Part shown: piece by piece, positions 1 to 64,000 of the stretch
How the letters are laid out: every line of letters begins with the position of its first letter
Position numbering within the stretch: the first letter of the stretch is position 1
Virus record (IMG/VR): IMGVR_UViG_3300023174_000039
Location: 186,001 to 250,000 of that record
Direction: 5' to 3' (one strand)
DNA: 64,000 bases
Notes under the pieces: model-generated
The model's database searches: none
What the model saw: only the letters and a program-made list of their open reading frames with translations
What the model was told of the DNA's origin: nothing
Position numbers and translations under genes: made by a program

Positions 1-278
1 GATAAAGCCCTGCGCCCTTGAACAACACACGCCAAATACCATACACATGTGGGCTGTGCGGATCTTGTGTTTCTTCTGTGAATCTATGATGTTTGCGATG
101 TATAGCCACCCATTGACGGGTGACCATGCCAGTGGTTAACCATAACCAGGCTCTCATAAAATGTTCCAGTATAGGATGAAATACAATGCTTCTGTGTGCT
201 TGTCCACGATGTAAAAACAACGTGACACATATTATAGTGATGTGTGTAACTGTTAGGGTGTAAATTAGTTCAGTCATT
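1..278 (-). CDS. Fatty-acid (acyl-CoA/acyl-lipid) desaturase, N-terminal part; runs off the left edge
   Basis: Not in the ORF track. Manual translation from ATG at 278: MTELIYTLTVTHITIICVTLFLHRGQAHRSIVFHPILEHFMRAWLWLTTGMVTRQWVAIHRKHHRFTEETQDPHSPH. It has the HRxxxH and HRKHH histidine boxes and DPHSP of delta-9-type desaturases. Confidence 0.88.
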
Positions 279-281
279 GTT

Positions 282-321
282 TATTTACTTGAATCTACGC
301 AAGTAAAACTCCAACTAAATA
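282..321. promoter_or_regulatory. Divergent pair of T4-late-like TAAATA promoters
   Basis: TAAATA on the minus strand at 282-287, 3 nt before ATG 278. TAAATA on the plus strand at 316-321, 4 nt before ATG 326. Confidence 0.6.
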
Positions 322-325
322 CAGG

Positions 326-616
326 ATGGGATTACAAAGCGTTCAATTTGAATACGAAGTACATTGCGACTGGACCGGCACACCACCTGTTTATCGCTTG
401 TACATCAATGACGAACTGTTTACTGAACGCACATACATCTGGAATAACAAATATCTTGAAGAAGCAGTGTCAATCGAAGCACTGCCTGGGGACTATGTTG
501 TTCGTTATGAATTACACGGTAACGGAACGCTGACTGCAAAAAACCCCAAAGTCACCATTGGCACAGCAGAGTTTATAGACAATAACACATTAAGGATTCC
601 GCATGAGAGCTCATGA
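326..616 (+). CDS. Hypothetical protein, beta-rich
   Basis: 96-aa ORF directly after TAAATA; overlaps the next gene. Confidence 0.7.
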   Translation: MGLQSVQFEYEVHCDWTGTPPVYRLYINDELFTERTYIWNNKYLEEAVSIEALPGDYVVRYELHGNGTLTAKNPKVTIGTAEFIDNNTLRIPHESS

Positions 617-821
617 GATTATGGAAAATGCCAGTGCAGGCGCCACTTGTGCAGGGTCAATTGCTCCTGTAGAAAGCACCATGGGCATGGTATCAAGAAA
701 CGGCGGATCAATGCTAACAGGTAAATATGTAACAGGTTCAGATCCCACACCGAACACACCTAAAGAATACAAAAGGAACAAGAATGTTAGCGGACGCTTT
801 AAAAATTCTCCTGGCAACTGA
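603..821 (+). CDS. Small hypothetical protein, possibly virion-internal
   Basis: 72 aa; MRAHEIMEN N-terminus of the type seen in large-phage late proteins; coupled to its neighbours. Confidence 0.65.
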   Translation: MRAHEIMENASAGATCAGSIAPVESTMGMVSRNGGSMLTGKYVTGSDPTPNTPKEYKRNKNVSGRFKNSPGN

Positions 822-1224
822 AGAAGCTTTTGCTCTAAAAGCCAAACAGTTTCACTGGAACGTAGAAGGCCCAGATTTTGGCCAGCTACATGCTTTCTTT
901 GACGCGATCCACGACGATGTGTATGGTGCTACTGACCCTACCGCTGAATACATTCGTGCCATGGGCGATTATGCTCCAGGGTCATTTGAACGATTTATAG
1001 AACTAACAAAAATACAGGGACAAACAAAGATCCCACGTGCTAGACTTATGTTAGAAGAACTCTTGGCCAACAATGGTCAAATGCTGGATCTTCTTAACGA
1101 AACCTTCCAAGTAGCAACCAATGAAAATCAGCAAGGTATTGCCAACTTCATTGCCGAACGAATTGATGCCCACCAGAAACATGGATGGATGTTGAGAAGT
1201 TATTTGAAAGAGCAACGAGCATGA
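784..1224 (+). CDS. dps: Dps/ferritin-like DNA-binding protein
   Basis: KAKQFHWNVEGPDFGQLHAFFD and HQKHGWMLRS are Dps signatures. Confidence 0.9.
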   Translation: MLADALKILLATEEAFALKAKQFHWNVEGPDFGQLHAFFDAIHDDVYGATDPTAEYIRAMGDYAPGSFERFIELTKIQGQTKIPRARLMLEELLANNGQMLDLLNETFQVATNENQQGIANFIAERIDAHQKHGWMLRSYLKEQRA

Positions 1225-1913
1225 GTTCATCAGCAGACATTAGATCAATTCTAGATCGCTTGGCCACAGTAGAAGAAAGCAAACTTACTCCTGTCAACGT
1301 CAAGCATGGGTTAAACAAACAGCAGAAGTCTGCGGACCAATTGCCTGCGCTGTTCAAACCCCGAGACATTAGTCCCACATTGGCCAAAAAGCCTTATCAA
1401 AAACATCCCATGGACGGCAAACTAGTTGGCGACTCAATTGAGCCTACCAAGAGTCCGCTAGAAGAAGCCATGCAAGACATTGAAGAAGACATGCTCAGCA
1501 AAGTCAAGCGCAGTTTTGTTGATTACTTGGAGCAATTAGAAGACGATAACAAAATTGACGGCCACTTGGTCCGCAAGGCCAAGGCTGAACTAGATATTGC
1601 CAATGACCCAGATCCTGAAAACGAATCAGAGATAGATGAAGATCCTACACAACAAGACCTTGATGTGGTGCCTGCACAAGCACCTGCTGAAGATCCTACA
1701 TTGGCAGAAGCACCTGTAAAAACCTATCCCATGGAAGATGGTAGCATGCTAGAGTGTTATGGTAATGAATCACAAGGATTTGAAATTCGTCATGGAGAAC
1801 GACGATTACCCACACGTTTCCGCAATGTCAATGATGCCGACATGGCAGTAAAGATATTCCAGAAACGTAAAAACAAGCCCCAGGGCAACGAAGATTATTT
1901 GGAAGAACGCTGA
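1221..1913 (+). CDS. Acidic hypothetical protein
   Basis: Probable start MSSSADIRSIL at 1221, overlapping the dps stop as ATGA; D/E-rich middle region. Confidence 0.7.
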   Translation: MSSSADIRSILDRLATVEESKLTPVNVKHGLNKQQKSADQLPALFKPRDISPTLAKKPYQKHPMDGKLVGDSIEPTKSPLEEAMQDIEEDMLSKVKRSFVDYLEQLEDDNKIDGHLVRKAKAELDIANDPDPENESEIDEDPTQQDLDVVPAQAPAEDPTLAEAPVKTYPMEDGSMLECYGNESQGFEIRHGERRLPTRFRNVNDADMAVKIFQKRKNKPQGNEDYLEER

Positions 1914-1914
1914 A

Positions 1915-4233
1915 ATGATAGTAGATCAATTATTCACAACCCCTGCTGTAGTTGGTAACACCAAGCAGTTTTTTGGTGAAAGCCGTCACAACAAGTTGCT
2001 GAAAGAAGACGTAACTTATCGCAAGTTCCATAATCTAAGTCGCATGCTTGCCGAACGTGCAATGAGTGAGAAAGAAATTCTTGACTTGTTTGCGGCCATT
2101 GAGGCAGGTGCCAATGCCACAGGACAGAATCGTACTGCATTGGGCCGAGGCAAAGATGCGGTAGCAGGTGCATACACATCTGCCAAAGATGCTATTAACG
2201 GTGTATTGAGTTCTATTGCAAAATCTACTCCTGTTGCAGGTGTAGATGCTGCCTACAATGATGCCACTGGCGCACTACGCGACGCAGTTGGCACTAACAG
2301 CAAGGTCATGGATTCGATCAAGAAGTATCGACTGCTGGCCAAAGAATATCCCAAGACACAGTTATTTGTCAAGACAGCACTAATTGGGTTGGCCGGTATG
2401 GCCACTGGTGGTGCAGGATTGCCTGCTATTGCCGGTCTTACTGCCGCCATTGATGCCGCCATTAAAGGTGAAAAGTTATCTAGTATTATTGGCAAAGGTG
2501 TTGGCGCCGCACTAATGGGCTTGGCCTCAAAAGAAGTAATGGATCTGTTGTCTGGTGGCTCTGCTCCTCTTGCTGCCGATGATGGTACCACCGCAGGAAT
2601 ACAAGCACAGATTGATGCACAGAATGCGGCACAGATTCCCGGTGGCTACACAGATTACACAGTGCAAAAAGGTGATACTTTGAGTCAACTTGGGCAAAAA
2701 GGTAAATTTAGTGTTGGTGATGCACTAAACGCCAACAATGGTGCTACATCTGTAACCCCCAATGGTCAATCAATGACCTGGAATGATCCTAATGCATTAT
2801 CTGATGTTAACCCCATGGGTGATTATGTGGGGCCGAATACAGGCGTGCAACAAGATTACAACGTAAGCACCGCGCCAAAAATTTCAAATCCTGATGTGTT
2901 ACCAACAGGACAAAAAATCAGACTTCCAAACGCCACAGGTGCCACACCATATGCAGGCAATGTTGGCCTTGCTGGTGACACTTGGAACAAGATTGGGTCA
3001 GGGCAATATCCTTACAGTCAGATTTCTGCTAACCAAGCTGCCAAGTATGGACTCAAAGAAAATGTCAACTTAAAACGATTGCCAGCAGAACAGTTAATTG
3101 ATCAAAAGCTCACCGTGATGGCTTGGGCACTGGTTGAAAGTGCAGGCAAGCCTCCTGCTCGCAACATACACTTGACACATGCGGGTGTTATCACTGTGAT
3201 TGAAAACGTTGATCGTCATCGTCGTGCGTTGTTGAAAGAACTTGATGCAATGGGTCCTAGCCGTGCAAATATACCTGCTGTGCCTCGTCCTGACATGCCC
3301 GGCGTAATTGGGCGTGGGCTAAATGCGGCATCTGGTTTTGCTAGCAAAGTAGGCAACTATTTTACCAAGCAAGCACAGAACTTCACACGCAAAGTCACCG
3401 CAGCCAAACTCAAAACAGAGTGGGAACAACTGGGACACTTTACTGATTCAGATCAAATTGCCGCCTTCTTGGCCAAGCAAGGTGTTCCACAAGGTGTTAT
3501 CACTGATGTGTATGGCAAGATGGGTATTCCTTACACAGCGCCAGCCGCAGTTCCTGATGGTACACCTGCACCACAGCAACAAGGCGGTGCCGGCATCCAG
3601 ACTGGCGACATCTACGCTATTGATCCAGCCACAGGCAAGCCTTACGAAAAAGAAAAACTTGCTGCCAAGTGGAATACTACTACACAACCAGCGCCTACTC
3701 CGGCACCTGCCCCAACTACAGTACCTACACCAACCACAGCAACAACTCCTGGGAAAACAAATGTAACTACAAATGCTCCTGGGTTTGACGCTACCAATGT
3801 AATGAAATTACCAGGCATGGAAAAATATGCCAAGACTGCACCAGCGGCCCCGGCAAAGACTGCTAACTTTGGAGGCGGGCCTACTGGGTATGGTAAAACA
3901 ACTACTGCCTTTAAGGCACCAACTGCACAAGCGCCGTCCGCGCCATCTGTGCCTGCCGCGCCAAAGGCTCCGGGTGACCAAAGATTAACTTCTGACGAAT
4001 ACATTAAGAAACTCGGAGCACCAGCACTTCCTGAAACTATCGAGCAAGTGAAAAAAATGTTAGAAACTGTGCAGACCAAGGATGATGTTGCATTTATTAA
4101 AAAGTACATCAACCGACAGTTCCAAGGGCAACTCAGCGAATCAGCCAATGCACAACGTAGTCACTTGCTAAACGAAGTAACTAGAATTGGTGCAATACGC
4201 CGAAGAACATACAGCCAGCAACTGGCCATTTGA
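1915..4233 (+). CDS. Large Ala/Gly/Pro/Thr-rich protein with an interrupted LysM domain; probable virion protein
   Basis: YTVQKGDTLSQLG...NPDVLPTGQKIRLP LysM halves; PAPT low-complexity linker. Confidence 0.8.
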   Translation: MIVDQLFTTPAVVGNTKQFFGESRHNKLLKEDVTYRKFHNLSRMLAERAMSEKEILDLFAAIEAGANATGQNRTALGRGKDAVAGAYTSAKDAINGVLSSIAKSTPVAGVDAAYNDATGALRDAVGTNSKVMDSIKKYRLLAKEYPKTQLFVKTALIGLAGMATGGAGLPAIAGLTAAIDAAIKGEKLSSIIGKGVGAALMGLASKEVMDLLSGGSAPLAADDGTTAGIQAQIDAQNAAQIPGGYTDYTVQKGDTLSQLGQKGKFSVGDALNANNGATSVTPNGQSMTWNDPNALSDVNPMGDYVGPNTGVQQDYNVSTAPKISNPDVLPTGQKIRLPNATGATPYAGNVGLAGDTWNKIGSGQYPYSQISANQAAKYGLKENVNLKRLPAEQLIDQKLTVMAWALVESAGKPPARNIHLTHAGVITVIENVDRHRRALLKELDAMGPSRANIPAVPRPDMPGVIGRGLNAASGFASKVGNYFTKQAQNFTRKVTAAKLKTEWEQLGHFTDSDQIAAFLAKQGVPQGVITDVYGKMGIPYTAPAAVPDGTPAPQQQGGAGIQTGDIYAIDPATGKPYEKEKLAAKWNTTTQPAPTPAPAPTTVPTPTTATTPGKTNVTTNAPGFDATNVMKLPGMEKYAKTAPAAPAKTANFGGGPTGYGKTTTAFKAPTAQAPSAPSVPAAPKAPGDQRLTSDEYIKKLGAPALPETIEQVKKMLETVQTKDDVAFIKKYINRQFQGQLSESANAQRSHLLNEVTRIGAIRRRTYSQQLAI

Positions 4234-4316
4234 ACACACCTTAGGACCGGTACTTGTTACCGATAGTGTGGTCCGGCTGCTGGACTGGCGTAACGATTCG
4301 CTACCGTGAAACCTAA
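4234..4316 (+). ncRNA. Candidate structured intergenic RNA
   Basis: Complementary segments: TTAGG 4241-45/CCTAA 4312-16, CACAC/GTGTG, GGACC/GGTCC, CGGTA/TACCG (two possible partners), GTCCGG/CTGGAC. Confidence 0.45.
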
Positions 4317-4390
4317 AGTGAGCATTATCTCTCCAAACTTGTTGTGATTATAACATATTGTGTGTATACTTACACACAAGGAGTATTTTT

Positions 4391-4654
4391 ATGTCACAAC
4401 CCAAATCTTTCAATGGCGAGCAGAAGCTCAAACTCACACAAATTATCAACGAAGGCATGCAAGTCATGCACGAGATTGATACATTACAAGGTGGACTTAC
4501 TGACACTATCAAAGCAGTAGCAGAAGAACTTGAAGTCAAGCCAGGCATCTTGAAAAAAGCAATTCGTATTGCGCACAAAGCAAGTCTAACACAAGCCAAT
4601 CAAGAACACGAAGACCTTAATACTATTTTGGAAACCGTTGGCAAAACATTATAA
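4391..4654 (+). CDS. Small helical conserved phage protein
   Basis: AGGAG SD followed by ATG 4391; KAVAEELEVKPGILKKAIRIAHK. Confidence 0.8.
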   Translation: MSQPKSFNGEQKLKLTQIINEGMQVMHEIDTLQGGLTDTIKAVAEELEVKPGILKKAIRIAHKASLTQANQEHEDLNTILETVGKTL

Positions 4655-4725
4655 ATATCTGTCTCGACAGCGAGTCGCTCACGTTACGAGCATGAATCAC
4701 GGCTTACCGGCCACAATCGGAGACT
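4650..4725 (+). promoter_or_regulatory. TATAAATA late promoter plus structured 5' leader of the DNA polymerase gene
   Basis: TATAAATA 4650-57. GTCTC 4661-65 pairs with GAGAC 4720-24, which covers the SD. Internal hairpin GCTC-acgttac-GAGC. Confidence 0.55.
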
Positions 4726-7386
4726 ATGAGTTATATCGACGCACTATTTGATCGTGAACACGATCGCATTCATGTTGTAGAACGCCAAGACGGCGTGAGG
4801 AAATACCAAGAGTATCCTGCCAACTACATCTTTTACTATGACGATGCCCGGGGCAAGTTCCAAAGCATATATGGCACACCTGTCAGTCGTTTCTCAACAC
4901 GCAACAACAAAGAGTTCCGCAAGGAAGTTAAAATGCATTCCGGCAAGCAATTGTACGAGAGTGATATCAATCCTATCTTTCGTTGTTTAGAAGAAAACTA
5001 CAAAGACCAAGACGCCCCAGAACTCAATGTTGCATTTTTTGACATTGAGGTAGACTTTGACAAAGAGCGAGGTTTCTCGCCTGTGGAGGATCCATTTAAT
5101 CCTATCACTGCAATCTCAGTCTACCTAAACTGGTTAGATCAATTGGTTACTCTGGCAGTGCCACCACGAGGAATAACTTGGGAGACTGCACAAGAGCTTG
5201 TGAAAGACTTTGAAAACACCTTGTTGTTTGATCGAGAAGAGGACATGATTAAAACATTCCTGGACTTGATCGAGGATGCAGATGTGTTGTCAGGTTGGAA
5301 CTCAGAGGGCTACGATATTCCATATACTGTGAATCGTTGCACTCGTGTGTTATCAAAAGACGACACTCGCAAGTTCTGTCTATGGGGACAATTACCCAAG
5401 ATGCGTATGTTTGAACGCTTTGGTAGCGAAAGCCAAACGTATGACTTGATCGGTCGTGTGCATATGGACTATATGCAATTGTATCGCAAGTACACATATG
5501 AAGAACGTCACTCATACAGTTTGGACGCCATTGGCGAGCACGAACTCAACGAGCGCAAGACACAGTTTGAAGGCACACTGGATCAACTATACAATCAACA
5601 CTTTAAAAAGTTTATTGAATACAACCGTCAAGATACATTGTTGTTACACAAGCTGGATCGCAAATTACAGTTTTTGAGTCTGGCTAGCGAATTAGCACAC
5701 GCCAACACAGTATTGCTACAAACCACAATGGGTGCTGTGGCAGTAACTGAGCAGGCTATTATTAATGAAGCTCACGAACGTGGCATGGTGGTACCCAATC
5801 GCAAGCAACGTCTAACAGATGATGACACACAGGCCGCGGGTGCGTATGTTGCGTATCCCAAGAAGGGCTTGCATGACTGGATTGGATCAGTTGACATTAA
5901 CTCACTGTATCCGAGTGCTATTCGTGCCATGAACATGGGACCAGAAACTGTGGTAGGACAATTACGTCCTATCATGACCGACCACTATATCAAAGAAAAG
6001 ATTGCCAAGGGTGCCAGTTTTGCGGCTGCGTGGGAGGGCTTGTTTGGCAGCTTGGAATACACTGCTGTGATGGAACAGCAACGTGGCACAGAGATCACAA
6101 TTGACTGGCAAGACGGCACAGAAAGCACACACTCGGCAGCAGAGATTTGGACCATCATGTTTGACAGCAACCAGCCCTGGATCATGAGTGCTAATGGTAC
6201 TATCCTTACATATGAGAAGAAGGGTATCATTCCTGGCCTGTTGGAACGCTGGTATGCGGAACGTAAAGAACTGCAGGCCAAGAAAAAAGTAGCCAAGGAC
6301 AAGAAAGAAGAAGCATTCTGGGACAAGCGTCAGTTAGTCAAGAAGATTAACTTGAATTCGTTGTATGGTGCTATTTTGAATCCAGGTTGTAGGTTTTTTG
6401 ATCACAGGATCGGGCAATCAACCACACTCACAGGCCGTGCTATTGCCAAACACATGGATGCCTACATCAACGAATGTATCACAGGCAAATATGATCACAC
6501 AGGCGAAGCTATTATATATGGTGATACAGACTCATGCTACTTTACTGCTTGGCCAGTGTTAAAGAAGGAAGTGGAAGAGGGTCGCATGGAGTGGTCAAAA
6601 GAAACTGCCATTGCCTTGTATGATTCAATTGCCGAACAAGTCAATGCAAGTTTCCCTGGCTTTATGGAGCAAGCATTCCATTGTCCAAGAGAAATGGGTG
6701 CGTTGATTGCGGCAGGTCGAGAACTGGTTGCAGATCGTGGCCTGTTTATCACAAAAAAACGTTATGCTGTAAACATCATTGACTTAGAAGGCAAACGACT
6801 GGATGTAGAAGGTAAAAAAGGCAAAACCAAAGCCATGGGCCTGGATTTGAAACGTAGTGATACACCTAAAGTTATTCAGGACTTCTTGTTGGAACTTCTA
6901 AATAGTACATTGCATGGCGGCACACGTGAAGCAATCATTGAACGTATTCGTGAGTTCAAATATGAATTTATGGAGCGACCAGGCTGGGAAAAAGGTTCGC
7001 CCAAGCGTGTGAACAACTTGACCAAGTATGCGGCAGAAGAAACAAGACTTGGTAAAGCCAACATGCCAGGGCATGTTAGAGCCGCAATGAACTGGAATCA
7101 AATGCGCAGAATGAACAGTGACAACTACTCAATGCAAATTGTAGACGGCATGAAAACCATTGTGTGTAAACTAAAAAGCAATCCCTTGGGATGGACCAGT
7201 ATTGGGTATCCTACAGATGAACAGAGATTGCCTGCTTGGTTTGTTGAACTGCCGTTTGATGACGGACTTATGGAGGCAACTGTTGTGGATCAAAAGGTCG
7301 ACAACTTGCTGGGTGTGCTGGAATGGGACTTGGCATCAGCAACCAACACAGAAAATACATTTACTAGTTTATTTGAATTCGAATGA
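4726..7386 (+). CDS. polB: Family B DNA polymerase with 3'-5' exonuclease (gp43-like)
   Basis: ExoI FFDIEV, ExoII GWNSEGYDIPY, motif A DINSLYPS, motif B KINLNSLYG, motif C YGDTDS. Confidence 0.97.
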   Translation: MSYIDALFDREHDRIHVVERQDGVRKYQEYPANYIFYYDDARGKFQSIYGTPVSRFSTRNNKEFRKEVKMHSGKQLYESDINPIFRCLEENYKDQDAPELNVAFFDIEVDFDKERGFSPVEDPFNPITAISVYLNWLDQLVTLAVPPRGITWETAQELVKDFENTLLFDREEDMIKTFLDLIEDADVLSGWNSEGYDIPYTVNRCTRVLSKDDTRKFCLWGQLPKMRMFERFGSESQTYDLIGRVHMDYMQLYRKYTYEERHSYSLDAIGEHELNERKTQFEGTLDQLYNQHFKKFIEYNRQDTLLLHKLDRKLQFLSLASELAHANTVLLQTTMGAVAVTEQAIINEAHERGMVVPNRKQRLTDDDTQAAGAYVAYPKKGLHDWIGSVDINSLYPSAIRAMNMGPETVVGQLRPIMTDHYIKEKIAKGASFAAAWEGLFGSLEYTAVMEQQRGTEITIDWQDGTESTHSAAEIWTIMFDSNQPWIMSANGTILTYEKKGIIPGLLERWYAERKELQAKKKVAKDKKEEAFWDKRQLVKKINLNSLYGAILNPGCRFFDHRIGQSTTLTGRAIAKHMDAYINECITGKYDHTGEAIIYGDTDSCYFTAWPVLKKEVEEGRMEWSKETAIALYDSIAEQVNASFPGFMEQAFHCPREMGALIAAGRELVADRGLFITKKRYAVNIIDLEGKRLDVEGKKGKTKAMGLDLKRSDTPKVIQDFLLELLNSTLHGGTREAIIERIREFKYEFMERPGWEKGSPKRVNNLTKYAAEETRLGKANMPGHVRAAMNWNQMRRMNSDNYSMQIVDGMKTIVCKLKSNPLGWTSIGYPTDEQRLPAWFVELPFDDGLMEATVVDQKVDNLLGVLEWDLASATNTENTFTSLFEFE

Positions 7387-8318
7387 AACTCAGCGATATT
7401 GTTTATTACCGTAACCACCTTGACAGTGTTAATACAGATACTATCAAGTATAATGCCATGCATGAACTTGATGCCATGCGGCATGTGGTTGATCACGGTG
7501 GAGTCAAGGTTGGAAATTATGCAGATTTAATCCATGACAAGTATAGTTCGGCTGTTGATGCTGTTGCCGACATGACTTCGGTCATACACAACCTTTGTGA
7601 TGAACTTGATTTGTTAATTGAACAACACACCGCTGAATACATGGCCGAGAGCACAAGAATGTATGAGCAAGACATGTGCTGGGAAACAAACGAGTATATT
7701 CTCAGACGCAAACTACACATTGACGATAACAGCAACATAATGTTGCGCGGTAGGCTACGGAACTATACTGACTGGCGTGTACCGGGACTGATCATCCGCC
7801 CGGCTTGCGAAACATTTATTGAAGAACTAGTACCACTGGATCCTTTATATATTGTAGACCACCACATGGATCTTATTACACCTAGTATGGCGGAATTCAA
7901 CGAAGTGTATCAAGCTAGACTACGACCATATGTAATCAGCGAAGAAGATGAACAAATACTTGGACCACTACCCGATGGGCAGTTTGGATTTGTATTTGCC
8001 TACAACTTTTTCAATTACAAACCATACGAATTATTGCAACGCTACCTGCAGGAACTGTATCAAAAGATAAGGCCTGGAGGTGCAGTGATTTTGACATTTA
8101 ATGACTGTGATCGGGGGCACGGAGTAGCATTGATGGAATCTTGTTTCATGTGCTACACTCCCAAGACCAAAGTCATTGACTATGCCGAGTCTCTTGGCTT
8201 TGATCTCAGCCATGATCATACCGGACTTGGTGATCTAAGTTGGTTAGAATTCCGAAAGCCCGGAAAGATAACCAGCCTGCGAAGCGCACAACCTTTGGCA
8301 AAAATTATTTCAAAATAA
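7383..8318 (+). CDS. Protein with a C-terminal SAM-dependent methyltransferase-like domain
   Basis: FGFVFAYNFFNY...LYQKIRPGGAVILTF resembles class I MTase motifs. Confidence 0.65.
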   Translation: MKLSDIVYYRNHLDSVNTDTIKYNAMHELDAMRHVVDHGGVKVGNYADLIHDKYSSAVDAVADMTSVIHNLCDELDLLIEQHTAEYMAESTRMYEQDMCWETNEYILRRKLHIDDNSNIMLRGRLRNYTDWRVPGLIIRPACETFIEELVPLDPLYIVDHHMDLITPSMAEFNEVYQARLRPYVISEEDEQILGPLPDGQFGFVFAYNFFNYKPYELLQRYLQELYQKIRPGGAVILTFNDCDRGHGVALMESCFMCYTPKTKVIDYAESLGFDLSHDHTGLGDLSWLEFRKPGKITSLRSAQPLAKIISK

Positions 8319-8319
8319 C

Positions 8320-8348
8320 TTGCTAAATCTAAATAAACCCTGTATACT
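8320..8348 (+). promoter_or_regulatory. Sigma70-like promoter with TAAATA nested in the spacer
   Basis: TTGCTA 8320-25, 17 nt spacer, TATACT 8343-48; TAAATA at 8330-35. Confidence 0.55.
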
Positions 8349-8368
8349 TAAACACTTAGGAGAAAATT

Positions 8369-9091
8369 ATGAAAGACTGTCTATTAGACTTGGTACAACA
8401 CACACATGATCTTGGTTGCATTGACTTGATCAAGATTGTAGGAGACGAGAACTCTACACAAATCGAAGGCTTGGCGGAAGATTTGAGCGTGGTAGTTAAA
8501 GGTGAGTATAAGAATCCAGTGCCCGATTTTGTTGGCACATTTGGTATGCCAAACTTGAGCAAACTCAAAACACTTTTAAACTTGCAAGAGTACAAAGAGG
8601 ATGCCAAACTCACTATCACACGCAAGACTCCCACAGAACCCGATGGCATTGATTTTATAAACAAAACAGGCGACTTCAAAAACAACTATCGATTCATGAC
8701 ATCCGGAGTTGTTAGTGACAAATTAAAAACTGCCAAAATGAAACCAGTAACTTGGCACATTGAGTTTGAGCCCACAGTTGCCAGCATCATGCGTTTGAAG
8801 ATGCAGATGAGTGCCAATGCCGAAGAGCCAAACTTTCAAGTCAAGACTGATGGTACAGACTTGAAATTTTACTTTGGTGATCATTCAACCCATGCTGGTA
8901 ATTTTGTGTTTCAACCTGATATTACAGGACAATTGAAACGTGCATGGAGTTATCCTGCCAAACAATTTGCCAGTATCATGGATTTGATTGGAGATAAGAC
9001 TGTGCGCATCAGTGATGACGGAGTGGCACAGATCACAGTAGACTCTGGTGTGGCTGTATACAACTACCTGTTGCCAGCACAAAGCAAGTGA
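8369..9091 (+). CDS. Probable sliding clamp / DNA polymerase accessory protein (gp45-like)
   Basis: 240 aa, alternating beta/alpha pattern, ends YNYLLPAQSK, located near polB. Size and position fit a clamp. Confidence 0.65.
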   Translation: MKDCLLDLVQHTHDLGCIDLIKIVGDENSTQIEGLAEDLSVVVKGEYKNPVPDFVGTFGMPNLSKLKTLLNLQEYKEDAKLTITRKTPTEPDGIDFINKTGDFKNNYRFMTSGVVSDKLKTAKMKPVTWHIEFEPTVASIMRLKMQMSANAEEPNFQVKTDGTDLKFYFGDHSTHAGNFVFQPDITGQLKRAWSYPAKQFASIMDLIGDKTVRISDDGVAQITVDSGVAVYNYLLPAQSK

Positions 9092-9092
9092 T

Positions 9093-10178
9093 ATGACTGC
9101 TAAAGATCAGGCACCAGAACAAGTCTTTAAGATTCTAACACAGGATCAAATTGATCAGCGGCAAATAAATCACTTGACATCGTTCGCACGTGGTAGTACA
9201 CATTCAAATATTACCAATCACTGTGATCGTCCGTGGAACACTGTGACAATTCACACAGACGGTGAATGTTATACGTGCATTTGTGCTGCCTGGCTTCCTA
9301 TCTCTGTAGGCAATATTGAATCGTTTAGTAGTCTTGATGACATATGGAATAATCCAACCGCAGAATTTTTGCAACAAACTGTAACTGATAAAAAATATAC
9401 ATATTGTGCTGTTAATCACTGTGGCATACCAGATCATGAATTGTACCAGGACCCCAACAGTCCAACAACATACATTATTAATGTTTCTGTAGATGAAAGT
9501 TGTAATCTTGCATGCCCAAGTTGTCGACGAGAAGCTGTTAACATCACGTCTGGTCCTGTGTTTGATAAAAAACTAAAAATGGTAGAACATCTGACTCGGT
9601 TGATTACAGAGTTTAACAAACCATTAGAGATCATAATGATAAGTTCTGGAGACCCTCTGGCTAGCTTGATCATGCGACCACTTGTGTTAAATTGGGTACC
9701 ACAACCTAATCAGAAAATTACGTTGTTTACAAATGGATTACTAATGAAAAAGTTATTGCCGACCAGTAGCATATTACAAGATATATCTAAATTCTGGATC
9801 AGTGTAGATGCTGGGTCGGAAGATGTGTATGAAAATGTTCGTCGTCCTGGGAAGTACAGTGTGCTTAGAGAAAACTTAGATTGGCTAACCGAGAACAAGC
9901 CCAAGGATGCCACAGTTGTTTTAAAATTTACGTTGTCTGCCGGTAATGCATTGGACATTATGAACTTTTGCAAAATGTGCGAGCATTATGGATTCCATGG
10001 TGATATTACCAATCTAGATGATCAAAGGACCTGGGACAATTTCAACGATCACGAAGTCATAAGAAATAGTGATCATCCGTTGCACTCTGCGGCTGTAGAA
10101 CAACTGAAACAAGCATCTGTTCTTCCTTACATAGAAGTATCTCCATTCTTTAACAAGGTATTACATGATTCAAGATAA
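9093..10178 (+). CDS. Radical SAM protein with an N-terminal SPASM/twitch-like Cys cluster
   Basis: CNLACPSC; HCDRPWNTVTIHTDGECYTC; SSGDP. Confidence 0.88.
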   Translation: MTAKDQAPEQVFKILTQDQIDQRQINHLTSFARGSTHSNITNHCDRPWNTVTIHTDGECYTCICAAWLPISVGNIESFSSLDDIWNNPTAEFLQQTVTDKKYTYCAVNHCGIPDHELYQDPNSPTTYIINVSVDESCNLACPSCRREAVNITSGPVFDKKLKMVEHLTRLITEFNKPLEIIMISSGDPLASLIMRPLVLNWVPQPNQKITLFTNGLLMKKLLPTSSILQDISKFWISVDAGSEDVYENVRRPGKYSVLRENLDWLTENKPKDATVVLKFTLSAGNALDIMNFCKMCEHYGFHGDITNLDDQRTWDNFNDHEVIRNSDHPLHSAAVEQLKQASVLPYIEVSPFFNKVLHDSR

Positions 10179-11721
10179 CCTAACCGACAAGCAGAGCGAC
10201 TATGCTGTGTTCCTTCCAGCTATATCTGGCTTCTATGCCACCTTTGTGGGCAAGCAACGCAATGAACCGTATGTAGATCCTGCTAGGTTCCCCCAAGGAT
10301 TTACTGACATGGAACAGATGAATTGGCTTAATAGTCAAAAAGGTATGTTTCCTTACAAGTGGAGTCTGTACTCTGGTGGTCATGCTAACTTGGACTTGAA
10401 CAAACAAGACTGGTCAGAAGACATGGTTCGTAATCGTGATCCTAACACTATTATGCTAGGAGACTCAGGTGGGTTCCAGATTGCCAAAGGCCTGTGGGAA
10501 GGTGACTGGAAAGCCAACTCGGGTTGTCCAAAAGCTCAAAAGAAACGTGAGTCTGTGCTAACTTGGTTGGACACTATCAGCAACTATGGTATGGGCCTAG
10601 ATATTCCAACCTGGGTTATCCACGACAAGAAAGCAAGCGATGCCTGTCAGATCAAAACACTAGACGAAGCAGTTGCGGCTACCAAGTTCAACAATGAATA
10701 CTTTATCCGGCACCGCCGGGGCAAAGATCAAGGTGGCGCCCGTTTCTTAAATGTGCTACAAGGTGACAATCATACGTCTGCTGAGGAATGGTATCAGCAA
10801 ATGAAACACTTCTGCGATCCTGCTGTGTACCCCGATCGTCACTTTGATGGCTGGGGCATGGGCGGACAAAACATGTGCGATGTACACTTGGTGTTAAAAC
10901 GCCTTGTGGCCTTGCGCTACGACAATCTACTACAAGAGGGCAAACATGATTGGATGCACTTCTTGGGAACCTCCAAGTTGGAGTGGGCCGTTTTATTAAC
11001 TGTAATTCAGAGAGCCGTAAGAAAATATGTCAACCCGCAATTCACTATCTCGTTTGACTGCGCCAGTCCGTTCCTTGCAACAGCCAATGGACAAGTGTAT
11101 TTTGAAAATGTCTACGAGCACAACCAGAAGTGGTCGTATCGCATGGCTCCTTCAGCCGATGACAAAAAATACGCCACAGACACCCGCAAGTGGAGCGACG
11201 GAGTAGTAGCAGACGGCATCTACGATAACTGGGAAGATTCGCCATTAAGCAACCTGTTCAAGATGAAAGACATCTGTATCTACAAACCTGGTGACCTAAA
11301 CAAGATTGGCAAAGAAGGCAAAACATCCTGGGACTCATTCTCGTATGCTTTGCTGATGGGACATAATGTTTGGATGCACTTGACTGCGGTACAAGAAGCC
11401 AATAGACGGTTTGATGCAGGTTCTCGTCCTGCCATGATGCAACGGCAAGGCGGTGACTATGCCAAGTTTGAGGACATTGTGGAGGCCATCTTTGCCGCAC
11501 CAGATCGTGTGACTGCCGAAGCCATAATTGAACAGTATGACACCTATTGGATGGAAATTGTGGGCACCCGTGGATTCAAAGGCAAAAAAGCCAAGAATGC
11601 TCGAACCCAGTTCAAAGCATTGTTTAGTTTTGAAGAACCCGAAGTTGACACTGAATCTATAGATAGTGTACAATTAGATACAAACGCATTGAATCAACTT
11701 GAACAGGATCAAGAGAAATGA
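10165..11721 (+). CDS. dpdA: DpdA/TGT-family guanine transglycosylase, probably the phage DpdA2 type that inserts 7-deazaguanine into DNA
   Basis: GDSGGFQ, LDIP, NVLQG, HFLGTS and ISFDCASP motifs; co-located with folE, queD and queE. Confidence 0.82.
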   Translation: MIQDNLTDKQSDYAVFLPAISGFYATFVGKQRNEPYVDPARFPQGFTDMEQMNWLNSQKGMFPYKWSLYSGGHANLDLNKQDWSEDMVRNRDPNTIMLGDSGGFQIAKGLWEGDWKANSGCPKAQKKRESVLTWLDTISNYGMGLDIPTWVIHDKKASDACQIKTLDEAVAATKFNNEYFIRHRRGKDQGGARFLNVLQGDNHTSAEEWYQQMKHFCDPAVYPDRHFDGWGMGGQNMCDVHLVLKRLVALRYDNLLQEGKHDWMHFLGTSKLEWAVLLTVIQRAVRKYVNPQFTISFDCASPFLATANGQVYFENVYEHNQKWSYRMAPSADDKKYATDTRKWSDGVVADGIYDNWEDSPLSNLFKMKDICIYKPGDLNKIGKEGKTSWDSFSYALLMGHNVWMHLTAVQEANRRFDAGSRPAMMQRQGGDYAKFEDIVEAIFAAPDRVTAEAIIEQYDTYWMEIVGTRGFKGKKAKNARTQFKALFSFEEPEVDTESIDSVQLDTNALNQLEQDQEK

Positions 11722-12251
11722 ATAGAGAAGGTCACGAAAACATCGACCTGTTTATTGGTCAAGAAGTGGAACATACACCAGCATATGGACAAAAAACATT
11801 GTTTGTTGTAGGGTTACAAGATGTTGCTAAGATTCTAGAAATTCTCAAGAATCACAAATCCTATCTTGATCCAGAACGACACATAACCCATGTGTACTTT
11901 GGTGCTAACATGAGCTTTCCGCATCTCTTGGTCAATGACTACAGATGGCAAGACTGGGAAAACATGATCAAACAAGTATTGGATGCTGGCTATGTATGTA
12001 CCCTTGATATCGATATTGCATGCGTAGAAGGTCTTGCAGAAAGTTCATTGTGTGAACACAACAACTTTATCCCAATGATTTCGGCCAAGATTCCTTATAT
12101 TCGTCTACTCAACTACAATGCAACATTGAAGATTGATGACAAAGACTTTGACGCCACCAATCCAGGCGTGTGGTGTCATAGCATACATACACTACAAAAA
12201 CGAGCAGTGTTCACTGACTGGTCTAAGTATACCAAAGACACCAGTATCTAA
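11718..12251 (+). CDS. Conserved hypothetical protein coupled to dpdA
   Basis: ATGA overlap with dpdA; FIGQEVEHTPAYGQKTLFVVG and HVYFGAN. Confidence 0.75.
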   Translation: MNREGHENIDLFIGQEVEHTPAYGQKTLFVVGLQDVAKILEILKNHKSYLDPERHITHVYFGANMSFPHLLVNDYRWQDWENMIKQVLDAGYVCTLDIDIACVEGLAESSLCEHNNFIPMISAKIPYIRLLNYNATLKIDDKDFDATNPGVWCHSIHTLQKRAVFTDWSKYTKDTSI

Positions 12252-12946
12252 TGTCAAAACTTGAAAACGACCACAATAATCAGAACTCAAAATATCATCA
12301 ACACATTACAAAATCGTTTTTTCATGTGTGTACTGATAAATCAGTGCTGGAAATTGGTCCTAACATAGGACAACAAACCTATTGTATCATGAACAACAAT
12401 CCAAGATTTGTAACACAGGTCGAAGCCGATGAAGATAATTTGCCTAACTTAAGGTCTAGATTTCCACATAATAACATACTACATCAAGATATTTTTGATT
12501 ACTACAAAGTTCCGCACAAAATGGATGTTGTTGTATGTTGCGGAATGTTTTATCATTTGCACAATCCGTTTCATCTGTTAGAGCTAATTGTAAATCAGTC
12601 AGATCCTGAATATTTGGTGTTGGATTGTACCAGCGCAGATAATGCAAGTGGATGGCTCAAGGACTCAATATCACTTGAAGATCCAACAACTGGAGAATGC
12701 AAAATACGTGTTAGAGACGAATATACATCTGCTGTATTAATTGACACTGAAGTTACAAACACTCCTGGAATGAGACAGTCGTCAATGAAAAAACACATGC
12801 CATTTAGCATTGTGTTTCATACTGATTTGTATCGAAAGGCACTTGAATCATTTGGATATCAAACTCTGAAGATTGAGAAAATAGGAACTAGATTCAAGAC
12901 AAAAACCAAGCATAGTAGTTGGATGGGCCTATGGAAGAAAACATAA
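12251..12946 (+). CDS. Class I SAM-dependent methyltransferase
   Basis: VLEIGPNIG; DVVVCCGMFYH. Confidence 0.82.
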   Translation: MSKLENDHNNQNSKYHQHITKSFFHVCTDKSVLEIGPNIGQQTYCIMNNNPRFVTQVEADEDNLPNLRSRFPHNNILHQDIFDYYKVPHKMDVVVCCGMFYHLHNPFHLLELIVNQSDPEYLVLDCTSADNASGWLKDSISLEDPTTGECKIRVRDEYTSAVLIDTEVTNTPGMRQSSMKKHMPFSIVFHTDLYRKALESFGYQTLKIEKIGTRFKTKTKHSSWMGLWKKT

Positions 12947-14094
12947 ATCAAGACAAGTCAAAAACTGCCAACAACAAAAACTTTTGTCCAGCACCCTGGG
13001 TCAGTGTGTATCTTGCGCCAGATGGGACTATCGATAACTGTTGTGTTTCTAGAAACAATCTTGGCAACATTAAACATTCACAAGACACACACAAAATCTT
13101 GTCCGGCAATATCAATCTTGGTGTTCAGCAGGCCATGCTTGACAATCAAGTTGTGCCCGGGTGTGCCTGGTGTCACGGAACTGTGGATAACTTACAAGAT
13201 AGTTTGATAAGAGATCATGGTGATCTAGGCGATTCATTTTATCAACCCGGATTCTTTAATTTAAAATATCTAGATGCAAGATGGAGCAACACCTGTAATT
13301 TGGCGTGTGTATACTGCAACGAAGGATGCAGCTCGTTGTGGGCACAAGAAAACAACAGACACATTCCCATAAAAACCAATGACAGAAATAATTTTTTACA
13401 GTATGTGCTGGACAATGTGGAATCCCTAGAACGCATTCAAATGGCAGGTGGCGAACCGTTGTTGTTGAAAGAAAACGAGTTGTTGATCAACGAAATAATT
13501 TCTCGTAATCCCAAGTGTCACATAACCATCAACACAAATTTAATAAACATTGACAACAAAATTTATCAACAATTGATACGCCTAGACAATGTAAGATGGC
13601 TGGTGAGCTTTGAAGCCACCGGTGCTCAGTATGAGTACATTAGATACCCTGGAAAGTGGTCTGTGTTTGAAAACAATCTACAACAGCTCAAACTCGATGT
13701 TGAAAACACCCAAAGTACCATTAGCTTTAACATGGTATTTCTTTCGTTAAATGCCATGTCATACTGGGACACAATTGACTGGACCTTGGATTTTTTTAGT
13801 GACACCCAAAAATCAGCCACGCTGGCACTGGCATTGTACAACAATGGTGTGTTTCCCGGGGCGTTTGATCCCCGTGCGTTATCTGCCAACTATAGAAATC
13901 AGATAATCAATCGCATGCAAAAAGGCAATTACAGTGGACTCAGAGGCTATCAAAATATTGCCAAATCTCTTGCAAGTAACGAGCATATTAGTGTAAAATT
14001 CAATGACACAATGCAAGGACTTGACAGTCGCAGAGGTCTAAATAGTAGACAACTTTTTCCTGAAATTTATAACTCTATAGAAAACACTTTATGA
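12919..14094 (+). CDS. Radical SAM protein with an N-terminal twitch-like domain
   Basis: FCPAPWVSVYLAPDG..CC; CNLACVYC; AGGEP. Confidence 0.9.
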   Translation: MDGPMEENINQDKSKTANNKNFCPAPWVSVYLAPDGTIDNCCVSRNNLGNIKHSQDTHKILSGNINLGVQQAMLDNQVVPGCAWCHGTVDNLQDSLIRDHGDLGDSFYQPGFFNLKYLDARWSNTCNLACVYCNEGCSSLWAQENNRHIPIKTNDRNNFLQYVLDNVESLERIQMAGGEPLLLKENELLINEIISRNPKCHITINTNLINIDNKIYQQLIRLDNVRWLVSFEATGAQYEYIRYPGKWSVFENNLQQLKLDVENTQSTISFNMVFLSLNAMSYWDTIDWTLDFFSDTQKSATLALALYNNGVFPGAFDPRALSANYRNQIINRMQKGNYSGLRGYQNIAKSLASNEHISVKFNDTMQGLDSRRGLNSRQLFPEIYNSIENTL

Positions 14095-14534
14095 ATCAAG
14101 AGCAACGAGAAAAAATTGAAAGATGCAAACAATATGCAGATAGAAAAATCTGGGTTACCTTCCGCAAAGAAGGAATCCACAAGTACCCTGCTGCCGCTAG
14201 TGATCCTGCACTGGCGACTGGTGATGAATATGATGTTAGTTTCCTTGGTGTGCCTCATAGACACATATTTCATTTCCGAGTTTGGATTGATGTTTTTCAC
14301 AACGATCGCGATATTGAATTTATCCAGTTCAAACGCTGGTTGGAAAAGCTCTATGCCGGTGGAACACTGGAACTCAACTTCAAGAGTTGTGAAATGATCT
14401 CAGATGATCTGTACCTGCAGATTGCTCAAAGGTATCCTGACCGTGCGGTCTGGATTGAAGTGGCCGAAGATGGTGAGAACGGCGCTTTGATCAAATATGA
14501 AATTTCTCGCCCAAGTTTATCAATTGTAAATTAA
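14091..14534 (+). CDS. dpdL: T-fold QueD paralogue, DpdL-like (candidate CDG decarboxylase)
   Basis: LGVPHRHIF matches the LxxxHRHxF motif I recall for DpdL. Also has SCEMISDD and EVAEDGENG T-fold features and sits in the deazaguanine cluster. Confidence 0.62.
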   Translation: MNQEQREKIERCKQYADRKIWVTFRKEGIHKYPAAASDPALATGDEYDVSFLGVPHRHIFHFRVWIDVFHNDRDIEFIQFKRWLEKLYAGGTLELNFKSCEMISDDLYLQIAQRYPDRAVWIEVAEDGENGALIKYEISRPSLSIVN

Positions 14535-14544
14535 AAGGAAAAGT

Positions 14545-14772
14545 ATGGCCAAGCCTACAATCAAATCCAACCCTCGTGTGACTGAGATCTACGAGGATCT
14601 CGAAAAGTACTTGGAGTTCTGCCAAGACTACGGGTATCGCTACAACGAAGCGGACTTGTATAACTTCAAGAGTTATGCATTCCAGCAGTTCAACAAGTGG
14701 GCACAGGGCAAGAATGCCAAGAATATGTGGTGGGAAGATGCAAGACGTTTTGCAGGATATCGTCCCGCATGA
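14545..14772 (+). CDS. Small conserved phage hypothetical protein
   Basis: AAGGAAAAG SD; 75 aa. Confidence 0.75.
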   Translation: MAKPTIKSNPRVTEIYEDLEKYLEFCQDYGYRYNEADLYNFKSYAFQQFNKWAQGKNAKNMWWEDARRFAGYRPA

Positions 14773-15662
14773 TTCACGTATTCTTTGATTGCGGATCTTT
14801 TGGTAGTACCATAGAATCGGTGTTGCACAACTACACTGATCACAGTGTGCCAATTGATTCCAAGATCTTAGATGACGGATCCATGCATTCGTTTCTCAAA
14901 GAACAACATGTGACAAGTGTCAAGATACTGGATGATTTTCTTCATCAGGGTACATCTAACAGTAATACTATTACTACGCCAACGTATCCGTTTAAGGAAT
15001 TTAAACTACCTACAATTCTTGAGCATTTTTCTTTGAGCCAATCCTGGGCTACTGATACAAAAATTTTGATATTTCAACCGGACCTTAGAGCATGTGAACT
15101 AAACTTGTTGTTCAAGTATCACAAGGTCTGCATCAGTTACATAAATGCTGGTCTTGATATTATCATTGGTGATAATCAACACAATATTGTGAATTGGAAT
15201 CAAACCTATACTCACTGGTCGCAGATGAAAACCTGGGAACTGAGAGAGTGGTTGAGTTTGTTTTACACAGGGTTTGTGCAGGAGTTTATTGATGCCAAAG
15301 ACCAAGTAACAGATGATTGGTTAAAACTCACCAACACTGACATATTGTACAATACCAAAGAGTCATTGCTCAAAATTATAAATCACTGTGGGTTGACCAA
15401 CACCAAAGACCTTACAGATTTTGTGACCAAGTGGCAACAGGCACAAAAATACATTGTGGACGAGTTTAATCTGTTGGATCAAATTGTTGATTGTGCCATT
15501 GCTAACCAGCCACTAAAATGGCAACCTATCAACATCATAGCAGAAGCTATTGTTCAACAACGGCTGAGAGCAAAAGGTTATGAGATTCGATGCGACGGCC
15601 TTGACATATTCCCAACAGATGCTATAATGTTTAATACACTACTAGAGAAAGTACACCAATGA
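14769..15662 (+). CDS. Hypothetical protein, possibly sulfotransferase/P-loop-like
   Basis: Likely start MIHVFFDCGSFGSTI at 14769 (ATGA overlap). Confidence 0.65.
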   Translation: MIHVFFDCGSFGSTIESVLHNYTDHSVPIDSKILDDGSMHSFLKEQHVTSVKILDDFLHQGTSNSNTITTPTYPFKEFKLPTILEHFSLSQSWATDTKILIFQPDLRACELNLLFKYHKVCISYINAGLDIIIGDNQHNIVNWNQTYTHWSQMKTWELREWLSLFYTGFVQEFIDAKDQVTDDWLKLTNTDILYNTKESLLKIINHCGLTNTKDLTDFVTKWQQAQKYIVDEFNLLDQIVDCAIANQPLKWQPINIIAEAIVQQRLRAKGYEIRCDGLDIFPTDAIMFNTLLEKVHQ

Positions 15663-16861
15663 GAAAACTATTTTACATGGGCTTGGAAAGTTACGAAGCC
15701 CGATATACACTACAATTAACAGAGTGGAACCGACGAGTGTTTGACCGTAGAGGTCTTGACGTTGTGTATGTTCCCGGAACCACTATTGACAATAGCCAGG
15801 CTATTTCGGTAGGTCAAGTGCTGGACGCACATGGACGCAGTTATTTTAGCATGAGCCAGATGATGAACTTGGTTCAGATGATGAAGAACGGAGAAGTTAC
15901 CAATGAAGATGTTATCTACTTTGAAGACATGTTTCAACCCGGTATTGAGAGTTTACCCTACATCCTTAATCAGGTTCCTGCTGATCAACGTCCTCGTGTG
16001 TATGTGCGCTGTCTTGCTCAGTCCATTGATCCTGATGACTTCGTGCATGTATGGGGTATGGCGAAATGGATGGGCCTCTACGAACAAATGGTTAATGAGT
16101 TCGTGGACGGGGTTCTCGCCACAAACGAAGAGATGGTTGCTCATATGCGCATTGCTGGATGGCGTGCTCCTATATACAATATTAGTGGCCTAGCATTCGG
16201 CAAGGCGGAAGTGTTAGAGCGCATTGGTGGCGCAGAGAATATCCGGCCATTTGATCAGCGTCCACGACGTGTGGGATTTGCCGCACGGTTTGACCAAGAG
16301 AAGCAACCAGGATTCTTTATGGACTTGATTGACATGTATGGGTACTTGACCAATCAGCCTTGCGAGTTTGCTATCTTCTCAGGTGGCCCGTTGCGCAGTA
16401 ACAATCCAGAATACATTAGTCGTGCTAGACAAATGGAACGAGAAGGCAAGCTCAAGATCTACGAAAACCTCAGCAAGAACGATTACTATGAGTTATTGAA
16501 CGATACTAGAGTGCTGTTCAACTGTGCCCTGCAAGATTGGGTAAGTAATACAGTATCCGAAGCAGATACATTAGGAGCAAATGTGGTATATCCTGCATAT
16601 CGCAGTTTCCCAGAGACATTTGCAAACGATCCTGAACGCTTGTATGTTCCTTGGTCAATTGATGATGCCTATCACAAAATGCAAAACATGTTGCACAAGC
16701 CACATCATAACATGGGCCTGATCAGTGACTGGAACAATGGTACCATCGACCGCGTGATTGATATCATGCAGGGCCAAGGCGAGCAATGGAACCGTGCAGG
16801 TAATCGTTATCGTGATCATACTGCTCACGAGAAGTATCAAGTTGTAAAGATTGAAGAATGA
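15659..16861 (+). CDS. GT-B (GT4-like) glycosyltransferase
   Basis: FAARFDQEKQPG, LSKNDYYELL, VSNTVSEADTLG, YPAYRSFPE. Confidence 0.8.
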   Translation: MRKLFYMGLESYEARYTLQLTEWNRRVFDRRGLDVVYVPGTTIDNSQAISVGQVLDAHGRSYFSMSQMMNLVQMMKNGEVTNEDVIYFEDMFQPGIESLPYILNQVPADQRPRVYVRCLAQSIDPDDFVHVWGMAKWMGLYEQMVNEFVDGVLATNEEMVAHMRIAGWRAPIYNISGLAFGKAEVLERIGGAENIRPFDQRPRRVGFAARFDQEKQPGFFMDLIDMYGYLTNQPCEFAIFSGGPLRSNNPEYISRARQMEREGKLKIYENLSKNDYYELLNDTRVLFNCALQDWVSNTVSEADTLGANVVYPAYRSFPETFANDPERLYVPWSIDDAYHKMQNMLHKPHHNMGLISDWNNGTIDRVIDIMQGQGEQWNRAGNRYRDHTAHEKYQVVKIEE

Positions 16862-17808
16862 GTAAAATTATTGTTACAGGTGCTGCCGGCTACATCGGTG
16901 GACAGATTAGTATAGCATTGCGTGATGCAGGATATCAAGTGATTGGCATTGACCTTATGCCAGCACCATCACACTTGGTAACACAGTTTACCAGATTTCA
17001 TCAAACAGATTTTGCAAGCGATACTGCATTGCAAACTATTCTAGAACATCGCCCGGATGCTATCATACATTGTGCTGGGACCAGTTTGGTTGGTCCAAGT
17101 ATTGACAACCCTCAAGAATACTACAACAACAATGTGGTCAAAACATTGAAGTTGTTGGACATGTTGGTTGATAAACTATCCAGCACTAGATTCATATTCA
17201 GTTCAAGTGCGGCTGTGTACGGTGTTCCGTTTATGACTCCGTGTCACGAGATAGATCCATGTGATCCTATCAGTCCGTATGGCGAAAGCAAGCTGATGAT
17301 TGAGCAAGCAATGGCTAGTTATCATCGAGCATATGGTTTAAACTATGTTGCATTTCGATACTTTAATGCATGCGGTGCTGATAGCAGTCGCCGGCACGGT
17401 CAGGCTCCTGGAGCCACACACATCATTGCTAGAGTACTTGAAAGTATCAAAAATGATCAGGAGTTTACACTCAACGGCATAGACTACCCAACCAAAGATG
17501 GCACATGTATTCGGGATTATATCCATGTAGAAGATATTGCTCGTGCTCATGTATTGGCATTAGATACCAAAGTTCCATCAGGCATTTACAATCTTGGCAG
17601 CAATACTGGTGTCAGCAACAGAGAGATTATCACAGCCGCAGAAGCTGTTACCAGTAGAACTGTTAATGTGGTAACTGGGCCTGCTCGTGCAGGAGATCCT
17701 CCGGTGCTGACTGCTGAACCAGGTAAATTTACCGAAGTAGCTGGAGAATGGAAAAAGTACACACTAGATGACACAATACAACATGCATGGAATTGGTACA
17801 ATGTTTGA
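16858..17808 (+). CDS. galE: UDP-glucose 4-epimerase
   Basis: VTGAAGYIG, SSSAAVYG, YGESK, FRYFNACGA, RDYIHVED. Confidence 0.92.
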   Translation: MSKIIVTGAAGYIGGQISIALRDAGYQVIGIDLMPAPSHLVTQFTRFHQTDFASDTALQTILEHRPDAIIHCAGTSLVGPSIDNPQEYYNNNVVKTLKLLDMLVDKLSSTRFIFSSSAAVYGVPFMTPCHEIDPCDPISPYGESKLMIEQAMASYHRAYGLNYVAFRYFNACGADSSRRHGQAPGATHIIARVLESIKNDQEFTLNGIDYPTKDGTCIRDYIHVEDIARAHVLALDTKVPSGIYNLGSNTGVSNREIITAAEAVTSRTVNVVTGPARAGDPPVLTAEPGKFTEVAGEWKKYTLDDTIQHAWNWYNV

Positions 17809-18397
17809 TAAAATCCTGCAGTTTGAACGAGCTCTAGCAGAGTTTACCGGTGCACCATATGCAATCATGACTGATTGTTGTACACATGCCATTGAACTGT
17901 GTTTGCGATATGATCAAGTTAAGCATTGTAAGATGCAACCTTACACATACCTAAGTATTCCAATGACCATGCACAAGTTGGGCATCAAATATGAATATCT
18001 TGATCACGAATGGCAACGTTGGGTTGGTGAATATCCCATACTTGAAACACGCATTTGGGATAGTGCTCGTAGACTTGAAAAGGATATGTATCGTCCGGGT
18101 ACCTTGACCTGTTTGAGTTTTGGTCGTGGCAAGCCTTTGCATATTGGTCGTGGCGGTGCTATCTTGTTAGATGACGTTGAGGCTTACGATACCATGCTAG
18201 CTCAACGATACGATGGTAGAGACTTGAGTATCACACCTTGGGAATCACAACAGGTGTTTAAAGTGGGGTATCATTACAAGCCCACTATCGAAGAAGCTGT
18301 GCAAGGACTTGCATTGCTAGAAGGTGTCAAGACAAATCGGCCAAAGCCAATCCCAGTAGATTATCCAGATCTACGTAAAATTAAAATTATACCTTGA
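17801..18397 (+). CDS. Short DegT/DnrJ-like PLP aminotransferase-family protein
   Basis: FERALAEFTG...DCCTHAIELCL...CLSFGRGKPL.IGRGGAIL. Confidence 0.75.
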   Translation: MFDKILQFERALAEFTGAPYAIMTDCCTHAIELCLRYDQVKHCKMQPYTYLSIPMTMHKLGIKYEYLDHEWQRWVGEYPILETRIWDSARRLEKDMYRPGTLTCLSFGRGKPLHIGRGGAILLDDVEAYDTMLAQRYDGRDLSITPWESQQVFKVGYHYKPTIEEAVQGLALLEGVKTNRPKPIPVDYPDLRKIKIIP

Positions 18398-18422
18398 CAT
18401 CGCGATCTAAATACGTTACAAT
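18394..18422 (+). promoter_or_regulatory. Sigma70 promoter with nested TAAATA, upstream of folE
   Basis: TTGACA 18394-99, 17 nt spacer, TACAAT 18417-22; TAAATA at 18408-13. Confidence 0.7.
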
Positions 18423-18461
18423 AGCACAAAGACATCCACGTCATTAACTCGGAGAACCAAC

Positions 18462-19274
18462 TTGACAAAAACTTTTATTCCAGATCCTGTTATACATACA
18501 GATTCAAAAAACACATTCGTCCCCCACGCTCATCAGAGCCCAATTGAAAAAGCCAGCAAGAACATGAGTGACAAGGGCTATGAAGAAGGTTACCTAGGCG
18601 ATGCCATTCGTTTCAAGATGAAACGTGACAACAAACGTTTCTGGGCAGGCGACAACATTAGCGACTATATCAATGGGGCAGATAAAGAAACTTTGATTGA
18701 CGAAGCAACAGAAGCATTTGAACTAGTGCTTGATCGTTTGCTTATTGATCGTGAAAATGATCCCAACTCAAAAGGTACAGCAAGACGACTTGCTAAAATG
18801 TACTTCAATGAAATTATGGAAGGTAGATATGAACCAGAACCAGACGCCACAGCATTTCCAAATGATTCGGAGAGCCGTTATGAAGGCATGCTTGTGGTAC
18901 GTAGCGAGTTGCGCAGTATGTGTAGTCATCATCACCAACCTGTGGCTGGCGTGGCTTATATTGGCATTATTGCTGCTCAAACTCTTATTGGACTTAGCAA
19001 ATATACACGCATTGCACAGTGGTGCGCCAGACGAGGTACTCTCCAGGAGGAACTTTGTAATGACATTGCCCGCGAGATTAGTAAAGCTACTGTTTCAGAA
19101 AACGTAGCAGTGTACATTCAAGCCACACACGGATGCTGTGAGAATCGTGGCATTATGGCACATAGCTCGTTGACTCAGACTACTGTGTTGCAAGGTGCGT
19201 TCAAAACAGATCCGTCAGTGAAGAAAGAGTTCTTTGACAACATTAAACTACAACAGGAGTTTGCCCCAAGATGA
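18462..19274 (+). CDS. folE: GTP cyclohydrolase I
   Basis: SMCSHHHQP, GLSKYTRIAQWCARR..LQE, ATHGCCENRG; TTG start after GGAG. Confidence 0.95.
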   Translation: MTKTFIPDPVIHTDSKNTFVPHAHQSPIEKASKNMSDKGYEEGYLGDAIRFKMKRDNKRFWAGDNISDYINGADKETLIDEATEAFELVLDRLLIDRENDPNSKGTARRLAKMYFNEIMEGRYEPEPDATAFPNDSESRYEGMLVVRSELRSMCSHHHQPVAGVAYIGIIAAQTLIGLSKYTRIAQWCARRGTLQEELCNDIAREISKATVSENVAVYIQATHGCCENRGIMAHSSLTQTTVLQGAFKTDPSVKKEFFDNIKLQQEFAPR

Positions 19275-19672
19275 GATATGAAACCCTAGAAGAAGCCGCT
19301 GCCGCAGGTGCCGCACCTTGGAGTGACGAAGCTACAGAATATTCAGATTATCATGTGGCAGTGTTCCGTGATGCTTATCCAGTAACTGTTGGACATTTAC
19401 TATTTGTTCCACGATGGAACAAGAATGACATCATTGAACAAGCAATGAACTATGCTTTCCGTTTTGGTCACCGAAAAGTAGTAACTGGTGAATGGGAGGC
19501 CTACAATGTGGGTATCAATTGTGGCGAGGCTGCAGGACAAACTGTGATGTATCCTCATGTGCATTTGATTCCACGCAAGGTGGGCGACTGCGCCAATCCC
19601 ATTGGTGGTGTTCGAGGTGTGATACACGGACAGGCCAACTATAAAGCTACTGGCTATACCAAACCAGTATAA
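19271..19672 (+). CDS. HIT-family hydrolase
   Basis: GQTVMYPHVHLIPR. Confidence 0.92.
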   Translation: MRYETLEEAAAAGAAPWSDEATEYSDYHVAVFRDAYPVTVGHLLFVPRWNKNDIIEQAMNYAFRFGHRKVVTGEWEAYNVGINCGEAAGQTVMYPHVHLIPRKVGDCANPIGGVRGVIHGQANYKATGYTKPV

Positions 19673-19683
19673 GTAATGATCTC

Positions 19684-19749
19684 AGCGGCCTTTAGAGCAT
19701 TCATCCCGCTATACAAATTCTGCAAGCCTATGCTATAATCTAACATAGG
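19684..19749 (+). promoter_or_regulatory. Candidate preQ1-I-like riboswitch or leader upstream of queD
   Basis: AGCGG/CCGCT stem, CATCCC and A-rich tail, possible loop-tail pseudoknot, then a CCTATG/CATAGG hairpin over the SD. Confidence 0.4.
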
Positions 19750-19758
19750 AGAATAATA

Positions 19759-20313
19759 ATGGCACAATCATCGACTCAGGATCTAATTAGACATATGGAG
19801 CAAAATCTTCCATATCGTGGGCCTGTTCAATACAAGTTCACCAGTACCAAAGAGTACATTGACGCATTTCCTTGTGCATACCGACAGTGGAGAGCCGACA
19901 GTCATTGTAACTTGAATCATGGGTACTCGTTTAGTATGAAGTTTTACTTTGGTACTAACGACCTTGATGTTCGAAACTGGGCTGCCGACTATGGTGGACT
20001 CAAGGAACTTAAAAAGATCCTAGAAGATCAATTTGATCACACTACTTTGGTCAGTGCCGACGATCCAGAACTGGAATTTTACAAAGAGATGGAACGTCGC
20101 AAACTGGCCAAGCTCACAATCTTGCCCCGTGTAGGATGTGAATCACTTGCAGACATGCTGTACAAGTATGTTAATGGTGTTTATATACCAGACTTTTGGG
20201 GTCCAGGTGAAGCAGAGCGTTTGTGGTGCTACCGAGTGGAAGTACGTGAAACACAAGCAAACATGGCTTTCCGTGAAGGCCATAGAGAATGGAATGAGGA
20301 CTTATTTGCATGA
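19759..20313 (+). CDS. queD: 6-carboxy-5,6,7,8-tetrahydropterin synthase
   Basis: CAYRQWRADSHCNLNHGY, FDHTTL, GCESLA, EVRET. Confidence 0.88.
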   Translation: MAQSSTQDLIRHMEQNLPYRGPVQYKFTSTKEYIDAFPCAYRQWRADSHCNLNHGYSFSMKFYFGTNDLDVRNWAADYGGLKELKKILEDQFDHTTLVSADDPELEFYKEMERRKLAKLTILPRVGCESLADMLYKYVNGVYIPDFWGPGEAERLWCYRVEVRETQANMAFREGHREWNEDLFA

Positions 20314-21164
20314 ACACCCCCGAATTTGATATTGCAATTTTATTGCCCACTCGTGGGCGATCTGATTCACTAGAACGTAGTGTAAAAAGTGTAATTGAAT
20401 TAGCATCAGCGCCAGACAAAATTCAACTGATGTTTGGATTTGATGACGATGACGAAATTGGCACCAAGCACTTTGAAGATGAACTACAGCCGTGGCTAGA
20501 TGCACAAGGTGTGCATTATACTGCCATGAGCTTTGCTCCTTTAGGATATATTCGTCTCAACGAATATGTCAACGAACTAGCACGTAACAGTGATGCACGT
20601 TGGTTGGTATTTTGGAATGACGACGCTGTGATGGAAACCCAGGACTGGGACAAAGAAATCATGAAGCACGAAGGCGAGTTTAAGTTACTTGCATTCCATA
20701 CACATCATGATCATCCTTACAGTATCTTTCCTATTGCACCTCGCAAGTGGTTGGAGTTGTTGGGTTATTTGAGCCCACATCAGATCTCTGATGCATGGCT
20801 GAGTCAACAGGCATACATGCTGGATATCTGGGAACGGATTGAAGTTGATGTGTTGCACGATCGTCATGATCTTACCGGCAACAACAACGATGAAACATTC
20901 CAGAATCGCCCCATGCTGGAAGGCAATCCCAAAGATCCTAGAGATTTCCATAGCATTCAACAAATGGAACTTCGTCATGTTGACTGCGCCAAAATTGCAA
21001 CTTACTTGCAAAACGAATGCGGCAAAGACATGAGTTTCTTTGCCAACATCTTCAGAGGCACCCAAGATCCTTGGGAAAAACTAGCCAAGAACGATGTCAA
21101 CAAGCAAATGATGCAGTTTGCTAACCCACACAGTAATAAACAAAATGTCACAATCAAGTCTTGA
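20310..21164 (+). CDS. GT-A (GT2-like) glycosyltransferase
   Basis: ILLPTRGR; FWNDD (DXD-like). Confidence 0.82.
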   Translation: MNTPEFDIAILLPTRGRSDSLERSVKSVIELASAPDKIQLMFGFDDDDEIGTKHFEDELQPWLDAQGVHYTAMSFAPLGYIRLNEYVNELARNSDARWLVFWNDDAVMETQDWDKEIMKHEGEFKLLAFHTHHDHPYSIFPIAPRKWLELLGYLSPHQISDAWLSQQAYMLDIWERIEVDVLHDRHDLTGNNNDETFQNRPMLEGNPKDPRDFHSIQQMELRHVDCAKIATYLQNECGKDMSFFANIFRGTQDPWEKLAKNDVNKQMMQFANPHSNKQNVTIKS

Positions 21165-21933
21165 AGATCGTATTAAAAAATACTGGAACACACAGCCGTG
21201 CAACATCAAACACGGCACTAGCGATATTGGTACTGCTGAATTCTTTCAGGAAGTAAGCGAACGCCGATACAAAGTAGAATCTCACATTGCTGAGTTTGCA
21301 GGATTTCACTTGTGGGCCGGTAAACGTGTGCTAGAAATTGGTTGCGGTATTGGATCAGATGCTGAAGAATTTGCCAAGCATGGTGCCGAGTATGTGGGCA
21401 TTGACTTGAGTGACCAAAGCATTGCACTAAGTCGTCAACGATTTGAAACACTGGGACTCGAAGGCGAGTTTTACAATATTGATGCAACAGATGCCACGGC
21501 TCTTGCTACACTGGGCGAGTTTGATCTTGTGTATAGTTATGGTGTAATACATCATTTTCCTGGCATTGACAAGATTATTGACAATGTACACGAAGTGGTC
21601 AAGCATGGTGGAGAATTCCGATTCATGGTGTATGCCAAGAACTCCTGGAAGTATGCCATGATACAAAAAGGGCTTGATCAATTTGAGGCACAAGCAGGTT
21701 GCCCATACGCACAGGCATTCAGTAAAGATGAGATTCATCAGATGATGAACAGCGACAATGGATGGTATGTTGAACGTTTGCGTCAAGATCACTGCTTTAT
21801 GTACAATGTAGATGAGTACAAGAAAGGCAATTATGTGTTAGAGCCATGGTTTGAAGCCATGAGCGATGCACATCGTCAAGCGGTACGAGAATATCTAGGC
21901 TGGCATTTGTTGGTTAAGGCTCGCAAAGTTTGA
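21145..21933 (+). CDS. Class I SAM-dependent methyltransferase
   Basis: VLEIGCGIGSD; FDLVYSYGVIHH. Confidence 0.9.
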   Translation: MSQSSLEDRIKKYWNTQPCNIKHGTSDIGTAEFFQEVSERRYKVESHIAEFAGFHLWAGKRVLEIGCGIGSDAEEFAKHGAEYVGIDLSDQSIALSRQRFETLGLEGEFYNIDATDATALATLGEFDLVYSYGVIHHFPGIDKIIDNVHEVVKHGGEFRFMVYAKNSWKYAMIQKGLDQFEAQAGCPYAQAFSKDEIHQMMNSDNGWYVERLRQDHCFMYNVDEYKKGNYVLEPWFEAMSDAHRQAVREYLGWHLLVKARKV

Positions 21934-22661
21934 GTAGACTGTTTGCTTTTGGATGTAGTTTTACCCATTATAGATGGAGTACCTGGGCTGACATCCTAGC
22001 AGTGCAGTACGATGAGTACCAGAATTGGGGACAAAGTGGCGGAGGCAATCATTTTATCTTTAATTCTGTTATGGAAGCAGATCAGCGTCACAAGTTTACT
22101 GCAGGAGATACTGTGGTAATTTGTTGGACCAATGTCATGCGAGAAGATCGATACACACACAATTGGCAAACACACGGGAACATTACCACTTGTCAATACT
22201 ATGATGATGCCTATGTGCGTAAATATGTTAGCGAACGTGGTAACCTAGTCCGAGACATGGCATTTATCAAGGCCACACAATTATTTTTACAAAACATTCC
22301 TGACCTAAAGCATGAATTTTTGAGCATGTGTCCATTGGTATACCCAGATCAATACAATCCAAACAGAGTCAGCGACAACCCAGATATTACAGCCTTGTAT
22401 GAATCCGTTCTAAATAACATCAAACCCAGTTACTACGAAACTGTGTTAGCCGAAGATAGATCAAATGGATGGAAGTTGCATAACTGGAACACAGGATTAA
22501 AAGATCCGCATCCTACACCCGTAGAGCACTTGGCGTATTTGGATTGGGTTTTGCCGGGTTGGGTGACAAACTCAGATATTCGTGTTAAAGTAGTACAAGA
22601 AACTGCAGACCCCGACATCATACACAAATTTTTAAAACGACCAGAGATTACGAGATTATAA
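21930..22661 (+). CDS. SGNH/GDSL-like protein
   Basis: FAFGCSFT, NWGQSGGGN, DPHPT. Confidence 0.65.
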   Translation: MSRLFAFGCSFTHYRWSTWADILAVQYDEYQNWGQSGGGNHFIFNSVMEADQRHKFTAGDTVVICWTNVMREDRYTHNWQTHGNITTCQYYDDAYVRKYVSERGNLVRDMAFIKATQLFLQNIPDLKHEFLSMCPLVYPDQYNPNRVSDNPDITALYESVLNNIKPSYYETVLAEDRSNGWKLHNWNTGLKDPHPTPVEHLAYLDWVLPGWVTNSDIRVKVVQETADPDIIHKFLKRPEITRL

Positions 22662-22662
22662 T

Positions 22663-23517
22663 ATGAAACTCAAAGTATCAGAACTATTTTATTCAGCACA
22701 AGGAGAAGGACGCTTTATTGGTGTACCAAGTGTATTCTTGAGAACATTTGGTTGTAACTTTACCTGCGCAGGATTTGGATGCAAGCCTGGCGAAAAGTCC
22801 ACAGAAGCAGACGAGGTTGCCAAGACTGTACACTTGTACAAAACATTTGAAGAGCTTCCGCTTGTAAACACAGGGTGTGACAGCTATGCGTCATGGCACC
22901 CTGACTTTAAAGAACTCAGTCCCACATACGAGATTGATGAGCTAGTAGACAAAATGCTAGACTTGATTCCAGATCGCAAGTGGACCAATCGCACAGGCAA
23001 TGATACACATCTTGTGATCACAGGAGGTGAGCCTTTGCTAGGTTGGCAACGTGTATATCAAGACTTGTTTGATCATGCTGACATGCGTGGTATTAAAAAT
23101 GTTACATTTGAAACCAATGGCACTCAGCAGTTACAACCTAAATTTGGCGCATATCTTAACGAGTGGTTGGCCGGGCACAATGAACTTACATTCAGTGTAA
23201 GTCCCAAACTCAGCGCCAGTGGTGAAGCATGGGAAGAGGCTATCAAGCCGGAGATTGTTGCAACGTATCAAAACTACGGCACAGTGTATCTTAAATTTGT
23301 GATTGATAGCGAAGCACACTTTGAAGAAGTGGATCGTGCAGTAACAGCGTATCGTGCGGCAGGATTTGAAGGTGTAGTATATGTGATGCCGCAAGGTGGT
23401 GTTGTTGCACCATATGCAGAGAATCGTGTGAACGTTGCAGACTGGGCACTTGCACGTGGTTATTATTATACTCCAAGATTGCACGTTGATCTCTGGGGCA
23501 ATGGATGGGGCAAGTGA
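22663..23517 (+). CDS. queE: 7-carboxy-7-deazaguanine synthase (radical SAM)
   Basis: ELFYSAQGEG..GVPSVFLRTFGCNFTC; ITGGEP; FETNG; VSPK; PRLHV. Confidence 0.9.
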   Translation: MKLKVSELFYSAQGEGRFIGVPSVFLRTFGCNFTCAGFGCKPGEKSTEADEVAKTVHLYKTFEELPLVNTGCDSYASWHPDFKELSPTYEIDELVDKMLDLIPDRKWTNRTGNDTHLVITGGEPLLGWQRVYQDLFDHADMRGIKNVTFETNGTQQLQPKFGAYLNEWLAGHNELTFSVSPKLSASGEAWEEAIKPEIVATYQNYGTVYLKFVIDSEAHFEEVDRAVTAYRAAGFEGVVYVMPQGGVVAPYAENRVNVADWALARGYYYTPRLHVDLWGNGWGK

Positions 23518-23912
23518 TGGGAATATTTGATAGATTTTTAAAACCCAAGAAGGCAGAGAAACCAGTAGAGGTCAAAGCACCTCCTGTTCCCAAAGTCAAA
23601 GCACCCGAGAAGACTGCTAAACAATTGGCTACAGAAGCCGGTGAGCCTTATGTGGCTGTATTAGGCATGGATGTAGACCTTGATAACTTACACCAAGGTG
23701 CATTTGAACTTGACTGGAACGAAATCTTTGTTGCTAGACTAATCAAAGCAGGGTATCAAGGCAAAGTAGATGCAGACATTGTGGACCAGTGGTTCCAAAA
23801 CGTGTGTAGACATGTTGTTATGGAAACATGGGAACAAGAACAAGCAATCAAAAACTCAGGCATCTGGGTACAAAGCAAAGACATAGGTAATGGTAGGAGC
23901 GAAGTATCATGA
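23505..23912 (+). CDS. Conserved phage hypothetical protein
   Basis: GEPYVAVL...FELDWNEIF..L...GY...IVDQWF. Confidence 0.75.
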   Translation: MGQVMGIFDRFLKPKKAEKPVEVKAPPVPKVKAPEKTAKQLATEAGEPYVAVLGMDVDLDNLHQGAFELDWNEIFVARLIKAGYQGKVDADIVDQWFQNVCRHVVMETWEQEQAIKNSGIWVQSKDIGNGRSEVS

Positions 23913-24385
23913 TTTTTAATCATATCAAAGAACTAAAAGCACAAGGTAAAAAGATTGGCATTACCTTTAGCACATTTGACATGTTGCATGCTGGCCATGT
24001 TGCCATGTTGTCAGAAGCCAAGAATCACTGTGATTATTTAATTGCAGGATTACAAACTGATCCAACTATTGATAGGCCTGATACAAAAAATCATCCTATA
24101 CAAAGCATTGTAGAACGTCAGATTCAACTTGCGGCTTGTCGTTACGTTGATGAAGTAGTAGTATATCAAACTGAACAAGACTTGATTGACTTGTTGTTGA
24201 TTCTACCATTGGACGTTCGAATTCTAGGTACCGAGTATGAGGACATGAACTTTACCGGTCGTAATGAAGGGGCCGGTCGCGGTATACAGGTTATATTTAA
24301 TAGACGTGACCATAGTTTTAGTTCCAGCAGTTTGCGCAAGCGAGTTGCAGAAGCAGAAAAAATCAAAGCACTCAAACAAGAATGA
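23909..24385 (+). CDS. Cytidylyltransferase (TagD-like)
   Basis: FSTFDMLHAGH (HXGH motif); SFSSSSLR. Confidence 0.9.
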   Translation: MIFNHIKELKAQGKKIGITFSTFDMLHAGHVAMLSEAKNHCDYLIAGLQTDPTIDRPDTKNHPIQSIVERQIQLAACRYVDEVVVYQTEQDLIDLLLILPLDVRILGTEYEDMNFTGRNEGAGRGIQVIFNRRDHSFSSSSLRKRVAEAEKIKALKQE

Positions 24386-25110
24386 TTTTGTATGTCAACG
24401 GCGATAGTCATGCTGCCGCAGCCGAGGCAGTAAATCCACACGCATGGGCCATGGATGATGGGTTGTTTTATGCCCTTGCACGACAGCCACATCCTGACAA
24501 TGAACGTGCCAGCTTTGGATGTGAGCTAGCCAACTGGTTAAATGCTATATTATACTTGGATGCACAAGCCGGTTGTTCAAACACACGCATCATGCGCACC
24601 ACAAGAGAATGGATCAAAGCCAATCCTGATGCAGTAAAAGATTGTTTTATGGTTATTCAATGGACCACTTGGGAACGAGAAGAGTGGTGGCATAACGGCG
24701 AAGACCTTCAAGTAAATGCCAGCGGTATTGATGAAGTGCCCCAAGAACTGCAACAGCGTTACAAACAGTTTATCATTGATGTGGACTGGGACAAGTGCAG
24801 ACAACGTGCTCACGATGAAATTTGGGAGTTCCACAAGGAACTGGAAGCACAAGAAATTCGGCATGTGATGTTTAACGGCAACAACCATTTTGATGGTATT
24901 TCAGACCAAAAAGCGTGGGGATCTAGTTACATGCATCCGTATGCTGCCGAACTGACTTACAATTCGGTACTAAGAAGCAACGGATTCAAAACGGTTAATC
25001 CAGATAGTTGGCATTTTGGGCCAGATGCCCATTGCTATTGGGCGGAATATGTGTTACAATACATTAAACGCAACCAACTATTAACCCCCAATGAAATACC
25101 TACTTATTGA
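24382..25110 (+). CDS. SGNH/GDSL-like protein
   Basis: YVNGDSH, AGCSN, WHFGPDAH. Confidence 0.65.
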   Translation: MILYVNGDSHAAAAEAVNPHAWAMDDGLFYALARQPHPDNERASFGCELANWLNAILYLDAQAGCSNTRIMRTTREWIKANPDAVKDCFMVIQWTTWEREEWWHNGEDLQVNASGIDEVPQELQQRYKQFIIDVDWDKCRQRAHDEIWEFHKELEAQEIRHVMFNGNNHFDGISDQKAWGSSYMHPYAAELTYNSVLRSNGFKTVNPDSWHFGPDAHCYWAEYVLQYIKRNQLLTPNEIPTY

Positions 25111-26110
25111 CACAGCCAACATGTTTTTCCGAGCACGTCACGGTGCCCACAGAGCCAGTGACACATGGACCAAACTAGGCTTTGCATTACACGTTACAAT
25201 GATGGCTGCCAACAAGGTAGCCCGGCGTTTTCAAGCAGATCACGTGATTTTCGCACTGGAAGGTCGATCATGGCGCAAAGACTACTACGAGCCCTACAAA
25301 AAGAACCGTGCTGTAGCACGTGGTAAAATGACCGAGGACGAAGCAGAAGAAGACAAGCTGTTTTGGGAAACTTATGACAATCTGACTAAATACTTGTCAG
25401 ACAGAACCAATTGCAGTGTTATTCGTTGCGCAACAGCCGAAGCAGATGACATCATTGCACGTTGGATTTCATTACACCCCCAAGACGATCACGTAATTGT
25501 TAGCTCAGACACAGACTTTGTTCAATTAGTCGCATCTAACGTCACACAATACAATGGCATTACAGATGAACTGATCACACTGGAGGGCATATTTGATGCC
25601 AAGGGTAAGCCTGTTACAGATAAAAAAACTAAACAACCAAAAACCATCCCGGATCCGTCCTGGCTATTATTTGAGAAGTGCATGCGTGGCGACACCTCCG
25701 ACAATGTCTTCTCTGCTTATCCGGGAGTACGTGAAAAAGGGACAAAGAATAAAGTTGGTCTCCGTGAAGCCTTTGCCGACAGAGACCGAAAAGGATATTC
25801 TTGGAACAACATGATGCTTCAACGCTGGACTGACCATAATGGCGAGGAGCACAGAGTGTTAGACGATTATGAACGTAACTGTACATTGATCGATCTTAAC
25901 GCACAACCGGATGCGGTCAAGGCCACAGTAGATGCCGCAATCCGTGAACAACTTAGTCACAAGGATGTAGGACAAGTGGGCAGTCACTTTCTCAAGTTCT
26001 GTGGCAAATACGAGTTGACCAAATGCAGTGACTCAGCAGAGTCATTTGGTCGCTGGCTCAATGAAACATACAAAGGAGTATTAAATGATACAAGCCAAAC
26101 CAGTAGTTGA
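25091..26110 (+). CDS. rnh: RNase H / 5'-3' exonuclease (T4 Rnh-like)
   Basis: LLIDTAN, EADDII, SSDTDF, RGDTSDNV. Confidence 0.9.
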   Translation: MKYLLIDTANMFFRARHGAHRASDTWTKLGFALHVTMMAANKVARRFQADHVIFALEGRSWRKDYYEPYKKNRAVARGKMTEDEAEEDKLFWETYDNLTKYLSDRTNCSVIRCATAEADDIIARWISLHPQDDHVIVSSDTDFVQLVASNVTQYNGITDELITLEGIFDAKGKPVTDKKTKQPKTIPDPSWLLFEKCMRGDTSDNVFSAYPGVREKGTKNKVGLREAFADRDRKGYSWNNMMLQRWTDHNGEEHRVLDDYERNCTLIDLNAQPDAVKATVDAAIREQLSHKDVGQVGSHFLKFCGKYELTKCSDSAESFGRWLNETYKGVLNDTSQTSS

Positions 26111-26534
26111 TAACGAATATTGGATCTTGAAAAAAGATGACCAGAAGATTGGTAACATCCAAGCAGTTAACGATGGATATCAAATCACAATCGAAAACAA
26201 GATTGGATTGTACAAGACCATTCCCATGTTGCGCAAACGTGAGAATGTGGAATTTGAGCCAGCTGAAAAAGTAACCAAACCTGCGGCAGACCTGGTGCAT
26301 GGCTATAGCACTGGATGTAGAACATACAATCCCATATGGGATGTCAAACACAAGCTACCGCTGTTTACCAAAAACAACAAAAGTAAATCTTGGTTTGCAG
26401 CCGGCTGGTACATGGTCAAACAACATCGCAACTGGAAGCCGGTCCATAACCCCAAACTCATTGTACTCGAGCGTTACAAGTATCAAGGTCCTTTCCACTC
26501 CAAAGAAGAAGCCAATGTCAAATCCGTTTCGTGA
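26085..26534 (+). CDS. Hypothetical protein
   Basis: 149-aa ORF with an AAGGAG SD. Confidence 0.75.
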   Translation: MIQAKPVVDNEYWILKKDDQKIGNIQAVNDGYQITIENKIGLYKTIPMLRKRENVEFEPAEKVTKPAADLVHGYSTGCRTYNPIWDVKHKLPLFTKNNKSKSWFAAGWYMVKQHRNWKPVHNPKLIVLERYKYQGPFHSKEEANVKSVS

Positions 26535-26892
26535 TCAAGAAAAATTCATGCTGGCCTGCGATCAGACTGTGGGCACGTTCAATCAAAAACAATACAACCT
26601 GTATCGTGACCTTATTTCTGAAGAGACTGCAGAACTCAATGCCGCAGTGGCACAAGGCGATTCAGTCGAACAGCTTGATGCCCTAATTGATATCCTGGTT
26701 GTGACCATTGGTGCTATTCATTCCATGGGTGCCGATGCCGAAGGTGCATGGAAAGAAGTCATGCGCACAAACTTTGCCAAGATTGATCATAACACCGGCA
26801 AAGTACGCAAACGTGAAGACGGAAAAGTACTAAAACCAACAGGTTGGGAGCCGCCTGACCTAGCACCATACCTAAAACAAGTGACCAAATGA
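26515..26892 (+). CDS. MazG-like NTP pyrophosphohydrolase (PRA-PH/dUTPase-like)
   Basis: LISEE..EL; LDALIDILVV; EVMRTNFAK; KREDGKVLKP. Confidence 0.88.
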   Translation: MSNPFRDQEKFMLACDQTVGTFNQKQYNLYRDLISEETAELNAAVAQGDSVEQLDALIDILVVTIGAIHSMGADAEGAWKEVMRTNFAKIDHNTGKVRKREDGKVLKPTGWEPPDLAPYLKQVTK

Positions 26893-27092
26893 GTTTACAT
26901 ATTAATCGATTTGTTGACAGTATCAAAGCACACGAATCTAGAGGGCAAAAAGATTTCTCTATGCCACTCAAAGACGCCAAAGATCTACACGCAGATATCA
27001 CCAAATTATTGCTGGTGCTAGAACAACTACGACAAACAAACAGCAAAACTGATGATACAATTCAAGTGGAAATCACCGGTGGTACATTTTAA
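26889..27092 (+). CDS. Hypothetical protein
   Basis: Coupled 67-aa ORF. Confidence 0.7.
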   Translation: MSLHINRFVDSIKAHESRGQKDFSMPLKDAKDLHADITKLLLVLEQLRQTNSKTDDTIQVEITGGTF

Positions 27093-27130
27093 ACTACTCA
27101 GTTTTCTAGGTAAATAATACTAGGAGTTTA

Positions 27131-27430
27131 ATGATGAGTAGACCAAAACCCAGTGTGTTAATTGAACACACAAACAAACAATCTTACAAGACCGAGCAAG
27201 TGCTAGCGTCGGAAGGAGTATGGGCGGTTTTCTACGACAACAAACCCATTAACCTCAAAACATCCAATATGCTTACACAGTATCCTGGGCCCAAGTACAA
27301 GAAGGTCAGCTTTTCCAATCCTGGGCATGCTATCAATTTGGCTCGTAAACTCAACACGCAGTTTAAAACTGACAAGTTCAGCGTGGTGCTGTTGACTCAG
27401 GGGGCTCAAGTGTTCCCCAATGATCAATAA
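27131..27430 (+). CDS. Conserved phage hypothetical protein
   Basis: TAAATA at 27111 and AGGAG SD; MSRPKP N-terminus. Confidence 0.8.
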   Translation: MMSRPKPSVLIEHTNKQSYKTEQVLASEGVWAVFYDNKPINLKTSNMLTQYPGPKYKKVSFSNPGHAINLARKLNTQFKTDKFSVVLLTQGAQVFPNDQ

Positions 27431-27785
27431 GATTGCATTAACTCAGCAGTTGATTGAACAGCTTCGCAGTGATGTAACACTCACACTTGACGAAGCCATG
27501 CAAGAGTGGTGGAAGAATCCCGACAAAGATGCAGGCCTACGGTTAACCGCCGAAGGCTTTTTTGTTTTTGATTCGTTAAAAATTGAACATTATGAGTTTG
27601 ATGTGCCCGCAAGTATGCCTGCAATACCTGGACAGCTATTAACTTTGGACAGAAAACTCACTTGTCCCTATTATATTTTTCTTGGTAAAAAGCCAAAGTT
27701 ATTGTTATTTGGTAGCAAGGAAGCCACAATGTATTCATTATATGGAGATATTAACCAATTTCTCAAAGGCATTGCTCGGGCATGA
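27420..27785 (+). CDS. Hypothetical protein
   Basis: Coupled 121-aa ORF. Confidence 0.72.
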   Translation: MINKIALTQQLIEQLRSDVTLTLDEAMQEWWKNPDKDAGLRLTAEGFFVFDSLKIEHYEFDVPASMPAIPGQLLTLDRKLTCPYYIFLGKKPKLLLFGSKEATMYSLYGDINQFLKGIARA

Positions 27786-27976
27786 CTGATATAAATTTTT
27801 CTGGATTATGGCGGGTCAATCTGGTAGAGCATACTGATAATCAAATTAGTAATATAATTGACGAAGTTTATTTTGAATTTCGGGGCGAAGCATTATTATT
27901 CATGAAAATCTATAATGAACCCATACCCGAATCTGGTAATTATACTGTATATACAGGTCCGTATAAAGTACCCTAA
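27782..27976 (+). CDS. Small hypothetical protein, AT-rich
   Basis: ATGA overlap; 64 aa. Confidence 0.55.
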   Translation: MTDINFSGLWRVNLVEHTDNQISNIIDEVYFEFRGEALLFMKIYNEPIPESGNYTVYTGPYKVP

Positions 27977-27978
27977 TT

Positions 27979-28018
27979 GATAATATTATCGATAATATTA
28001 TCGATAATCCCTGATAAT
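27979..28018. repeat. Tandem palindromic GATAATATTATC array
   Basis: GATAATATTATC twice (27979-28002), then GATAAT at 28003 and 28013. Confidence 0.9.
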
Positions 28019-28054
28019 CTAGCATGTTGTTTTTATGCAACATATGGATTTTGG

Positions 28055-28083
28055 TTGACCAGAAATGCCCGATTTGCTATAAT
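28055..28083 (+). promoter_or_regulatory. Strong sigma70 early promoter with extended -10
   Basis: TTGACC-17-TATAAT preceded by TG; ATG lies 5 nt downstream. Confidence 0.85.
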
Positions 28084-28088
28084 ACACT

Positions 28089-28427
28089 ATGAACTTAAAA
28101 AAGCAATCACGTAAAAAGCGCACCGACCGTACACACATCATTTATATGTTGCAAAGCGGTGCTGACTTCTACATTGGTGTTACTGCCAAGACTGAATCTA
28201 CTGTTAACAAGAGTGCTCAAGTGCGTTTCAACAAGCACGTATATCGCTCACGTTCAGAAGACAAATCCTGGGCACTATATGAGTGCATGCGTGAGCGTGG
28301 TGTTGACACATTTAACTTGGTGGTTGTGGATGTTGTGCGTGGCAAAACTGAAGCTCACAAATTAGAGCGTGAGATGATCCGTGAACACAAACCTAATTTG
28401 AACACAGATGTGCGTGGTGTTGTTTAA
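28089..28427 (+). CDS. GIY-YIG nuclease-family protein, apparently leaderless
   Basis: IIYML...FYIGVT...RFNKH...LEREMIREHKPNLN. Confidence 0.8.
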   Translation: MNLKKQSRKKRTDRTHIIYMLQSGADFYIGVTAKTESTVNKSAQVRFNKHVYRSRSEDKSWALYECMRERGVDTFNLVVVDVVRGKTEAHKLEREMIREHKPNLNTDVRGVV

Positions 28428-28441
28428 TTACAACACTGCGT

Positions 28442-28502
28442 TTTGGTTGACCAATAATTGCCCATTTGCTATAATATGAACATAGTAAGAAATAAGGAGC
28501 CC
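28442..28502 (+). repeat. 61-bp promoter plus RBS cassette, copy 1
   Basis: Identical to 28726-28786; TTGACC-17-TATAAT...TAAGGAG. Confidence 0.92.
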
Positions 28503-28505
28503 AAA

Positions 28506-28724
28506 ATGAAAGTCACTTTTACCCCTGCAAACGGTCGCCCAATGTTGATCCCTGCAGTGGCACTGAAAACATATCAGGCCAAGCACACGGCGGTTGCGTT
28601 TCTGCAAGCCAATGGTAGCATCCATGCTTCGCCCTTGACTCCTGGTGTTAACAAAGCCCGTAATACTATTCTCCGGGCCAATCGCAAGATCGAGCGCGAA
28701 GGCTGGTACTCCCAGGCTATTTGA
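28506..28724 (+). CDS. Small early hypothetical protein
   Basis: TAAGGAG SD and ATG 28506; 72 aa. Confidence 0.75.
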   Translation: MKVTFTPANGRPMLIPAVALKTYQAKHTAVAFLQANGSIHASPLTPGVNKARNTILRANRKIEREGWYSQAI

Positions 28725-28725
28725 A

Positions 28726-28786
28726 TTTGGTTGACCAATAATTGCCCATTTGCTATAATATGAACATAGTAAGAAATAAGGAGCCC
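28726..28786 (+). repeat. 61-bp promoter plus RBS cassette, copy 2
   Basis: Identical to 28442-28502. Confidence 0.92.
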
Positions 28787-28789
28787 GAA

Positions 28790-29167
28790 ATGACTACAGA
28801 ATTTACAAGTTGGGAAGACATGACAGAATTAGAGCAAGCCCAATGCACATTTTGGGACATGTACAAGGATGCCTACGGTGTTCGCCCACGTGGCGTTGAC
28901 ACATCTGGTTGGACTCTTGATGACTTTACATCTGAGTTTGTGATCCTAGGTCAAGCCATTGACCGTGAAGAGACTGCTCGCAAAGAATCCGAGACCAAGG
29001 CTGTTGAGATGTTTGAACGCCGTGTTGCTGAATTGCTCAGCACAGGTGCTAAAGACCAGGCCATGGCCATGCGTTGGATCCACGAAGCTGAAGAGACCAA
29101 TGGTGACAATGATTACCTTGCTTGGACACTGGGCTTGCCTTATCAGTACTTCCGCAAAGCGGCTTAA
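28790..29167 (+). CDS. Early conserved phage hypothetical protein
   Basis: SD and ATG 28790; WDMYKDAYGVRPRG. Confidence 0.82.
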   Translation: MTTEFTSWEDMTELEQAQCTFWDMYKDAYGVRPRGVDTSGWTLDDFTSEFVILGQAIDREETARKESETKAVEMFERRVAELLSTGAKDQAMAMRWIHEAEETNGDNDYLAWTLGLPYQYFRKAA

Positions 29168-29176
29168 GGAGCAACA

Positions 29177-29599
29177 ATGAAACACTCTATTCTATTAGAC
29201 AATGGGTCATACCTGCAGGTCAATGACATGGGTTTCTATGAGCGCAAGGCTCCTAGACAGTACAAGAATCTAGCAGAAGCCCAGCACCATTTACAATGGG
29301 GCATTGCCATGTGCCACACCAATGTCAAACTCAGAACAGACTATATTGCAATCTATCATCGAGATAAAACTAAATTTGAAAAGGCTGTTGCCAAAGAACA
29401 GGCCCTTATCAAACAGCTAGAGACACAACCTTATAACAAGGTAGCAGATCAAATTAAGAAGGCTCACTTTAATATTGATCAACTCACTGTCAAGTTTTAT
29501 CCCAAAAGCCGGCTTGCAGATTTCAAACGTGATACCAAGTTCCTTGCAAGTGCCAAAAGAGTACTTGCCAACAACCCTAGAGTTGTTCCTTTAGGTTGA
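29177..29599 (+). CDS. Early hypothetical protein
   Basis: TAAGGAG SD; 140 aa. Confidence 0.75.
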   Translation: MKHSILLDNGSYLQVNDMGFYERKAPRQYKNLAEAQHHLQWGIAMCHTNVKLRTDYIAIYHRDKTKFEKAVAKEQALIKQLETQPYNKVADQIKKAHFNIDQLTVKFYPKSRLADFKRDTKFLASAKRVLANNPRVVPLG

Positions 29600-29624
29600 C
29601 CAAAAAGAGACGATTTGCTATAAT
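29596..29624 (+). promoter_or_regulatory. Sigma70 early promoter
   Basis: TTGACC-17-TATAAT with TG extension. Confidence 0.82.
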
Positions 29625-29648
29625 ACAAGCATAGTAAAAACAAAGGAG

Positions 29649-29885
29649 ATGACAATGATTAAAGAACACGCACAATCCAGTTACTACGACGAACGTCACG
29701 GCGGTCCTTACGATCGCGGCGTTTGTGACAGCTACTACGGTCGTGACTATTGGCCCCATTACTTTGTGAGAGACACTCACAAAAGTCCTAGAATTGACAT
29801 AGATCAAATGACTGACGCAGAAGTTGCGGCCTACGCCGCTGGCTATCGTAATAACGAAGCTACCGGCGACAAAAAGGAGTGGTAA
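29649..29885 (+). CDS. Early hypothetical protein
   Basis: AAGGAG SD; HGGPYDRGVCDSYYGR. Confidence 0.78.
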   Translation: MTMIKEHAQSSYYDERHGGPYDRGVCDSYYGRDYWPHYFVRDTHKSPRIDIDQMTDAEVAAYAAGYRNNEATGDKKEW

Positions 29886-29887
29886 AA

Positions 29888-30292
29888 ATGACAATGCCAG
29901 CAGGACGATATTACATTGGTGACTTGTGCTATGTCATGCACCCGGAATGGGACGAGGCATGTGCCATGTTCTTTCCACCTCGGCACGAAGGTCGTGGTAT
30001 AGAGGGTGAGTTTGTCTTGAAGGATGGCCGACGGTTTGCCAGCTTTGGCACAGCCTGGGGTGATGGCACATACAACAGCAACATTGGTACTGAACACATG
30101 GTAGACTCAGGCTCTATTGGCTGTATCCAAATTGAAGATATCCGTGACACCACTTATAATGATCTTGAGCAATTGGGTGCCATTGTAGATTTTACACAAC
30201 CATTCGAAGTCAGAAAAGTAAGCCTAGGCCTACTCAGATTTGGACATGTGGATATTGAAACGGACGCTGACTATGACAAAGAATATTGCTAA
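29888..30292 (+). CDS. Early hypothetical protein
   Basis: AGGAG SD; GRYYIGDLCYV and VDSGSIGCI. Confidence 0.78.
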   Translation: MTMPAGRYYIGDLCYVMHPEWDEACAMFFPPRHEGRGIEGEFVLKDGRRFASFGTAWGDGTYNSNIGTEHMVDSGSIGCIQIEDIRDTTYNDLEQLGAIVDFTQPFEVRKVSLGLLRFGHVDIETDADYDKEYC

Positions 30293-30593
30293 GTTAGTTG
30301 ACAACGGTAAAGTGGCAGTGCTATACAGCCCGGGATTCGGTGCAGGCTGGAGTACTTGGAATCGTGGAGTGCCAGAAATTGTATTTGATCCTGCTATTGT
30401 GAAATTTATAGAACATGATCAAATGGCAGAGTTAAACACTTATGTTACCCTCAAGTATCCAGGACTCTACACAGGTGGCATGACAAGCCTGTCAGTGGCT
30501 TGGGTATCAGTGGGTACCGAGTTTCGAATCAAAGAATACGACGGTGCCGAAAGCATTGAACTAAAAGAAGAAATAAATTGGATAACCGCATGA
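30273..30593 (+). CDS. Conserved phage hypothetical protein
   Basis: VAVLYSPGFGAGWSTW; FRIKEYDGAESI. Confidence 0.78.
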   Translation: MTKNIAKLVDNGKVAVLYSPGFGAGWSTWNRGVPEIVFDPAIVKFIEHDQMAELNTYVTLKYPGLYTGGMTSLSVAWVSVGTEFRIKEYDGAESIELKEEINWITA

Positions 30594-30712
30594 AACGAGC
30601 AGACTTTGGCCGACTGGCCTGGACATCTTACAGATATGAGGCTCTTGCGCCCGAGATCACAGACTTCACAGAAGCTCGGGCTGTGATTGCTTACATCAAG
30701 TCCTTGTTATGA
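30590..30712 (+). CDS. 40-aa hypothetical protein
   Basis: Below the track cutoff; ATGA overlaps on both sides. Confidence 0.55.
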   Translation: MKRADFGRLAWTSYRYEALAPEITDFTEARAVIAYIKSLL

Positions 30713-30834
30713 AAGTGATTGTAAACTCCGCCGAGACCGTTGTACTTCCTTGGGAAGAAGGTCTCCTAGAATGGTTGCAGGAACACTATCCTTATAGTCG
30801 GTATCAGGTGGTAGAGATCCGCCAAATGGGTTGA
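30709..30834 (+). CDS. 41-aa hypothetical protein
   Basis: MKVIVNSAETVVLPWEEGLLEWLQEHYPYSRYQVVEIRQMG; ATGA overlap. Confidence 0.55.
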   Translation: MKVIVNSAETVVLPWEEGLLEWLQEHYPYSRYQVVEIRQMG

Positions 30835-30859
30835 CTATAAATAGTTTTCCTTGTACAAT
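30831..30859 (+). promoter_or_regulatory. Sigma70 promoter with nested TATAAATA, upstream of tRNAs
   Basis: TTGACT 30831-36, TATAAATA 30836-43, TACAAT 30854-59. Confidence 0.72.
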
Positions 30860-30867
30860 AAAACAAT

Positions 30868-30942
30868 GCGCCTATAGCTTAATGGTAAAGCAGGGGACTC
30901 ATAATCCCTTGAGTCGTGGTTCGATCCCACGTGGGCGCACCA
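30868..30942 (+). tRNA. tRNA with CAT anticodon, probably tRNA-Ile2 (lysidine type)
   Basis: Cloverleaf with GGGGA-ctCATaa-TCCCT and encoded CCA; anticodon arm resembles Ile2. Confidence 0.85.
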
Positions 30943-30947
30943 TTTTT

Positions 30948-31022
30948 CTGGCCATAGTATAATGGATAATACAGTAGCCTTCTAAGCTATCAATCTAGGT
31001 TCGATTCCTAGTGGCCGGACCA
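30948..31022 (+). tRNA. tRNA-Arg(TCT)
   Basis: GTAGC-ctTCTaa-GCTAT; TTCGA T-loop; CCA. Confidence 0.92.
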
Positions 31023-31056
31023 AGCTCTGTTAAATAACAGACACTAGGAGAGCACT

Positions 31057-31218
31057 ATGGCTTCATTTATCACAGCAGTAAAATCGGCATTGGAAAAAAA
31101 GCATGCCGCACAACATCCTGATGCAAAACCCGTCAAAGGTTCCAAGTCAGTTAAAAAACCAACAGCACCACAGCCAGTGGGTAAACCTGTTAAAAAGGTC
31201 ACTGGCCGGGGCGGATAA
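31057..31218 (+). CDS. 53-aa Lys/Pro-rich basic protein between tRNAs
   Basis: TAAATA at 31031, AGGAG SD; MASFITAVKSALEKKHAAQHPDAKPVKGSKSVKKPTAPQPVGKPVKKVTGRGG. Confidence 0.7.
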   Translation: MASFITAVKSALEKKHAAQHPDAKPVKGSKSVKKPTAPQPVGKPVKKVTGRGG

Positions 31219-31225
31219 CGCACAA

Positions 31226-31309
31226 GCGAGTGTGGGGGAATAGGTAGACCCAGCAGACTTAAAATCTGCCGCGTAATGCGTACCGGTTCGATTCCGGTCA
31301 CTCGTACCA
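31226..31309 (+). tRNA. tRNA-Leu(TAA)
   Basis: GCAGA-ctTAAaa-TCTGC; variable arm; CCA. Confidence 0.93.
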
Positions 31310-31318
31310 TTTTATATC

Positions 31319-31876
31319 ATGACCAAGATAAACAGTAGCCCCGATCGACACACCTTTCAAAAAGAAGGTTATGTTAAACGCTGTGAGGAACAAGGCAAGT
31401 TGCCTAATCCTGACTATGTTGAAATGTACAAAACCTGGCGTGAACAAGATGCGGCAAATCTTGTGGATCCCGAGTGGCAAAACAACAACATGGAGTACGA
31501 CCTGCGTAGTACCAAATGGATCTGCGACAAAGTCAAGGCCAGCGACAGCTATGCTCAAAATCTGTATGCAGCCATGTGCAACATGCAATTTGTAAAAAAC
31601 GAAGTATGGCCTTTGCTCAAGGACCAACGCTGGAGTGCCAGTTGGCGCAGTGCTGGAGGCATTGTGGCTGACATGCATGAACAAGGTGACTATATTGACT
31701 GGTACTGTTCGGGCATTGGTGGCATGATGGGAGGCGGTAGTGAGTCCAGTCCAGCAACAGAAGCAGCCTTGCTGGCCAGAAAAAACTATGTGCCAGAGGG
31801 CACTGTCACTGATGAGATCCGAGCAGACTTATTTCAACTGGGATGGATTCCAAAAGAGTGGGACAGTGATGAGTGA
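31319..31876 (+). CDS. Conserved phage hypothetical protein
   Basis: YAQNLYAAMCN...WSASWRSAGGIVADM...YIDWYCSG. Confidence 0.8.
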   Translation: MTKINSSPDRHTFQKEGYVKRCEEQGKLPNPDYVEMYKTWREQDAANLVDPEWQNNNMEYDLRSTKWICDKVKASDSYAQNLYAAMCNMQFVKNEVWPLLKDQRWSASWRSAGGIVADMHEQGDYIDWYCSGIGGMMGGGSESSPATEAALLARKNYVPEGTVTDEIRADLFQLGWIPKEWDSDE

Positions 31877-32507
31877 CCATACCTATTATAAAAAACTCAA
31901 CTTGCCGGCTAACCCGTTAAAGGACAGCCGAGCGGTGTCTCAGATGTCGATCACTGGTGTTTATGACATAGTAGAACCCCATGCGATTCTAACAGATGAA
32001 ATACTTTCTATCTTTGACAGTCTTGAGTTGCGTGTGAAAATGGTTGCATTGTTTGGTCGTATGGACGGTACTTCTACCAAACATGATAGACTGATACATG
32101 CTGACCTTTACAAAAACAATGCTGATGTGCGTGGATGGTCAAAACTGGTAGCCGGCGTGAATTGGGAGATCGAAGGGTCGCACAATGTTTTTTATTGGTA
32201 TGACATGTCAAAACTTGACGAGCACTGGCCGCCTGTAGTGGGATCAGGTACATCAAAGTATGATTTGTTGAATGGCATACACTACGGACAACGTGGCAAT
32301 CACGGAGTTTATCCCGAGCAGGCAGTGGTACTAGAACACACCACCATTGACGGTCCCACACTAGTGAGAACTGACATTCCACACTCGACATTGTATCACA
32401 ATCCCAACACATACCGAGTGGGGGTCAGTGTTAGATTTTTTGAAGAAGACTTTGATCACAATTGGGAAACAGTATTGGCAAAGTTTCAACCAGTGTTTCT
32501 CAAATAA
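31869..32507 (+). CDS. Hypothetical protein
   Basis: Likely start MSDHTYY at 31869, overlapping the upstream stop. Confidence 0.68.
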   Translation: MSDHTYYKKLNLPANPLKDSRAVSQMSITGVYDIVEPHAILTDEILSIFDSLELRVKMVALFGRMDGTSTKHDRLIHADLYKNNADVRGWSKLVAGVNWEIEGSHNVFYWYDMSKLDEHWPPVVGSGTSKYDLLNGIHYGQRGNHGVYPEQAVVLEHTTIDGPTLVRTDIPHSTLYHNPNTYRVGVSVRFFEEDFDHNWETVLAKFQPVFLK

Positions 32508-32510
32508 ATA

Positions 32511-32580
32511 AGAGTTAAGACTGTATGAAGTTGACAGAAAAGGATTCAAGACCCGGGGGCAGTTCCCGGCAGGTCCACCA
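32511..32580 (+). ncRNA. ssrA: Permuted tmRNA, acceptor (3') piece; 5' end approximate
   Basis: GATTCAA-GAC-CCGGG-GGCAGTT-CCCGG-CAGGTCC-ACCA gives the T arm and 3' acceptor strand. TAAATA promoter at 32505-10. Confidence 0.9.
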
Positions 32581-32603
32581 TAAGGAGATTGAATAAATAC
32601 TAG

Positions 32604-32909
32604 ATGCGAATAAAAGAACTGACTGAATCATTTAACAAGTGCTATGATATGGCATGTAAAATGTATGATTACGCAAAGGCTAAAAATTTGCATCCTAAAC
32701 TAATACAAGTAGCAGATTATAAAGGCGATGGTTCCGGTGCTGATAAACGCTGGCAAAAACTACCGCAAAGAGTGTGGCAACATTATGTCACAGTAATCGG
32801 CAATAAAGTCTACGATCCAACTGCTAAACAGTTTGGTCCTGACAACGATACTGAATATAGTTTAGAAAGATTAGATGCTGACTGGGGACAACAGTATCTA
32901 ATTAAATAA
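32604..32909 (+). CDS. 101-aa protein encoded inside the tmRNA intervening segment; possible Cys-His-Asp (papain/transglutaminase-like) fold
   Basis: KCYDMA...QHYVTVIGNKVYDPTAKQF; TAAGGAG at 32581 and TAAATA at 32594-99. Confidence 0.75.
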   Translation: MRIKELTESFNKCYDMACKMYDYAKAKNLHPKLIQVADYKGDGSGADKRWQKLPQRVWQHYVTVIGNKVYDPTAKQFGPDNDTEYSLERLDADWGQQYLIK

Positions 32910-32922
32910 GTCTTTTTATGAT

Positions 32923-33105
32923 GGGCCTGACATAGATATCGATTGGGTCAAGAGTACGGAAATGGACAGTCCGGCAATGTAGAAGCCGTTAGGGTTGGGG
33001 GAACTTGGCCGAAGACACAAAAACCGTAAATGCAAACGACGAACAGTTCGCTTTAGCCGCCTAAACTCGGCTTAGGGTAGGAAATACCTCGTAACAGAAA
33101 CCACC
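32923..33105 (+). ncRNA. ssrA: Permuted tmRNA, coding (5') piece with tag ANDEQFALAA
   Basis: GGGCCTG pairs with CAGGTCC and includes G3:U70. GTAAAT-GCA resume site. Tag ORF 33032-33064 is GCA AAC GAC GAA CAG TTC GCT TTA GCC GCC TAA. Confidence 0.92.
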
Positions 33106-33133
33106 AAAAAAGGGCACTTTGGTGCCCTTTTTC
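33106..33133 (+). terminator. Intrinsic terminator, bidirectional
   Basis: AAAAAAGGGCAC-tttg-GTGCCCTTTTTT. Confidence 0.9.
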
Positions 33134-33192
33134 TTTGACTTCTTAGTATAAACGCTATATACTAGTTGATATTCATTTTATAAGGAAAAATA

Positions 33193-34086
33193 ATGACAAC
33201 AACAATTACAATCAAGGACAAAGCAGTAAACACAACATATCAAAATGTCACAGGGTTGACAGGTGGCTCAGGCGACGGCGCCGCATTTGATGTTACCAAG
33301 ACCAATGGTGTTTATTCCGTTGTGTTAGACGCATTGGCAGCCAGTGCTGGCCGCAACTATGTGGCAGGTGATACTATTACTCTTGCTGGCACAGCACTGG
33401 GTGGTACAAGTGCCAACAACTTGATCGTCACAGTGGGCACAGTTGGTACTGCCGGTAAGATTGCTACATTTGGTGTAGTGGGCACAGGCCGTGTTGGCGA
33501 TGGCACAGTAGACGTACAAGTTGATGTTACTGGTACCAGTGGCATTGACACTTATACTGTAGGTGGTGCCAGTACAGAGTACACAACAACCAAGACCGCA
33601 AGTGCAGTTACATTGGCCAGTTCACTGGTCAGCAATTTAGAAATTAAACTTGCTGATCACGAGCGTGTGGTGTTCACAGACAAAGCCATTGCATATGATG
33701 CCGCAGGCCGTGCAGGTGATGTATATGCATTGTTGGCAGCCGCACTTGGTGTTAGTGATGTTACTCGAGCCTACGAAGGCATTGGCATCTATCTTGCAGA
33801 TGCAGGTTGGACCAACAAACAATTGGCCACTGCATTGTTGGCCACTGATACATACAAGGCCGACGCCGGTGGTGTCAGTGACGAAACATTCATCAAGCAT
33901 GTTTATAAAAATGTCACAGGTACCACTGCCACAATCGCAGATGTTACTGCATTAACAAACTGGATGACTGCCAACAAGTACAGTCAAGCAGATGTACTGG
34001 TCATTGCCAGCGAATTGCCAGCATTTGAAACAGCAATTGGCCTGGTTGGATTGGCAACAACTGGCATTGAATATACTCCTGTATAA
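33193..34086 (+). CDS. S-layer/RTX-associated-like protein with a C-terminal DUF4214-like domain
   Basis: Thr/Gly/Ala/Val-rich beta region, then DHERVVFTDKAIAYDAAGRAGDVYALL...SDETFIKHVYKNV. Own promoter TTGACT 33136/TATACT 33159 and TAAGGA SD. Confidence 0.72.
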   Translation: MTTTITIKDKAVNTTYQNVTGLTGGSGDGAAFDVTKTNGVYSVVLDALAASAGRNYVAGDTITLAGTALGGTSANNLIVTVGTVGTAGKIATFGVVGTGRVGDGTVDVQVDVTGTSGIDTYTVGGASTEYTTTKTASAVTLASSLVSNLEIKLADHERVVFTDKAIAYDAAGRAGDVYALLAAALGVSDVTRAYEGIGIYLADAGWTNKQLATALLATDTYKADAGGVSDETFIKHVYKNVTGTTATIADVTALTNWMTANKYSQADVLVIASELPAFETAIGLVGLATTGIEYTPV

Positions 34087-34102
34087 TACAACCGGCCCAG
34101 AC

Positions 34103-34129
34103 AAAAAGGCTGTTTTCACAGCCTTTTTT
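34103..34129 (+). terminator. Intrinsic terminator
   Basis: AAAAAGGCTGT-tttc-ACAGCCTTTTT. Confidence 0.9.
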
Positions 34130-34202
34130 GTTGATTAAATGTAAACATCGCTATATAATATAGATTGACTACCAAGTCAATTTAAACAAGGAAATTTAAA
34201 AA

Positions 34203-34742
34203 ATGAAAAAATTTGCATTCGCATCACTCTTGGCTTTGGCCTCTTTCGCTTCTTCTGCACAGTATGTGTCAGTTGATGTGGACCATGTAAAGACCAGTCG
34301 TGGTCAGGAAAGTTCTGCACAGTACATCCGTGCTGGCAAAACCATCAGTGGCATTGACTACGGTCTCCAAAGCCGCACAGGTGTTGGCAACAAAGGTGGC
34401 ATGTTCAACAGCCTAGAAGTCACAGCTGGCAGCAAACTGGGTTCTTTCGCGCCGTTCGTGGGCGTGGGCTATGACAATGGCTTTAACGGTTCACCTGCTG
34501 GTTCATACACATATGGCTTGTTGGGCGTAACAACTGGTGCCAAGGTTGGTCCAGGTTTTGCATTTGGTGGTGTCAAGACTCGACTGGGTTCTAGTGCCAA
34601 AGTAGAAACAAAACAAACAGTGGCGTTTGGTACTTACAGTTTACCCATTGCCAAGAACCTTGCACTCAACGTGAATGCAAGCAAGAGCTACCAAGACATC
34701 AAAGAAACAGCTTATGGTGTTGGCCTAGCGTTTGGGTTTTAA
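34203..34742 (+). CDS. Small outer-membrane beta-barrel (porin-like) protein
   Basis: Sec signal MKKFAFASLLALASFASSA; alternating beta strands; C-terminal YGVGLAFGF fits a BAM signal ending in Phe. Confidence 0.8.
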   Translation: MKKFAFASLLALASFASSAQYVSVDVDHVKTSRGQESSAQYIRAGKTISGIDYGLQSRTGVGNKGGMFNSLEVTAGSKLGSFAPFVGVGYDNGFNGSPAGSYTYGLLGVTTGAKVGPGFAFGGVKTRLGSSAKVETKQTVAFGTYSLPIAKNLALNVNASKSYQDIKETAYGVGLAFGF

Positions 34743-34768
34743 ATGTAATACTTAATAGTTACATTTAC

Positions 34769-34795
34769 AAAAAACCCGCACTAGGCGGGTTTTTT
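34769..34795 (+). terminator. Intrinsic terminator
   Basis: AAAAAACCCGC-actag-GCGGGTTTTTT. Confidence 0.9.
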
Positions 34796-34803
34796 ATTGG
34801 CGG

Positions 34804-34930
34804 TTGACTGAATATTCTGAATTTGCTACAATAGAAACAAGTTAAGAAATACAGCAAAGTTTGCAAAGCCCTTATAAAGAAAAAGGACTTTGCAAAACAA
34901 GTTGACAAGTAAATCACAAGATGTTATACT
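34804..34930 (+). promoter_or_regulatory. Tandem sigma70 promoters of the main tRNA/ncRNA operon
   Basis: TTGACT 34804/TACAAT 34827 and TTGACA 34902/TATACT 34925, both with 17-nt spacers. Confidence 0.8.
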
Positions 34931-35017
34931 AGAGACTAGTTAGGAAATAGTAGATCGAGACTGTTTCAAGAGTTCGTTAAAAATTCAATTTTGTATAGTA
35001 CTCGGATCCAATCCGGG

Positions 35018-35260
35018 CACTATATGTAAGCACATTGGGTTACCGCCCCAGTAGGTAATTTGACAAGAGATCAATCTGTGGCCGCACAGACTCTTCCAAG
35101 TTACATGAAAGATGGAAACGAAGCCGCAAGGTGGATACTGTATAATCGCGCTGGACCAGGTAGGCCTGTAATGTGTTTGACAAACAAGTCCGTGGACGAC
35201 ACGGTAGGGCAGAAAAAACTGCGATCTTTGTCCGACATCCTGATGTGTTTTCATATAGTG
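35018..35260 (+). ncRNA. Structured spacer RNA A
   Basis: Terminal helix CACTATATG/CATATAGTG plus AAGCACATT/GATGTGTTT; internal hairpins such as TCTGTG-gccg-CACAGA. Confidence 0.6.
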
Positions 35261-35267
35261 ATTTTTT

Positions 35268-35343
35268 GGTCTTAAAGTGTTCATGGACGCACGATGGCTT
35301 GTCACGCCATAAGAGTGGGGATCGTTACCCCCTAAGACCGCCA
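35268..35343 (+). tRNA. tRNA-Asp(GTC)
   Basis: ATGGC-ttGTCac-GCCAT; atypical T-loop ATCGTTA; CCA. Confidence 0.88.
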
Positions 35344-35349
35344 ACATTT

Positions 35350-35412
35350 GAGAGCCACTACGCCTGGATACTTCCCTCGCAAGAGGCACTAGGTCCTGCA
35401 ACCGTGGCTCTC
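35350..35412 (+). ncRNA. Small structured spacer B
   Basis: GAGAGCCAC/GTGGCTCTC 9-bp closing helix; CCTC-gcaa-GAGG hairpin. Confidence 0.5.
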
Positions 35413-35420
35413 CCTTATTT

Positions 35421-35496
35421 GCTCGGTTCATCTAGCGGTCTAGGATAGTGCCCTTTCACGGCATTCACACGGGTTCGAATCCCGTACCGAGCTCCA
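35421..35496 (+). tRNA. tRNA-Glu(TTC)
   Basis: GTGCC-ctTTCac-GGCAT; CCA. Confidence 0.93.
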
Positions 35497-35501
35497 CACA
35501 T

Positions 35502-35586
35502 GGAGATGCCGCCGCAATGGTGTGGCAGGGGACTGTAACTCCTCCGACTTCGGTCACGATAGGTTCGATCCCTATCATCTCCACCA
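35502..35586 (+). tRNA. tRNA-Tyr(GTA)
   Basis: ctGTAac loop; variable arm GAC-ttcg-GTC; CCA. Confidence 0.88.
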
Positions 35587-35590
35587 GAAC

Positions 35591-35778
35591 GTTCCGGGTG
35601 TCTCCGGATAGTCAGACCCTGACGATGAGAAGTAGTGTGACAACTACGGGTGGTAGTCTTCAAACCCAAAGGCCGCTAGCAATGCGAGAACGGTCCCTGT
35701 CGGGAAGCGGGTGGAAGGAGTATGTGATGGATACGATAGCGTCGTATCTTGATACTCTACAATTACCGCCGGGGGATG
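35591..35778 (+). ncRNA. GC-rich structured spacer RNA C
   Basis: Hairpins TCCGG/CCGGA, GTCAG/TGAC and GTAGT/ACTAC; nested GCGGGT..GGAGTAT..GATACGA/TCGTATC..ATACTCT..ACCGC. Confidence 0.6.
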
Positions 35779-35791
35779 CAGAGCATGTTTG

Positions 35792-35949
35792 TTTTTATAG
35801 TCAAGCATCGATAAAGGTATCGTGACAGGACGCTGTCACTATTCGGGCCTAACTGTGCGAGGAACAGGTCCTGACATAACTGCCATTCGCTTGTCAGAGC
35901 TAGCTACTTTGTTGACAAATCGGCATCTCTCGGTGCTTGACTATAAAAA
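35792..35949 (+). ncRNA. Structured spacer RNA D
   Basis: 20-bp terminal helix TTTTTATAGTCAAGCATCGA/TCGGTGCTTGACTATAAAAA with one G-U pair. Confidence 0.65.
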
Positions 35950-35952
35950 TAC

Positions 35953-36030
35953 GCACAGGTGGCAGAGTGGTCCAATGCACGGGATTGCAAATCCTGAAAG
36001 CCGTGAGTTCAAATCTCACCCTGTGCTCCA
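35953..36030 (+). tRNA. tRNA-Cys(GCA)
   Basis: ttGCAaa loop; U discriminator; CCA. Confidence 0.9.
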
Positions 36031-36034
36031 GTTT

Positions 36035-36228
36035 TTATATTGATAACAGTGTGTTAAAAACTCTTTGACCAAGGGCCCAACTGCTAGGGAATTATTGATC
36101 CAAAAACCGCTGAGCGGACGAAAGTTGCGGCGGACTGCTAGTCACAGTCACACATGTTTTTGGAAGGATGCTGGTGTAGCAATACAGCAGGGACCTTTAA
36201 ACACACAGCAGTATTGTTATCAATATAA
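36035..36228 (+). ncRNA. Structured spacer RNA E
   Basis: 14-bp perfect helix TTATATTGATAACA/TGTTATCAATATAA, then GTGTGTTAAA/TTTAAACACAC. Confidence 0.65.
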
Positions 36229-36235
36229 GTACTAC

Positions 36236-36310
36236 CGCGGGGTGGAGAAGTAGTAACTCATCAGGCTCATAACCTGAAGATCGGCGGTGCGAATCCGTCC
36301 CCCGCATCCA
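36236..36310 (+). tRNA. Initiator-like tRNA-Met(CAT)
   Basis: C1:A72 mismatch; CGCGGGG 5' end; TCAGG-ctCATaa-CCTGA. Confidence 0.85.
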
Positions 36311-36326
36311 ATTTTACCATTTGTGG

Positions 36327-36355
36327 TTGACTTTCAATCATAAATAAACTACAAT
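36327..36355 (+). promoter_or_regulatory. Sigma70 promoter with nested TAAATA
   Basis: TTGACT 36327-32, 17 nt spacer, TACAAT 36350-55; TAAATA at 36341-46. Confidence 0.75.
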
Positions 36356-36365
36356 AGAAACTAAC

Positions 36366-36479
36366 ATGAAAACACAAAACTATTCATTTGCTAAGCCATC
36401 CATGTTTGTCCAGCCTTCAGCCTGGACGCATGCGAACGGTCGCGTGAATAGCATTCCAGGAGATCCGGGGTCCGTGTAA
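36366..36479 (+). CDS. Putative 37-aa leader peptide
   Basis: MKTQNYSFAKPSMFVQPSAWTHANGRVNSIPGDPGSV; starts about 10 nt after the -10 box and precedes the terminator/antiterminator. Confidence 0.55.
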   Translation: MKTQNYSFAKPSMFVQPSAWTHANGRVNSIPGDPGSV

Positions 36480-36504
36480 AGTACATTAGTATTCTACTCA
36501 AAGG

Positions 36505-36538
36505 ACCCTGGAACTAAACACTCCAGGGTTTTTCTTTT
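36505..36538 (+). terminator. Intrinsic terminator with an overlapping antiterminator
   Basis: ACCCTGGA/TCCAGGGT plus TTTTCTTTT; alternative pairing GGGGTCC 36467-73 with GGACCCT 36503-09. Confidence 0.82.
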
Positions 36539-36629
36539 AGTGCAATGGCAACGAGAGCCGGCATCACTCAAAACTGCAAATGGGCGGCCTGTAGGATGGA
36601 ACACTATTTGTAGTGTGAAAAATTACAGC

Positions 36630-36685
36630 GTATTAAAGCATTCTTTAAGAACAGGCAGCCTAAGTATTTTAGAGTGCTTTAATAC
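36630..36685 (+). ncRNA. Long hairpin spacer F
   Basis: 15-bp stem GTATTAAAGCATTCT/AGAGTGCTTTAATAC. Confidence 0.55.
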
Positions 36686-36708
36686 ACACATTCGTAAGAG
36701 TGTGTCGG

Positions 36709-36782
36709 GTATCTCTGGTGTAATGGCAGCACCGCGGTCTCCAAAACCGTCAGTCAAGGTTCGAGTCCTTGGAGGTACGCCA
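36709..36782 (+). tRNA. tRNA-Trp(CCA)
   Basis: GCGGT-ctCCAaa-ACCGT; CCA end. Confidence 0.92.
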
Positions 36783-36787
36783 CACAT

Positions 36788-36861
36788 GGGCTGGTAGTTA
36801 AATGGGATAACGGTGGCTTTGCAAGCCTCAGTTGGGAGTTCGATTCTCCCTCGGTCCACCA
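36788..36861 (+). tRNA. tRNA-Ala(TGC)
   Basis: ttTGCaa loop; G3:U70. Confidence 0.92.
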
Positions 36862-36869
36862 AATTAAAT

Positions 36870-36898
36870 TTGACACAACCGTGTGTCTGCTATATAAT
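36870..36898 (+). promoter_or_regulatory. Sigma70 promoter
   Basis: TTGACA-17-TATAAT. Confidence 0.82.
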
Positions 36899-36905
36899 AG
36901 CATGT

Positions 36906-36995
36906 CGAGAGCGGGCAGGACGGTAATGCAGCGGATTGCTAATCCGTAGACCGTAGTAATACGGTCACTGGGTTCGACTCCCAGGCTCTCGGCCA
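36906..36995 (+). tRNA. tRNA-Ser(GCT)
   Basis: GCGGA-ttGCTaa-TCCGT; long variable arm. Confidence 0.92.
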
Positions 36996-37006
36996 CATCA
37001 ATCAAT

Positions 37007-37082
37007 TCCCTAGTAGCTCAGTCGGTAGAGTAGCAGACTGTTAATCTGTTGGTCACACGTTCGAACCGTGTCTGGGGAGCCA
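37007..37082 (+). tRNA. tRNA-Asn(GTT)
   Basis: GCAGA-ctGTTaa-TCTGT. Confidence 0.93.
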
Positions 37083-37087
37083 AACAA

Positions 37088-37163
37088 GCCCTTATAGCTC
37101 AGCTGGTAGAGCAACTGATTTGTAATCAGTAGGTCCCGTGTTCGAATCATGGTGGGGGCACCA
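37088..37163 (+). tRNA. tRNA-Thr(TGT)
   Basis: ACTGA-ttTGTaa-TCAGT. Confidence 0.93.
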
Positions 37164-37166
37164 ATC

Positions 37167-37242
37167 GCTCTCATAGCTCTAGTGGTAGAGCATACCCTTG
37201 GTAAGGGTAAGGTCACGTGTTCGAATCACGTTGAGAGCACCA
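37167..37242 (+). tRNA. tRNA-Thr(GGT)
   Basis: TACCC-ttGGTaa-GGGTA. Confidence 0.93.
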
Positions 37243-37251
37243 ATTCATTTC

Positions 37252-37328
37252 AGCTTCATAGCTCAGTTGGTTAGAGCACCGTGTTGATAACGCGGGGGTC
37301 CTGTGTTCGAGTCACAGTGAAGCTACCA
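37252..37328 (+). tRNA. tRNA-Ile(GAT)
   Basis: CCGTG-ttGATaa-CGCGG. Confidence 0.93.
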
Positions 37329-37379
37329 AATTTTTAAAGGAGAGTCCCTATGGACAGTGATAAGAGTGGGAAGATTTGT

Positions 37380-37455
37380 GGGACGTTAGCTCAGTTGGTA
37401 GAGCAGTAGACTTTTAATCTATTGGTCATTGGTTCAAATCCAATACGTCCTACCA
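37380..37455 (+). tRNA. tRNA-Lys(TTT)
   Basis: GTAGA-ctTTTaa-TCTAT. Confidence 0.93.
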
Positions 37456-37524
37456 TATAAAAACACACTTGGTATGCCCATAGCATACAGAGACATCAGA
37501 AACGTGAGTGTGTTTCTATATGGT
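37452..37524 (+). ncRNA. Structured spacer G linking tRNA-Lys and tRNA-His
   Basis: ACCATATA/TATATGGT plus AAACACACT/AGTGTGTTT. Confidence 0.6.
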
Positions 37525-37598
37525 GCTTGTCGTCAAGCGGTTAAGACCTCGGATTGTGATTCCGATATACGTGGGTTCGAATCCCATCAAGCACCCCA
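37522..37598 (+). tRNA. tRNA-His(GTG)
   Basis: G-1:C73; TCGGA-ttGTGat-TCCGA. Confidence 0.93.
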
Positions 37599-37599
37599 T

Positions 37600-37674
37600 G
37601 GATGTATAGCACAGCGGTAGTGCATCTCCTTCATACGGAGCAGGTCAGTAGTTCAAATCTACTTACATCCACCA
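37600..37674 (+). tRNA. tRNA with CAT anticodon, probably elongator Met
   Basis: CTCC-ttCATac-GGAG; fully paired acceptor stem; CCA. Confidence 0.82.
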
Positions 37675-37685
37675 TAACATTTTGT

Positions 37686-37759
37686 TGGGGGTTAGTTAAA
37701 TGGTATAACATCGGATTTTGATTCCGAGATCACAAGTTCGATTCTTGTACCCTCTGCCA
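37686..37759 (+). tRNA. tRNA-Gln(TTG)
   Basis: TCGGA-ttTTGat-TCCGA; unpaired 1:72. Confidence 0.9.
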
Positions 37760-37764
37760 CATAT

Positions 37765-37841
37765 CGGTCCTTAACTCAATTGGATAGAGTGCCAGTCTTC
37801 GAAACTGGAAGTTGGGAGTTCGACTCTCTCAGGACCGGCCA
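37765..37841 (+). tRNA. tRNA-Arg(TCG)
   Basis: CCAGT-ctTCGaa-ACTGG. Confidence 0.92.
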
Positions 37842-37880
37842 GTTTTTAACCTTGTATAATACTAGCCTATAAATATTTCC

Positions 37881-38642
37881 ATGAAGAAAGCACTTATACT
37901 TGGATGTAGTCATGCCGCTGGTTCAGAAATGATTGATGAGCCAGAAATTGATTTGTTAAACTATGGCAAAGACTACTATGGATACTGTATGAGTTATCCC
38001 TCACAGTTGGCACAATTGTTGGGGTACCATCCCGTAAATCATGCTATCCCTGGTGGTAGCAATGATGCAATGTTTAGAATATTTGAATCGTTTGTCAACC
38101 CTTACAAGAACTTTGAAAAGCCTGACATTGTGTTTGTATGTTGGACCGGTGGCGAACGTACCGAGGTATGGGACTTTGAAGAAGGCAACTGGATTGGCCT
38201 TGCTGGCGGTAAAACTAATTTTACAAAAACAATTCCTGATAGTGTTATACGGGAAGGGAAAATTATTCCTGAACCTATTATTAACGCCGATAACATTGTT
38301 ACATATCAAAAACAATGGATCACTCATCATGCTGATCGCTGGTGGGGTCGATTGAACAAGTTAAAAAACATACTGGCACTGAACACCATGGCAGCTCAAG
38401 AGAAGATCCCGGTTATTAATCTTGATAGTTTTGGTGCAGTGCAAGAATACACATTTCCCGACACAGTATATCGTCCCTTGGGACAAACTGAGTTTTGTAA
38501 CTGGGCGGTCGAGCGTGGATTCAACAACACCAAGTCGGGACATTACTTTTTGCAAGCACACAGAAGTTTTGCAAACTTCATTGCCAAAAAAGTTGATCCA
38601 AAGTATCATGCAGATAACATCGGAAAGATCATAACAGAATAA
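37881..38642 (+). CDS. SGNH/GDSL-like protein inside the tRNA array
   Basis: LILGCSH, NHAIPGGSN, SGHYFLQAH; TATAAATA ends 5 nt before the ATG. Confidence 0.7.
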   Translation: MKKALILGCSHAAGSEMIDEPEIDLLNYGKDYYGYCMSYPSQLAQLLGYHPVNHAIPGGSNDAMFRIFESFVNPYKNFEKPDIVFVCWTGGERTEVWDFEEGNWIGLAGGKTNFTKTIPDSVIREGKIIPEPIINADNIVTYQKQWITHHADRWWGRLNKLKNILALNTMAAQEKIPVINLDSFGAVQEYTFPDTVYRPLGQTEFCNWAVERGFNNTKSGHYFLQAHRSFANFIAKKVDPKYHADNIGKIITE

Positions 38643-38646
38643 TAAT

Positions 38647-38720
38647 GCGGGGCTCGTATAGTGGTAATACCTTAGCCTTCCAAGCTAAAGCGAGGGGTTC
38701 GATTCCCCTGCCCCGCTCCA
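38647..38720 (+). tRNA. tRNA-Gly(TCC)
   Basis: TTAGC-ctTCCaa-GCTAA. Confidence 0.93.
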
Positions 38721-38726
38721 CTTATT

Positions 38727-38802
38727 GCGCGGTTAACTCAGTCGGTAGAGTTCTTGCCTTACACGCAGGCTGTCGGCGGTTCGAGCCCGTCACCGCGCAC
38801 CA
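38727..38802 (+). tRNA. tRNA-Val(TAC)
   Basis: CTTGC-ctTACac-GCAGG. Confidence 0.93.
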
Positions 38803-38808
38803 CACATT

Positions 38809-38885
38809 CGGAGTGTAGCACAGCCTGGTAGTGCGCCTGGTTTGGGACCAGGAGGTCGTAGGTTCGAATCCTACTATTCCGACCA
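38809..38885 (+). tRNA. tRNA-Pro(TGG)
   Basis: CCTGG-ttTGGga-CCAGG. Confidence 0.93.
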
Positions 38886-38892
38886 CCTTTTT

Positions 38893-38984
38893 GGAAGATG
38901 ATGCAGTGGGGTTGGTCCCGCGACTGGCCTTGAAAACCAGGTTCTCTTAACAGGGATGGGGTTCGACTCCTCCGTCTTCCGCCA
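38893..38984 (+). tRNA. tRNA-Ser(TGA)
   Basis: ctTGAaa loop; long variable arm; G discriminator. Confidence 0.88.
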
Positions 38985-39028
38985 AATTAATTGACACCGC
39001 AGATGTTGTGTGTTATTATGATAGTTAG

Positions 39029-39113
39029 GCCCAGGTGGCGAAATTGGTAGACGCACCAGATTTAGGTTCTGGCGTAGAAATATGTGTCGGTTCGAGTCCG
39101 ACCCTGGGCACCA
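39029..39113 (+). tRNA. tRNA-Leu(TAG)
   Basis: CCAGA-ttTAGgt-TCTGG; variable arm. Confidence 0.93.
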
Positions 39114-39116
39114 TTT

Positions 39117-39283
39117 TGCAAACAAAAAAACGTATAGGGGTAAAACCCCAGTGGCTCTGCGCAGTGATGTGCATCTGCTGGTTCAGTTGTCTGGATGAGA
39201 GGTCCTGATTGTTGCCGGTGTAGAGTTAATCTATTAACGATTAGCGTACAAATACCCGCCCTAGCGAAACCGGTTTGTTTGCA
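39117..39283 (+). ncRNA. Structured spacer RNA H after the last tRNA
   Basis: TGCAAACAAA/TTTGTTTGCA 10-bp terminal helix; GGGGT-aaa-ACCCC hairpin. Confidence 0.55.
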
Positions 39284-39336
39284 TTTTTAACACAATTGTA
39301 ATCTCAGCTTCAATAAATACCCATAGAAAGCAATGT

Positions 39337-39816
39337 ATGAAAAAACTAGATCTCAACAAGGTCAAACAATTTATTGAAGCACAAGGTCCAGAAACAAAAA
39401 TCTATCTCGGGTGTGACAGCGAAAGACTCAGGGTCAACAATGTATGGCATGCTGACTATGTGTTGGCTATTGTGGTGCACATTAACGGCAACAACGGATG
39501 TAAAATCTTTGGGGAAGTACACAGAGAACGAGTGTATGATCAACGAGAATCTAAACCTGCCATGCGCTTGATGACCGAGGTGTACAAAGTGTCCGAGCTG
39601 TATCTAAAATTAGCCGAAGTGCTAGAAGGACGCAACGTAGAGGTTCACTTGGACATCAATCCAGATGAAATGCACGGTTCAAGCTGTGTTATTAGTCAAG
39701 CAATAGGATATATCAAAGGCACTTGCAATGTTGTACCTTTTGTGAAACCCAATGCATTTGCTGCCAGCTACGCCGCAGACAGGTTTAAAAGCCTAAGAAC
39801 AGCACAACACAGCTAG
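39337..39816 (+). CDS. YkuK/DUF458 RNase H-like protein
   Basis: IYLGCDS...RLMTEVYK...VEVHLDIN. Confidence 0.85.
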   Translation: MKKLDLNKVKQFIEAQGPETKIYLGCDSERLRVNNVWHADYVLAIVVHINGNNGCKIFGEVHRERVYDQRESKPAMRLMTEVYKVSELYLKLAEVLEGRNVEVHLDINPDEMHGSSCVISQAIGYIKGTCNVVPFVKPNAFAASYAADRFKSLRTAQHS

Positions 39817-39848
39817 TCATATAAATAAATGTATTAGGAGACACTACA

Positions 39849-40082
39849 ATGCGTTATACAACAGTAATCTGGGAACCACCAACAACACCCGAGCAAATAA
39901 CTCAGCTTGATGCAAAAATTGCCGACATGGAGGCTCGAGGTATTTTTTCAGAGCTGACATTAACAAACGAGGGCACACGACAAGTTGCCATCCGTTCATG
40001 GCCAGAGTTGACCAATGCCGAAGAATGGTGTGATTTTACTTTAAACATTGGCTGTTCTAGTGCCAGTATTGATCCAGTGTAA
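39849..40082 (+). CDS. Small hypothetical protein
   Basis: TATAAATA promoter and TAGGAG SD; 77 aa. Confidence 0.72.
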   Translation: MRYTTVIWEPPTTPEQITQLDAKIADMEARGIFSELTLTNEGTRQVAIRSWPELTNAEEWCDFTLNIGCSSASIDPV

Positions 40083-40354
40083 TGACCGGGCACATCAAAT
40101 ACTATAGAATAAAAATAACAAAAAAACTCATCCAAGAAGCTACAAATCACAGGAACAAACTGCTGTCTGAACTAATAGAACATGCAACAGATCCTGTGAT
40201 TTTTAAACGTCGGCTACGGCTATTGGCACAGCTCTCTGAGCTAGAATTTCAACTTTTAACAAAAATACAGTCGTTTGAAACAGACAATGTAGATGACTTT
40301 GATCTGCAAATCTTGTTCAATGAATTTAGACACGTTACCAATCGCAGTTCATAA
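40082..40354 (+). CDS. Hypothetical protein
   Basis: Coupled by TAATG; 90 aa. Confidence 0.65.
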   Translation: MTGHIKYYRIKITKKLIQEATNHRNKLLSELIEHATDPVIFKRRLRLLAQLSELEFQLLTKIQSFETDNVDDFDLQILFNEFRHVTNRSS

Positions 40355-41511
40355 TGACTTCACCTTTGCTGACAGCAATTAATCCCAACTACATTGGAAA
40401 AATACTAGACTGGCACAATATTTCACATGTGCCCGTAGGGAACTTGAAAAAAATCAACGGGTTTACCAATCACAACCATCTAGTGGATATCAATGCTGTA
40501 TTTTCTACATTTCCTCACGGAGATATTGTTGATCGAACTAGCACGGTTCCAAATCCGTTCAAGTTTAAAATACAGAGACCATGGAGTATTCCTACATCAT
40601 ACAAATCGTTTGATCATGTCATGGAACATAGAGTCAAAGAATATCTTGCTCAGGATCAATTGCTAAACTTGTGTTGGAGCGGCGGACACGATAGTACTAG
40701 TCTTGTGATTGCATTTTTAAAACATACTCCTAATTTTGATCAGTTGAGAATTTTATACTCACCACACAGCACATACGAGAACAGAGAATTTTTTGAATTC
40801 TTACAAAAAAATTATCCGCAACTGGACCTGCTAGACATCAGTGGAGAAGTTTATCTAAACACACAATTTGATGGACATGTTATTACCGGGCACGGCGGCG
40901 ATGAATTTACAGCCAGCCTTGACGGATCTTTTGTTGACAAAATTGGCATTGATGCCTTGTACGGCTCTTGGAAAGATTATTTTCATACGGCCAATCAAAG
41001 TCAAAGCCTGATAGATTTTGCAGAAATGTATTTTGCACAGTCTGGTAAATCTATTAATACGTTACTAGAAGCCAGGTGGTGTTATTACAGCCTGGCCAAA
41101 AGCCAAATCTATGCAATCACCGACAACTCATTCTTGGCCAATCAAGCTTCATACACCGAACAGTCAATGAGTGGGTTCTTTGAATGCAAAGACTTTGAAA
41201 ATTACATGTATCACAATCTTGATCAGATTCTTGACCGTCGATACGGATACCTAGGATACAAACAATTCCTCAAAGAATACATTTATGAATTTGACAAGAA
41301 CGAAAACTACTATACCAATGCTGGTAAACAAAATAGTATTCAGTTCAGTGCTTATATCAACAAGAAAATTCGCCTGCTTGACCTAAGATGGATATTTAAG
41401 TTAAGCGACAGCACAATTGTGAGAACAAAAAATTTACCTTTCTTAAGTCGTATAGAATTTGATAATGCATACGGAAACAGCCTTGACTACTTATTCAACT
41501 CACCAGGTTAA
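40354..41511 (+). CDS. PP-loop ATP pyrophosphatase (asparagine-synthetase-like C-terminal fold)
   Basis: LCWSGGHDSTS; ITGHGGDE. Confidence 0.78.
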   Translation: MTSPLLTAINPNYIGKILDWHNISHVPVGNLKKINGFTNHNHLVDINAVFSTFPHGDIVDRTSTVPNPFKFKIQRPWSIPTSYKSFDHVMEHRVKEYLAQDQLLNLCWSGGHDSTSLVIAFLKHTPNFDQLRILYSPHSTYENREFFEFLQKNYPQLDLLDISGEVYLNTQFDGHVITGHGGDEFTASLDGSFVDKIGIDALYGSWKDYFHTANQSQSLIDFAEMYFAQSGKSINTLLEARWCYYSLAKSQIYAITDNSFLANQASYTEQSMSGFFECKDFENYMYHNLDQILDRRYGYLGYKQFLKEYIYEFDKNENYYTNAGKQNSIQFSAYINKKIRLLDLRWIFKLSDSTIVRTKNLPFLSRIEFDNAYGNSLDYLFNSPG

Positions 41512-42514
41512 ATTCAATGCACCCTGGCATGATCTAAAACACACCTGGGTCGGAGCCAGCTACTTGCCGGAATTTTACGACCCTGTAAAAAACAGCAAGG
41601 TTAGAGATAGCTTGCAAAAGATTGCACAGGAAACCGAAGAAGATTATGTTAACCTAGTTAATACTCTAACCGACCTAGGGGTGCATGTTCAACGTCCTAT
41701 AATTGATCCGGCGTTGACCATAATGGACTTTATTGATCCAAATTCTGGTAAACTGACTTATCAAACATCTGGTAGTTACACACTAATTCCCAAACCGCCG
41801 ATGCAACCTAGAGACTGCCAGCTGATTGTGGGCAATGATCTTGTGTTGACCAACCAGGATACTGCATGGTTCACGCCCATGATTGATCAATTGACTCCCA
41901 GTAGACTTATCACTGCACCAACAGATTTTGATGCTCCAATGGCCACCGTGGTCGGCGATCATATCATACTTGACTGTAGAGAAGATCCCTGGTTGTACGA
42001 GTATTTTAAACAACAGTTTCCAACATACACAATTGTGCCAGTGTTTATTGGCGGGCACAACGATGCAGTGTTCAGTCTAGTTAAACCGGGCGTGGTTGTA
42101 AGCACCTATCATCACAACAACTATACTGATACCTTGCCCGGATGGCAAGTGAAATACATTGAGAATCAAAGTTGGAACGCTATACCGGCCTGGCGTCAAC
42201 TCAAACACAGCAACAAAGGTCGTTGGTGGATTCCCGATAGTCAAGACAATAGTGAATTTAATAACTTTGTCGAAACCTGGCTTGGGCACTGGCTGGGGTT
42301 TGTTGCTGAAACTGTGTTTGATGTCAACATGCTACAAATCAACGAGCGCACTGTATTAGTCAATAACTACAACAAAGATATGTTTGAGTTTTTTAAACAA
42401 CATCACATTGAACCAATAGTTACACCTTTCCGTCATAGGTTTTTTTGGGACGGTGGCATACATTGTATTACCAACGACATCTACAGAGAAGGCGAGGCAG
42501 AAAATTATGTTTAG
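41465..42514 (+). CDS. Amidinotransferase (pentein) family protein
   Basis: PMQPRD, GGHNDAVF, FDVNML, WDGGIHCIT (C-terminal catalytic Cys). Confidence 0.85.
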   Translation: MHTETALTTYSTHQVKFNAPWHDLKHTWVGASYLPEFYDPVKNSKVRDSLQKIAQETEEDYVNLVNTLTDLGVHVQRPIIDPALTIMDFIDPNSGKLTYQTSGSYTLIPKPPMQPRDCQLIVGNDLVLTNQDTAWFTPMIDQLTPSRLITAPTDFDAPMATVVGDHIILDCREDPWLYEYFKQQFPTYTIVPVFIGGHNDAVFSLVKPGVVVSTYHHNNYTDTLPGWQVKYIENQSWNAIPAWRQLKHSNKGRWWIPDSQDNSEFNNFVETWLGHWLGFVAETVFDVNMLQINERTVLVNNYNKDMFEFFKQHHIEPIVTPFRHRFFWDGGIHCITNDIYREGEAENYV

Positions 42515-43013
42515 CATGCCAGGGAAAATCGATCACATCAAAACAGCTTGCCTGGACATACACTTGGAAACTGGTCACATGATTGACTTCAAAGAGTGGG
42601 TGCCATCTGTTCAACAATGCCGTGTAAAGGTCATGTTGAATGACACAGTGTTGCATCACGGCGACATTGGTAGCCCTATAAAAATAGCACACAATTTTTT
42701 AGATCTCGACAACGGGCAGTACAATCTACAAATTGAAATTGAAGAGATTGCACATGGATTTGATTACAACGGGTTATGGGCATCGCCCATGCTACACATA
42801 CAAGGTGTATGGATAGAAAATCTTAATTTAGGGCTGGCATTTGAAGAATACGGAAAATGTCATTATGCCACACATCCAGATATAACTGTTCCATCAAACT
42901 TTATGGGCAACATTGGTGTTCAGAGTCTTGAATTTACAACTCCAATCTACGCATGGTTGTTGTCAAATGACCAGTACGAAGATGCCACATATTATTCCCC
43001 GGTGTTAGCATGA
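42453..43013 (+). CDS. Hypothetical protein; start uncertain
   Basis: Fills the gap to the heptose cluster; ATGA overlap downstream. Confidence 0.6.
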   Translation: MAYIVLPTTSTEKARQKIMFSMPGKIDHIKTACLDIHLETGHMIDFKEWVPSVQQCRVKVMLNDTVLHHGDIGSPIKIAHNFLDLDNGQYNLQIEIEEIAHGFDYNGLWASPMLHIQGVWIENLNLGLAFEEYGKCHYATHPDITVPSNFMGNIGVQSLEFTTPIYAWLLSNDQYEDATYYSPVLA

Positions 43014-43405
43014 AACAAATTTTTGTTAACGGAACATTTGACATTCTACATCCAGGTCATGTACAATTGCTAAATTACGCTCGTGGTCTAGGAGATAGCT
43101 TGATTGTTGCAATCGATAGTGACCGTCGTGTACGTGAACTCAAAGGCAAGGATCGGCCAATCAACTCAGAATCTGATCGAAAATTCATGTTAGAAAATCT
43201 ACGTAGCATAGATAGCGTTTGGGTATTTGATAGTGACCAGGAACTTGAAGATATTTGTAGACTGTACAATCCCGTTATGGTCAAAGGATCAGACTACCGT
43301 GGTCGGCCTGTAATAGGGCAACAATATTGCAAAGAGATAATTTTTTATGATAGAATTGAACCATACTCAACCACAAGAGCAATTCAGGATATTGGTAATA
43401 GGTGA
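43010..43405 (+). CDS. Heptose-1-phosphate nucleotidyltransferase (HldC / RfaE domain II)
   Basis: NGTFDILHPGH, DSDRRVRELKGKDRPIN, KGSDY, YSTT. Confidence 0.9.
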   Translation: MKQIFVNGTFDILHPGHVQLLNYARGLGDSLIVAIDSDRRVRELKGKDRPINSESDRKFMLENLRSIDSVWVFDSDQELEDICRLYNPVMVKGSDYRGRPVIGQQYCKEIIFYDRIEPYSTTRAIQDIGNR

Positions 43406-44105
43406 TGTTTGCGTGGACATTTACCAGTACGGCGTAGTTGATCGTATCAGTCCCGAGGCGCCTGTGCCGGTGTTTGTACCCACAAGAGAAGAAAGCACTA
43501 ATGGCATGGCTGCAAATGTAGCGGCTAATTTGGTTGCTCTTGGATGCGAAGTACTGGTGGCCAGTGGGCCGCCAGGGTCAAAGACACGACTGATTGATGA
43601 ACGTAGCCGGCAACAAATTGTTCGTATTGATAACGACTATATCAATGAGCCGTATCCATTAACCGACATGGATCTCAGTGTGTGCAGTGCTATAGTTGTT
43701 AGTGATTACAACAAGGGCAATGTAACCTATGAACTGATTGAAAATCTGCGCAAGACATACAAAGGGCCAATCTTTGTAGACACAAAGAAAACAGACCTTG
43801 CAAGACTAGCAGGTTGCATTGTGAAGATCAACAATAAAGAATTCAACGATGCCAAATCTGTGTGTGATGAATTGATTGTCACCCACGGGCGTAACGGTGC
43901 AGTATACAAAGGTCAAACATACCCTGCTGTGGAAATAGCAGTAACAGATGTATGCGGTGCTGGCGACACGTTCCTTGCTGCCTTATGCTATGAATATCTA
44001 AAATCCAACAACATGGATCTTGCAATAGAATTTGCAATTCGAGCCAGCGCCGTTACTGTACAACATATAGGTGTGTACGCCCCCACATTAGAGGAAATCA
44101 AATGA
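43347..44105 (+). CDS. PfkB-family heptose-7-phosphate kinase (HldA / RfaE domain I)
   Basis: VIGDVCVD..YG.VDRISPEAPVPV; SDYNKG; DVCGAGDTF. Confidence 0.9.
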   Translation: MIELNHTQPQEQFRILVIGDVCVDIYQYGVVDRISPEAPVPVFVPTREESTNGMAANVAANLVALGCEVLVASGPPGSKTRLIDERSRQQIVRIDNDYINEPYPLTDMDLSVCSAIVVSDYNKGNVTYELIENLRKTYKGPIFVDTKKTDLARLAGCIVKINNKEFNDAKSVCDELIVTHGRNGAVYKGQTYPAVEIAVTDVCGAGDTFLAALCYEYLKSNNMDLAIEFAIRASAVTVQHIGVYAPTLEEIK

Positions 44106-44458
44106 GACTAGAAGGCTTTGTAGAAAAAGGATGGGGCTCAGAACATATCTGGGCCACTAACGACTTGTACTGTGGCAAACTTATGAAGTTTAACGAAGGT
44201 GCTCGATTCAGCATGCATTTCCATGCTGAAAAAGATGAAACATGGTACGTGTTAGATGGGTTGTTTCAGGTACGTTTTATAGAAACTCAAGATGCCAGCC
44301 AACATGATGCAATCTTAAAACCAGGTGCCACATGGCGCAACAGACCATTACAGCCACATCAATTGGTTTGTATAGAAGCTGGCACTATCATCGAAGTCAG
44401 TACACCAGATTCAGTAGAAGACAACTATCGTGTGGGCAAAGGAGACAGTCAAAAATGA
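44102..44458 (+). CDS. Cupin protein (mannose-6-P isomerase-like)
   Basis: KGWGSE, SMHFHAEKDETW, EVSTPD. Confidence 0.82.
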   Translation: MRLEGFVEKGWGSEHIWATNDLYCGKLMKFNEGARFSMHFHAEKDETWYVLDGLFQVRFIETQDASQHDAILKPGATWRNRPLQPHQLVCIEAGTIIEVSTPDSVEDNYRVGKGDSQK

Positions 44459-45231
44459 GAATTTTACTTACTGGCCATAAAGGCTTTATTGGATCAAACA
44501 TGTTGAAAGCCCTTGAAGGGCATGATGTTAGAACATATGAGTGGGGCGAGAATGAAGACAAGCTAGATACCAGAGGCCAAGATGTGTGTATTCACATTGG
44601 TGGCATATCCAGCACAACCGAACGAGATGTAGACAAAGTCATGCGACAAAATTATGATTTCAGTTGTCGCTTGCTGGATCGTTGCATGAATACAGGCACA
44701 CATTTTCAATATTCCAGTAGTGCCAGCGTGTACGGGTTGAACCAGGAGTTTCGTGAAGATTCTCCTGTGGATCCACGCACACCATACGCATGGTCAAAAT
44801 ACATGTTTGAACGATATGCACTCAAACGTCAGGAGTTTGGCGATAGTGCTGGTTACCGTATACAAGGTTTTAGATATTTCAATGTGTATGGTCCTAGAGA
44901 AGATCACAAAGGATCTCAAGCGAGCCCTTATCATCAATTTGAAAAACAAGCTAGAGAAACAGGACGCATACGTGTGTTTGAAGGCAGTAGAGACTATCAA
45001 AGAGACTTTGTGCCTGTGGATCAAATTATCCAAACTCATTTGGCATTTTTAAATGTCAAACAATCGGGTGTGTTCAATGTGGGCACTGGGCGTACCCAAA
45101 GCTTCTACGAAATTGCTGAACAATTTGGTGTGCCCATAGAAGAAATCCCCATGCCCGAACATCTAAAAACCAGTTACCAAATCTACACTTGTGCCGATAT
45201 GACTCGTACAAATCGAGCATTGGCAAGTTGA
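44455..45231 (+). CDS. hldD: ADP-L-glycero-D-manno-heptose-6-epimerase-like SDR
   Basis: TGHKGFIG, YSSSASVYG, YAWSK, FRYFNVYGPREDHKG, RDFV. Confidence 0.85.
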   Translation: MRILLTGHKGFIGSNMLKALEGHDVRTYEWGENEDKLDTRGQDVCIHIGGISSTTERDVDKVMRQNYDFSCRLLDRCMNTGTHFQYSSSASVYGLNQEFREDSPVDPRTPYAWSKYMFERYALKRQEFGDSAGYRIQGFRYFNVYGPREDHKGSQASPYHQFEKQARETGRIRVFEGSRDYQRDFVPVDQIIQTHLAFLNVKQSGVFNVGTGRTQSFYEIAEQFGVPIEEIPMPEHLKTSYQIYTCADMTRTNRALAS

Positions 45232-45275
45232 CAATATAGTTGTATTATTGTATAATAAGTCAAGAGAGGAACAAT

Positions 45276-45587
45276 GTGAGTAACGAACTAGCTAAATTCA
45301 TAAATTCGCGGCGTCGGCATAAAACTGATGTCAAGGTTGCTAGGCAAGTGAAAATTGCCAAAGCACATGGTCTTGGTTTTTACGACAAAGCAATCAGAGA
45401 ACCACATCGTTTAGCAAAGCATCATGCTATGGATTGCGGTCAACCCGGTTGTATGATGTGCGGTAATCCTCGCAAGACTCACAAGGACCGACTCACAGCT
45501 CAAGAAAAGCGTTTGTTCCAGGACTTGGAGCAGGTCACAGACAGACATTCAAATGGTTTAACAACGAAAGACAATGATGAAAATTGA
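45276..45587 (+). CDS. Basic conserved phage protein with a CxxPxCxxC Zn-binding-like motif
   Basis: GTG start after GAGAGGA; CGQPGCMMCGNPR; sigma70 promoter TTGACA 45228/TATAAT 45251. Confidence 0.75.
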   Translation: MSNELAKFINSRRRHKTDVKVARQVKIAKAHGLGFYDKAIREPHRLAKHHAMDCGQPGCMMCGNPRKTHKDRLTAQEKRLFQDLEQVTDRHSNGLTTKDNDEN

Positions 45588-45843
45588 ACATGATGCACGT
45601 GGTAGAACTGCCGGACTCACTAGCGAACATGCTGTTGAAGCATTAGGCAATCGATATGATTTGGTTCTAGTTGCCGCACAAAGAACAAGAGAACTACGTC
45701 GCGGACATGCCCCAAAGATTGTTACCAAGTACGGTCCAATGGTCACTGCTATATTAGAAATTGAAGAAGGCCTTGTGGGCAACGAGTACTTGCTCAAAGA
45801 AACTTTAGAAGATCGTCATCACCAAAAGCATCCGCGCCGTTAA
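45574..45843 (+). CDS. rpoZ: RNA polymerase omega subunit homologue
   Basis: AVEALGNRYDLVLVAAQRTRELRRG...VTAILEIEEG matches the omega core. Confidence 0.82.
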   Translation: MMKIEHDARGRTAGLTSEHAVEALGNRYDLVLVAAQRTRELRRGHAPKIVTKYGPMVTAILEIEEGLVGNEYLLKETLEDRHHQKHPRR

Positions 45844-45889
45844 CTAAATTGGCGATGTATGCTATGCATTTTTGTAAAAGGAGCACACA

Positions 45890-46477
45890 ATGCCGTCAGT
45901 ATTTTTAGTCAGCGATACACATTTTGGGCACGCCGGTGTATGTCGGTTCACACATCCTGATGATGCCACTGTGAAGTTGCGTCCTTGGGACAATGCCGAC
46001 GAGATGGACGAAGAGATGATCCGTCGATGGAACGACCGTGTGCGTCCCACTGACAAGGTCTATCACTTGGGAGATGTTGTGATCAACCGCAAGGCCTTGA
46101 AAACATTGCATCGCTTGAATGGGGACAAGGTGTTGATTCGTGGCAACCACGATATCTTTCCAGATGTTGAGTACCGTGAGTATTTTCGTGAGTTGCGAGC
46201 CTACCATGTCATGAACGGAATGATCTTGAGTCACATCCCAATCCATCCTGAATCATTGGGTCGGTTTGGCGTTAACATTCATGGTCACTTGCATGCCAGT
46301 CGTGTAAAAATGACTGACCCGTTTGGACATAGACCGCCCATGATTGACCCACGATATCATTGCGTGTGTGTGGAGCAAACTGACTTTACCCCTATCTTGT
46401 TTGAAGATGTTATCAAGCGTATCGAAGCCGAAGGTGGTACTGTTGGCTTTAAAAACGGCAACGGTCCCACAATGTAA
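45890..46477 (+). CDS. Calcineurin-like metallophosphoesterase
   Basis: SDTHFGH, HLGDV, RGNHD, SHIP, HGHLH. Confidence 0.92.
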   Translation: MPSVFLVSDTHFGHAGVCRFTHPDDATVKLRPWDNADEMDEEMIRRWNDRVRPTDKVYHLGDVVINRKALKTLHRLNGDKVLIRGNHDIFPDVEYREYFRELRAYHVMNGMILSHIPIHPESLGRFGVNIHGHLHASRVKMTDPFGHRPPMIDPRYHCVCVEQTDFTPILFEDVIKRIEAEGGTVGFKNGNGPTM

Positions 46478-46592
46478 TAAATACATTTGCAACGCCAGGT
46501 TCTTCTGACGTCGGATCAATTGACGCTTGACATAGTGATGTCTTTACTGTATTGTTAATACAGAACGCCTACCGTGTGTAGAGTTCCTCTAC
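46478..46592 (+). promoter_or_regulatory. TAAATA promoter plus multi-hairpin leader upstream of tctC
   Basis: GTTCT/AGAAC closes three hairpins: CGTC/GACG, GACAT/ATGTC and CTGTATT/AATACAG. Followed by GTAGAG/CTCTAC. Confidence 0.5.
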
Positions 46593-46619
46593 TAGCTCAA
46601 AAATCACAATTTTTAAAAT

Positions 46620-47540
46620 ATGAAAAATACACTCATAGCATTCGTGCTGACAGTATGCACTTCATTGTGCTTTTCGCAACCACGTGTGACACTTGTTGTA
46701 GGTGGTCCACCTGGCGGTCCTTCAGATGCATTTGGCCGTGCTACTGCAGATTATCTAAAAAGAGTCAACGACAGCAATATTGTTGTAAGCAACAAAGCAG
46801 GAGCCAGCGGCTTAATAGCATTGAGATCAACACTCGAGGATCCAGGATTCAACGTACTGGTCGCCAGCACAGGTCCTTTTGTGTTCAATCGAGTCATGAT
46901 TGACAAACTGGACATAGAGCCTTTACAGGAATTTGATGTGTTTGGTCCTGTTGTTAGAACTCCTATGGCCTTGGTCACACAAGGCAATGGCAAAATTAAA
47001 ACCATTGCCGATTGGAAAAAGCAAGACCACGTGGTGTGCGGAGTAACCAATCAAAGTGGAGCACTATGGGCCAGACTGTTGTTTAAAAAGATTGGCGTCC
47101 CATCAACCATAATCATGTACAAAGGGTCTCCACAGCTGATTCAAGATATATTGTCCAAAACACTGGACTGCGGGTTAGATTCATATCCCACATACACTTC
47201 GTTGCATACCAGCGAGCATATAAAAATTGTAGCAGTTGCCGACACACAACGTCCCAAAGATCATGCCACCATTCCCACAGTTAAAGAGCTAGGAGTAGAC
47301 TTTGAAGCATACAGTTGGTTTGGTATTGGTATACCCAACAAGTATCGTGGCACCGACGAATACAATAAGATTGCACGAGCATTGACTCAGATTCATTTGG
47401 ATTCTGAGTTTACAAACAAAATGAACCATCAAGGCTACAGAGCCGGTCGTATCGTCGACAACTACAATCGCACACTGCAACAGGACTACGAGTACTGGAA
47501 TTCTGTCAGACAGCAATTTAACCTAGAGCGCACACCGTGA
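46620..47540 (+). CDS. tctC: Tripartite tricarboxylate transporter substrate-binding protein (Bug/TctC)
   Basis: Signal peptide; VVGGPPGGPSDAFGR, NKAGASG, YKGSPQ, PTVKELG. Confidence 0.85.
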   Translation: MKNTLIAFVLTVCTSLCFSQPRVTLVVGGPPGGPSDAFGRATADYLKRVNDSNIVVSNKAGASGLIALRSTLEDPGFNVLVASTGPFVFNRVMIDKLDIEPLQEFDVFGPVVRTPMALVTQGNGKIKTIADWKKQDHVVCGVTNQSGALWARLLFKKIGVPSTIIMYKGSPQLIQDILSKTLDCGLDSYPTYTSLHTSEHIKIVAVADTQRPKDHATIPTVKELGVDFEAYSWFGIGIPNKYRGTDEYNKIARALTQIHLDSEFTNKMNHQGYRAGRIVDNYNRTLQQDYEYWNSVRQQFNLERTP

Positions 47541-48670
47541 TTTACAATGGCAACGTACAGGACTTTGGTTATTACCAAGTAGGGAACGAGCGCCACTACA
47601 GCAAAATATTGGCCATCATTGCCGCCGAACAAAATCATGAGTTTCCGTATTTTGTGTTTCATGATGATGTGTTTGGCAAATTTGATTGGTCCAAGGAACC
47701 AACAAAAAGTTTACCTCAACTGTATGCTGACCGTGCCTGGGAGATACGAAACAAATACGACTATGTGGTGTTGCATTACAGTAGTGGCAGCGACAGTCAA
47801 AACATTTTGGAAACGTTTATTGAAAACAAAATACCACTTGATGAAATTATCATGCGTGGTTCTCTCAAACACGTTGATCGAGATTTCAACAACAACTCCG
47901 CCGGGAACATGTTTGCCGAGGTACATTTCAATGCATATCCTCTGGCACAACATGTCAAGGACACTTACTATCCACATCTTAAGATTACGGTAGTAGATAG
48001 CACTGACTATATCATGGATTATTTTAAAGACAATCCCGATTGGTTTGATCTAAACGATAATCCAAATTCTTTTTTGAGTCCGTGCATGGTTGCAAGATCA
48101 GACTTTGATGCTCTGAGTGACGACTATAAAAAAATAACAGATTCAGGCAAGTCAATTGGGCATGTACTTGGTATTGACAAACCAATGCTGAATTACATAG
48201 ATGGAAAATTTGTAATAAGATTTTTGGACAAGTTTGTTAATTTATTTCTTCCTTCTAGAAGTACAGGATTAGATTTGCCCCTGTGCCGAGAAGCGTTCTA
48301 CTGGAGCCCAAGTTCTGCTCAGATGATCATAAAACAGGCTCATGTTATCAAGAACTACATCAAACAAAACAAACTAGATCCAAACATCCTTAACCAATCA
48401 CGTGATCGATCAACACATGACTTTATAGCAAACTTGATCTATGACCGAAAATTCAATGTTAAGTTTGTTACAGAAAAACTCAAAAACACCGGAATAATCT
48501 TTCCATATCATGAATTCTTCTTTAAGGATGCCACCAGTGACCACGTGATCAACTGGCGTCGCGGAATAACTGAGGCCAATGCAGTTATCCCTGACAAGTG
48601 GAAGCACAATGGTGACATTGTGAATGACCTAGTGGGTGTATGGAGTCGTCCGTACAACATAGGTACCTAG
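47537..48670 (+). CDS. PP-loop-like (adenine nucleotide alpha hydrolase) protein
   Basis: LHYSSGSDSQN; LGIDKP. Confidence 0.7.
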   Translation: MIYNGNVQDFGYYQVGNERHYSKILAIIAAEQNHEFPYFVFHDDVFGKFDWSKEPTKSLPQLYADRAWEIRNKYDYVVLHYSSGSDSQNILETFIENKIPLDEIIMRGSLKHVDRDFNNNSAGNMFAEVHFNAYPLAQHVKDTYYPHLKITVVDSTDYIMDYFKDNPDWFDLNDNPNSFLSPCMVARSDFDALSDDYKKITDSGKSIGHVLGIDKPMLNYIDGKFVIRFLDKFVNLFLPSRSTGLDLPLCREAFYWSPSSAQMIIKQAHVIKNYIKQNKLDPNILNQSRDRSTHDFIANLIYDRKFNVKFVTEKLKNTGIIFPYHEFFFKDATSDHVINWRRGITEANAVIPDKWKHNGDIVNDLVGVWSRPYNIGT

Positions 48671-48700
48671 TGTGTAGCACAACAACAGTTTTTGCCGCGG

Positions 48701-48729
48701 TTGACCATTAAATTGCTTTTTGCTATAAT
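48701..48729 (+). promoter_or_regulatory. Sigma70 early promoter
   Basis: TTGACC-17-TATAAT with TG extension. Confidence 0.82.
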
Positions 48730-48759
48730 ATGTGTATTGTAGTTAAAAAGGAGTTAGTT

Positions 48760-48945
48760 ATGAGTGCTATGAGCAATCTTGCCGTGGAAATCGACGGCAT
48801 GTTAGTTGAGGGCTATTTGCCCGTTACCATTGCCCGACTTCTTGATGTACCCATCAACTGGGTGTATGAAGTTGCGGATCCTTCTGAAATTCCTGTCAAC
48901 CTGGATGAAGAAGATTGTAGTCCTTTTGCAACAGTCAACAGTTGA
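48760..48945 (+). CDS. Small acidic early protein
   Basis: AAGGAG SD and ATG 48760. Confidence 0.72.
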   Translation: MSAMSNLAVEIDGMLVEGYLPVTIARLLDVPINWVYEVADPSEIPVNLDEEDCSPFATVNS

Positions 48946-49013
48946 CACAAATTTCGTGTTTTGCTACAATAGAAGCTTAGTTAGTTAATTTCAACCCTAG
49001 AAAGGCACAGCCC

Positions 49014-50096
49014 ATGTCAGATACCCGCACCGTCACAGCCGTACAGGCTCGTAAATCCTTGCTTAAAGCATTTAAAGTCCAACGTCCCTTGTTCTTGTGG
49101 GGTCCTCCAGGCATCGGTAAATCCGAGCTTGTGGAGAATATCACTCGAGATCTTGGTGGCTACATGATCGACCTGCGCTTGGGTCAGATGGAGCCCACAG
49201 ACATTCGTGGTATTCCGTTCTATAACAAGGACTCGGGCAAGATGGACTGGGCTCCCCCAGTAGAACTACCCGATGATGAACTGGCCAGCCAGTATCCTGT
49301 TGTGGTCCTGTTCCTAGACGAACTTAATAGTGCCGCACCCAGTGTCCAGAGCGCCGCTTATCAACTTATTTTGAACCGTCGTATTGGCAAATACAAGTTA
49401 CCAGACAATGTTGTAATGGTTGCCGCAGGTAATCGTGAGAGTGACAAAGGTGTTACTTATCGTATGCCTACTCCGCTTGCCAATCGTTTCATCCACCAAG
49501 AGATGAAAGTGGACTTTGCGTCTTGGCAAGAGTGGGCTGTTCTAAACAAGATCCACAAAGACGTTGTGGGTTATTTGAGTTTTGCCAAGCAAGACTTATA
49601 CGACTTTGATGCCAAGAGTGCCAGTCGTGCTTTTGCTACTCCACGTTCATGGAGTTTTGTAAGCGAGCTCTTAGATGACGAGTGCGACAACGACACCTTA
49701 ACCAACTTAATTGCTGGTACAGTAGGTGAAGGTCTTGCTGTTAAGTTTATGGCTCACCGCAAGGTTGCCAGCAAGATGCCTAATCCTTTAGACATCCTTA
49801 AAGGCAAGGTCAAGGACTTGAATGTCAAAGAGGTCAGTGCCATGTACAGTTTGGTGATCTCCATGTGCTACGAGCTCAAGGCCGCTGTGGAAAACAAGAC
49901 AGCAGACAAAGAGTTCCACGACATGGCAGATAACTTCCTGGGCTACATGATGAAGAACTTTGAGACAGAGTTGACAGTTATGGGTGCTCGTATTGCTCTT
50001 ACCACATACGACTTACCGTTCCTGCCTACCAAGCTCAAGAACTTTGATGAGTTCCATCAGCGTTTTGGTAAGTACATTTTGCAGGCATCCGCTTAA
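49014..50096 (+). CDS. MoxR-like AAA+ ATPase
   Basis: GPPGIGKS, LFLDE, AAGN, LANRF, ATPRSW; promoter TTGACA 48942/TACAAT 48965. Confidence 0.92.
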   Translation: MSDTRTVTAVQARKSLLKAFKVQRPLFLWGPPGIGKSELVENITRDLGGYMIDLRLGQMEPTDIRGIPFYNKDSGKMDWAPPVELPDDELASQYPVVVLFLDELNSAAPSVQSAAYQLILNRRIGKYKLPDNVVMVAAGNRESDKGVTYRMPTPLANRFIHQEMKVDFASWQEWAVLNKIHKDVVGYLSFAKQDLYDFDAKSASRAFATPRSWSFVSELLDDECDNDTLTNLIAGTVGEGLAVKFMAHRKVASKMPNPLDILKGKVKDLNVKEVSAMYSLVISMCYELKAAVENKTADKEFHDMADNFLGYMMKNFETELTVMGARIALTTYDLPFLPTKLKNFDEFHQRFGKYILQASA

Positions 50097-50213
50097 TTAA
50101 TTAGGAGGGTGGTGTTCAAAAAAACACAGGGCTGTGTCGCACTGCCCTCCTCTTTAACTTGACCAGTAAATTGCTCTTTGCTATAATACGTTATACAAAT
50201 TAGAAAGGCATAT

Positions 50214-51509
50214 ATGACATCTACTACTGCAACAAAAGAAGACAAGAAGAAGTTTGCCAACCTTCTAGGCAAAACAGATCCCAAACTTGACCGAGAAGTA
50301 CGAGAGATGCTTATCACTGCTCGTGTAGGCCTGTTGCTCAAGGCCAGTTTCTTTGGTAACTTGGCAACACGGTTGAAACTTGTTAACGCAGACGAGTGGT
50401 GCTCTACTGCCGCAACAGATGGCAGAAACTTCTATTACAATAGCCGCTTCATTAAAATGTTGCGTCCCAAAGAAATCGAATTCTTGTTTGGGCACGAGGT
50501 GCTACATTGTGTATATGACCACTTTGGACGTAGAGGTGAGCGAGATCACCAGTTGTTTAACATTGCCAATGACTATTGTGTAAACGCAGATTTGATCAAG
50601 CACCGTGTGGGTGAGAAGATCACTACAGTGCCTTGTTTGCACAATCCCAAGTATGATGGCATGAGCTCGGAAGAGATCTACGATATCTTGTACGAGAAGG
50701 CAGAGAAAATTGATGTGGGCAAGTTGTTGGATCAGATGATCGACGAGCACTTAGACGGCGAAGGCGATCCCGACGGTGATGGCGACAGTGATGGTGAGGA
50801 CGGCGACAAAAAAGGCAAGGGCCGACCAGTACTGACCCCAGAAGAGCGTCAGCAAATTAAAGACGAGATTAAGGAAGCCATGTTGGCGGCTGCCGCTACA
50901 GTAGACGGCGCAGGTAACTTGCCCGCAGGCGTTAAGCGTCTTATTAAAGAGCTCACAGAGCCCCAGATGAACTGGAGAGAACTGCTCCGTATGCAATTAG
51001 AGAGCACTATTAAGAGTGACTACACCTGGATGCGAGCAAGCCGCAAGGGCTGGCACATGGATGCTGTCATGCCTGGCATGAAGGTAGAGCCCATGATTGA
51101 TATTGCTGTGGCACTGGACGCTTCCGGCTCCATTAGCGAGACCATGCTAAAGGACTTCTTGGGTGAGATACAGGGTATCATGGACTCGTTCCCTGCATAC
51201 AAAATTCACGTTATTACTTTTGATACAGAGGCATATAACCCTGCACAATACGACAGTGACAACTTGGAAGACATTTGCGACTACGAGGTCAAAGGTGGCG
51301 GTGGTACAGACTTTGACTGTGTGTTTAACTACTTAAAGGCAGAGGAAATTGAGCCCAAGCGTCTTGTAGTGTTTACAGATGGCTACCCGTTTGGTAGCTG
51401 GGGAGACCCAGCCTATGCAGATACAGTTTGGATCTTGCATGGCACAAGAACTATTGAGCCGCCATTTGGGCAGTATGCGTATTATGGAGAGGACTTGGAT
51501 GACCATTGA
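50214..51509 (+). CDS. Metallopeptidase-like plus VWA-like protein (DUF2201 type)
   Basis: TAATDG, HEVLH (HEXXH), DASGS MIDAS, GGGGTDF, FTDG; promoter TTGACC 50159/TATAAT 50182. Confidence 0.9.
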   Translation: MTSTTATKEDKKKFANLLGKTDPKLDREVREMLITARVGLLLKASFFGNLATRLKLVNADEWCSTAATDGRNFYYNSRFIKMLRPKEIEFLFGHEVLHCVYDHFGRRGERDHQLFNIANDYCVNADLIKHRVGEKITTVPCLHNPKYDGMSSEEIYDILYEKAEKIDVGKLLDQMIDEHLDGEGDPDGDGDSDGEDGDKKGKGRPVLTPEERQQIKDEIKEAMLAAAATVDGAGNLPAGVKRLIKELTEPQMNWRELLRMQLESTIKSDYTWMRASRKGWHMDAVMPGMKVEPMIDIAVALDASGSISETMLKDFLGEIQGIMDSFPAYKIHVITFDTEAYNPAQYDSDNLEDICDYEVKGGGGTDFDCVFNYLKAEEIEPKRLVVFTDGYPFGSWGDPAYADTVWILHGTRTIEPPFGQYAYYGEDLDDH

Positions 51510-51696
51510 TAAAATCTCAGAGTGGAACACCCAAGTCTTTCAACGTAGCGAGATAAAGAAAACAGAGCAACGGCACAACGATGCCGTTACCGAGCAACAA
51601 AACATCAAGGCACGTCGAGAAGCAGATGAATTGAAACGTGTTGAGATGAACCGGTACATGAATCGTCCGGGACAGAATGTAGATAGGATGGCCTAA
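51499..51696 (+). CDS. Small hypothetical protein
   Basis: Likely start 51499; ends PGQNVDRMA. Confidence 0.65.
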   Translation: MTIDKISEWNTQVFQRSEIKKTEQRHNDAVTEQQNIKARREADELKRVEMNRYMNRPGQNVDRMA

Positions 51697-51830
51697 TGCA
51701 AGACTTTCTCAGTGCATTAAATTGGTTTGTGATGGGTGCCGCGGTAGGATACTGCTGGCATCCTATTTGGGAAATAGCCAAGAAGATTTTTACAGAGGCT
51801 CTTAAGGCCAGACAGGATTGGAAGCAATGA
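51696..51830 (+). CDS. 44-aa membrane peptide
   Basis: MQDFLSALNWFVMGAAVGYCWHPIWEIAKKIFTEALKARQDWKQ; TAATG coupling. Confidence 0.6.
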   Translation: MQDFLSALNWFVMGAAVGYCWHPIWEIAKKIFTEALKARQDWKQ

Positions 51831-52015
51831 CAGACCGTTTTGATTTTGAGCAACAAATTATGAGTTGCTGGGGCATGGTTGATGACGTCAAGTTGTTGGC
51901 CAAGCGAGGTGCAGGGAGTGCCGATTTTGAGGCATTGTCCGCTGTTTATCATCATAAGTTTGAAGAACTGTTTGAACAGTTTGAAACACTTGTACACGAA
52001 AGAAAACTAACATGA
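51827..52015 (+). CDS. Small hypothetical protein
   Basis: FDFEQQIMSCW; ATGA overlaps. Confidence 0.68.
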   Translation: MTDRFDFEQQIMSCWGMVDDVKLLAKRGAGSADFEALSAVYHHKFEELFEQFETLVHERKLT

Positions 52016-52191
52016 GTGCTTTTAGAACATGGTATATCACGCACCAAGATGCTATTACTTGGTTTATTATTGGGCTGTGCGTTGGGCAAGGCATTCATGA
52101 ACTTGCCGCAGGAAACTACACATCGGCTGCATTTAACTTTGCGGTTGCTGGCGTTAATTATTTCCTGTCAGGTTACAAGATGAAAATGTAA
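52012..52191 (+). CDS. 59-aa membrane protein
   Basis: Two hydrophobic segments, AITWFIIGLCVG and AAFNFAVAGVNYFL; coupled on both sides. Confidence 0.6.
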   Translation: MSAFRTWYITHQDAITWFIIGLCVGQGIHELAAGNYTSAAFNFAVAGVNYFLSGYKMKM

Positions 52192-52430
52192 TGGGCAATC
52201 AATCTGATTACTTTAATCGCATTGGCTATCAGCCAATTTGGTACATTGGTGATCGCGTGTTTGGTCACTGGAACAATATTCCGTTTGTTGGTACTGTGGG
52301 CAATGATACTGTGATCAATCACATTGAAGGTCCACGTATTACGGTGCATTTAGATTTGCCTATCAAACATAACGGTCAAGTGCATCATATTGTTGTGGTC
52401 ACACATAAGGATATCAAGGAATACAAGTGA
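52191..52430 (+). CDS. Small SH3-like hypothetical protein
   Basis: IGDRVFG.WNNIPFVGTV. Confidence 0.68.
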   Translation: MGNQSDYFNRIGYQPIWYIGDRVFGHWNNIPFVGTVGNDTVINHIEGPRITVHLDLPIKHNGQVHHIVVVTHKDIKEYK

Positions 52431-52666
52431 AAACTCGAGAAGAGATCATTCACTCAATGTGTGTGATGTACAGAGAAGATTATGAAGTGCCAAAAATAGC
52501 CACAGATCCACCTTGGGTACGTGGCATGACTGCATTAGAACGTCGTGGACTGTGGCGTGTGATGGAACAAATTTACGATATTAACATTAAACCAGTTTTG
52601 GAAAAGAAGTATGGAAACCAAACTACAGAATCTAGTAGAACAAGTAGGAACCGACGTAAGCGGTAA
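52427..52666 (+). CDS. Hypothetical protein
   Basis: GTGA overlap. Confidence 0.6.
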   Translation: MKTREEIIHSMCVMYREDYEVPKIATDPPWVRGMTALERRGLWRVMEQIYDINIKPVLEKKYGNQTTESSRTSRNRRKR

Positions 52667-52793
52667 ATGGATTGCAGTTGGCAAGATTGATCAACTGGCC
52701 AATTTAATTGTGAGAGAATGTATGTATAACTTGTATCTGAACGGATACGATGATGCAATGAACCAGCTTAAAGAGCATTTTGGGATCAAATAA
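52611..52793 (+). CDS. Hypothetical protein
   Basis: 60 aa; ANLIVREC. Confidence 0.55.
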   Translation: METKLQNLVEQVGTDVSGKWIAVGKIDQLANLIVRECMYNLYLNGYDDAMNQLKEHFGIK

Positions 52794-52829
52794 AAATCAC
52801 CACCAAGTATTTTCTCGTTAAATATTTGC

Positions 52830-53054
52830 ATGGAAAATACTCAACTAACAATCACTGACATGGTTTCTATCAAGAACATCATTGATGCGGCTTGCAATCG
52901 CGGTGCATTCAAAGCTGCCGAGATGAAGCATGTTGGCGAGCTATACGAAAAACTCGGTCACTTTATTGAGGCTGTGCAGGCGCAGGCTGTGCAGGGAACA
53001 ACATTCCCTACAAAAGAAGAAACTGCAAATCAACAAGGAGAAGCAAATGCTTAA
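52830..53054 (+). CDS. Small conserved phage protein
   Basis: TAAATA 52819-24, ATG 5 nt later; RGAFKAAEM. Confidence 0.75.
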   Translation: MENTQLTITDMVSIKNIIDAACNRGAFKAAEMKHVGELYEKLGHFIEAVQAQAVQGTTFPTKEETANQQGEANA

Positions 53055-53778
53055 ACACATCGGAAGACACGGAGACCGCAAGGTTGCAATTTTATTTAGA
53101 GAAGTACCTGGCGAGGACCACATGTGCCTTGTGATTTATCCAGAGACTTTGCCAACACACATTCATGATTCAATCATGAAAACCTTGGAAAGTCCAGTGG
53201 GACAACAGGCCACTAACTTGGCAGATGCTTTGCACCGCGGAGTGTTACCAGATGGTCGTCCACAACTAGAAGCCTTGCATCGTGAGGGTATGATCAAGAA
53301 GATTCCTAGTAATCAAGTCATTGTGACGCCTAATGCTCAGAGCAACGTCAAGCTAGACGAACTCAACCGTATTATCAAAGAGATGGAAACAGGTGAGGCT
53401 GCTATCAATCGCTTGCGTGAAATTGACAAGAGCACCGGCCTAGTTGATCCTGCTGTAAAGCGCAAAGCTGAAGCAGAATTCAAACGTGTGCAAGAGCGTA
53501 ATGCACAACAACCCGAACCGTTGATCGCATCAACTGATGGTGCACTTGACGATAAGTCGCTTGCCATGAACATGTTGTCACAGGCCAAACGCATGGAATC
53601 TGAAGCCAAGGGCATGATTGCCGAAGCCGCAAGAATGAAAAAAGATGCTCAGCGCATGTACCCTGCTGTGAATCTAAACAACTTTACCCCGCCAGTACAA
53701 GCGCAGGCACAACCTACTACCACCGCCCCACGTCGTGGTCGTCCACCCAAGGTAGTGTCAGCTGATGCAGTTCAGTGA
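53047..53778 (+). CDS. Conserved phage hypothetical protein
   Basis: AAGGAG SD; MLKHIGRHG; ends RRGRPPK. Confidence 0.8.
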   Translation: MLKHIGRHGDRKVAILFREVPGEDHMCLVIYPETLPTHIHDSIMKTLESPVGQQATNLADALHRGVLPDGRPQLEALHREGMIKKIPSNQVIVTPNAQSNVKLDELNRIIKEMETGEAAINRLREIDKSTGLVDPAVKRKAEAEFKRVQERNAQQPEPLIASTDGALDDKSLAMNMLSQAKRMESEAKGMIAEAARMKKDAQRMYPAVNLNNFTPPVQAQAQPTTTAPRRGRPPKVVSADAVQ

Positions 53779-54067
53779 TGAGTTCCTGGCCAAGTGGGAA
53801 CACATCATTGAAGAAGTAAACAAGACTGAAATCCCACTTGAGTGCATTAAAAAAGTTGTAATTAGATTGCATGGCAAGAAACAACGGACCATCAATCTAG
53901 CTACACTAAAAAAACAAGGTCTTGACATGGACGAATTAGAAATTGTCTTGACCCGCACACTAACTGAATTTGGCGACGAAGTCAAAGACATTGACTTTGT
54001 GGTTGATGTCAGCGAAGTAGCCAAACTTTTACAACCCGAAACTGACAAACTCCTTAACGGACTATAA
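53765..54067 (+). CDS. Hypothetical protein
   Basis: 100 aa; overlaps the upstream gene. Confidence 0.72.
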   Translation: MQFSDEFLAKWEHIIEEVNKTEIPLECIKKVVIRLHGKKQRTINLATLKKQGLDMDELEIVLTRTLTEFGDEVKDIDFVVDVSEVAKLLQPETDKLLNGL

Positions 54068-54072
54068 ATAAC

Positions 54073-54744
54073 ATGGATGTTCAATTACTATCCTATTCAC
54101 AACCAACAGAGAGATTTGCAGATATGGGCATCGGCGATGCGCAGGAACTCATTGCGTATTGCGCCCGTGTCAGCAATCCCTCCAATCAGCTCAACACAGA
54201 TACATCAGACAAACTTATCAGATACTTGGTCAAGCACCAGCACTGGAGCCCACTCGAAATGGTGTCAGCCTGCATGGAAATCACCACAACAAGAGATATT
54301 GCAAGACAAATCCTTAGACACCGAAGCTTTAGTTTCCAAGAGTTCTCTCAACGCTATGCTGACCCAACGAAGGATCTCAGCTTTGTTACAAGAGAAGCTA
54401 GACTGCAAGACACAAAGAATAGACAAAACAGTGTAGAGACAGAAGACGTGTTGTTACAGAACGAATGGTTCCGTGCGCAACAACGAGTTATCTATGCTGC
54501 CAAACGTGAATACGAATGGGCAATTAAAAATGGTATTGCCAAAGAACAAGCCAGAGCTGTGTTACCTGAAGGTCTAATTGAGAGCCGCCTTTACATGAAC
54601 GGCACCTTGCGTTCATGGATTCACTTTATTGAACTGCGCAGTGCCAATGGCACACAAAAAGAACACCAAGAGATTGCAAGAGCATGTGCTCAAGCTATTA
54701 CAGCAATCTTTCCAATGGCAGCCGACTTGGTTGCCCAAGACTAA
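54073..54744 (+). CDS. thyX: FAD-dependent thymidylate synthase
   Basis: HWSPLE, RQILRHRSFSFQEFSQRY, EQARAVLP, AQ/TQKEH. Confidence 0.96.
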   Translation: MDVQLLSYSQPTERFADMGIGDAQELIAYCARVSNPSNQLNTDTSDKLIRYLVKHQHWSPLEMVSACMEITTTRDIARQILRHRSFSFQEFSQRYADPTKDLSFVTREARLQDTKNRQNSVETEDVLLQNEWFRAQQRVIYAAKREYEWAIKNGIAKEQARAVLPEGLIESRLYMNGTLRSWIHFIELRSANGTQKEHQEIARACAQAITAIFPMAADLVAQD

Positions 54745-54764
54745 TCCTCGTGCTATACTAGCAT

Positions 54765-55094
54765 ATGGCAATAACAAACAGACCCGAATCTGACTACAAA
54801 CACTGGCAACCTGAACGAGTCGAAGTCATCGGTGATCGTGCTGTGCAGTTTAGTGATATATGTGTACACGAGTTCACCATGGGTGATGTTGAAGATCCAG
54901 AACTATATGCCGCACAGCCGCTATGGGAATGGCAAGAGTCCGAAGCAGGCAAGTGGGTTATGGAGCATGCTGTTGAAAAACCTTATTGGATACAGTCGTT
55001 AGATTATAATTCATGGGGGCATAGATTCAAAGTTATGGCACGTATGAGCAAGCAAGACCAAACTTTTTGGACATTGAAATGGGGCAACAAATGA
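54765..55094 (+). CDS. Hypothetical protein
   Basis: MGDVEDPELYAAQPLWEWQ. Confidence 0.72.
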   Translation: MAITNRPESDYKHWQPERVEVIGDRAVQFSDICVHEFTMGDVEDPELYAAQPLWEWQESEAGKWVMEHAVEKPYWIQSLDYNSWGHRFKVMARMSKQDQTFWTLKWGNK

Positions 55095-56059
55095 AAATAT
55101 TAGTAACAGGTGGCTTGGGACTTATCGGTCACAATGTTGTACAACGATTAGAAGCCAAAGAACACGAAGTAATCATCACAGATACTCGTACCAACTACGG
55201 CATTATTCCGCAGGCAGAACTTGACTACTTGATGGCGGAACGGTTAAAAAAGATATCAGGCAAAAATATCTATCATGTTGATATTACTGATGCTGACAAC
55301 TTTGATTGGCTAGTGAACAAGCACAAGCCCGAAGTAATCATTCACATGGCAAGTTTTCCCCGACAGAAAGTTGTCAACGCCAACCCTGCTTGGGGCAGTC
55401 GTGTTATGATGGAAGGCTTGATCAACGTTTGTGAGAGTGCCAAAAAACACGGTGTAGAACGTGTTGTGTACATTTCAAGTTCAATGGTATATGGCGACTT
55501 TGAAGATCAAGTCGAAGAAGACTACGACTGTAAACCCATTGGCCAATATGGCATTATGAAATTAACTGGAGAAGACATTGTCAAAGACTACCATCGTCGC
55601 GGTGCTTTCGATTATGCTGTTATTAGGCCTAGTGCTGTATACGGCCCCTTGGATGTGGAAGACCGAGTCGTGGCAAAATTTATGCTCGGCGCCATGCGAG
55701 GAGGCGTTCTCCGAGTTAATGGGGCAGGGGAGACGCTAGACTTTACCTATGTGGATGATGCCGCAGACGGCATTGTGGCGGCAGCTACTCGTATCATGGC
55801 TCGTAATAGCACTTATAACATTACCAAATCACATTCAGTGAGCTTGTTAGAAGCCGCAGAAATGATTGTTAAAATTGTTGGCAAGGGTACCATTGAGTGC
55901 AAAGACAAAGACGCAGACTTTCCGTCACGTGGAGCACTAAACATTGACCGTGCTAGAACAATTCTAGGTTATGATCCCAAAGTGGATGTACAAGAAGGAT
56001 TCCAAAATTACTTCAACTGGCTTAACAATTCCGTTTACTGGTCTAAAAAAGCAGTATAA
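55091..56059 (+). CDS. NAD-dependent epimerase/dehydratase
   Basis: VTGGLGLIG, SSSMVYG, YGIMK, RPSAVYGP, DFTYVDD. Confidence 0.92.
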   Translation: MKILVTGGLGLIGHNVVQRLEAKEHEVIITDTRTNYGIIPQAELDYLMAERLKKISGKNIYHVDITDADNFDWLVNKHKPEVIIHMASFPRQKVVNANPAWGSRVMMEGLINVCESAKKHGVERVVYISSSMVYGDFEDQVEEDYDCKPIGQYGIMKLTGEDIVKDYHRRGAFDYAVIRPSAVYGPLDVEDRVVAKFMLGAMRGGVLRVNGAGETLDFTYVDDAADGIVAAATRIMARNSTYNITKSHSVSLLEAAEMIVKIVGKGTIECKDKDADFPSRGALNIDRARTILGYDPKVDVQEGFQNYFNWLNNSVYWSKKAV

Positions 56060-57119
56060 CAATCTCCGCACAGAGATTTTAGACGCCACTGACGAAGTTC
56101 TTCGCAGTGGTCAACTCATGAACGGCAACAACACCGTTGAGTTTGAAGCATGGCTTGCAAAACGCAATCATGTACGTTATGCAGTAACTTGTCATTCAGG
56201 CACACATGCACTTGAAATTCTAGCCAGTTACTGGGCAACATGCGACCGTCTTGCACCACATCCTCCTACTGTGTTAATACCCTCAATGACTTATGTGGCC
56301 ACTGCCAATGCATTTATACGTGCAGGCTGGGATATACACATCATTGACACAGACATACACGGCCTAATAGATGTCAACAAAATACCCGAAAATTTAAGTT
56401 ACCAGGCCATTGTAATGGTTGGCTTGTATGGTGCGGCTGTAACACATCACGGCAATGTTCGTGCCTGGAACCAATGGCTACATCGTGATACCATTATAAT
56501 TGAAGATGCCGCACAACATTGGTTGGCAGCAGGTAGCGCCAGGACTGGTCGTGGTGGCGCTGCCATCAGTTTTGATCCCATGAAGAACTTGGCTTGTTAT
56601 GGCAATGGTGGTGCTGTGGTTACAGACAATCTGGATCTAGCAGAATATGCAAGGGCCTGGCGTGACAACGGTAAACCTACGCATCGTAATCCTGGAACTA
56701 ACAGCCGCATGAGTGAACTAGACTGTGCTCATATGTTGGTCAAAGCAAAGCACATTGATCAGTGGCAGGCACGTAGACAAAGTATTGCCGATCACTGGTG
56801 TGAAAGATTTAAAAATGCAAACATACGCTGTTTGATCAACGACTCAAATGCACACAACCATGCTGTGCATAAGTTTGTGATAGATGCTGATGGTCGAGAT
56901 ACACTAAAGGCCAATCTCTCTCTGCGCAAAATTGATACACGAGTGCATTATGCAAATCCCTTGCATGAAATGAGTTTGTATCGTGCATATCCAGGTCCTG
57001 ATATGCTGGCCGCAAGTTCTAGTCTTGCTCGTCGTGTGCTAAGTCTGCCTATCTATCCTGAACTAACAGACCTAGAAGTTGAATACATCAGCGATCAGGT
57101 GTTAGACTGCGTCGCATAA
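55971..57119 (+). CDS. DegT/DnrJ/EryC1/StrS aminotransferase; start uncertain
   Basis: HSGTHAL, EDAAQ, SFDPMKNLACYGNGGAVVT, LSLPIYP. Confidence 0.9.
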   Translation: MIPKWMYKKDSKITSTGLTIPFTGLKKQYNNLRTEILDATDEVLRSGQLMNGNNTVEFEAWLAKRNHVRYAVTCHSGTHALEILASYWATCDRLAPHPPTVLIPSMTYVATANAFIRAGWDIHIIDTDIHGLIDVNKIPENLSYQAIVMVGLYGAAVTHHGNVRAWNQWLHRDTIIIEDAAQHWLAAGSARTGRGGAAISFDPMKNLACYGNGGAVVTDNLDLAEYARAWRDNGKPTHRNPGTNSRMSELDCAHMLVKAKHIDQWQARRQSIADHWCERFKNANIRCLINDSNAHNHAVHKFVIDADGRDTLKANLSLRKIDTRVHYANPLHEMSLYRAYPGPDMLAASSSLARRVLSLPIYPELTDLEVEYISDQVLDCVA

Positions 57120-60100
57120 ACGCATAACTAGCTAACCACTCCCATTCATAGCTCTTTTTAAGAGCCGTAAAATCTCCGCCCACTTCTTCATAGTACTCTA
57201 CAGCATCCTCTGCGCCAAAGCGACTCCACTCTGCGTTCTTGACTTCTCCTGTATCGCTGAGCCACAGGTTGAGTCGGTACTCGTTTTCTACATCTGGTAA
57301 ACTGTGTTTGAGCTTGAGTACTTCACGGAATGCTGTGCGCCAGGCCATCCAAGGTGTTTCGGTGTAGTTGGCTGTGCCACTTATGATTGGAACCACTTCG
57401 TGTGGTTGGTCCATGGTAAAGTCTAGACCTGTTCCTGCATTTTCCAAAGTCATCTGTCGGTTGTAAGCAATCATGGCCTGGTGGCCATATACCAATCCAT
57501 TTACGGGATTGTGTGCGTGGAAGATGTAATGTTTGGGCTGTTGCATACGGTCAGGTTGCCATGTCCAATCAAATCTATGATCAACTTCTAGCTTGGCAAA
57601 CACCGCAAAGAACCATGGTGTTGTGCTTAATCTAGCGGCTGCTTGATATGCTGCCACACGACCATTTACTCCTTTTGAGTGATGTATGTGATTGCAATCC
57701 AAGCCTTCCATCTGCACTGCCCACACCAGGTGTTGGTAGTTAAACTCAGCATAAGGCTCGCCATTTGAAATAAACACAATGTCTAACGGATGCTCCTTGA
57801 GCATGCGTTGAGTTTTATCAATGTAAGGATAATCGTATAACTGCGTCTTGATGTAAGGTACAGCCGCTTGTGGTACAATCACAGTACTGGCACCCGAGCT
57901 CAATGGCACAATGGTCTTGCTACGATCACGCCATAAACTCACTGTATGTAAACGATGATCCGCATAATCTACTGTGGTAAACATTGTGAGTGGTGCAGTC
58001 CATACATGATTACGCACAACATCCACATGTGAGTCTTCGGTGTGTTGCACTATAGGCATTGGCCAACGAGGTACTGTCTGATCGTTACAGTAGTTCACCG
58101 TCTCAAACCAATCTAACAACTCAAGCTCGGCAATTTTGGCCTGCAATGCTTTTACTGGCACAAAGAATGTGTCTCCAAACTTTTGCTCATTGCTGGGGAA
58201 TACATGCAACATGTCTCGTTGCCAGGCTTCGGGTTGCCAAGAGAAGTCAAATGCAGTGTAATCACACACTGAACCAACCACCCACACATGATCATCTGCA
58301 ACACCATCCAGCAGTCGCTTGAGTGTGTCAAGATAGTTGTCAAAGTAACGTGCTTTCTTGACCACACGATACCGTTGTTCAAGATTGGCAATAACTGTTG
58401 CGCTTTCTTTGTTGCCAAAGTCCACAACATAGATGTCGTGTGCGTCAGCTGGCGCATGTATGCGTTGGTCAGTAACAAAGTTCAAGTTGGGAAACTCTTC
58501 TATGTTCTTGGCCCACTTGGCATGACGTTCAAACTCCCAACGGTTGATTAGGAATGTATCCGACCACTTGTTCCACTGTGATCCAAACACATGTGTCATT
58601 GAACTTTGCCAAGGTTGGGCATGCCAGGCAAAGTCAAACTCTGTGTAGTCGTTCTCACTGCCAATAACCCAGAAACGATTCTGTTTGGTCTTGTTCAAGC
58701 AACGTTTGATAGTGTCTTGTATGCTGTTGACATAACGAATCTTCTGTATGTGCGGATAACGTTCTTGCAGTTGTTTGAAACGCACCGTGCTCAGTGCATT
58801 AGATCGATCCATGTAAAAGATATCTTGTACTTGTACCGCTTTCTTCTCTTTTTGTATAAGCGGGGCGTCGCCGGCAAATTTCAATTCAGACGCACCGGGT
58901 ACTGTGTAGGTAAGTCCAATACTCATTTGATACTCACTGCCAAAGTGATGTATGTATGGCTCGTCTTTGGGATGCGGGTGCCAGGAAAAATCTACATTGG
59001 TTGCGTTGATCTCTTCAGGAATATTCCAGCGATCCATAACTGGCAACAGTCTAGCTCTTACAGAATCAACAAACTTGCGCTCAGTTGCACCTGGTACATG
59101 ATATTCAATCGTGCTCATTTCTTCAGCTGGATGCCATTGATTACCAAACACATAGATAAATGGAGGGTCGCCCGGATCAGGAACCCAACTGCGATCAAAC
59201 TCAAATGGAACTGTGGCTGTGACTATCCACTGATCATGTGCCAACAATTTTGCCACAGGCTCGTTCATGAACTTGCGTTCTGTGGCTCCTGCAACTGTGT
59301 ATTCCACTGTGGGCATGATTTCTGCTGGCCAGTGTTGATTACCAAACACATAGACAAATGGAGGTGATCCTGGATCTGGTTCCCATGAGTAGTCAAACTC
59401 ACAGGGGTGGTGTGTGGTAAACAGTTCAGGATTGCCCACACGCAACGCACGAGGTTCACTCATGTACTTGATTGTGGTAGCAGTTGCCACACGATATTGC
59501 AATGCCGGACGTTGTTCAGGTGTGAGCCATTGATTACCAAACACATAGATGTATTCTGGATCTGTGGGATTTGGCCTCCAGGAATAATCAAACGATTCAA
59601 CATTGTCAAGTATTTCAAAATCTGCTGGACTCTGTGCCACAGTGGCAATCAAGTCATCCACATACTTGATTTCAGTGGCGCCAGACACTGTGTAAACCAC
59701 AGTGGCTTCTAACACAGCAGGATTCCATTGATTACCAAACACATAGATAAATGGCGGATCAAACGGATTGGGTTCCCAAGAATAGTCAAATTTGCTCACT
59801 GCAATGTTGTGTTTGAACAAGCTGGGTTGCGGCAATCGTGTGGTACGTGCTTCCTGGTACTTGACTTCTGTCGCGCCCGCTACTACATATCTTACACTGG
59901 CTTTGTACTCTGCTGGGTTCCATTGATTGCCCCAAACATAGATATAAGGGGGATCTTTGGGATTAGGCACCCAGGTCCAGTCCCATGCAGATTCGTCTAT
60001 GGGTTCTAGTATTTCCCACCCAATTCTAGACTCTGCAAGTGTTGCAACTGGCAAGTCTACAAACTTTTCTTTTGTTGCCCCGGGCATGACATACCGTACA

Positions 60101-63100
60101 GTGGGCATGACCGTGCCGGGGTAGTGTTGGTTGCCAAACACATAGATATACAACTCTTCGGTGTTGCTGGGATGCCATGAGTAATCAAAATTGTCAATAG
60201 ACTCTAGCACTTGCCAATTTTCCATTGCCGGCAAACGTTGAGCCACTATGGGAACATATTTTATTTTTTCCGCTCCGGGCACATGATACACAGGGCCGCC
60301 ATTGCTTTGCCATTGTGTAGCAAATTTGTATATGTAAGGTTCTTCAGTGTTGTCCGGATGCCACGAGTAATCAAATGCCTCAACGGGATACGGCACAGTC
60401 CAATGTGTGCTGTCTGGAGTTCTACGATGTGCTTGCTCAGTGTATTTGGTTTCTGTAGCGCCAGGAACAACATATCGTGCACCGCCGTTGTGCTGCCATT
60501 GTGTGGCAAATTCGTATATGTAGGGAGGATCTTGTGGATCAGGTACCCAGGCATAGTTCACACTGTCTTGCGACACTTGGTCAGGTATCTCCCAATTGTC
60601 TGAACAGGCAGCCAATTTTACTGTGCCCGACATGTACTTGCGTTCAGTTGCACCTGGTACACGATATTCAATTGTGGGCATCTTTTCAGCTGGCCAGTAA
60701 TTGTTGCCCCACACATAGATGTAGGCAGGATCTTTAGGGTGTGGTTGCCAAGACCAATTGAAACTTTTGTTATCAATGGGGTGTAACACATGCCAATTTT
60801 TTGTGGTGCCCCGAAGTTGTGCTTTGGGCTCTGCAACATACTTACGATCAGTGGCACCATTTACTTTGTACACTGGCCCACCTTCGTCGTACCATTGTGT
60901 ACCAAACTCATAGATGTATGCAGGATCTAGCACATCCGGATGCCAACTATAATCAAAGTATACAACGTTGTCAGTATTAGTCCAAGCAGTGTCATTGCCT
61001 TCTGCACGAACTTTAAATGCATCAGTAAGTTTGACTTTGGTGGCACCGGGCACAGTGTATGTTACACCGCTGGCTGTTTGCCATTGGCTTGCAAAGTGAT
61101 ATATGTAAGGCGGTGCGAATGGATCAGGTTGCCATGAATAATCCACACTGTTTGTTGCAATATATGCTGGCACTGACCAATTGTCTTTTTTAGGCAATGG
61201 TTTGACCCTAAACGCATCCACTAACTTGATCTCAGCGGCACCCGGTACTGTGTAAGTAACACCACTACTAGCAGACCATTGATTGGGGAAGTGATAAATG
61301 TAGGCAGTATCTAGCGGGTTAGGATGCCAGGAATAATCCACACTGGATTTTGAAACAGAGTCAGGTACAAACCAATTGTCTTTTTTAGGCAACGACTTGA
61401 CTCGGAATACATCTACCAATTTGATCTCAGTAGCGCCTGGTACTGTATATGTAACACCACTTGCTGATTGCCATTGATCTGGAAAGTGATAAATGTAAGG
61501 TGGTGCAAATGGATCAGGATGCCATGAATAGTCAACTGAGTCAGCTTTGATGTTAGCAGGAACACTCCAATTGTCTTTGTTAGATACTGATTTGACTTGA
61601 AACGCATCCACTAACTTGATCTCAGTGGCACCTGGTACTGTATATGTAACACCACTTGCGGGTTGCCATTGATCTGGAAAGTGATATATGTAAGGCGGTG
61701 CCAACGGATCTGGTTGCCAGGAATAATCCACACTATCAGAGATAACACTGTTGGGTACTGACCAATTTGTTTGATCAGGTAAGGGCTTGACACAGAATGC
61801 ATCCACTAACTTGATCTCAGTGGCACCTGGTACTATGTATGTTACACCACTGCTGGCTGACCATTGATTGGGAAAGTGATAAATGTAGGCAGTATCTAAC
61901 GGGTTTGGATACCATGAATAATCCACGCTAGACTCTACCACAGTAGGTGGTACAGTCCAATTGACTTTGTTAGGTAAGTGATTGACACAGAATGCATCCA
62001 CTAACTTGATCTCGGTAGCACCTGGTACTGTGTATGTTACACCACTTGCTGATTGGTACTGACTTGGGAAGTGATAAATGTAGGGTGGATCTAGCAGGTT
62101 AGGGTGCCACGAATAATTAACAGAGTCAACTTTGATAGTAGCAGGAACTGACCAATTGTCTTTACAGGGCAATGTGGTCACTTGAAACGCATCCACCAAC
62201 TTGATTTCAGTGGCACCAGGCACAGTGTATGTTACACCACTGGCTGATTGCCATTGATCTGGAAAGTGATAAATGTAAGGTGGTGCAAATGGATCAGGAT
62301 GCCATGAATAATCCACGCTGGCAGTAGCGACACTGTCGGGTATGAACCAATGTTGGTTACAGGGCAATGTGGTCACTTGAAACGCATCCACCAACTTGAT
62401 TTCAGTGGCGCCCGGAACGACATATGTTACCCCACTTGCGGGTTGCCATTGATCCGGGAAGTGATAAATGTAAGGCGGGTCTAGCGGGTTAGGATGCCAT
62501 GAATAATCAACGGTGGACTTTGAGACAGAGTCTGGTATTAACCAATTGTCTTTACAGGGCAATGTGGTCACTTGAAACGCATCGATTAGTTTGATCTCAG
62601 TGGCACCGGGCACAGTGTATGTTACACCACTGGCTGATTGATACTGGCTTGAAAAATGATAAATGTAAGGAGGATCCAATGGATCTGGGTGCCATGAATA
62701 GTCTACTCTGTCAAAGTTCACATGATTTGGGCATTTCCAATGTGCGTATTGTCGGGTTGCTTTAGCCTGTTGTGTATGTACCAGCTTGATACCCTGATTG
62801 CCTGTGTACACAGGACCACCGGCGCTTTGCCATTGTGTGCCAAAGTGATATTCATATGCTGGTTCACGATAGTCCGGATGCCATGAAAAATCAAAACTAT
62901 GTTGATCAATTCCTGCAGGAATCCGCCAGTTATCTACTGTAGACAATCTTGTGATAGTACGATCTACATGATAGTGTGTTTCAGTATAGCCCGCAGCAGG
63001 CACAAGATACACACCTGCATCTGCTTGATGTTGGCTAGGCCAGGCATGTCGCTGATGAGCTTGCCAAGGAACAGGCTCCCAAAGAAAATCCCACTCTCTA

Positions 63101-63231
63101 AGATCTGCTAAGTATGTGATCCACCAAAAGAACCTTGTGCGACTCAACTGCTGTGCATGCCCAATATCACTTGCTTCACGCTCATGAGCAAACAACCCTG
63201 GCTTCTTACCTGAATAAAAAATATCAAACAT
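57088..63231 (-). CDS. 2047-aa protein with 21 tandem Trp/Pro/Tyr-rich repeats flanked by GT-A-like modules
   Basis: 6.1-kb open frame. C-terminal DIVFISNGEP...AARLSTTPWFFAVFAK module resembles phage glycosyltransferase-like proteins. Confidence 0.9.
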   Translation of the reverse strand: MFDIFYSGKKPGLFAHEREASDIGHAQQLSRTRFFWWITYLADLREWDFLWEPVPWQAHQRHAWPSQHQADAGVYLVPAAGYTETHYHVDRTITRLSTVDNWRIPAGIDQHSFDFSWHPDYREPAYEYHFGTQWQSAGGPVYTGNQGIKLVHTQQAKATRQYAHWKCPNHVNFDRVDYSWHPDPLDPPYIYHFSSQYQSASGVTYTVPGATEIKLIDAFQVTTLPCKDNWLIPDSVSKSTVDYSWHPNPLDPPYIYHFPDQWQPASGVTYVVPGATEIKLVDAFQVTTLPCNQHWFIPDSVATASVDYSWHPDPFAPPYIYHFPDQWQSASGVTYTVPGATEIKLVDAFQVTTLPCKDNWSVPATIKVDSVNYSWHPNLLDPPYIYHFPSQYQSASGVTYTVPGATEIKLVDAFCVNHLPNKVNWTVPPTVVESSVDYSWYPNPLDTAYIYHFPNQWSASSGVTYIVPGATEIKLVDAFCVKPLPDQTNWSVPNSVISDSVDYSWQPDPLAPPYIYHFPDQWQPASGVTYTVPGATEIKLVDAFQVKSVSNKDNWSVPANIKADSVDYSWHPDPFAPPYIYHFPDQWQSASGVTYTVPGATEIKLVDVFRVKSLPKKDNWFVPDSVSKSSVDYSWHPNPLDTAYIYHFPNQWSASSGVTYTVPGAAEIKLVDAFRVKPLPKKDNWSVPAYIATNSVDYSWQPDPFAPPYIYHFASQWQTASGVTYTVPGATKVKLTDAFKVRAEGNDTAWTNTDNVVYFDYSWHPDVLDPAYIYEFGTQWYDEGGPVYKVNGATDRKYVAEPKAQLRGTTKNWHVLHPIDNKSFNWSWQPHPKDPAYIYVWGNNYWPAEKMPTIEYRVPGATERKYMSGTVKLAACSDNWEIPDQVSQDSVNYAWVPDPQDPPYIYEFATQWQHNGGARYVVPGATETKYTEQAHRRTPDSTHWTVPYPVEAFDYSWHPDNTEEPYIYKFATQWQSNGGPVYHVPGAEKIKYVPIVAQRLPAMENWQVLESIDNFDYSWHPSNTEELYIYVFGNQHYPGTVMPTVRYVMPGATKEKFVDLPVATLAESRIGWEILEPIDESAWDWTWVPNPKDPPYIYVWGNQWNPAEYKASVRYVVAGATEVKYQEARTTRLPQPSLFKHNIAVSKFDYSWEPNPFDPPFIYVFGNQWNPAVLEATVVYTVSGATEIKYVDDLIATVAQSPADFEILDNVESFDYSWRPNPTDPEYIYVFGNQWLTPEQRPALQYRVATATTIKYMSEPRALRVGNPELFTTHHPCEFDYSWEPDPGSPPFVYVFGNQHWPAEIMPTVEYTVAGATERKFMNEPVAKLLAHDQWIVTATVPFEFDRSWVPDPGDPPFIYVFGNQWHPAEEMSTIEYHVPGATERKFVDSVRARLLPVMDRWNIPEEINATNVDFSWHPHPKDEPYIHHFGSEYQMSIGLTYTVPGASELKFAGDAPLIQKEKKAVQVQDIFYMDRSNALSTVRFKQLQERYPHIQKIRYVNSIQDTIKRCLNKTKQNRFWVIGSENDYTEFDFAWHAQPWQSSMTHVFGSQWNKWSDTFLINRWEFERHAKWAKNIEEFPNLNFVTDQRIHAPADAHDIYVVDFGNKESATVIANLEQRYRVVKKARYFDNYLDTLKRLLDGVADDHVWVVGSVCDYTAFDFSWQPEAWQRDMLHVFPSNEQKFGDTFFVPVKALQAKIAELELLDWFETVNYCNDQTVPRWPMPIVQHTEDSHVDVVRNHVWTAPLTMFTTVDYADHRLHTVSLWRDRSKTIVPLSSGASTVIVPQAAVPYIKTQLYDYPYIDKTQRMLKEHPLDIVFISNGEPYAEFNYQHLVWAVQMEGLDCNHIHHSKGVNGRVAAYQAAARLSTTPWFFAVFAKLEVDHRFDWTWQPDRMQQPKHYIFHAHNPVNGLVYGHQAMIAYNRQMTLENAGTGLDFTMDQPHEVVPIISGTANYTETPWMAWRTAFREVLKLKHSLPDVENEYRLNLWLSDTGEVKNAEWSRFGAEDAVEYYEEVGGDFTALKKSYEWEWLASYAFMRRSLTPDR
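58825..62928 (-). repeat. 21 coding repeats of about 62-68 aa; nine near-identical 195-nt units at 60985-62739
   Basis: Consensus W.(I/V)P......(V/F)DYSW.P.P.DPPYIY.F..QW.......Y.VPGATE.K. Confidence 0.95.
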
Positions 63232-64000
63232 GATTAGAATAGACGAAATTTACAACAACACTTTTTGGCCCTGGATTAATAATCAAATCCCTGGCACTAG
63301 AACATACTTCTGTGATCCACCTGGCCGCAGTGATCCAGATGCATTGTTTAACTTTGGTCGAGATGACATTCCCGAAAACGATTTTGTGTTTTTCCATGAT
63401 CAAGAACCTGTGCATTTAGATCTTCATAGACCTTTGTTTACACAGGTCAGAGAGTACACCGAAGACATTAGAAAAAGCAACGGCGATGTCAAAAAAGGCG
63501 GGCATGTAATTGTCAGCGAGCATGGAGAATACGTGCGTGAGTTGTGTCGTGCATACGGATGGAAGAGCCATTATTACTTTTATCATGGATGGGCTTGCAA
63601 GGATTGGTTTCGAGGATATGATAAAACTTTCTTGATCCCTCGAGCAAAAGACAGAGCTCCTACACGCACATTTATGAGTCCTAATAGGATTGTTGCCGGC
63701 AAACGAGATCACAGAGTTTTGTTTTTGTATAATGTATTTAAGCACGGGCTAGATCAAAATTATATTTCGGCTCCTAGAATATGTCCTTACGAAAATGTAG
63801 ATATTTCACAGATAGCACTCAAGTATAATAACATATATCCTGACATAGAGCAAGTGTTCTTGGCAGCAGAATTGCCTAGATTGTTTGCCGGCGAAGACAC
63901 TCAGATCATGACCAGCTGTTGGTTGGGCAACTATGCAGAAGCACAAGACAGTTTGGTGTATGTTCCTACAGAGACTGTGTACTTTGGCAAACGATTACAC
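63230..64000 (+). CDS. Hypothetical protein, possibly glycosyltransferase-like; runs off the right edge
   Basis: Not in the track. Open frame of 257 codons to the window end, MIRIDEIYNNTFWPW...FHDQEP...VPTETVYFGKRLH. Confidence 0.78.
   Translation, partial: MIRIDEIYNNTFWPWINNQIPGTRTYFCDPPGRSDPDALFNFGRDDIPENDFVFFHDQEPVHLDLHRPLFTQVREYTEDIRKSNGDVKKGGHVIVSEHGEYVRELCRAYGWKSHYYFYHGWACKDWFRGYDKTFLIPRAKDRAPTRTFMSPNRIVAGKRDHRVLFLYNVFKHGLDQNYISAPRICPYENVDISQIALKYNNIYPDIEQVFLAAELPRLFAGEDTQIMTSCWLGNYAEAQDSLVYVPTETVYFGKRLH

What the first reader, a model, noticed from the sequence alone, without database searches (positions are those of the whole stretch)
45574..45843. Phage RNA polymerase omega subunit lacking the MARVT ppGpp-contact N-terminus
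Seen: a clear omega core, but the N-terminus reads MKIEHDARGRTAGLTSE instead of MARVT. Known: in proteobacterial RNAP, omega residues 2-5 help form ppGpp site 1. Inference: swapping in the phage omega could blunt the stringent response on host RNAP, complementing the tRNA, tmRNA and MazG-like genes.
Basis: partly seen in the sequence, partly recalled or inferred. Interest (0 to 1): 0.62.

Follow-up and report, generated by a model that had tools for sequence, protein, structure and literature searches.

The report
Phage-encoded RNA polymerase omega subunit
A 331-kb freshwater T4-like phage carries its own copy of omega, the smallest subunit of bacterial RNA polymerase, with the end that normally touches the starvation signal ppGpp rebuilt; it belongs to a large family of phage omegas that we found described in no paper.

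Summary
Window 45574-45843 (+) encodes an 89-aa RNA polymerase omega: Pfam and TIGRFAM scores are above cut-off, and the predicted fold matches solved omega chains.

The MARVT segment is not deleted. It is internal and changed. Twelve residues precede A13-G14-L15-T16-S17, so E. coli Ala2 and Thr5 are kept, Arg3 is Gly, and the free N-terminus is displaced.

The gene sits in a 331.6-kb phage (CheckV 95%) with a T4-type capsid and no detectable RNA polymerase of its own, so omega must act on host polymerase.

It is one of at least 241 IMG/VR viral contigs encoding related omegas. These separate from 28 sampled cellular omegas (support 100/87) and evolve under strong purifying selection (dN/dS 0.04-0.2).

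The family splits by N-terminus:
- canonical MARI(T/S)S;
- M(S/P)RI;
- MxxSRARYTS;
- extension + TAGLTS, the window's type.

All classes share a basic C-terminal tail.

The ppGpp reading is therefore plausible for this lineage only. It cannot explain the whole family and was not tested.

A perfect sigma-70 consensus promoter suggests early expression. No paper describing phage omegas was found.

The parts
45228..45256 (+). Sigma-70-type promoter-like site, TTGACA-17 nt-TATAAT (12 of 12), directly upstream of the small gene and omega
   Evidence: One search found 5 sites against 1.9 expected, and this one is perfect. A match of 10-12 of 12 at the same place occurs in 19 of 23 distinct class-D relatives. 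This is a consensus match only, and no transcript data exist.
45276..45587 (+). Gene for a basic Cys/His-rich protein of about 103 aa (phrog_4499, function unknown). It has a GTG start after a GAGAGGAA ribosome-binding site, and its stop overlaps the omega start by 14 nt.
   Evidence: phrog_4499 at E 8e-10. The start was set by conservation. H44, C54, C59 and C62 are invariant in 23 relatives. It lies immediately upstream of omega in 36 fetched class-D loci. In class A/C phages a homologue lies 23-28 kb away in three records and about 140 kb away in a fourth.
45574..45843 (+). rpoZ-like gene: phage-encoded RNA polymerase omega subunit, 89 aa plus stop
   Evidence: dN/dS is 0.04-0.2 against close relatives.
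45574..45609 (+). Codons 1-12 (MMKIEHDARGRT): N-terminal extension with no counterpart in cellular omegas
   Evidence: Cellular matches start at about residue 13. Extensions of 8-18 aa occur in 53 of 54 distinct class-D sequences, with T at -2, R/K at -3 and an acidic residue at -8..-3 in 51 of 54. The segment is low-confidence coil in the AF2 model.
45610..45624 (+). Codons 13-17 (AGLTS): counterpart of E. coli omega residues 2-6 (ARVTV), the ppGpp site-1 contact segment, with Arg3 replaced by Gly14
   Evidence: Alignment. G14, L15, T16 and S17 are at least 90% conserved in alignment A1. Class D covers 131 of 209 classified sequences, a set that includes the 31 cellular ones.
45637..45777 (+). 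Omega core (residues 22-68): helices with GNRYDLVLVAAQRTREL and the LEIEEG motif
   Evidence: Pfam match. Invariant columns G25, R37, R39, E40, L41, E62, I63, E64. Helices at 17-24, 27-42 and 55-64 with pLDDT about 90.
45796..45840 (+). Basic C-terminal tail (residues 75-89, ends HHQKHPRR)
   Evidence: Tails of the viral omegas carry net charge 0 to +6, with medians of +3 to +4 in every class. The sampled cellular omegas have median -1 and range -20..+1.

Best explanation
The gene encodes a functional, phage-adapted omega subunit. It is probably made early, from a consensus sigma-70 promoter, together with the small Cys/His protein upstream. It probably takes the omega site on beta' of the host RNA polymerase, either on omega-free or newly assembled enzyme or by exchange.

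The T4-like phage has no polymerase of its own, so this is the enzyme that transcribes the phage genome.

In this lineage the segment that in proteobacterial omega supplies Ala2 and Arg3 to the 5'-diphosphate of ppGpp is rebuilt. Arg3 is Gly, and a 12-residue extension removes the free N-terminus. The expected result is a polymerase whose ppGpp site 1 is weakened or lost. That would lessen ppGpp-dependent inhibition and pausing on phage DNA in nutrient-poor freshwater hosts.

Status of each step:
- Shown: identity as omega, the phage context, conservation, purifying selection, and the exact residue changes.
- Inferred: binding to host beta', early expression, and the effect on ppGpp.

Rough odds: omega homologue 0.97; acts on host RNAP 0.8; weakens site 1 and this is its selected role 0.35-0.4.
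For: Identity:
- HMM scores are above the curated cut-offs.
- The PDB sequence search and the fold search return only omega chains.

Phage context:
- The record is a 331,654-bp virus, 95% complete, with T4-type Gp23 at 324 bits.
- No beta', beta or T7-type RNAP was found.

Functional constraint:
- dN/dS is 0.04-0.2 with dS of 0.35-2.06, about 1 or more in 9 of 10 pairs.
- 97 protein clusters and 241 IMG/VR contigs encode relatives.
- Viral omegas are separated from 28 sampled cellular omegas by a branch with support 100/87. The best cellular identity in 401 genomes is 52%.

Site-1 segment:
- G14 aligns with R3, and GLTS is nearly invariant.
- Omega Ala2 and Arg3 make most 5'-diphosphate contacts, and site 1 is needed for ppGpp-stimulated pausing (PMC13192712).
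- The MAR motif predicts site 1 (PMC6912228).

Expression: a 12/12 sigma-70 promoter, conserved in relatives.

Host lead: a beta-proteobacterial-type tmRNA tag and a GHAPKI stretch shared with Burkholderiales-like omegas. Such hosts would have MAR-type omega.
Against: - Eight of the 80 best viral loci keep a canonical MAR start, and 43 of 80 keep Arg3. The family is therefore retained for some other or broader reason.
- A conserved Arg or Lys three residues before the Gly (37 of 54 extensions) could replace Arg3.
- In E. coli, site 2 with DksA carries most of the response. Loss of omega is mild, and an omega delta2-5 RNAP that also carried three beta' site-1 substitutions still bound ppGpp about 2-fold worse (PMC7676912).
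- The host is not identified, so it is not shown that its polymerase has site 1.
- No RNA data exist.
- Nothing here shows that the phage protein can displace resident omega.
Confidence: 0.4

Rival explanations
1. General omega function. The phage supplies omega to keep host RNAP assembled, stable and processive. Alternatively it biases sigma-factor competition towards the holoenzyme that reads phage promoters. Family-wide phage-specific features, such as the basic C-terminal tail, would be the adaptation. The N-terminal change in this lineage would be neutral drift or a secondary adjustment unrelated to ppGpp.
For: - All four N-terminal classes, including canonical MAR, are retained in large T4-like phages of 260-364 kb.
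- The basic C-terminal tail is shared by the viral classes and is absent from sampled cellular omegas.
- Omega-less RNAP changes sigma usage and genome distribution in E. coli and cyanobacteria (PMC5811629, PMC3985657).
- Omega stabilises transcribing RNAP (PMC13192885).
Against: - The TAGLTS block and the residues just before it are among the most conserved in the lineage. That is not expected for a drifting segment.
- The changes fall exactly on the two ppGpp-contact residues.
- RNAP is long-lived, so it is unclear why a phage would need extra ordinary omega.
Confidence: 0.35
2. Adaptor module. The extended N-terminus, the basic tail, or both, of phage omega form a docking site for a phage factor. 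The co-transcribed Cys/His protein upstream is a candidate. Swapping in phage omega would then retarget host RNAP to phage promoters, much as GafA acts through omega in the RcGTA system.
For: - The small gene overlaps or abuts omega in 36 class-D loci, behind a shared consensus promoter.
- Its H/C/C/C pattern is invariant.
- There is a precedent for a regulator that works through omega (PMC9638019).
Against: - Homologues of the small protein exist in class A/C phages, 23-28 kb from omega in three records and about 140 kb away in a fourth. Some class-D loci lack it nearby. The adjacency may be plain synteny.
- No Pfam family was found and no confident fold was obtained.
- There is no positive evidence of contact.
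Confidence: 0.1
3. Non-functional passenger. The gene is a recently captured host rpoZ, or a mis-called ORF, with no role in infection.
For: Jumbo phages carry many host-like genes. Omega is dispensable in E. coli (PMC7676912).
Against: - Strong purifying selection.
- Hundreds of viral relatives form their own group.
- At most 52% identity to sampled cellular omegas.
- Conserved promoter and synteny.
Confidence: 0.03
4. Subunit of a phage-encoded multisubunit RNA polymerase that is too divergent to detect.
For: Some jumbo phages encode very divergent beta/beta'-like proteins (PMC4666361, PMC7598289), and Pfam models can miss them.
Against: - Those polymerases are reported to lack omega and occur in phiKZ- and AR9-like phages, not in phages with a T4-type capsid.
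- No hits to PF00623 or PF00562.
- The omega core is 40-52% identical to proteobacterial omegas, which fits a cellular beta' partner.
Confidence: 0.03

Closest known systems
Proteobacterial RNA polymerase omega subunit (RpoZ; E. coli, Vibrio, Burkholderiales type)
   Same: - Same family by HMM and by fold.
- 40-52% identity over the core.
- GNR(F/Y)DLVLVAA..R.R and EIEEG motifs.
- Same length class, and Ala2 and Thr5 equivalents are kept.
   Different: - Encoded by a phage rather than next to gmk and spoT.
- A 12-aa N-terminal extension.
- Arg3 replaced by an invariant Gly.
- A basic instead of an acidic or neutral C-terminal tail.
Other phage-encoded omegas found here in IMG/VR (classes A, B, C)
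   Same: - Same viral group of omegas, in T4-like jumbo phages of 260-364 kb.
- Usually a few hundred bases to about 4 kb upstream of the same phosphoesterase gene.
- Basic tail.
   Different: - They keep Arg3, and class A keeps the whole MAR start.
- They mostly follow tRNA genes instead of the small Cys/His gene with its own consensus promoter.
Phage proteins that reprogram host RNAP through the ppGpp/DksA route (TraR homologues such as lambda Orf73)
   Same: Small phage- or plasmid-borne proteins that change how host RNAP responds to stringent-type regulation (PMC9239242).
   Different: - Those bind the secondary channel and mimic ppGpp plus DksA at site 2.
- This is a replacement core subunit at site 1 and is not homologous to them.
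GafA-omega control of the RcGTA gene transfer agent
   Same: A phage-like element exploits the omega subunit as the point of control of host RNAP (PMC9638019).
   Different: There the host's own omega is used and the element supplies only the regulator. Here the virus supplies omega itself.

Membership tests
Bacterial RNAP omega subunit (RpoZ, PF01192 / TIGR00690) | Sequence match above the curated family cut-offs | tested here: met
   PF01192 at 42.7 bits (cut-off 26); TIGR00690 at 38.9 bits (cut-off 23.6).
Bacterial RNAP omega subunit (RpoZ, PF01192 / TIGR00690) | Omega fold (helical core as in solved RNAP structures) | tested here: met
   AF2 model with pLDDT 76.8, about 90 in the core. All top Foldseek PDB hits are omega chains, with TM 0.6-0.78 normalised by target.
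Bacterial RNAP omega subunit (RpoZ, PF01192 / TIGR00690) | Binds beta' and is part of the RNAP core | not testable with these tools
   Inferred from homology only.
MAR-type omega that forms ppGpp site 1 (Alpha-, Beta-, Gamma-, Deltaproteobacteria) | Met-Ala-Arg at the very N-terminus | tested here: not met
   Twelve residues precede the Ala. The sequence is ..RTAGLTS. Motif definition from PMC6912228.
MAR-type omega that forms ppGpp site 1 (Alpha-, Beta-, Gamma-, Deltaproteobacteria) | Arg3, which contacts the ppGpp 5'-diphosphate | tested here: not met
   Gly14 aligns with Arg3 and is at least 90% conserved in the lineage. The contact is described in PMC13192712. A nearby Arg11 (-3) is conserved and could compensate.
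MAR-type omega that forms ppGpp site 1 (Alpha-, Beta-, Gamma-, Deltaproteobacteria) | Ala2 and Thr5 equivalents | tested here: met
   A13 and T16.
MAR-type omega that forms ppGpp site 1 (Alpha-, Beta-, Gamma-, Deltaproteobacteria) | Binds ppGpp together with beta' R362, R417 and K615 | not testable with these tools
   Needs biochemistry or a full RNAP model. The host beta' is unknown.
T4-like jumbo phage that depends on host RNAP | T4-type major capsid protein and no polymerase of its own | tested here: met
   Gp23 PF07068 at 324.6 bits. No PF00623, PF00562, PF00940 or Sigma70_r2 hits. Very divergent polymerases cannot be excluded.

The most novel reading that the evidence does not exclude
Phage omega is a Trojan core subunit. 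Its N-terminal extension almost always carries an acidic residue a few positions before the conserved R-T-A-G-L-T-S. In this reading the extension folds into the basic ppGpp pocket of beta' (R362, R417, K615) as a built-in pseudo-ligand. That would lock host RNAP in a state blind to ppGpp, or one that mimics it. Meanwhile the basic tail, the co-expressed Cys/His protein, or both, would redirect the enzyme to phage DNA. The natural series MAR, M(S/P)R, SRARY, RTAGLTS among phage omegas would then be graded solutions to the same problem.
Probability: 0.12. Interest if true: 0.8.

Novelty: new variant of a known kind. Interest (0 to 1): 0.62.

Why it matters
Phages are known to redirect host RNA polymerase with sigma factors, anti-sigma factors, ADP-ribosylation and channel-binding proteins, or to bring a whole polymerase. 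Supplying a replacement for one core subunit is a strategy we found described in no paper among the six full-text searches. A 224-genome comparative review of jumbo phages does not mention omega at all.

Omega is the least understood RNAP subunit, and its best-defined role is forming ppGpp site 1. Hundreds of phage omegas differ precisely at the two ppGpp-contact residues while keeping the core. They give a ready-made natural mutant series for two questions:
- what site 1 does in initiation and in pausing;
- whether escaping the stringent response matters for large phages in nutrient-poor waters.

The finding also warns that omega genes in metagenomes, and in MAGs, can be viral.

Tried and rejected
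- Complex prediction of phage omega with the upstream Cys/His protein gave no verdict (score 0.00, controls not run). It is neither evidence for nor against binding.
- The AF2 model of the small protein had pLDDT 62.8 and pTM 0.28, too poor for a fold search.
- Pfam on its 23 relatives gave only sub-threshold Zn_Tnp_IS91.
- The ESM Atlas gave only unnamed viral clusters.
- tblastn against cultured phages gave one weak hit, in a Pseudomonas jumbo phage.
- PHROGs has no family for this omega.
- Cultured-phage records (INPHARED) gave six hits, all at 46% identity. Two are Salmonella enterica genome records, and the other four, labelled as phage records, carry no annotation. I take them all for bacterial rpoZ, and none is a phage omega of this family.
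- Stringent-response genes sought in the whole phage:
  - RelA_SpoT and HD_4 gave nothing.
  - The DksA/TraR zinc finger gave only 15 bits in a 47-aa frame.
  - The Pfam MazG model gave only 14 bits, although PHROGs and PF01503 identify that ORF as a MazG-like pyrophosphohydrolase.
- tmRNA was not found by ARAGORN or by the gathering-threshold scan, and gave only 19 bits with RF00023. It was found as a permuted tmRNA with laxer filters.
- I considered that the small gene plus class-D omega form an exclusive module. I rejected this as stated, because class A/C phages hold the small gene elsewhere in the genome.
- I considered that class D has a single origin. The 59-column tree needs at least 4 changes, so this is unresolved.
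- The original structural papers on site 1 (Ross 2013, Zuo 2013, Mechold 2013) are not held. The contacts are cited from later papers.
- Taxon names of the sampled cellular genomes are not given by the tool. The 'beta/gamma-proteobacterial' labels rest on my reading of the sequences.
- No RNA sequencing run holds the region.

Full report
**1. What is there**

Window 45574-45843 (+) is an 89-codon ORF that starts ATG-ATG. Four independent tests place it in the omega family:
- Pfam RNA_pol_Rpb6 at 42.7 bits, against a cut-off of 26.
- TIGR00690 rpoZ at 38.9 bits, against a cut-off of 23.6.
- phmmer against all PDB chains returns only RNAP omega subunits, with E. coli at E about 6e-11.
- An AF2 model built on 28 relatives (pLDDT 76.8, about 90 across residues 21-70) has only omega chains as its top Foldseek hits in the PDB, with TM 0.6-0.78.

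PHROGs has no family for it.

**2. The N-terminus**

The phmmer alignment puts Gly14 opposite E. coli Arg3. The correspondences are:

| E. coli omega | Phage omega |
|---|---|
| Ala2 | Ala13 |
| Arg3 | Gly14 |
| Val4 | Leu15 |
| Thr5 | Thr16 |

- In 401 sampled Pseudomonadota genomes, 272 gave a match, and the matches begin at about query residue 13. Residues 1-12 therefore have no cellular counterpart.
- There is no in-frame start codon between codon 2 and the conserved TAGLTS, so the extension is part of the protein.
- Among close relatives the first 16 codons differ mostly at synonymous sites.
- AF2 models residues 1-16 as low-confidence coil.

However, the MARVT segment is remodelled and made internal. 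It is not absent.

**3. Context**

*The phage.*
- The window is part of a 331,654-bp IMG/VR virus record, 95% complete by CheckV.
- It has a T4-type major capsid protein (Gp23, 324.6 bits).
- In the window it has 24 tRNA genes, a permuted tmRNA (74.8 bits, tag ANDEQFALAA) and a MazG-like pyrophosphohydrolase.
- No beta', beta, T7-type RNAP, Sigma70_r2, RelA/SpoT or SpoT-type HD domain was detected.
- T4-like phages transcribe with host RNAP throughout infection (established knowledge). The phage omega therefore has only the host enzyme to act on.

*The local gene unit.*
- A perfect sigma-70 consensus promoter (TTGACA-17-TATAAT, 45228-45256) precedes a gene for a 103-aa basic Cys/His protein (45276-45587; phrog_4499, function unknown).
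- The stop codon of that gene overlaps the omega start.
- A calcineurin-like phosphoesterase (phrog_547) and a TctC-family binding protein follow.
- The same promoter (10-12 of 12) is present in 19 of 23 distinct relatives. This suggests early transcription by unmodified host holoenzyme. It rests on a consensus match only, because no RNA run holds the region.

*Habitat.* The DNA occurs in lake and freshwater metagenomes from at least four studies.

**4. A family of phage omegas**

*Size of the family.*
- The word-based protein search found 96 clusters at 53-94% identity, all metagenomic, and then a drop to 38%.
- A motif scan of IMG/VR found 241 viral contigs encoding a relative. The best 80 were fetched, and several are 260-364 kb.
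- Contexts are syntenic or clearly phage-like.
- Four such records are complete or near-complete T4-like phages. A fifth, of 342 kb, has no Gp23 hit.

*Separation from cellular omegas.*
- In GTDB species genomes the same kind of scan found only five loci.
- The two best lie on small contigs of Bacteroidota MAGs that also carry their own 115-aa omega. One of the two (L014) has the phage neighbours. They are most likely binned phage contigs.
- The best identity to any of the 401 sampled Pseudomonadota genomes is 52%.
- On a 59-column maximum-likelihood tree, the 28 sampled cellular omegas are separated from all viral ones by a branch with support 100/87.
- dN/dS among close relatives is 0.04-0.2.

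This is an old, maintained viral gene family, not a recent capture.

**5. N-terminal classes**

Classes among the 80 viral loci:

| Class | N-terminus | Loci |
|---|---|---|
| A | canonical MARI(T/S)S | 8 |
| B | M(S/P)RI(S/T)S | 6 |
| C | M(T/S)(E/Q)SR(A/V)RY(T/S)S | 29 |
| D (the window's) | 8-18-aa extension, then x-G-L-(T/S)-(S/N) | 36 |
| other | | 1 |

- All 31 sampled cellular omegas start MAR(V/I)T.
- Classes A-C lie nearest the cellular sequences on the tree.
- Class D is not resolved as one clade, since at least 4 changes are needed.
- Within class D, the residue at -2 from the Gly is Thr in 48 of 54 distinct extensions, and the residue at -1 is Ala in 41.
- The residue at -3 is Arg or Lys in 37 of 54, and an acidic residue lies at -8..-3 in 51.
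- Viral omegas of every class have a basic C-terminal tail (net charge 0 to +6, class medians +3 to +4). The sampled cellular tails are neutral to acidic (median -1).

**6. What this means for the ppGpp idea**

In favour:
- In E. coli, site 1 lies between beta' and omega.
- Omega residues 2-5 help to coordinate the phosphates (PMC7676912).
- Ala2 and Arg3 make most of the 5'-diphosphate contacts, and site 1 is required for ppGpp-stimulated pausing (PMC13192712).
- The N-terminal MAR motif is used to predict site 1 (PMC6912228).
- Replacing Arg3 by an invariant Gly and burying Ala2 behind an extension would be expected to weaken the site. A polymerase blind to ppGpp at site 1 could help a 331-kb phage in slow-growing lake bacteria.

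Against:
- Nearly half of the sampled phage omegas keep Arg3, and some keep MAR intact.
- A conserved Arg three residues upstream could stand in for Arg3.
- Loss of omega is mild in E. coli because site 2 with DksA remains.
- An RNAP with omega delta2-5 plus three beta' substitutions still bound ppGpp about 2-fold worse (PMC7676912).
- The host is unknown. The leads to a beta-proteobacterium are:
  - the tmRNA tag together with a partial beta_tmRNA match;
  - a GHAPKI stretch shared with Burkholderiales-like omegas;
  - a TctC/Bug-family gene.

I therefore rate the interpretation as partly supported. It is plausible for this lineage and insufficient for the family.

**7. The neighbour gene**

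- The small Cys/His protein abuts omega in 36 fetched loci, all of class D. H44, C54, C59 and C62 are invariant.
- Homologues lie 23-28 kb from omega in three class A/C phages and about 140 kb away in a fourth. Adjacency is therefore lineage-specific synteny, not an exclusive pairing.
- Fold and family searches were uninformative.

**8. Novelty**

- Six full-text searches found no description of a phage-encoded omega.
- A comparative review of 224 jumbo phages contains no mention of omega, RpoZ or Rpb6.
- Papers on phage multisubunit RNAPs concern beta/beta'-like proteins only (PMC4666361, PMC7598289).
- JGI's automatic annotation already labels several relatives as omega. The gene call itself is therefore not new.
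- What appears unreported is the existence of a viral omega family, its N-terminal classes at the ppGpp contact, and its basic tail.
- It is a new variant of a known kind. Interest is 0.62.

Noticed in passing
window 32519-33064 (+): Permuted (two-piece) tmRNA: RF04321 at 74.8 bits (gathering score 47) with a roughly 300-nt insertion, and a tag reading frame ending ANDEQFALAA. There is also a partial beta_tmRNA match. ARAGORN and the gathering-threshold Rfam scan both missed it. The tag type hints at a beta-proteobacterial host.
   Followed up: partly
window 45276-45587 (+): A basic protein of about 103 aa with invariant H44, C54, C59 and C62 (phrog_4499, function unknown). It is translationally coupled to omega and abuts omega in 36 fetched loci, all class D, while some class-D loci lack it nearby. 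In class A/C phages a homologue sits 23-28 kb away in three records and about 140 kb away in a fourth. No fold or family could be assigned.
   Followed up: partly
window 30868-39113 (+): 24 tRNA genes in 8 kb covering 19 amino acids (all but Phe), with three tRNA-Met(CAT). In many related phages omega lies directly after such tRNA genes.
   Followed up: no
window 43010-45231 (+): Four-gene sugar-nucleotide cluster just upstream: cytidylyltransferase-like, PfkB kinase, cupin, and an NAD-dependent epimerase annotated in cyanophages as ADP-glyceromanno-heptose 6-epimerase. It looks like a phage-borne ADP-heptose pathway.
   Followed up: no
window 46620-47540 (+): TctC/Bug-family periplasmic solute-binding protein (60.7 bits) with a signal-peptide-like N-terminus, encoded by a phage. 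It has no PHROG family. The family is expanded in Burkholderiales, which is a further host hint.
   Followed up: no
window 26299-26892 (+): MazG-like nucleotide pyrophosphohydrolase (phrog_671 at 128 bits; PF01503 at 42.8 bits). The Pfam MazG model itself scores only 14 bits.
   Followed up: partly
L013 (Lentimicrobiaceae MAG, 7-kb contig), L014 and L102 (Haliscomenobacter MAG, contigs C90 and C1): Phage-type omegas sit in Bacteroidota MAGs that also have their own 115-aa omega. L014 carries the same phage neighbours (small Cys/His gene, phosphoesterase). These are probably phage contigs binned into the MAGs, and could be a weak host lead.
   Followed up: partly
G405 (IMG/VR record of L028, 342,865 bp, 99% complete): It carries a class-D omega but has no Gp23 or phrog_4499 match. 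Phage omegas therefore may not be confined to T4-like phages.
   Followed up: no
INPHARED records MG065691.1 and MG065686.1 (Campylobacter phages A11a, A18a), OR845831.1, OR851528.1: These 'phage' records hold an rpoZ match with the same identity, coverage and score as Salmonella enterica genome records. That looks like bacterial sequence in the deposited records.
   Followed up: no

What the first reader, a model, noticed from the sequence alone, without database searches (positions are those of the whole stretch)
57088..63231. 2047-aa protein with 21 Trp/Pro/Tyr repeats between GT-A-like modules, including a recent 9-copy expansion
Seen: a 101-aa N-module, 21 repeats of DYSW.P.P..PPYIY.F..QW...Y.VPGATE.K, then C-terminal modules. 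Repeats 2-10 are exactly 65 aa and very similar at DNA level. The N-module and three C-modules share a DI(F/Y/V)...(F/W)WV...DF.W.P..WQ pattern, whose DF.W.P core recurs in every repeat. Inference: the repeat is a degenerate fragment of the GT-A-like module amplified into a long scaffold or ruler. Copy number may vary by recombination, tuning a glycan-building or glycan-binding assembly line for virion glycosylation. It is the only large minus-strand gene in the window.
Basis: partly seen in the sequence, partly recalled or inferred. Interest (0 to 1): 0.76.

Follow-up and report, generated by a model that had tools for sequence, protein, structure and literature searches.

The report
Giant glycosyltransferase-fold repeat protein, jumbo phage
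A freshwater jumbo phage encodes a real 2047-residue protein made of one complete sugar-transferase-fold domain, three cut-down copies of it and 21 copies of a small piece of that fold, and it belongs to a large unnamed phage family whose repeat number runs from about 8 to 38.

Summary
The ORF, the 21 repeats, the N-module and the three C-modules are all there. Profile comparison shows they are homologous to one another. The repeat matches the stretch just after the DxD strand of the module (97.5%, E 8e-12; shuffled controls at most 4%).

AlphaFold models (pLDDT 93-94) and fold searches place N, C1 and C3 in the GT-A / nucleotide-diphospho-sugar transferase fold (Z up to 11.7). Only C3 is a complete domain. 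The repeat is an all-beta unit with no Pfam or PDB counterpart.

Distant stand-alone relatives in Streptomyces, Dyadobacter and Ralstonia phage RsoM2USA keep DxD. The two bacterial ones lie in glycosyltransferase operons. In this protein and nearly all of its close relatives DxD is replaced by F-A-K.

The gene overlaps a DegT sugar aminotransferase tail to tail and sits among dehydratase, carbamoyltransferase and radical-SAM genes. This arrangement recurs in relatives.

Repeats 2-9 are lineage-specific extra copies: a relative with 13 repeats maps one-to-one onto repeats 1 and 10-21. They are not recent at the DNA level (55-82% identity, dS about 1, dN/dS 0.09).

Most likely it is a metal-independent glycan-pathway transferase on a length-variable rod. 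Its target and its activity are untested.

The parts
57088..63231 (-). Whole gene, 2047 aa plus stop codon
   Evidence: The start MFDIFY... is conserved in relatives.
62929..63231 (-). N-module, aa 1-101: a miniature GT-A-like half-domain that contains a cryptic repeat copy (aa 48-101)
   Evidence: hhalign vs C1 99.9%. All 50 best VIA-wide PDB matches map to aa 1-97, and the rows examined are GT-A or nucleotidyltransferase folds, Z 4.7-6.4.
58831..62928 (-). Repeat array, aa 102-1467: 21 units of 62-68 aa. Two subtypes: type A (units 1-11, 13, 14, 21) and type B with a 3-aa insertion (units 12, 15-20).
   Evidence: AF2 of aa 1-440: pLDDT 93.5, pTM 0.74, short beta strands. No match to the repeats in Pfam, PHROGs or PDB and no lead from the Atlas.
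60955..62703 (-). Expanded block, repeats 2-10 (aa 177-759). Repeats 2-9 are extra copies of the unit whose ortholog is single in relative P0142.
62357..62551 (-). 195 nt (one unit, spanning mid-repeat 2 to mid-repeat 3) that one contig of an independent freshwater sample skips. Either a possible minus-one-copy variant or an assembly-graph artefact.
   Evidence: joint 62356->62552, 32 nt shared, depth 7.3
58444..58830 (-). C1 half-module, aa 1468-1596. Weakly conserved; S-E-N at the DxD position.
   Evidence: VIA Z about 10 to IspD, MobA and b4GalT over model residues 11-142
57790..58443 (-). C2, aa 1597-1814: a half-module (aa 1597-1720; S-V-C at the DxD position; conserved WV.SS.CDY..FDF.W.P and QKFGDTF motifs) plus a small alpha/beta linker (aa 1721-1814).
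   Evidence: hhalign C1 vs C2a 100%; conservation; AF2
57091..57789 (-). C3, aa 1815-2047: the only complete GT-A-fold domain, followed by a C-terminal helical bundle. Conserved residues: D1817, E1825, NPxNxLxYG (1908-1916), D1937, WRTAFRE (1964-1970).
   Evidence: VIA Z 10-11.7 to B4GALNT1, WrtF, ThuS/SunS, SpsA and IspD; Foldseek; alignment
57592..57600 (-). Codons for F1878-A1879-K1880, at the position where stand-alone family members have D-G/A-D (the DxD motif).
55971..57119 (+). DegT/DnrJ/EryC1 sugar aminotransferase, convergent with the giant gene and overlapping its 3' end by 32 nt. The pairing is conserved in relatives.
55067..56059 (+). NDP-sugar 4,6-dehydratase/epimerase
63230..64000 (+). 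Start of a divergent 368-aa ORF of unknown function. Its ATG overlaps the giant gene's ATG (CATG). It is the first of three conserved unknown ORFs that lead into the radical-SAM / carbamoyltransferase island beyond the window.

Best explanation
This is a genuine gene of a roughly 332-kb freshwater jumbo phage. The protein was built by repeated duplication of one ancestral GT-A (nucleotide-diphospho-sugar transferase fold) domain and of a piece of it.

Shown:
- C3 (aa 1815-2047) is a complete GT-A-fold domain of an unnamed family.
- Bacterial members of that family carry DxD and lie in glycosyltransferase operons.
- In the phage subfamily that carries the C2-C3 core, DxD is replaced by x-x-Lys (F-A-K here), while the other family-wide motifs stay conserved.
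- N, C1 and C2 are truncated half-domains without these motifs.
- The 21 repeats are homologous to the loop-strand-loop-strand segment that follows the DxD strand. They are predicted with high confidence to be small beta units and are under strong purifying selection.

Inferred:
- C3 binds, and probably transfers without a metal, a tailored amino-deoxy sugar. That sugar would be made by the overlapping DegT aminotransferase, the dehydratase and the neighbouring tailoring enzymes. The invariant Lys would take the place of the metal at the diphosphate.
- The half-modules and the repeat array are non-catalytic. They would form an extended rod that holds or spaces the catalytic end on a large or periodic acceptor, either a virion surface or a host envelope polymer.
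- Rod length evolves by gain and loss of whole units.
For: - Fold: AF2 pLDDT 94.3 / pTM 0.88. Foldseek PDB hits are K4CP, Mimivirus R699, LH3, WrtF, RmlT and ArnC (E 3e-5 to 1e-3). VIA gives Z 10-11.7 for C3 and about 10 for C1. The N-module matches only this fold.
- Family and motif: 32 genomic relatives include cultured Streptomyces and Dyadobacter. Their alignment shows DGD/DAD against F-A-K. The third position is Lys in 120/120 close C3 relatives and 119/120 long relatives; DxD is present in 119/120 RsoM2USA-like proteins.
- Bacterial contexts: GT4 - homolog - Glyco_tranf_2_4 - FkbM methyltransferase in Streptomyces. In Dyadobacter: GT25, radical SAM, GT1, the homolog fused to Glyco_tranf_2_4, GT2, FkbM.
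- Phage context: DegT and a dehydratase are adjacent; radical SAM/SPASM genes, a carbamoyltransferase and a GDSL gene lie upstream. The same partners occur in 5 of 5 long relatives looked up, and a repeat-less member also overlaps a DegT gene.
- Repeat origin.
- Selection on the repeats: dN/dS 0.09 in the core and 0.40 in the linker.
- Length variation.
- Precedent for GT-A enzymes that lost DxD and use basic side chains: PMC7185993.
Against: - No activity, donor or acceptor is known for any member of the family.
- Loss of DxD could mean loss of catalysis.
- No Pfam GT model matches at sequence level.
- The fold is shared with nucleotidyltransferases such as IspD and MobA, which score nearly as well, so sugar transfer is not proven.
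- The model coordinates could not be inspected, so 'rigid rod' rests only on pTM 0.74.
- Nothing shows where the protein acts.
- A stand-alone relative in the same genomic slot of a related phage has no recognisable sugar genes nearby.
Confidence: 0.55

Rival explanations
1. Pseudoenzyme or structural protein. The GT-A domain has lost catalysis and serves as a glycan- or nucleotide-sugar-binding head on a repeat stalk. The protein would then be a virion fibre, decoration protein or adhesin, or a scaffold or chaperone for other glycan enzymes.
For: - DxD is lost in C3 and absent from N, C1 and C2.
- Variable numbers of repeats (8-38) are typical of fibre-like proteins.
- GT-A folds that serve without catalysis are known: the vaccinia H3 envelope protein appears among the fold matches, and COSMC is a catalytically dead GT31 scaffold (PMC7185993).
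Against: - Every other family-wide active-site motif, and the substituted Lys, is nearly invariant.
- The gene sits in a metabolic island, overlapping DegT, and not among structural genes.
- There is no PHROG structural-protein hit.
- The RsoM2USA homolog was not among the abundant virion bands that were reported.
Confidence: 0.2
2. The repeat array is itself the acceptor or substrate. Each unit would be cross-linked or otherwise modified by the neighbouring radical-SAM/SPASM enzymes, or glycosylated (possibly by C3 itself, as in glycogenin). The product would be a heavily modified fibril.
For: - Arrays of radical-SAM/SPASM paralogs flank the giant gene in the window's own genome and in 5 of 5 long relatives looked up, with up to about seven in L020.
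- Each unit has nearly invariant Trp, Tyr and Lys residues.
- SPASM enzymes commonly modify peptides and proteins (general knowledge).
Against: - Radical SAM genes also accompany repeat-less homologs (RsoM2USA_349; Dyadobacter), so the link is to the C3 family and not to the repeats.
- The island matches a sugar-tailoring toolkit: DegT, dehydratase, carbamoyltransferase, UDP-glucose dehydrogenase, sulfotransferase and methyltransferase.
- The repeats are predicted to be well folded, and their conserved aromatic residues may simply form the core.
- There is no conserved Cys and no leader-like element.
Confidence: 0.1
3. C3 is a nucleotidyltransferase-type or DNA-directed enzyme. It would activate a sugar phosphate or glycosylate phage DNA, not build a glycan on a protein or polysaccharide.
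For: - IspD, MobA and CDP-glucose pyrophosphorylase score Z about 10, close to the true glycosyltransferases.
- A Lys at the phosphate site is typical of those enzymes (general knowledge).
- ThyX and a second nucleotide/sugar cluster lie nearby.
Against: - The wider family has a classical DxD and sits in operons with GT1/GT4/GT2 genes.
- The best matches and the C-terminal half fit glycosyltransferases.
- There is no G-x-G-x-R nucleotidyltransferase loop at the N-terminus (sequence).
Confidence: 0.07
4. The long repeat array is an assembly artefact or a chance ORF.
For: In Logan k=31 contigs the 61.5-62.6 kb stretch is broken into pieces of about 200 nt, so those data do not confirm the order of the units.
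Against: - The copies are only 55-82% identical in DNA and the longest exact repeat is 68 nt.
- An independent sample from another study holds 89% of the gene's sampled words. Its contigs reproduce 58585-61492 and three of the short pieces without a mismatch.
- More than 770 long relatives share the same architecture.
- Strong purifying selection acts on the repeats.
Confidence: 0.01

Closest known systems
Multi-domain GT-A glycosyltransferases: E. coli K4 chondroitin polymerase K4CP, human LH3, CHSY3-CHPF, LARGE1
   Same: Several GT-A-fold modules in one chain. These are the best whole-model Foldseek matches. LH3 and CHPF also carry accessory, non-catalytic GT-like modules.
   Different: Those proteins have two complete domains with DxD. 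This protein has one complete domain with F-A-K, three half-modules, and a 21-unit repeat array that none of them has.
Viral multi-domain capsid-glycosylating enzymes: PBCV-1 A064R, Mimivirus R699, mycobacteriophage Che8 glycosyltransferase
   Same: Virus-encoded cytoplasmic GT-A enzymes next to virus-encoded sugar-nucleotide pathways. They appear among the fold matches.
   Different: No sequence homology, no repeat array, and DxD is retained in the PBCV-1 enzyme (general knowledge). The target of the present protein is unknown.
Metal-independent GT-A enzymes: GT14 C2GnT-L, bacterial GT6, WrtF
   Same: GT-A fold with the DxD motif lost. In GT14 basic side chains replace the metal (PMC7185993; PMC3961637 and PMC12595478). 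WrtF is among the best structural matches to C3.
   Different: Unrelated families. The DxD-to-Lys switch here happened inside one family, between its stand-alone and phage multi-module branches. Activity is untested.
Unnamed stand-alone C3 family: Ralstonia phage RsoM2USA_348, and proteins of Streptomyces spp. and Dyadobacter sp. in glycosyltransferase operons
   Same: True sequence homologs of C3 (23-31% identity; tblastn E 7e-11 for RsoM2USA, 2e-17 to 6e-10 for the Streptomyces and Dyadobacter loci) that share all the motifs except DxD.
   Different: They are 220-400 aa (633 aa when fused to Glyco_tranf_2_4), have DxD, and lack C1, C2, N and the repeats.
Jumbo-phage sugar-production and modification clusters (Iyer et al. 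2021, PMC7824862)
   Same: Epimerase/dehydratase, glycosyltransferase and carbamoyltransferase gene clusters in jumbo phages, read there as surface-polysaccharide modification or secondary-metabolite synthesis.
   Different: In the passages searched, that survey does not describe this giant repeat protein or the radical-SAM/SPASM arrays that flank it.

Membership tests
GT-A / nucleotide-diphospho-sugar transferase fold superfamily | Rossmann-like alpha/beta/alpha sandwich with the characteristic mixed sheet | tested here: met
   C3: Z 10-11.7 over 127-143 residues at 2.8-3.3 A. C1: Z about 10. N-module: Z 5-6.4, with matches only to this fold. Foldseek probabilities 0.97-1.0.
GT-A glycosyltransferases (catalytic) | DxD metal and diphosphate-binding motif at the end of strand beta4 | tested here: not met
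   C3 has F1878-A-K1880, C1 has S-E-N, C2 has S-V-C and N has Y-L-A. Stand-alone relatives have DGD or DAD in the same column.
GT-A glycosyltransferases (catalytic) | Catalytic base (xED), G-loop and C-His as defined in PMC7185993 | tested here: inconclusive
   An invariant D1937 and the NPxNxLxYG(H) loop are candidates. Without model coordinates or a structure-based alignment they cannot be assigned.
GT-A glycosyltransferases (catalytic) | Transfer of a sugar from an activated donor | not testable with these tools
   No member of the family has been assayed.
Pfam glycosyltransferase families (GT2 PF00535 and others) | Score above the gathering threshold | tested here: not met
   No hit for the protein or its pieces. 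One of 69 relatives hits PF00535, at E 0.027. hhalign against the phage's own GT2 is not significant.
Unnamed C3 family (RsoM2USA_348 / Streptomyces / Dyadobacter) | Sequence homology across the whole domain, with shared D...E, NPxNxLxYG, D and WxxFRE motifs | tested here: met
Bifunctional GT-A polymerases (K4CP type) | Two complete catalytic GT-A domains | tested here: not met
   Only C3 is complete. C1 and C2a are about 125-130 aa and lack the C-terminal half and its motifs.
Known repeat or domain families (Pfam, PHROGs, PDB folds) | A significant sequence or structure match to the 65-aa unit | tested here: not met
   No Pfam or PHROG hit. No PDB match within aa 100-440. Atlas scores at most 0.63. 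AFDB InlB-B-repeat hits have probability at most 0.23. The 440-aa model lowers sensitivity.
Radical-SAM/SPASM-modified peptide or protein substrates | Genetic linkage to the maturase that is specific to the substrate, recognisable modification sites, and an observed mass change | tested here: inconclusive
   Linkage exists but extends to repeat-less homologs. Modification cannot be tested here.
Phage tail fibre or virion structural proteins | Location in the structural module, homology to structural families, or detection in virions | tested here: not met
   No structural PHROG hit. The neighbours are metabolic genes. No virion data exist for this family.

The most novel reading that the evidence does not exclude
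An enzyme sub-domain, the post-DxD hairpin of a GT-A fold, became an autonomous folding unit and was amplified into a rod whose length can change. That rod either acts as a ruler, placing a metal-independent sugar transferase at a set distance on the capsid or tail lattice. Or it is itself decorated by the flanking sugar and radical-SAM enzymes and forms glycosylated fibrils on a phage, analogous to the fibrils of giant viruses.
Probability: 0.15. Interest if true: 0.85.

Novelty: new variant of a known kind. Interest (0 to 1): 0.6.

Why it matters
- **A large uncharacterised family.** It has more than 770 long members and hundreds of shorter ones in freshwater and other metagenomes. It has no Pfam model and no annotation, and it holds a fixed place in the sugar and radical-SAM islands of a jumbo-phage lineage.
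- **A natural DxD-to-Lys switch.** The change happens within one GT-A family, which makes it a clean system for studying how metal-independent glycosyl transfer, or pseudo-enzyme formation, arises.
- **A repeat born from an enzyme fragment.** A new repeat domain that came from part of an enzyme fold is uncommon in protein evolution.
- **A possible link to phage glycan decoration.** If the rod length sets the position of glycan addition, or if the rod is the glycan carrier, this would show that phages can build elaborate glycan decorations, which are so far best known from giant viruses of eukaryotes.

Tried and rejected
- **Sequence searches that found nothing useful.** Pfam on the whole protein and on five pieces, PHROGs, and PDB by sequence with a single protein and with a profile. 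The YenC2 and eIF4E rows at E 0.5-1.5 are noise. A Pfam scan of 69 relatives gave no consistent family.
- **Phage collection.** Only RsoM2USA holds a relative of C3, and there is no near-identical DNA.
- **Atlas on five repeats.** Scores were at most 0.63, so there is no lead.
- **hhalign of C3 against the phage's own GT2 genes.** Not significant. The best local match does align the family's ...TTPWFFAVFAK with the GT2 ...TTPYILFIDAD, and the later alignment of distant homologs confirmed this.
- **Structure prediction.** The model coordinates are not exposed, so the rise per repeat and the burial of the aromatic residues could not be measured.
- **'Recent expansion, recombination-prone'.** Rejected on the dS values.
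- **Assembly artefact.** Rejected.
- **The RsoM2USA paper.** It gives no data on ORF348.
Full report
**What is there**

The window is bases 186001-250000 of a 331,654-bp IMG/VR virus record with CheckV completeness 95%, so it comes from a jumbo phage. Sequencing runs that hold the gene are lake and freshwater metagenomes.

ORF 57088..63231 on the minus strand encodes 2047 aa. It is the only large minus-strand ORF in the window.

Anchoring on D[YF]SW.P gives 21 tandem units at aa 114-1414, with periods of 62-68 aa. Units 2-9 are spaced by exactly 65 aa and unit 10 by 63 aa. A repeat HMM finds a 22nd, cryptic copy inside the N-module at aa 48-101.

The units fall into two subtypes. Type A comprises units 1-11, 13, 14 and 21. 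Type B, with a 3-aa insertion, comprises units 12 and 15-20.

**Is it more than chance, and are the parts related?**

Profile-profile comparison gives these results:

| Pair | hhalign result |
|---|---|
| N vs C1 | 99.9% |
| C1 vs C2a | 100% (E 7e-41) |
| C1 vs C3 | 98.3% |
| repeat vs C1 | 97.5% (E 8e-12) |
| repeat vs C2a | 93.3% |
| repeat vs N | 96% |
| repeat vs C3 | 49% |

For the repeat rows, the copies that lie inside N-modules were removed from the repeat profile first. Thirty column-shuffled controls never exceeded 4% probability or a score of 17, against real scores of 41-65.

The aligned part of the repeat is its first 30 or so residues. These correspond to the DF.W.P loop, the H.F strand, the QW loop and the next strand of the module.

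**The expansion**

Units 2-10 form a tight protein subfamily. Relative P0142 has 13 units, and these map one-to-one onto query units 1, 10, 11 ... 21 at 71-95% identity. Units 2-9 are therefore extra copies of the ancestor of unit 10. Relative P0127 has four copies at the same slot.

The copies are not similar at the DNA level. Pairwise identity is 55-82% and median dS is about 1.1-1.3. dN/dS is 0.09 in the 42-aa core and 0.40 in the linker. The longest exact DNA repeat in the gene is 68 nt.

So the expansion is lineage-specific but old, and the copies have been kept by purifying selection on the protein.

Among 120 long relatives the unit count runs from 3 to 38, mostly 7-31. It correlates with protein length at r = 0.96. 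Many relatives have expanded blocks of their own.

P0121 is 93% identical to the query in the C-terminal region but much more diverged in the N-terminal units. This indicates mosaicism.

**Assembly check**

The likely source run gives one contig that matches 57600-61492 perfectly. An independent sample from another study holds 89% of the gene's sampled words. Its contigs reproduce 58585-61492 and three of the roughly 200-nt pieces inside the expanded block without a mismatch.

The expanded block itself is fragmented in these k=31 contigs. With exact repeats of at most 68 nt, an assembly collapse or inflation is unlikely; that is an inference.

One contig of the independent sample joins 62356 to 62552. 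This is an in-frame loss of exactly one unit across a shared 32-mer, and it could be a real minus-one variant or a graph artefact. No long reads were available.

**Fold**

Sequence libraries give nothing: Pfam, PHROGs and PDB sequence searches all came back empty.

AlphaFold2 with family alignments gave two confident models:
- aa 1455-2047: pLDDT 94.3, pTM 0.88.
- aa 1-440: pLDDT 93.5, pTM 0.74.

For the C-terminal model, Foldseek finds multi-domain and single GT-A glycosyltransferases. They include K4CP chondroitin polymerase, Mimivirus R699, LH3, WrtF, PcManGT, RmlT and ArnC (E 3e-5 to 1e-3, probability 0.97-1.0). AFDB returns GT2-like proteins. BFVD returns viral multi-GT proteins, including the Che8 glycosyltransferase.

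Domain-level alignment with VIA gives:
- C3 (aa 1814-1958): Z 10-11.7 to B4GALNT1, a Leptospira GT, WrtF, ThuS/SunS and SpsA. The related nucleotidyltransferases (IspD, CDP-glucose pyrophosphorylase) score nearly as well.
- C1 (aa 1465-1596): Z about 10.

For the N-terminal model, all 50 best matches from a search of 48,161 chains map to aa 1-97, and the rows examined belong to this same fold superfamily (Z 4.7-6.4). None maps to the repeats.

The repeats are short beta strands with a 3-10 turn. They have no counterpart in PDB, AFDB or the Atlas beyond weak 'bacterial repeat' noise.

Only C3 is a complete domain, made of the GT-A core plus a helical bundle. N, C1 and C2a are half-modules of 100-130 aa.

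**The family and the DxD switch**

C3 has more than 1785 close relatives. The C-terminal 568 aa has more than 770 relatives of 1130-3330 aa and 829 clusters at 50% identity. These include repeat-less proteins of 440-570 aa that consist of C2-C3 or C1-C3. All are unnamed.

A scan of 185,579 species genomes found 32 loci. Among them are cultured Streptomyces spp. and Dyadobacter sp. CY347, at 23-31% identity.

In the alignment, these stand-alone proteins and RsoM2USA_348 carry D-G/A-D exactly where this protein has F1878-A-K1880. The other motifs are shared: D1817, E1825, NPxNxLxYG, D1937 and WxxFRE. Counted over all proteins fetched:

| Group | State of the DxD column |
|---|---|
| Close C3 relatives | third position Lys in 120 of 120 |
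| Long relatives | third position Lys in 119 of 120 |
| Cluster representatives | third position Lys in 142 rows |
| RsoM2USA-like stand-alone proteins | DxD in 119 of 120 |

GT-A families that lost DxD and work without metal, some through basic side chains, are documented (GT14, bacterial GT6). So are catalytically dead GT-A scaffolds such as COSMC (PMC7185993). The sequence alone cannot say which of the two applies here. The near-invariance of the Lys and of the remaining motifs favours a working site; that is an inference.

**Genomic context**

In the window:
- The gene's 3' end overlaps a convergent DegT/DnrJ/EryC1 aminotransferase by 32 nt.
- Next comes an NDP-sugar dehydratase/epimerase, then ThyX.

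Upstream, beyond the window, lie three conserved unknown ORFs, DUF6071, six or seven radical-SAM/SPASM genes, a GDSL hydrolase and a carbamoyltransferase.

The same partners flank all five long relatives that were looked up, at 31-70% identity. About seven radical-SAM/SPASM genes sit directly upstream in L020. UDP-glucose dehydrogenase, sulfotransferase and methyltransferase genes occur in others. A repeat-less 546-aa member also overlaps a DegT gene tail to tail. A 741-aa member in a contig binned to a Haliscomenobacter MAG shows the same layout.

In bacteria, the DxD-type homolog sits in these operons:
- Streptomyces diastatochromogenes: GT4, the homolog, an unknown gene, Glyco_tranf_2_4, FkbM methyltransferase.
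- Dyadobacter: the homolog is fused to Glyco_tranf_2_4 and lies between GT25, a radical SAM gene, GT1, GT2, FkbM and a methyltransferase.

This is consistent evidence by association that the family works in glycan assembly.

Iyer et al. interpreted jumbo-phage sugar, GT and carbamoyltransferase clusters as surface-polysaccharide modification or secondary-metabolite systems (PMC7824862).

**Mechanism**

Shown:
- One complete GT-A-fold domain with a Lys in place of DxD.
- Three degenerate half-modules.
- A conserved, folded array of variable length, derived from a sub-domain.
- Tight and conserved linkage to amino-sugar synthesis and tailoring genes.

Inferred:
- C3 binds and probably transfers a tailored amino-deoxy sugar without metal.
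- The rest of the protein is a non-catalytic rod that spaces or anchors the catalytic end on a large or periodic acceptor.

The acceptor is unknown; it could be the virion, the host envelope or the protein itself. There is no signal peptide or membrane segment at the N-terminus, so the protein presumably acts in the cytoplasm; this comes from reading the sequence.

The rivals, in order of likelihood, are a pseudo-enzyme or fibre, the repeats as a radical-SAM or glycan substrate, a nucleotidyltransferase or DNA-directed enzyme, and an artefact. They are weighed in their own sections of this report.

**Verdict**

Its 'recent, DNA-similar' element is wrong.

The GT-A reading and the fragment-amplification idea are supported. 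Virion glycosylation and ruler function remain open.

This is a new architectural variant and a new unnamed family within a known fold. It includes a new repeat unit and an unusual DxD-to-Lys switch within a single family.

Noticed in passing
window 63229-63232: The giant gene and the divergent 368-aa ORF start head to head with overlapping ATGs (CATG), so there is no intergenic promoter space. The same 2-nt overlap occurs in relative L019 (L019 10001/10002). No Shine-Dalgarno-like sequence precedes the giant gene's ATG.
   Followed up: partly
L012 (G000:C1:249200-267000), 3975-17692: An array of six or seven radical-SAM paralogs. In several of them the SPASM domain lies N-terminal to the radical-SAM core, the reverse of the usual order. 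A carbamoyltransferase and a GDSL hydrolase are interspersed. Relative L020 has about seven such genes in a row.
   Followed up: partly
window 16858-23517: A second sugar/nucleotide cluster: an epimerase/dehydratase, a 209-aa DegT fragment (possibly a split gene), GTP cyclohydrolase I, a methyltransferase, a weak GT2-like ORF (20310-21164) and a weak radical-SAM ORF. The GTP cyclohydrolase hints at a deazapurine or pterin pathway.
   Followed up: no
window 30868-39113: 24 tRNA genes in about 8 kb, including Trp, Tyr and Pro, the residues that are enriched in the giant protein.
   Followed up: no
window 46620-47540 and 49014-51509: A phage-encoded TctC-family periplasmic solute-binding protein homolog, and a MoxR-type AAA ATPase paired with a DUF2201 metallopeptidase/VWA protein. 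The MoxR, DUF2201 and ThyX block is syntenic in all related contigs that were examined.
   Followed up: no
L022, L023 (contigs of 183 kb and 148 kb binned to a Haliscomenobacter sp. MAG): The two contigs carry homologs at 66-68% identity. L022, the one examined, has a 741-aa version flanked by convergent ORFs the size of the DegT and dehydratase genes. These are probably jumbo-phage contigs binned with a Bacteroidota MAG, which may hint at the host.
   Followed up: partly
L015 8001-9080: In a related phage a 359-aa stand-alone C3-like gene occupies the same slot, convergent with ThyX, without repeats and without recognisable sugar genes within 8 kb.
   Followed up: no
window 60751-62311 (gene nt 921 and 1701): A 68-nt exact match between repeats 4 and 8, four units apart, even though the two units are only 78% identical overall. 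TRF also reports a 390-nt period. This suggests block duplication or a patch of gene conversion.
   Followed up: no
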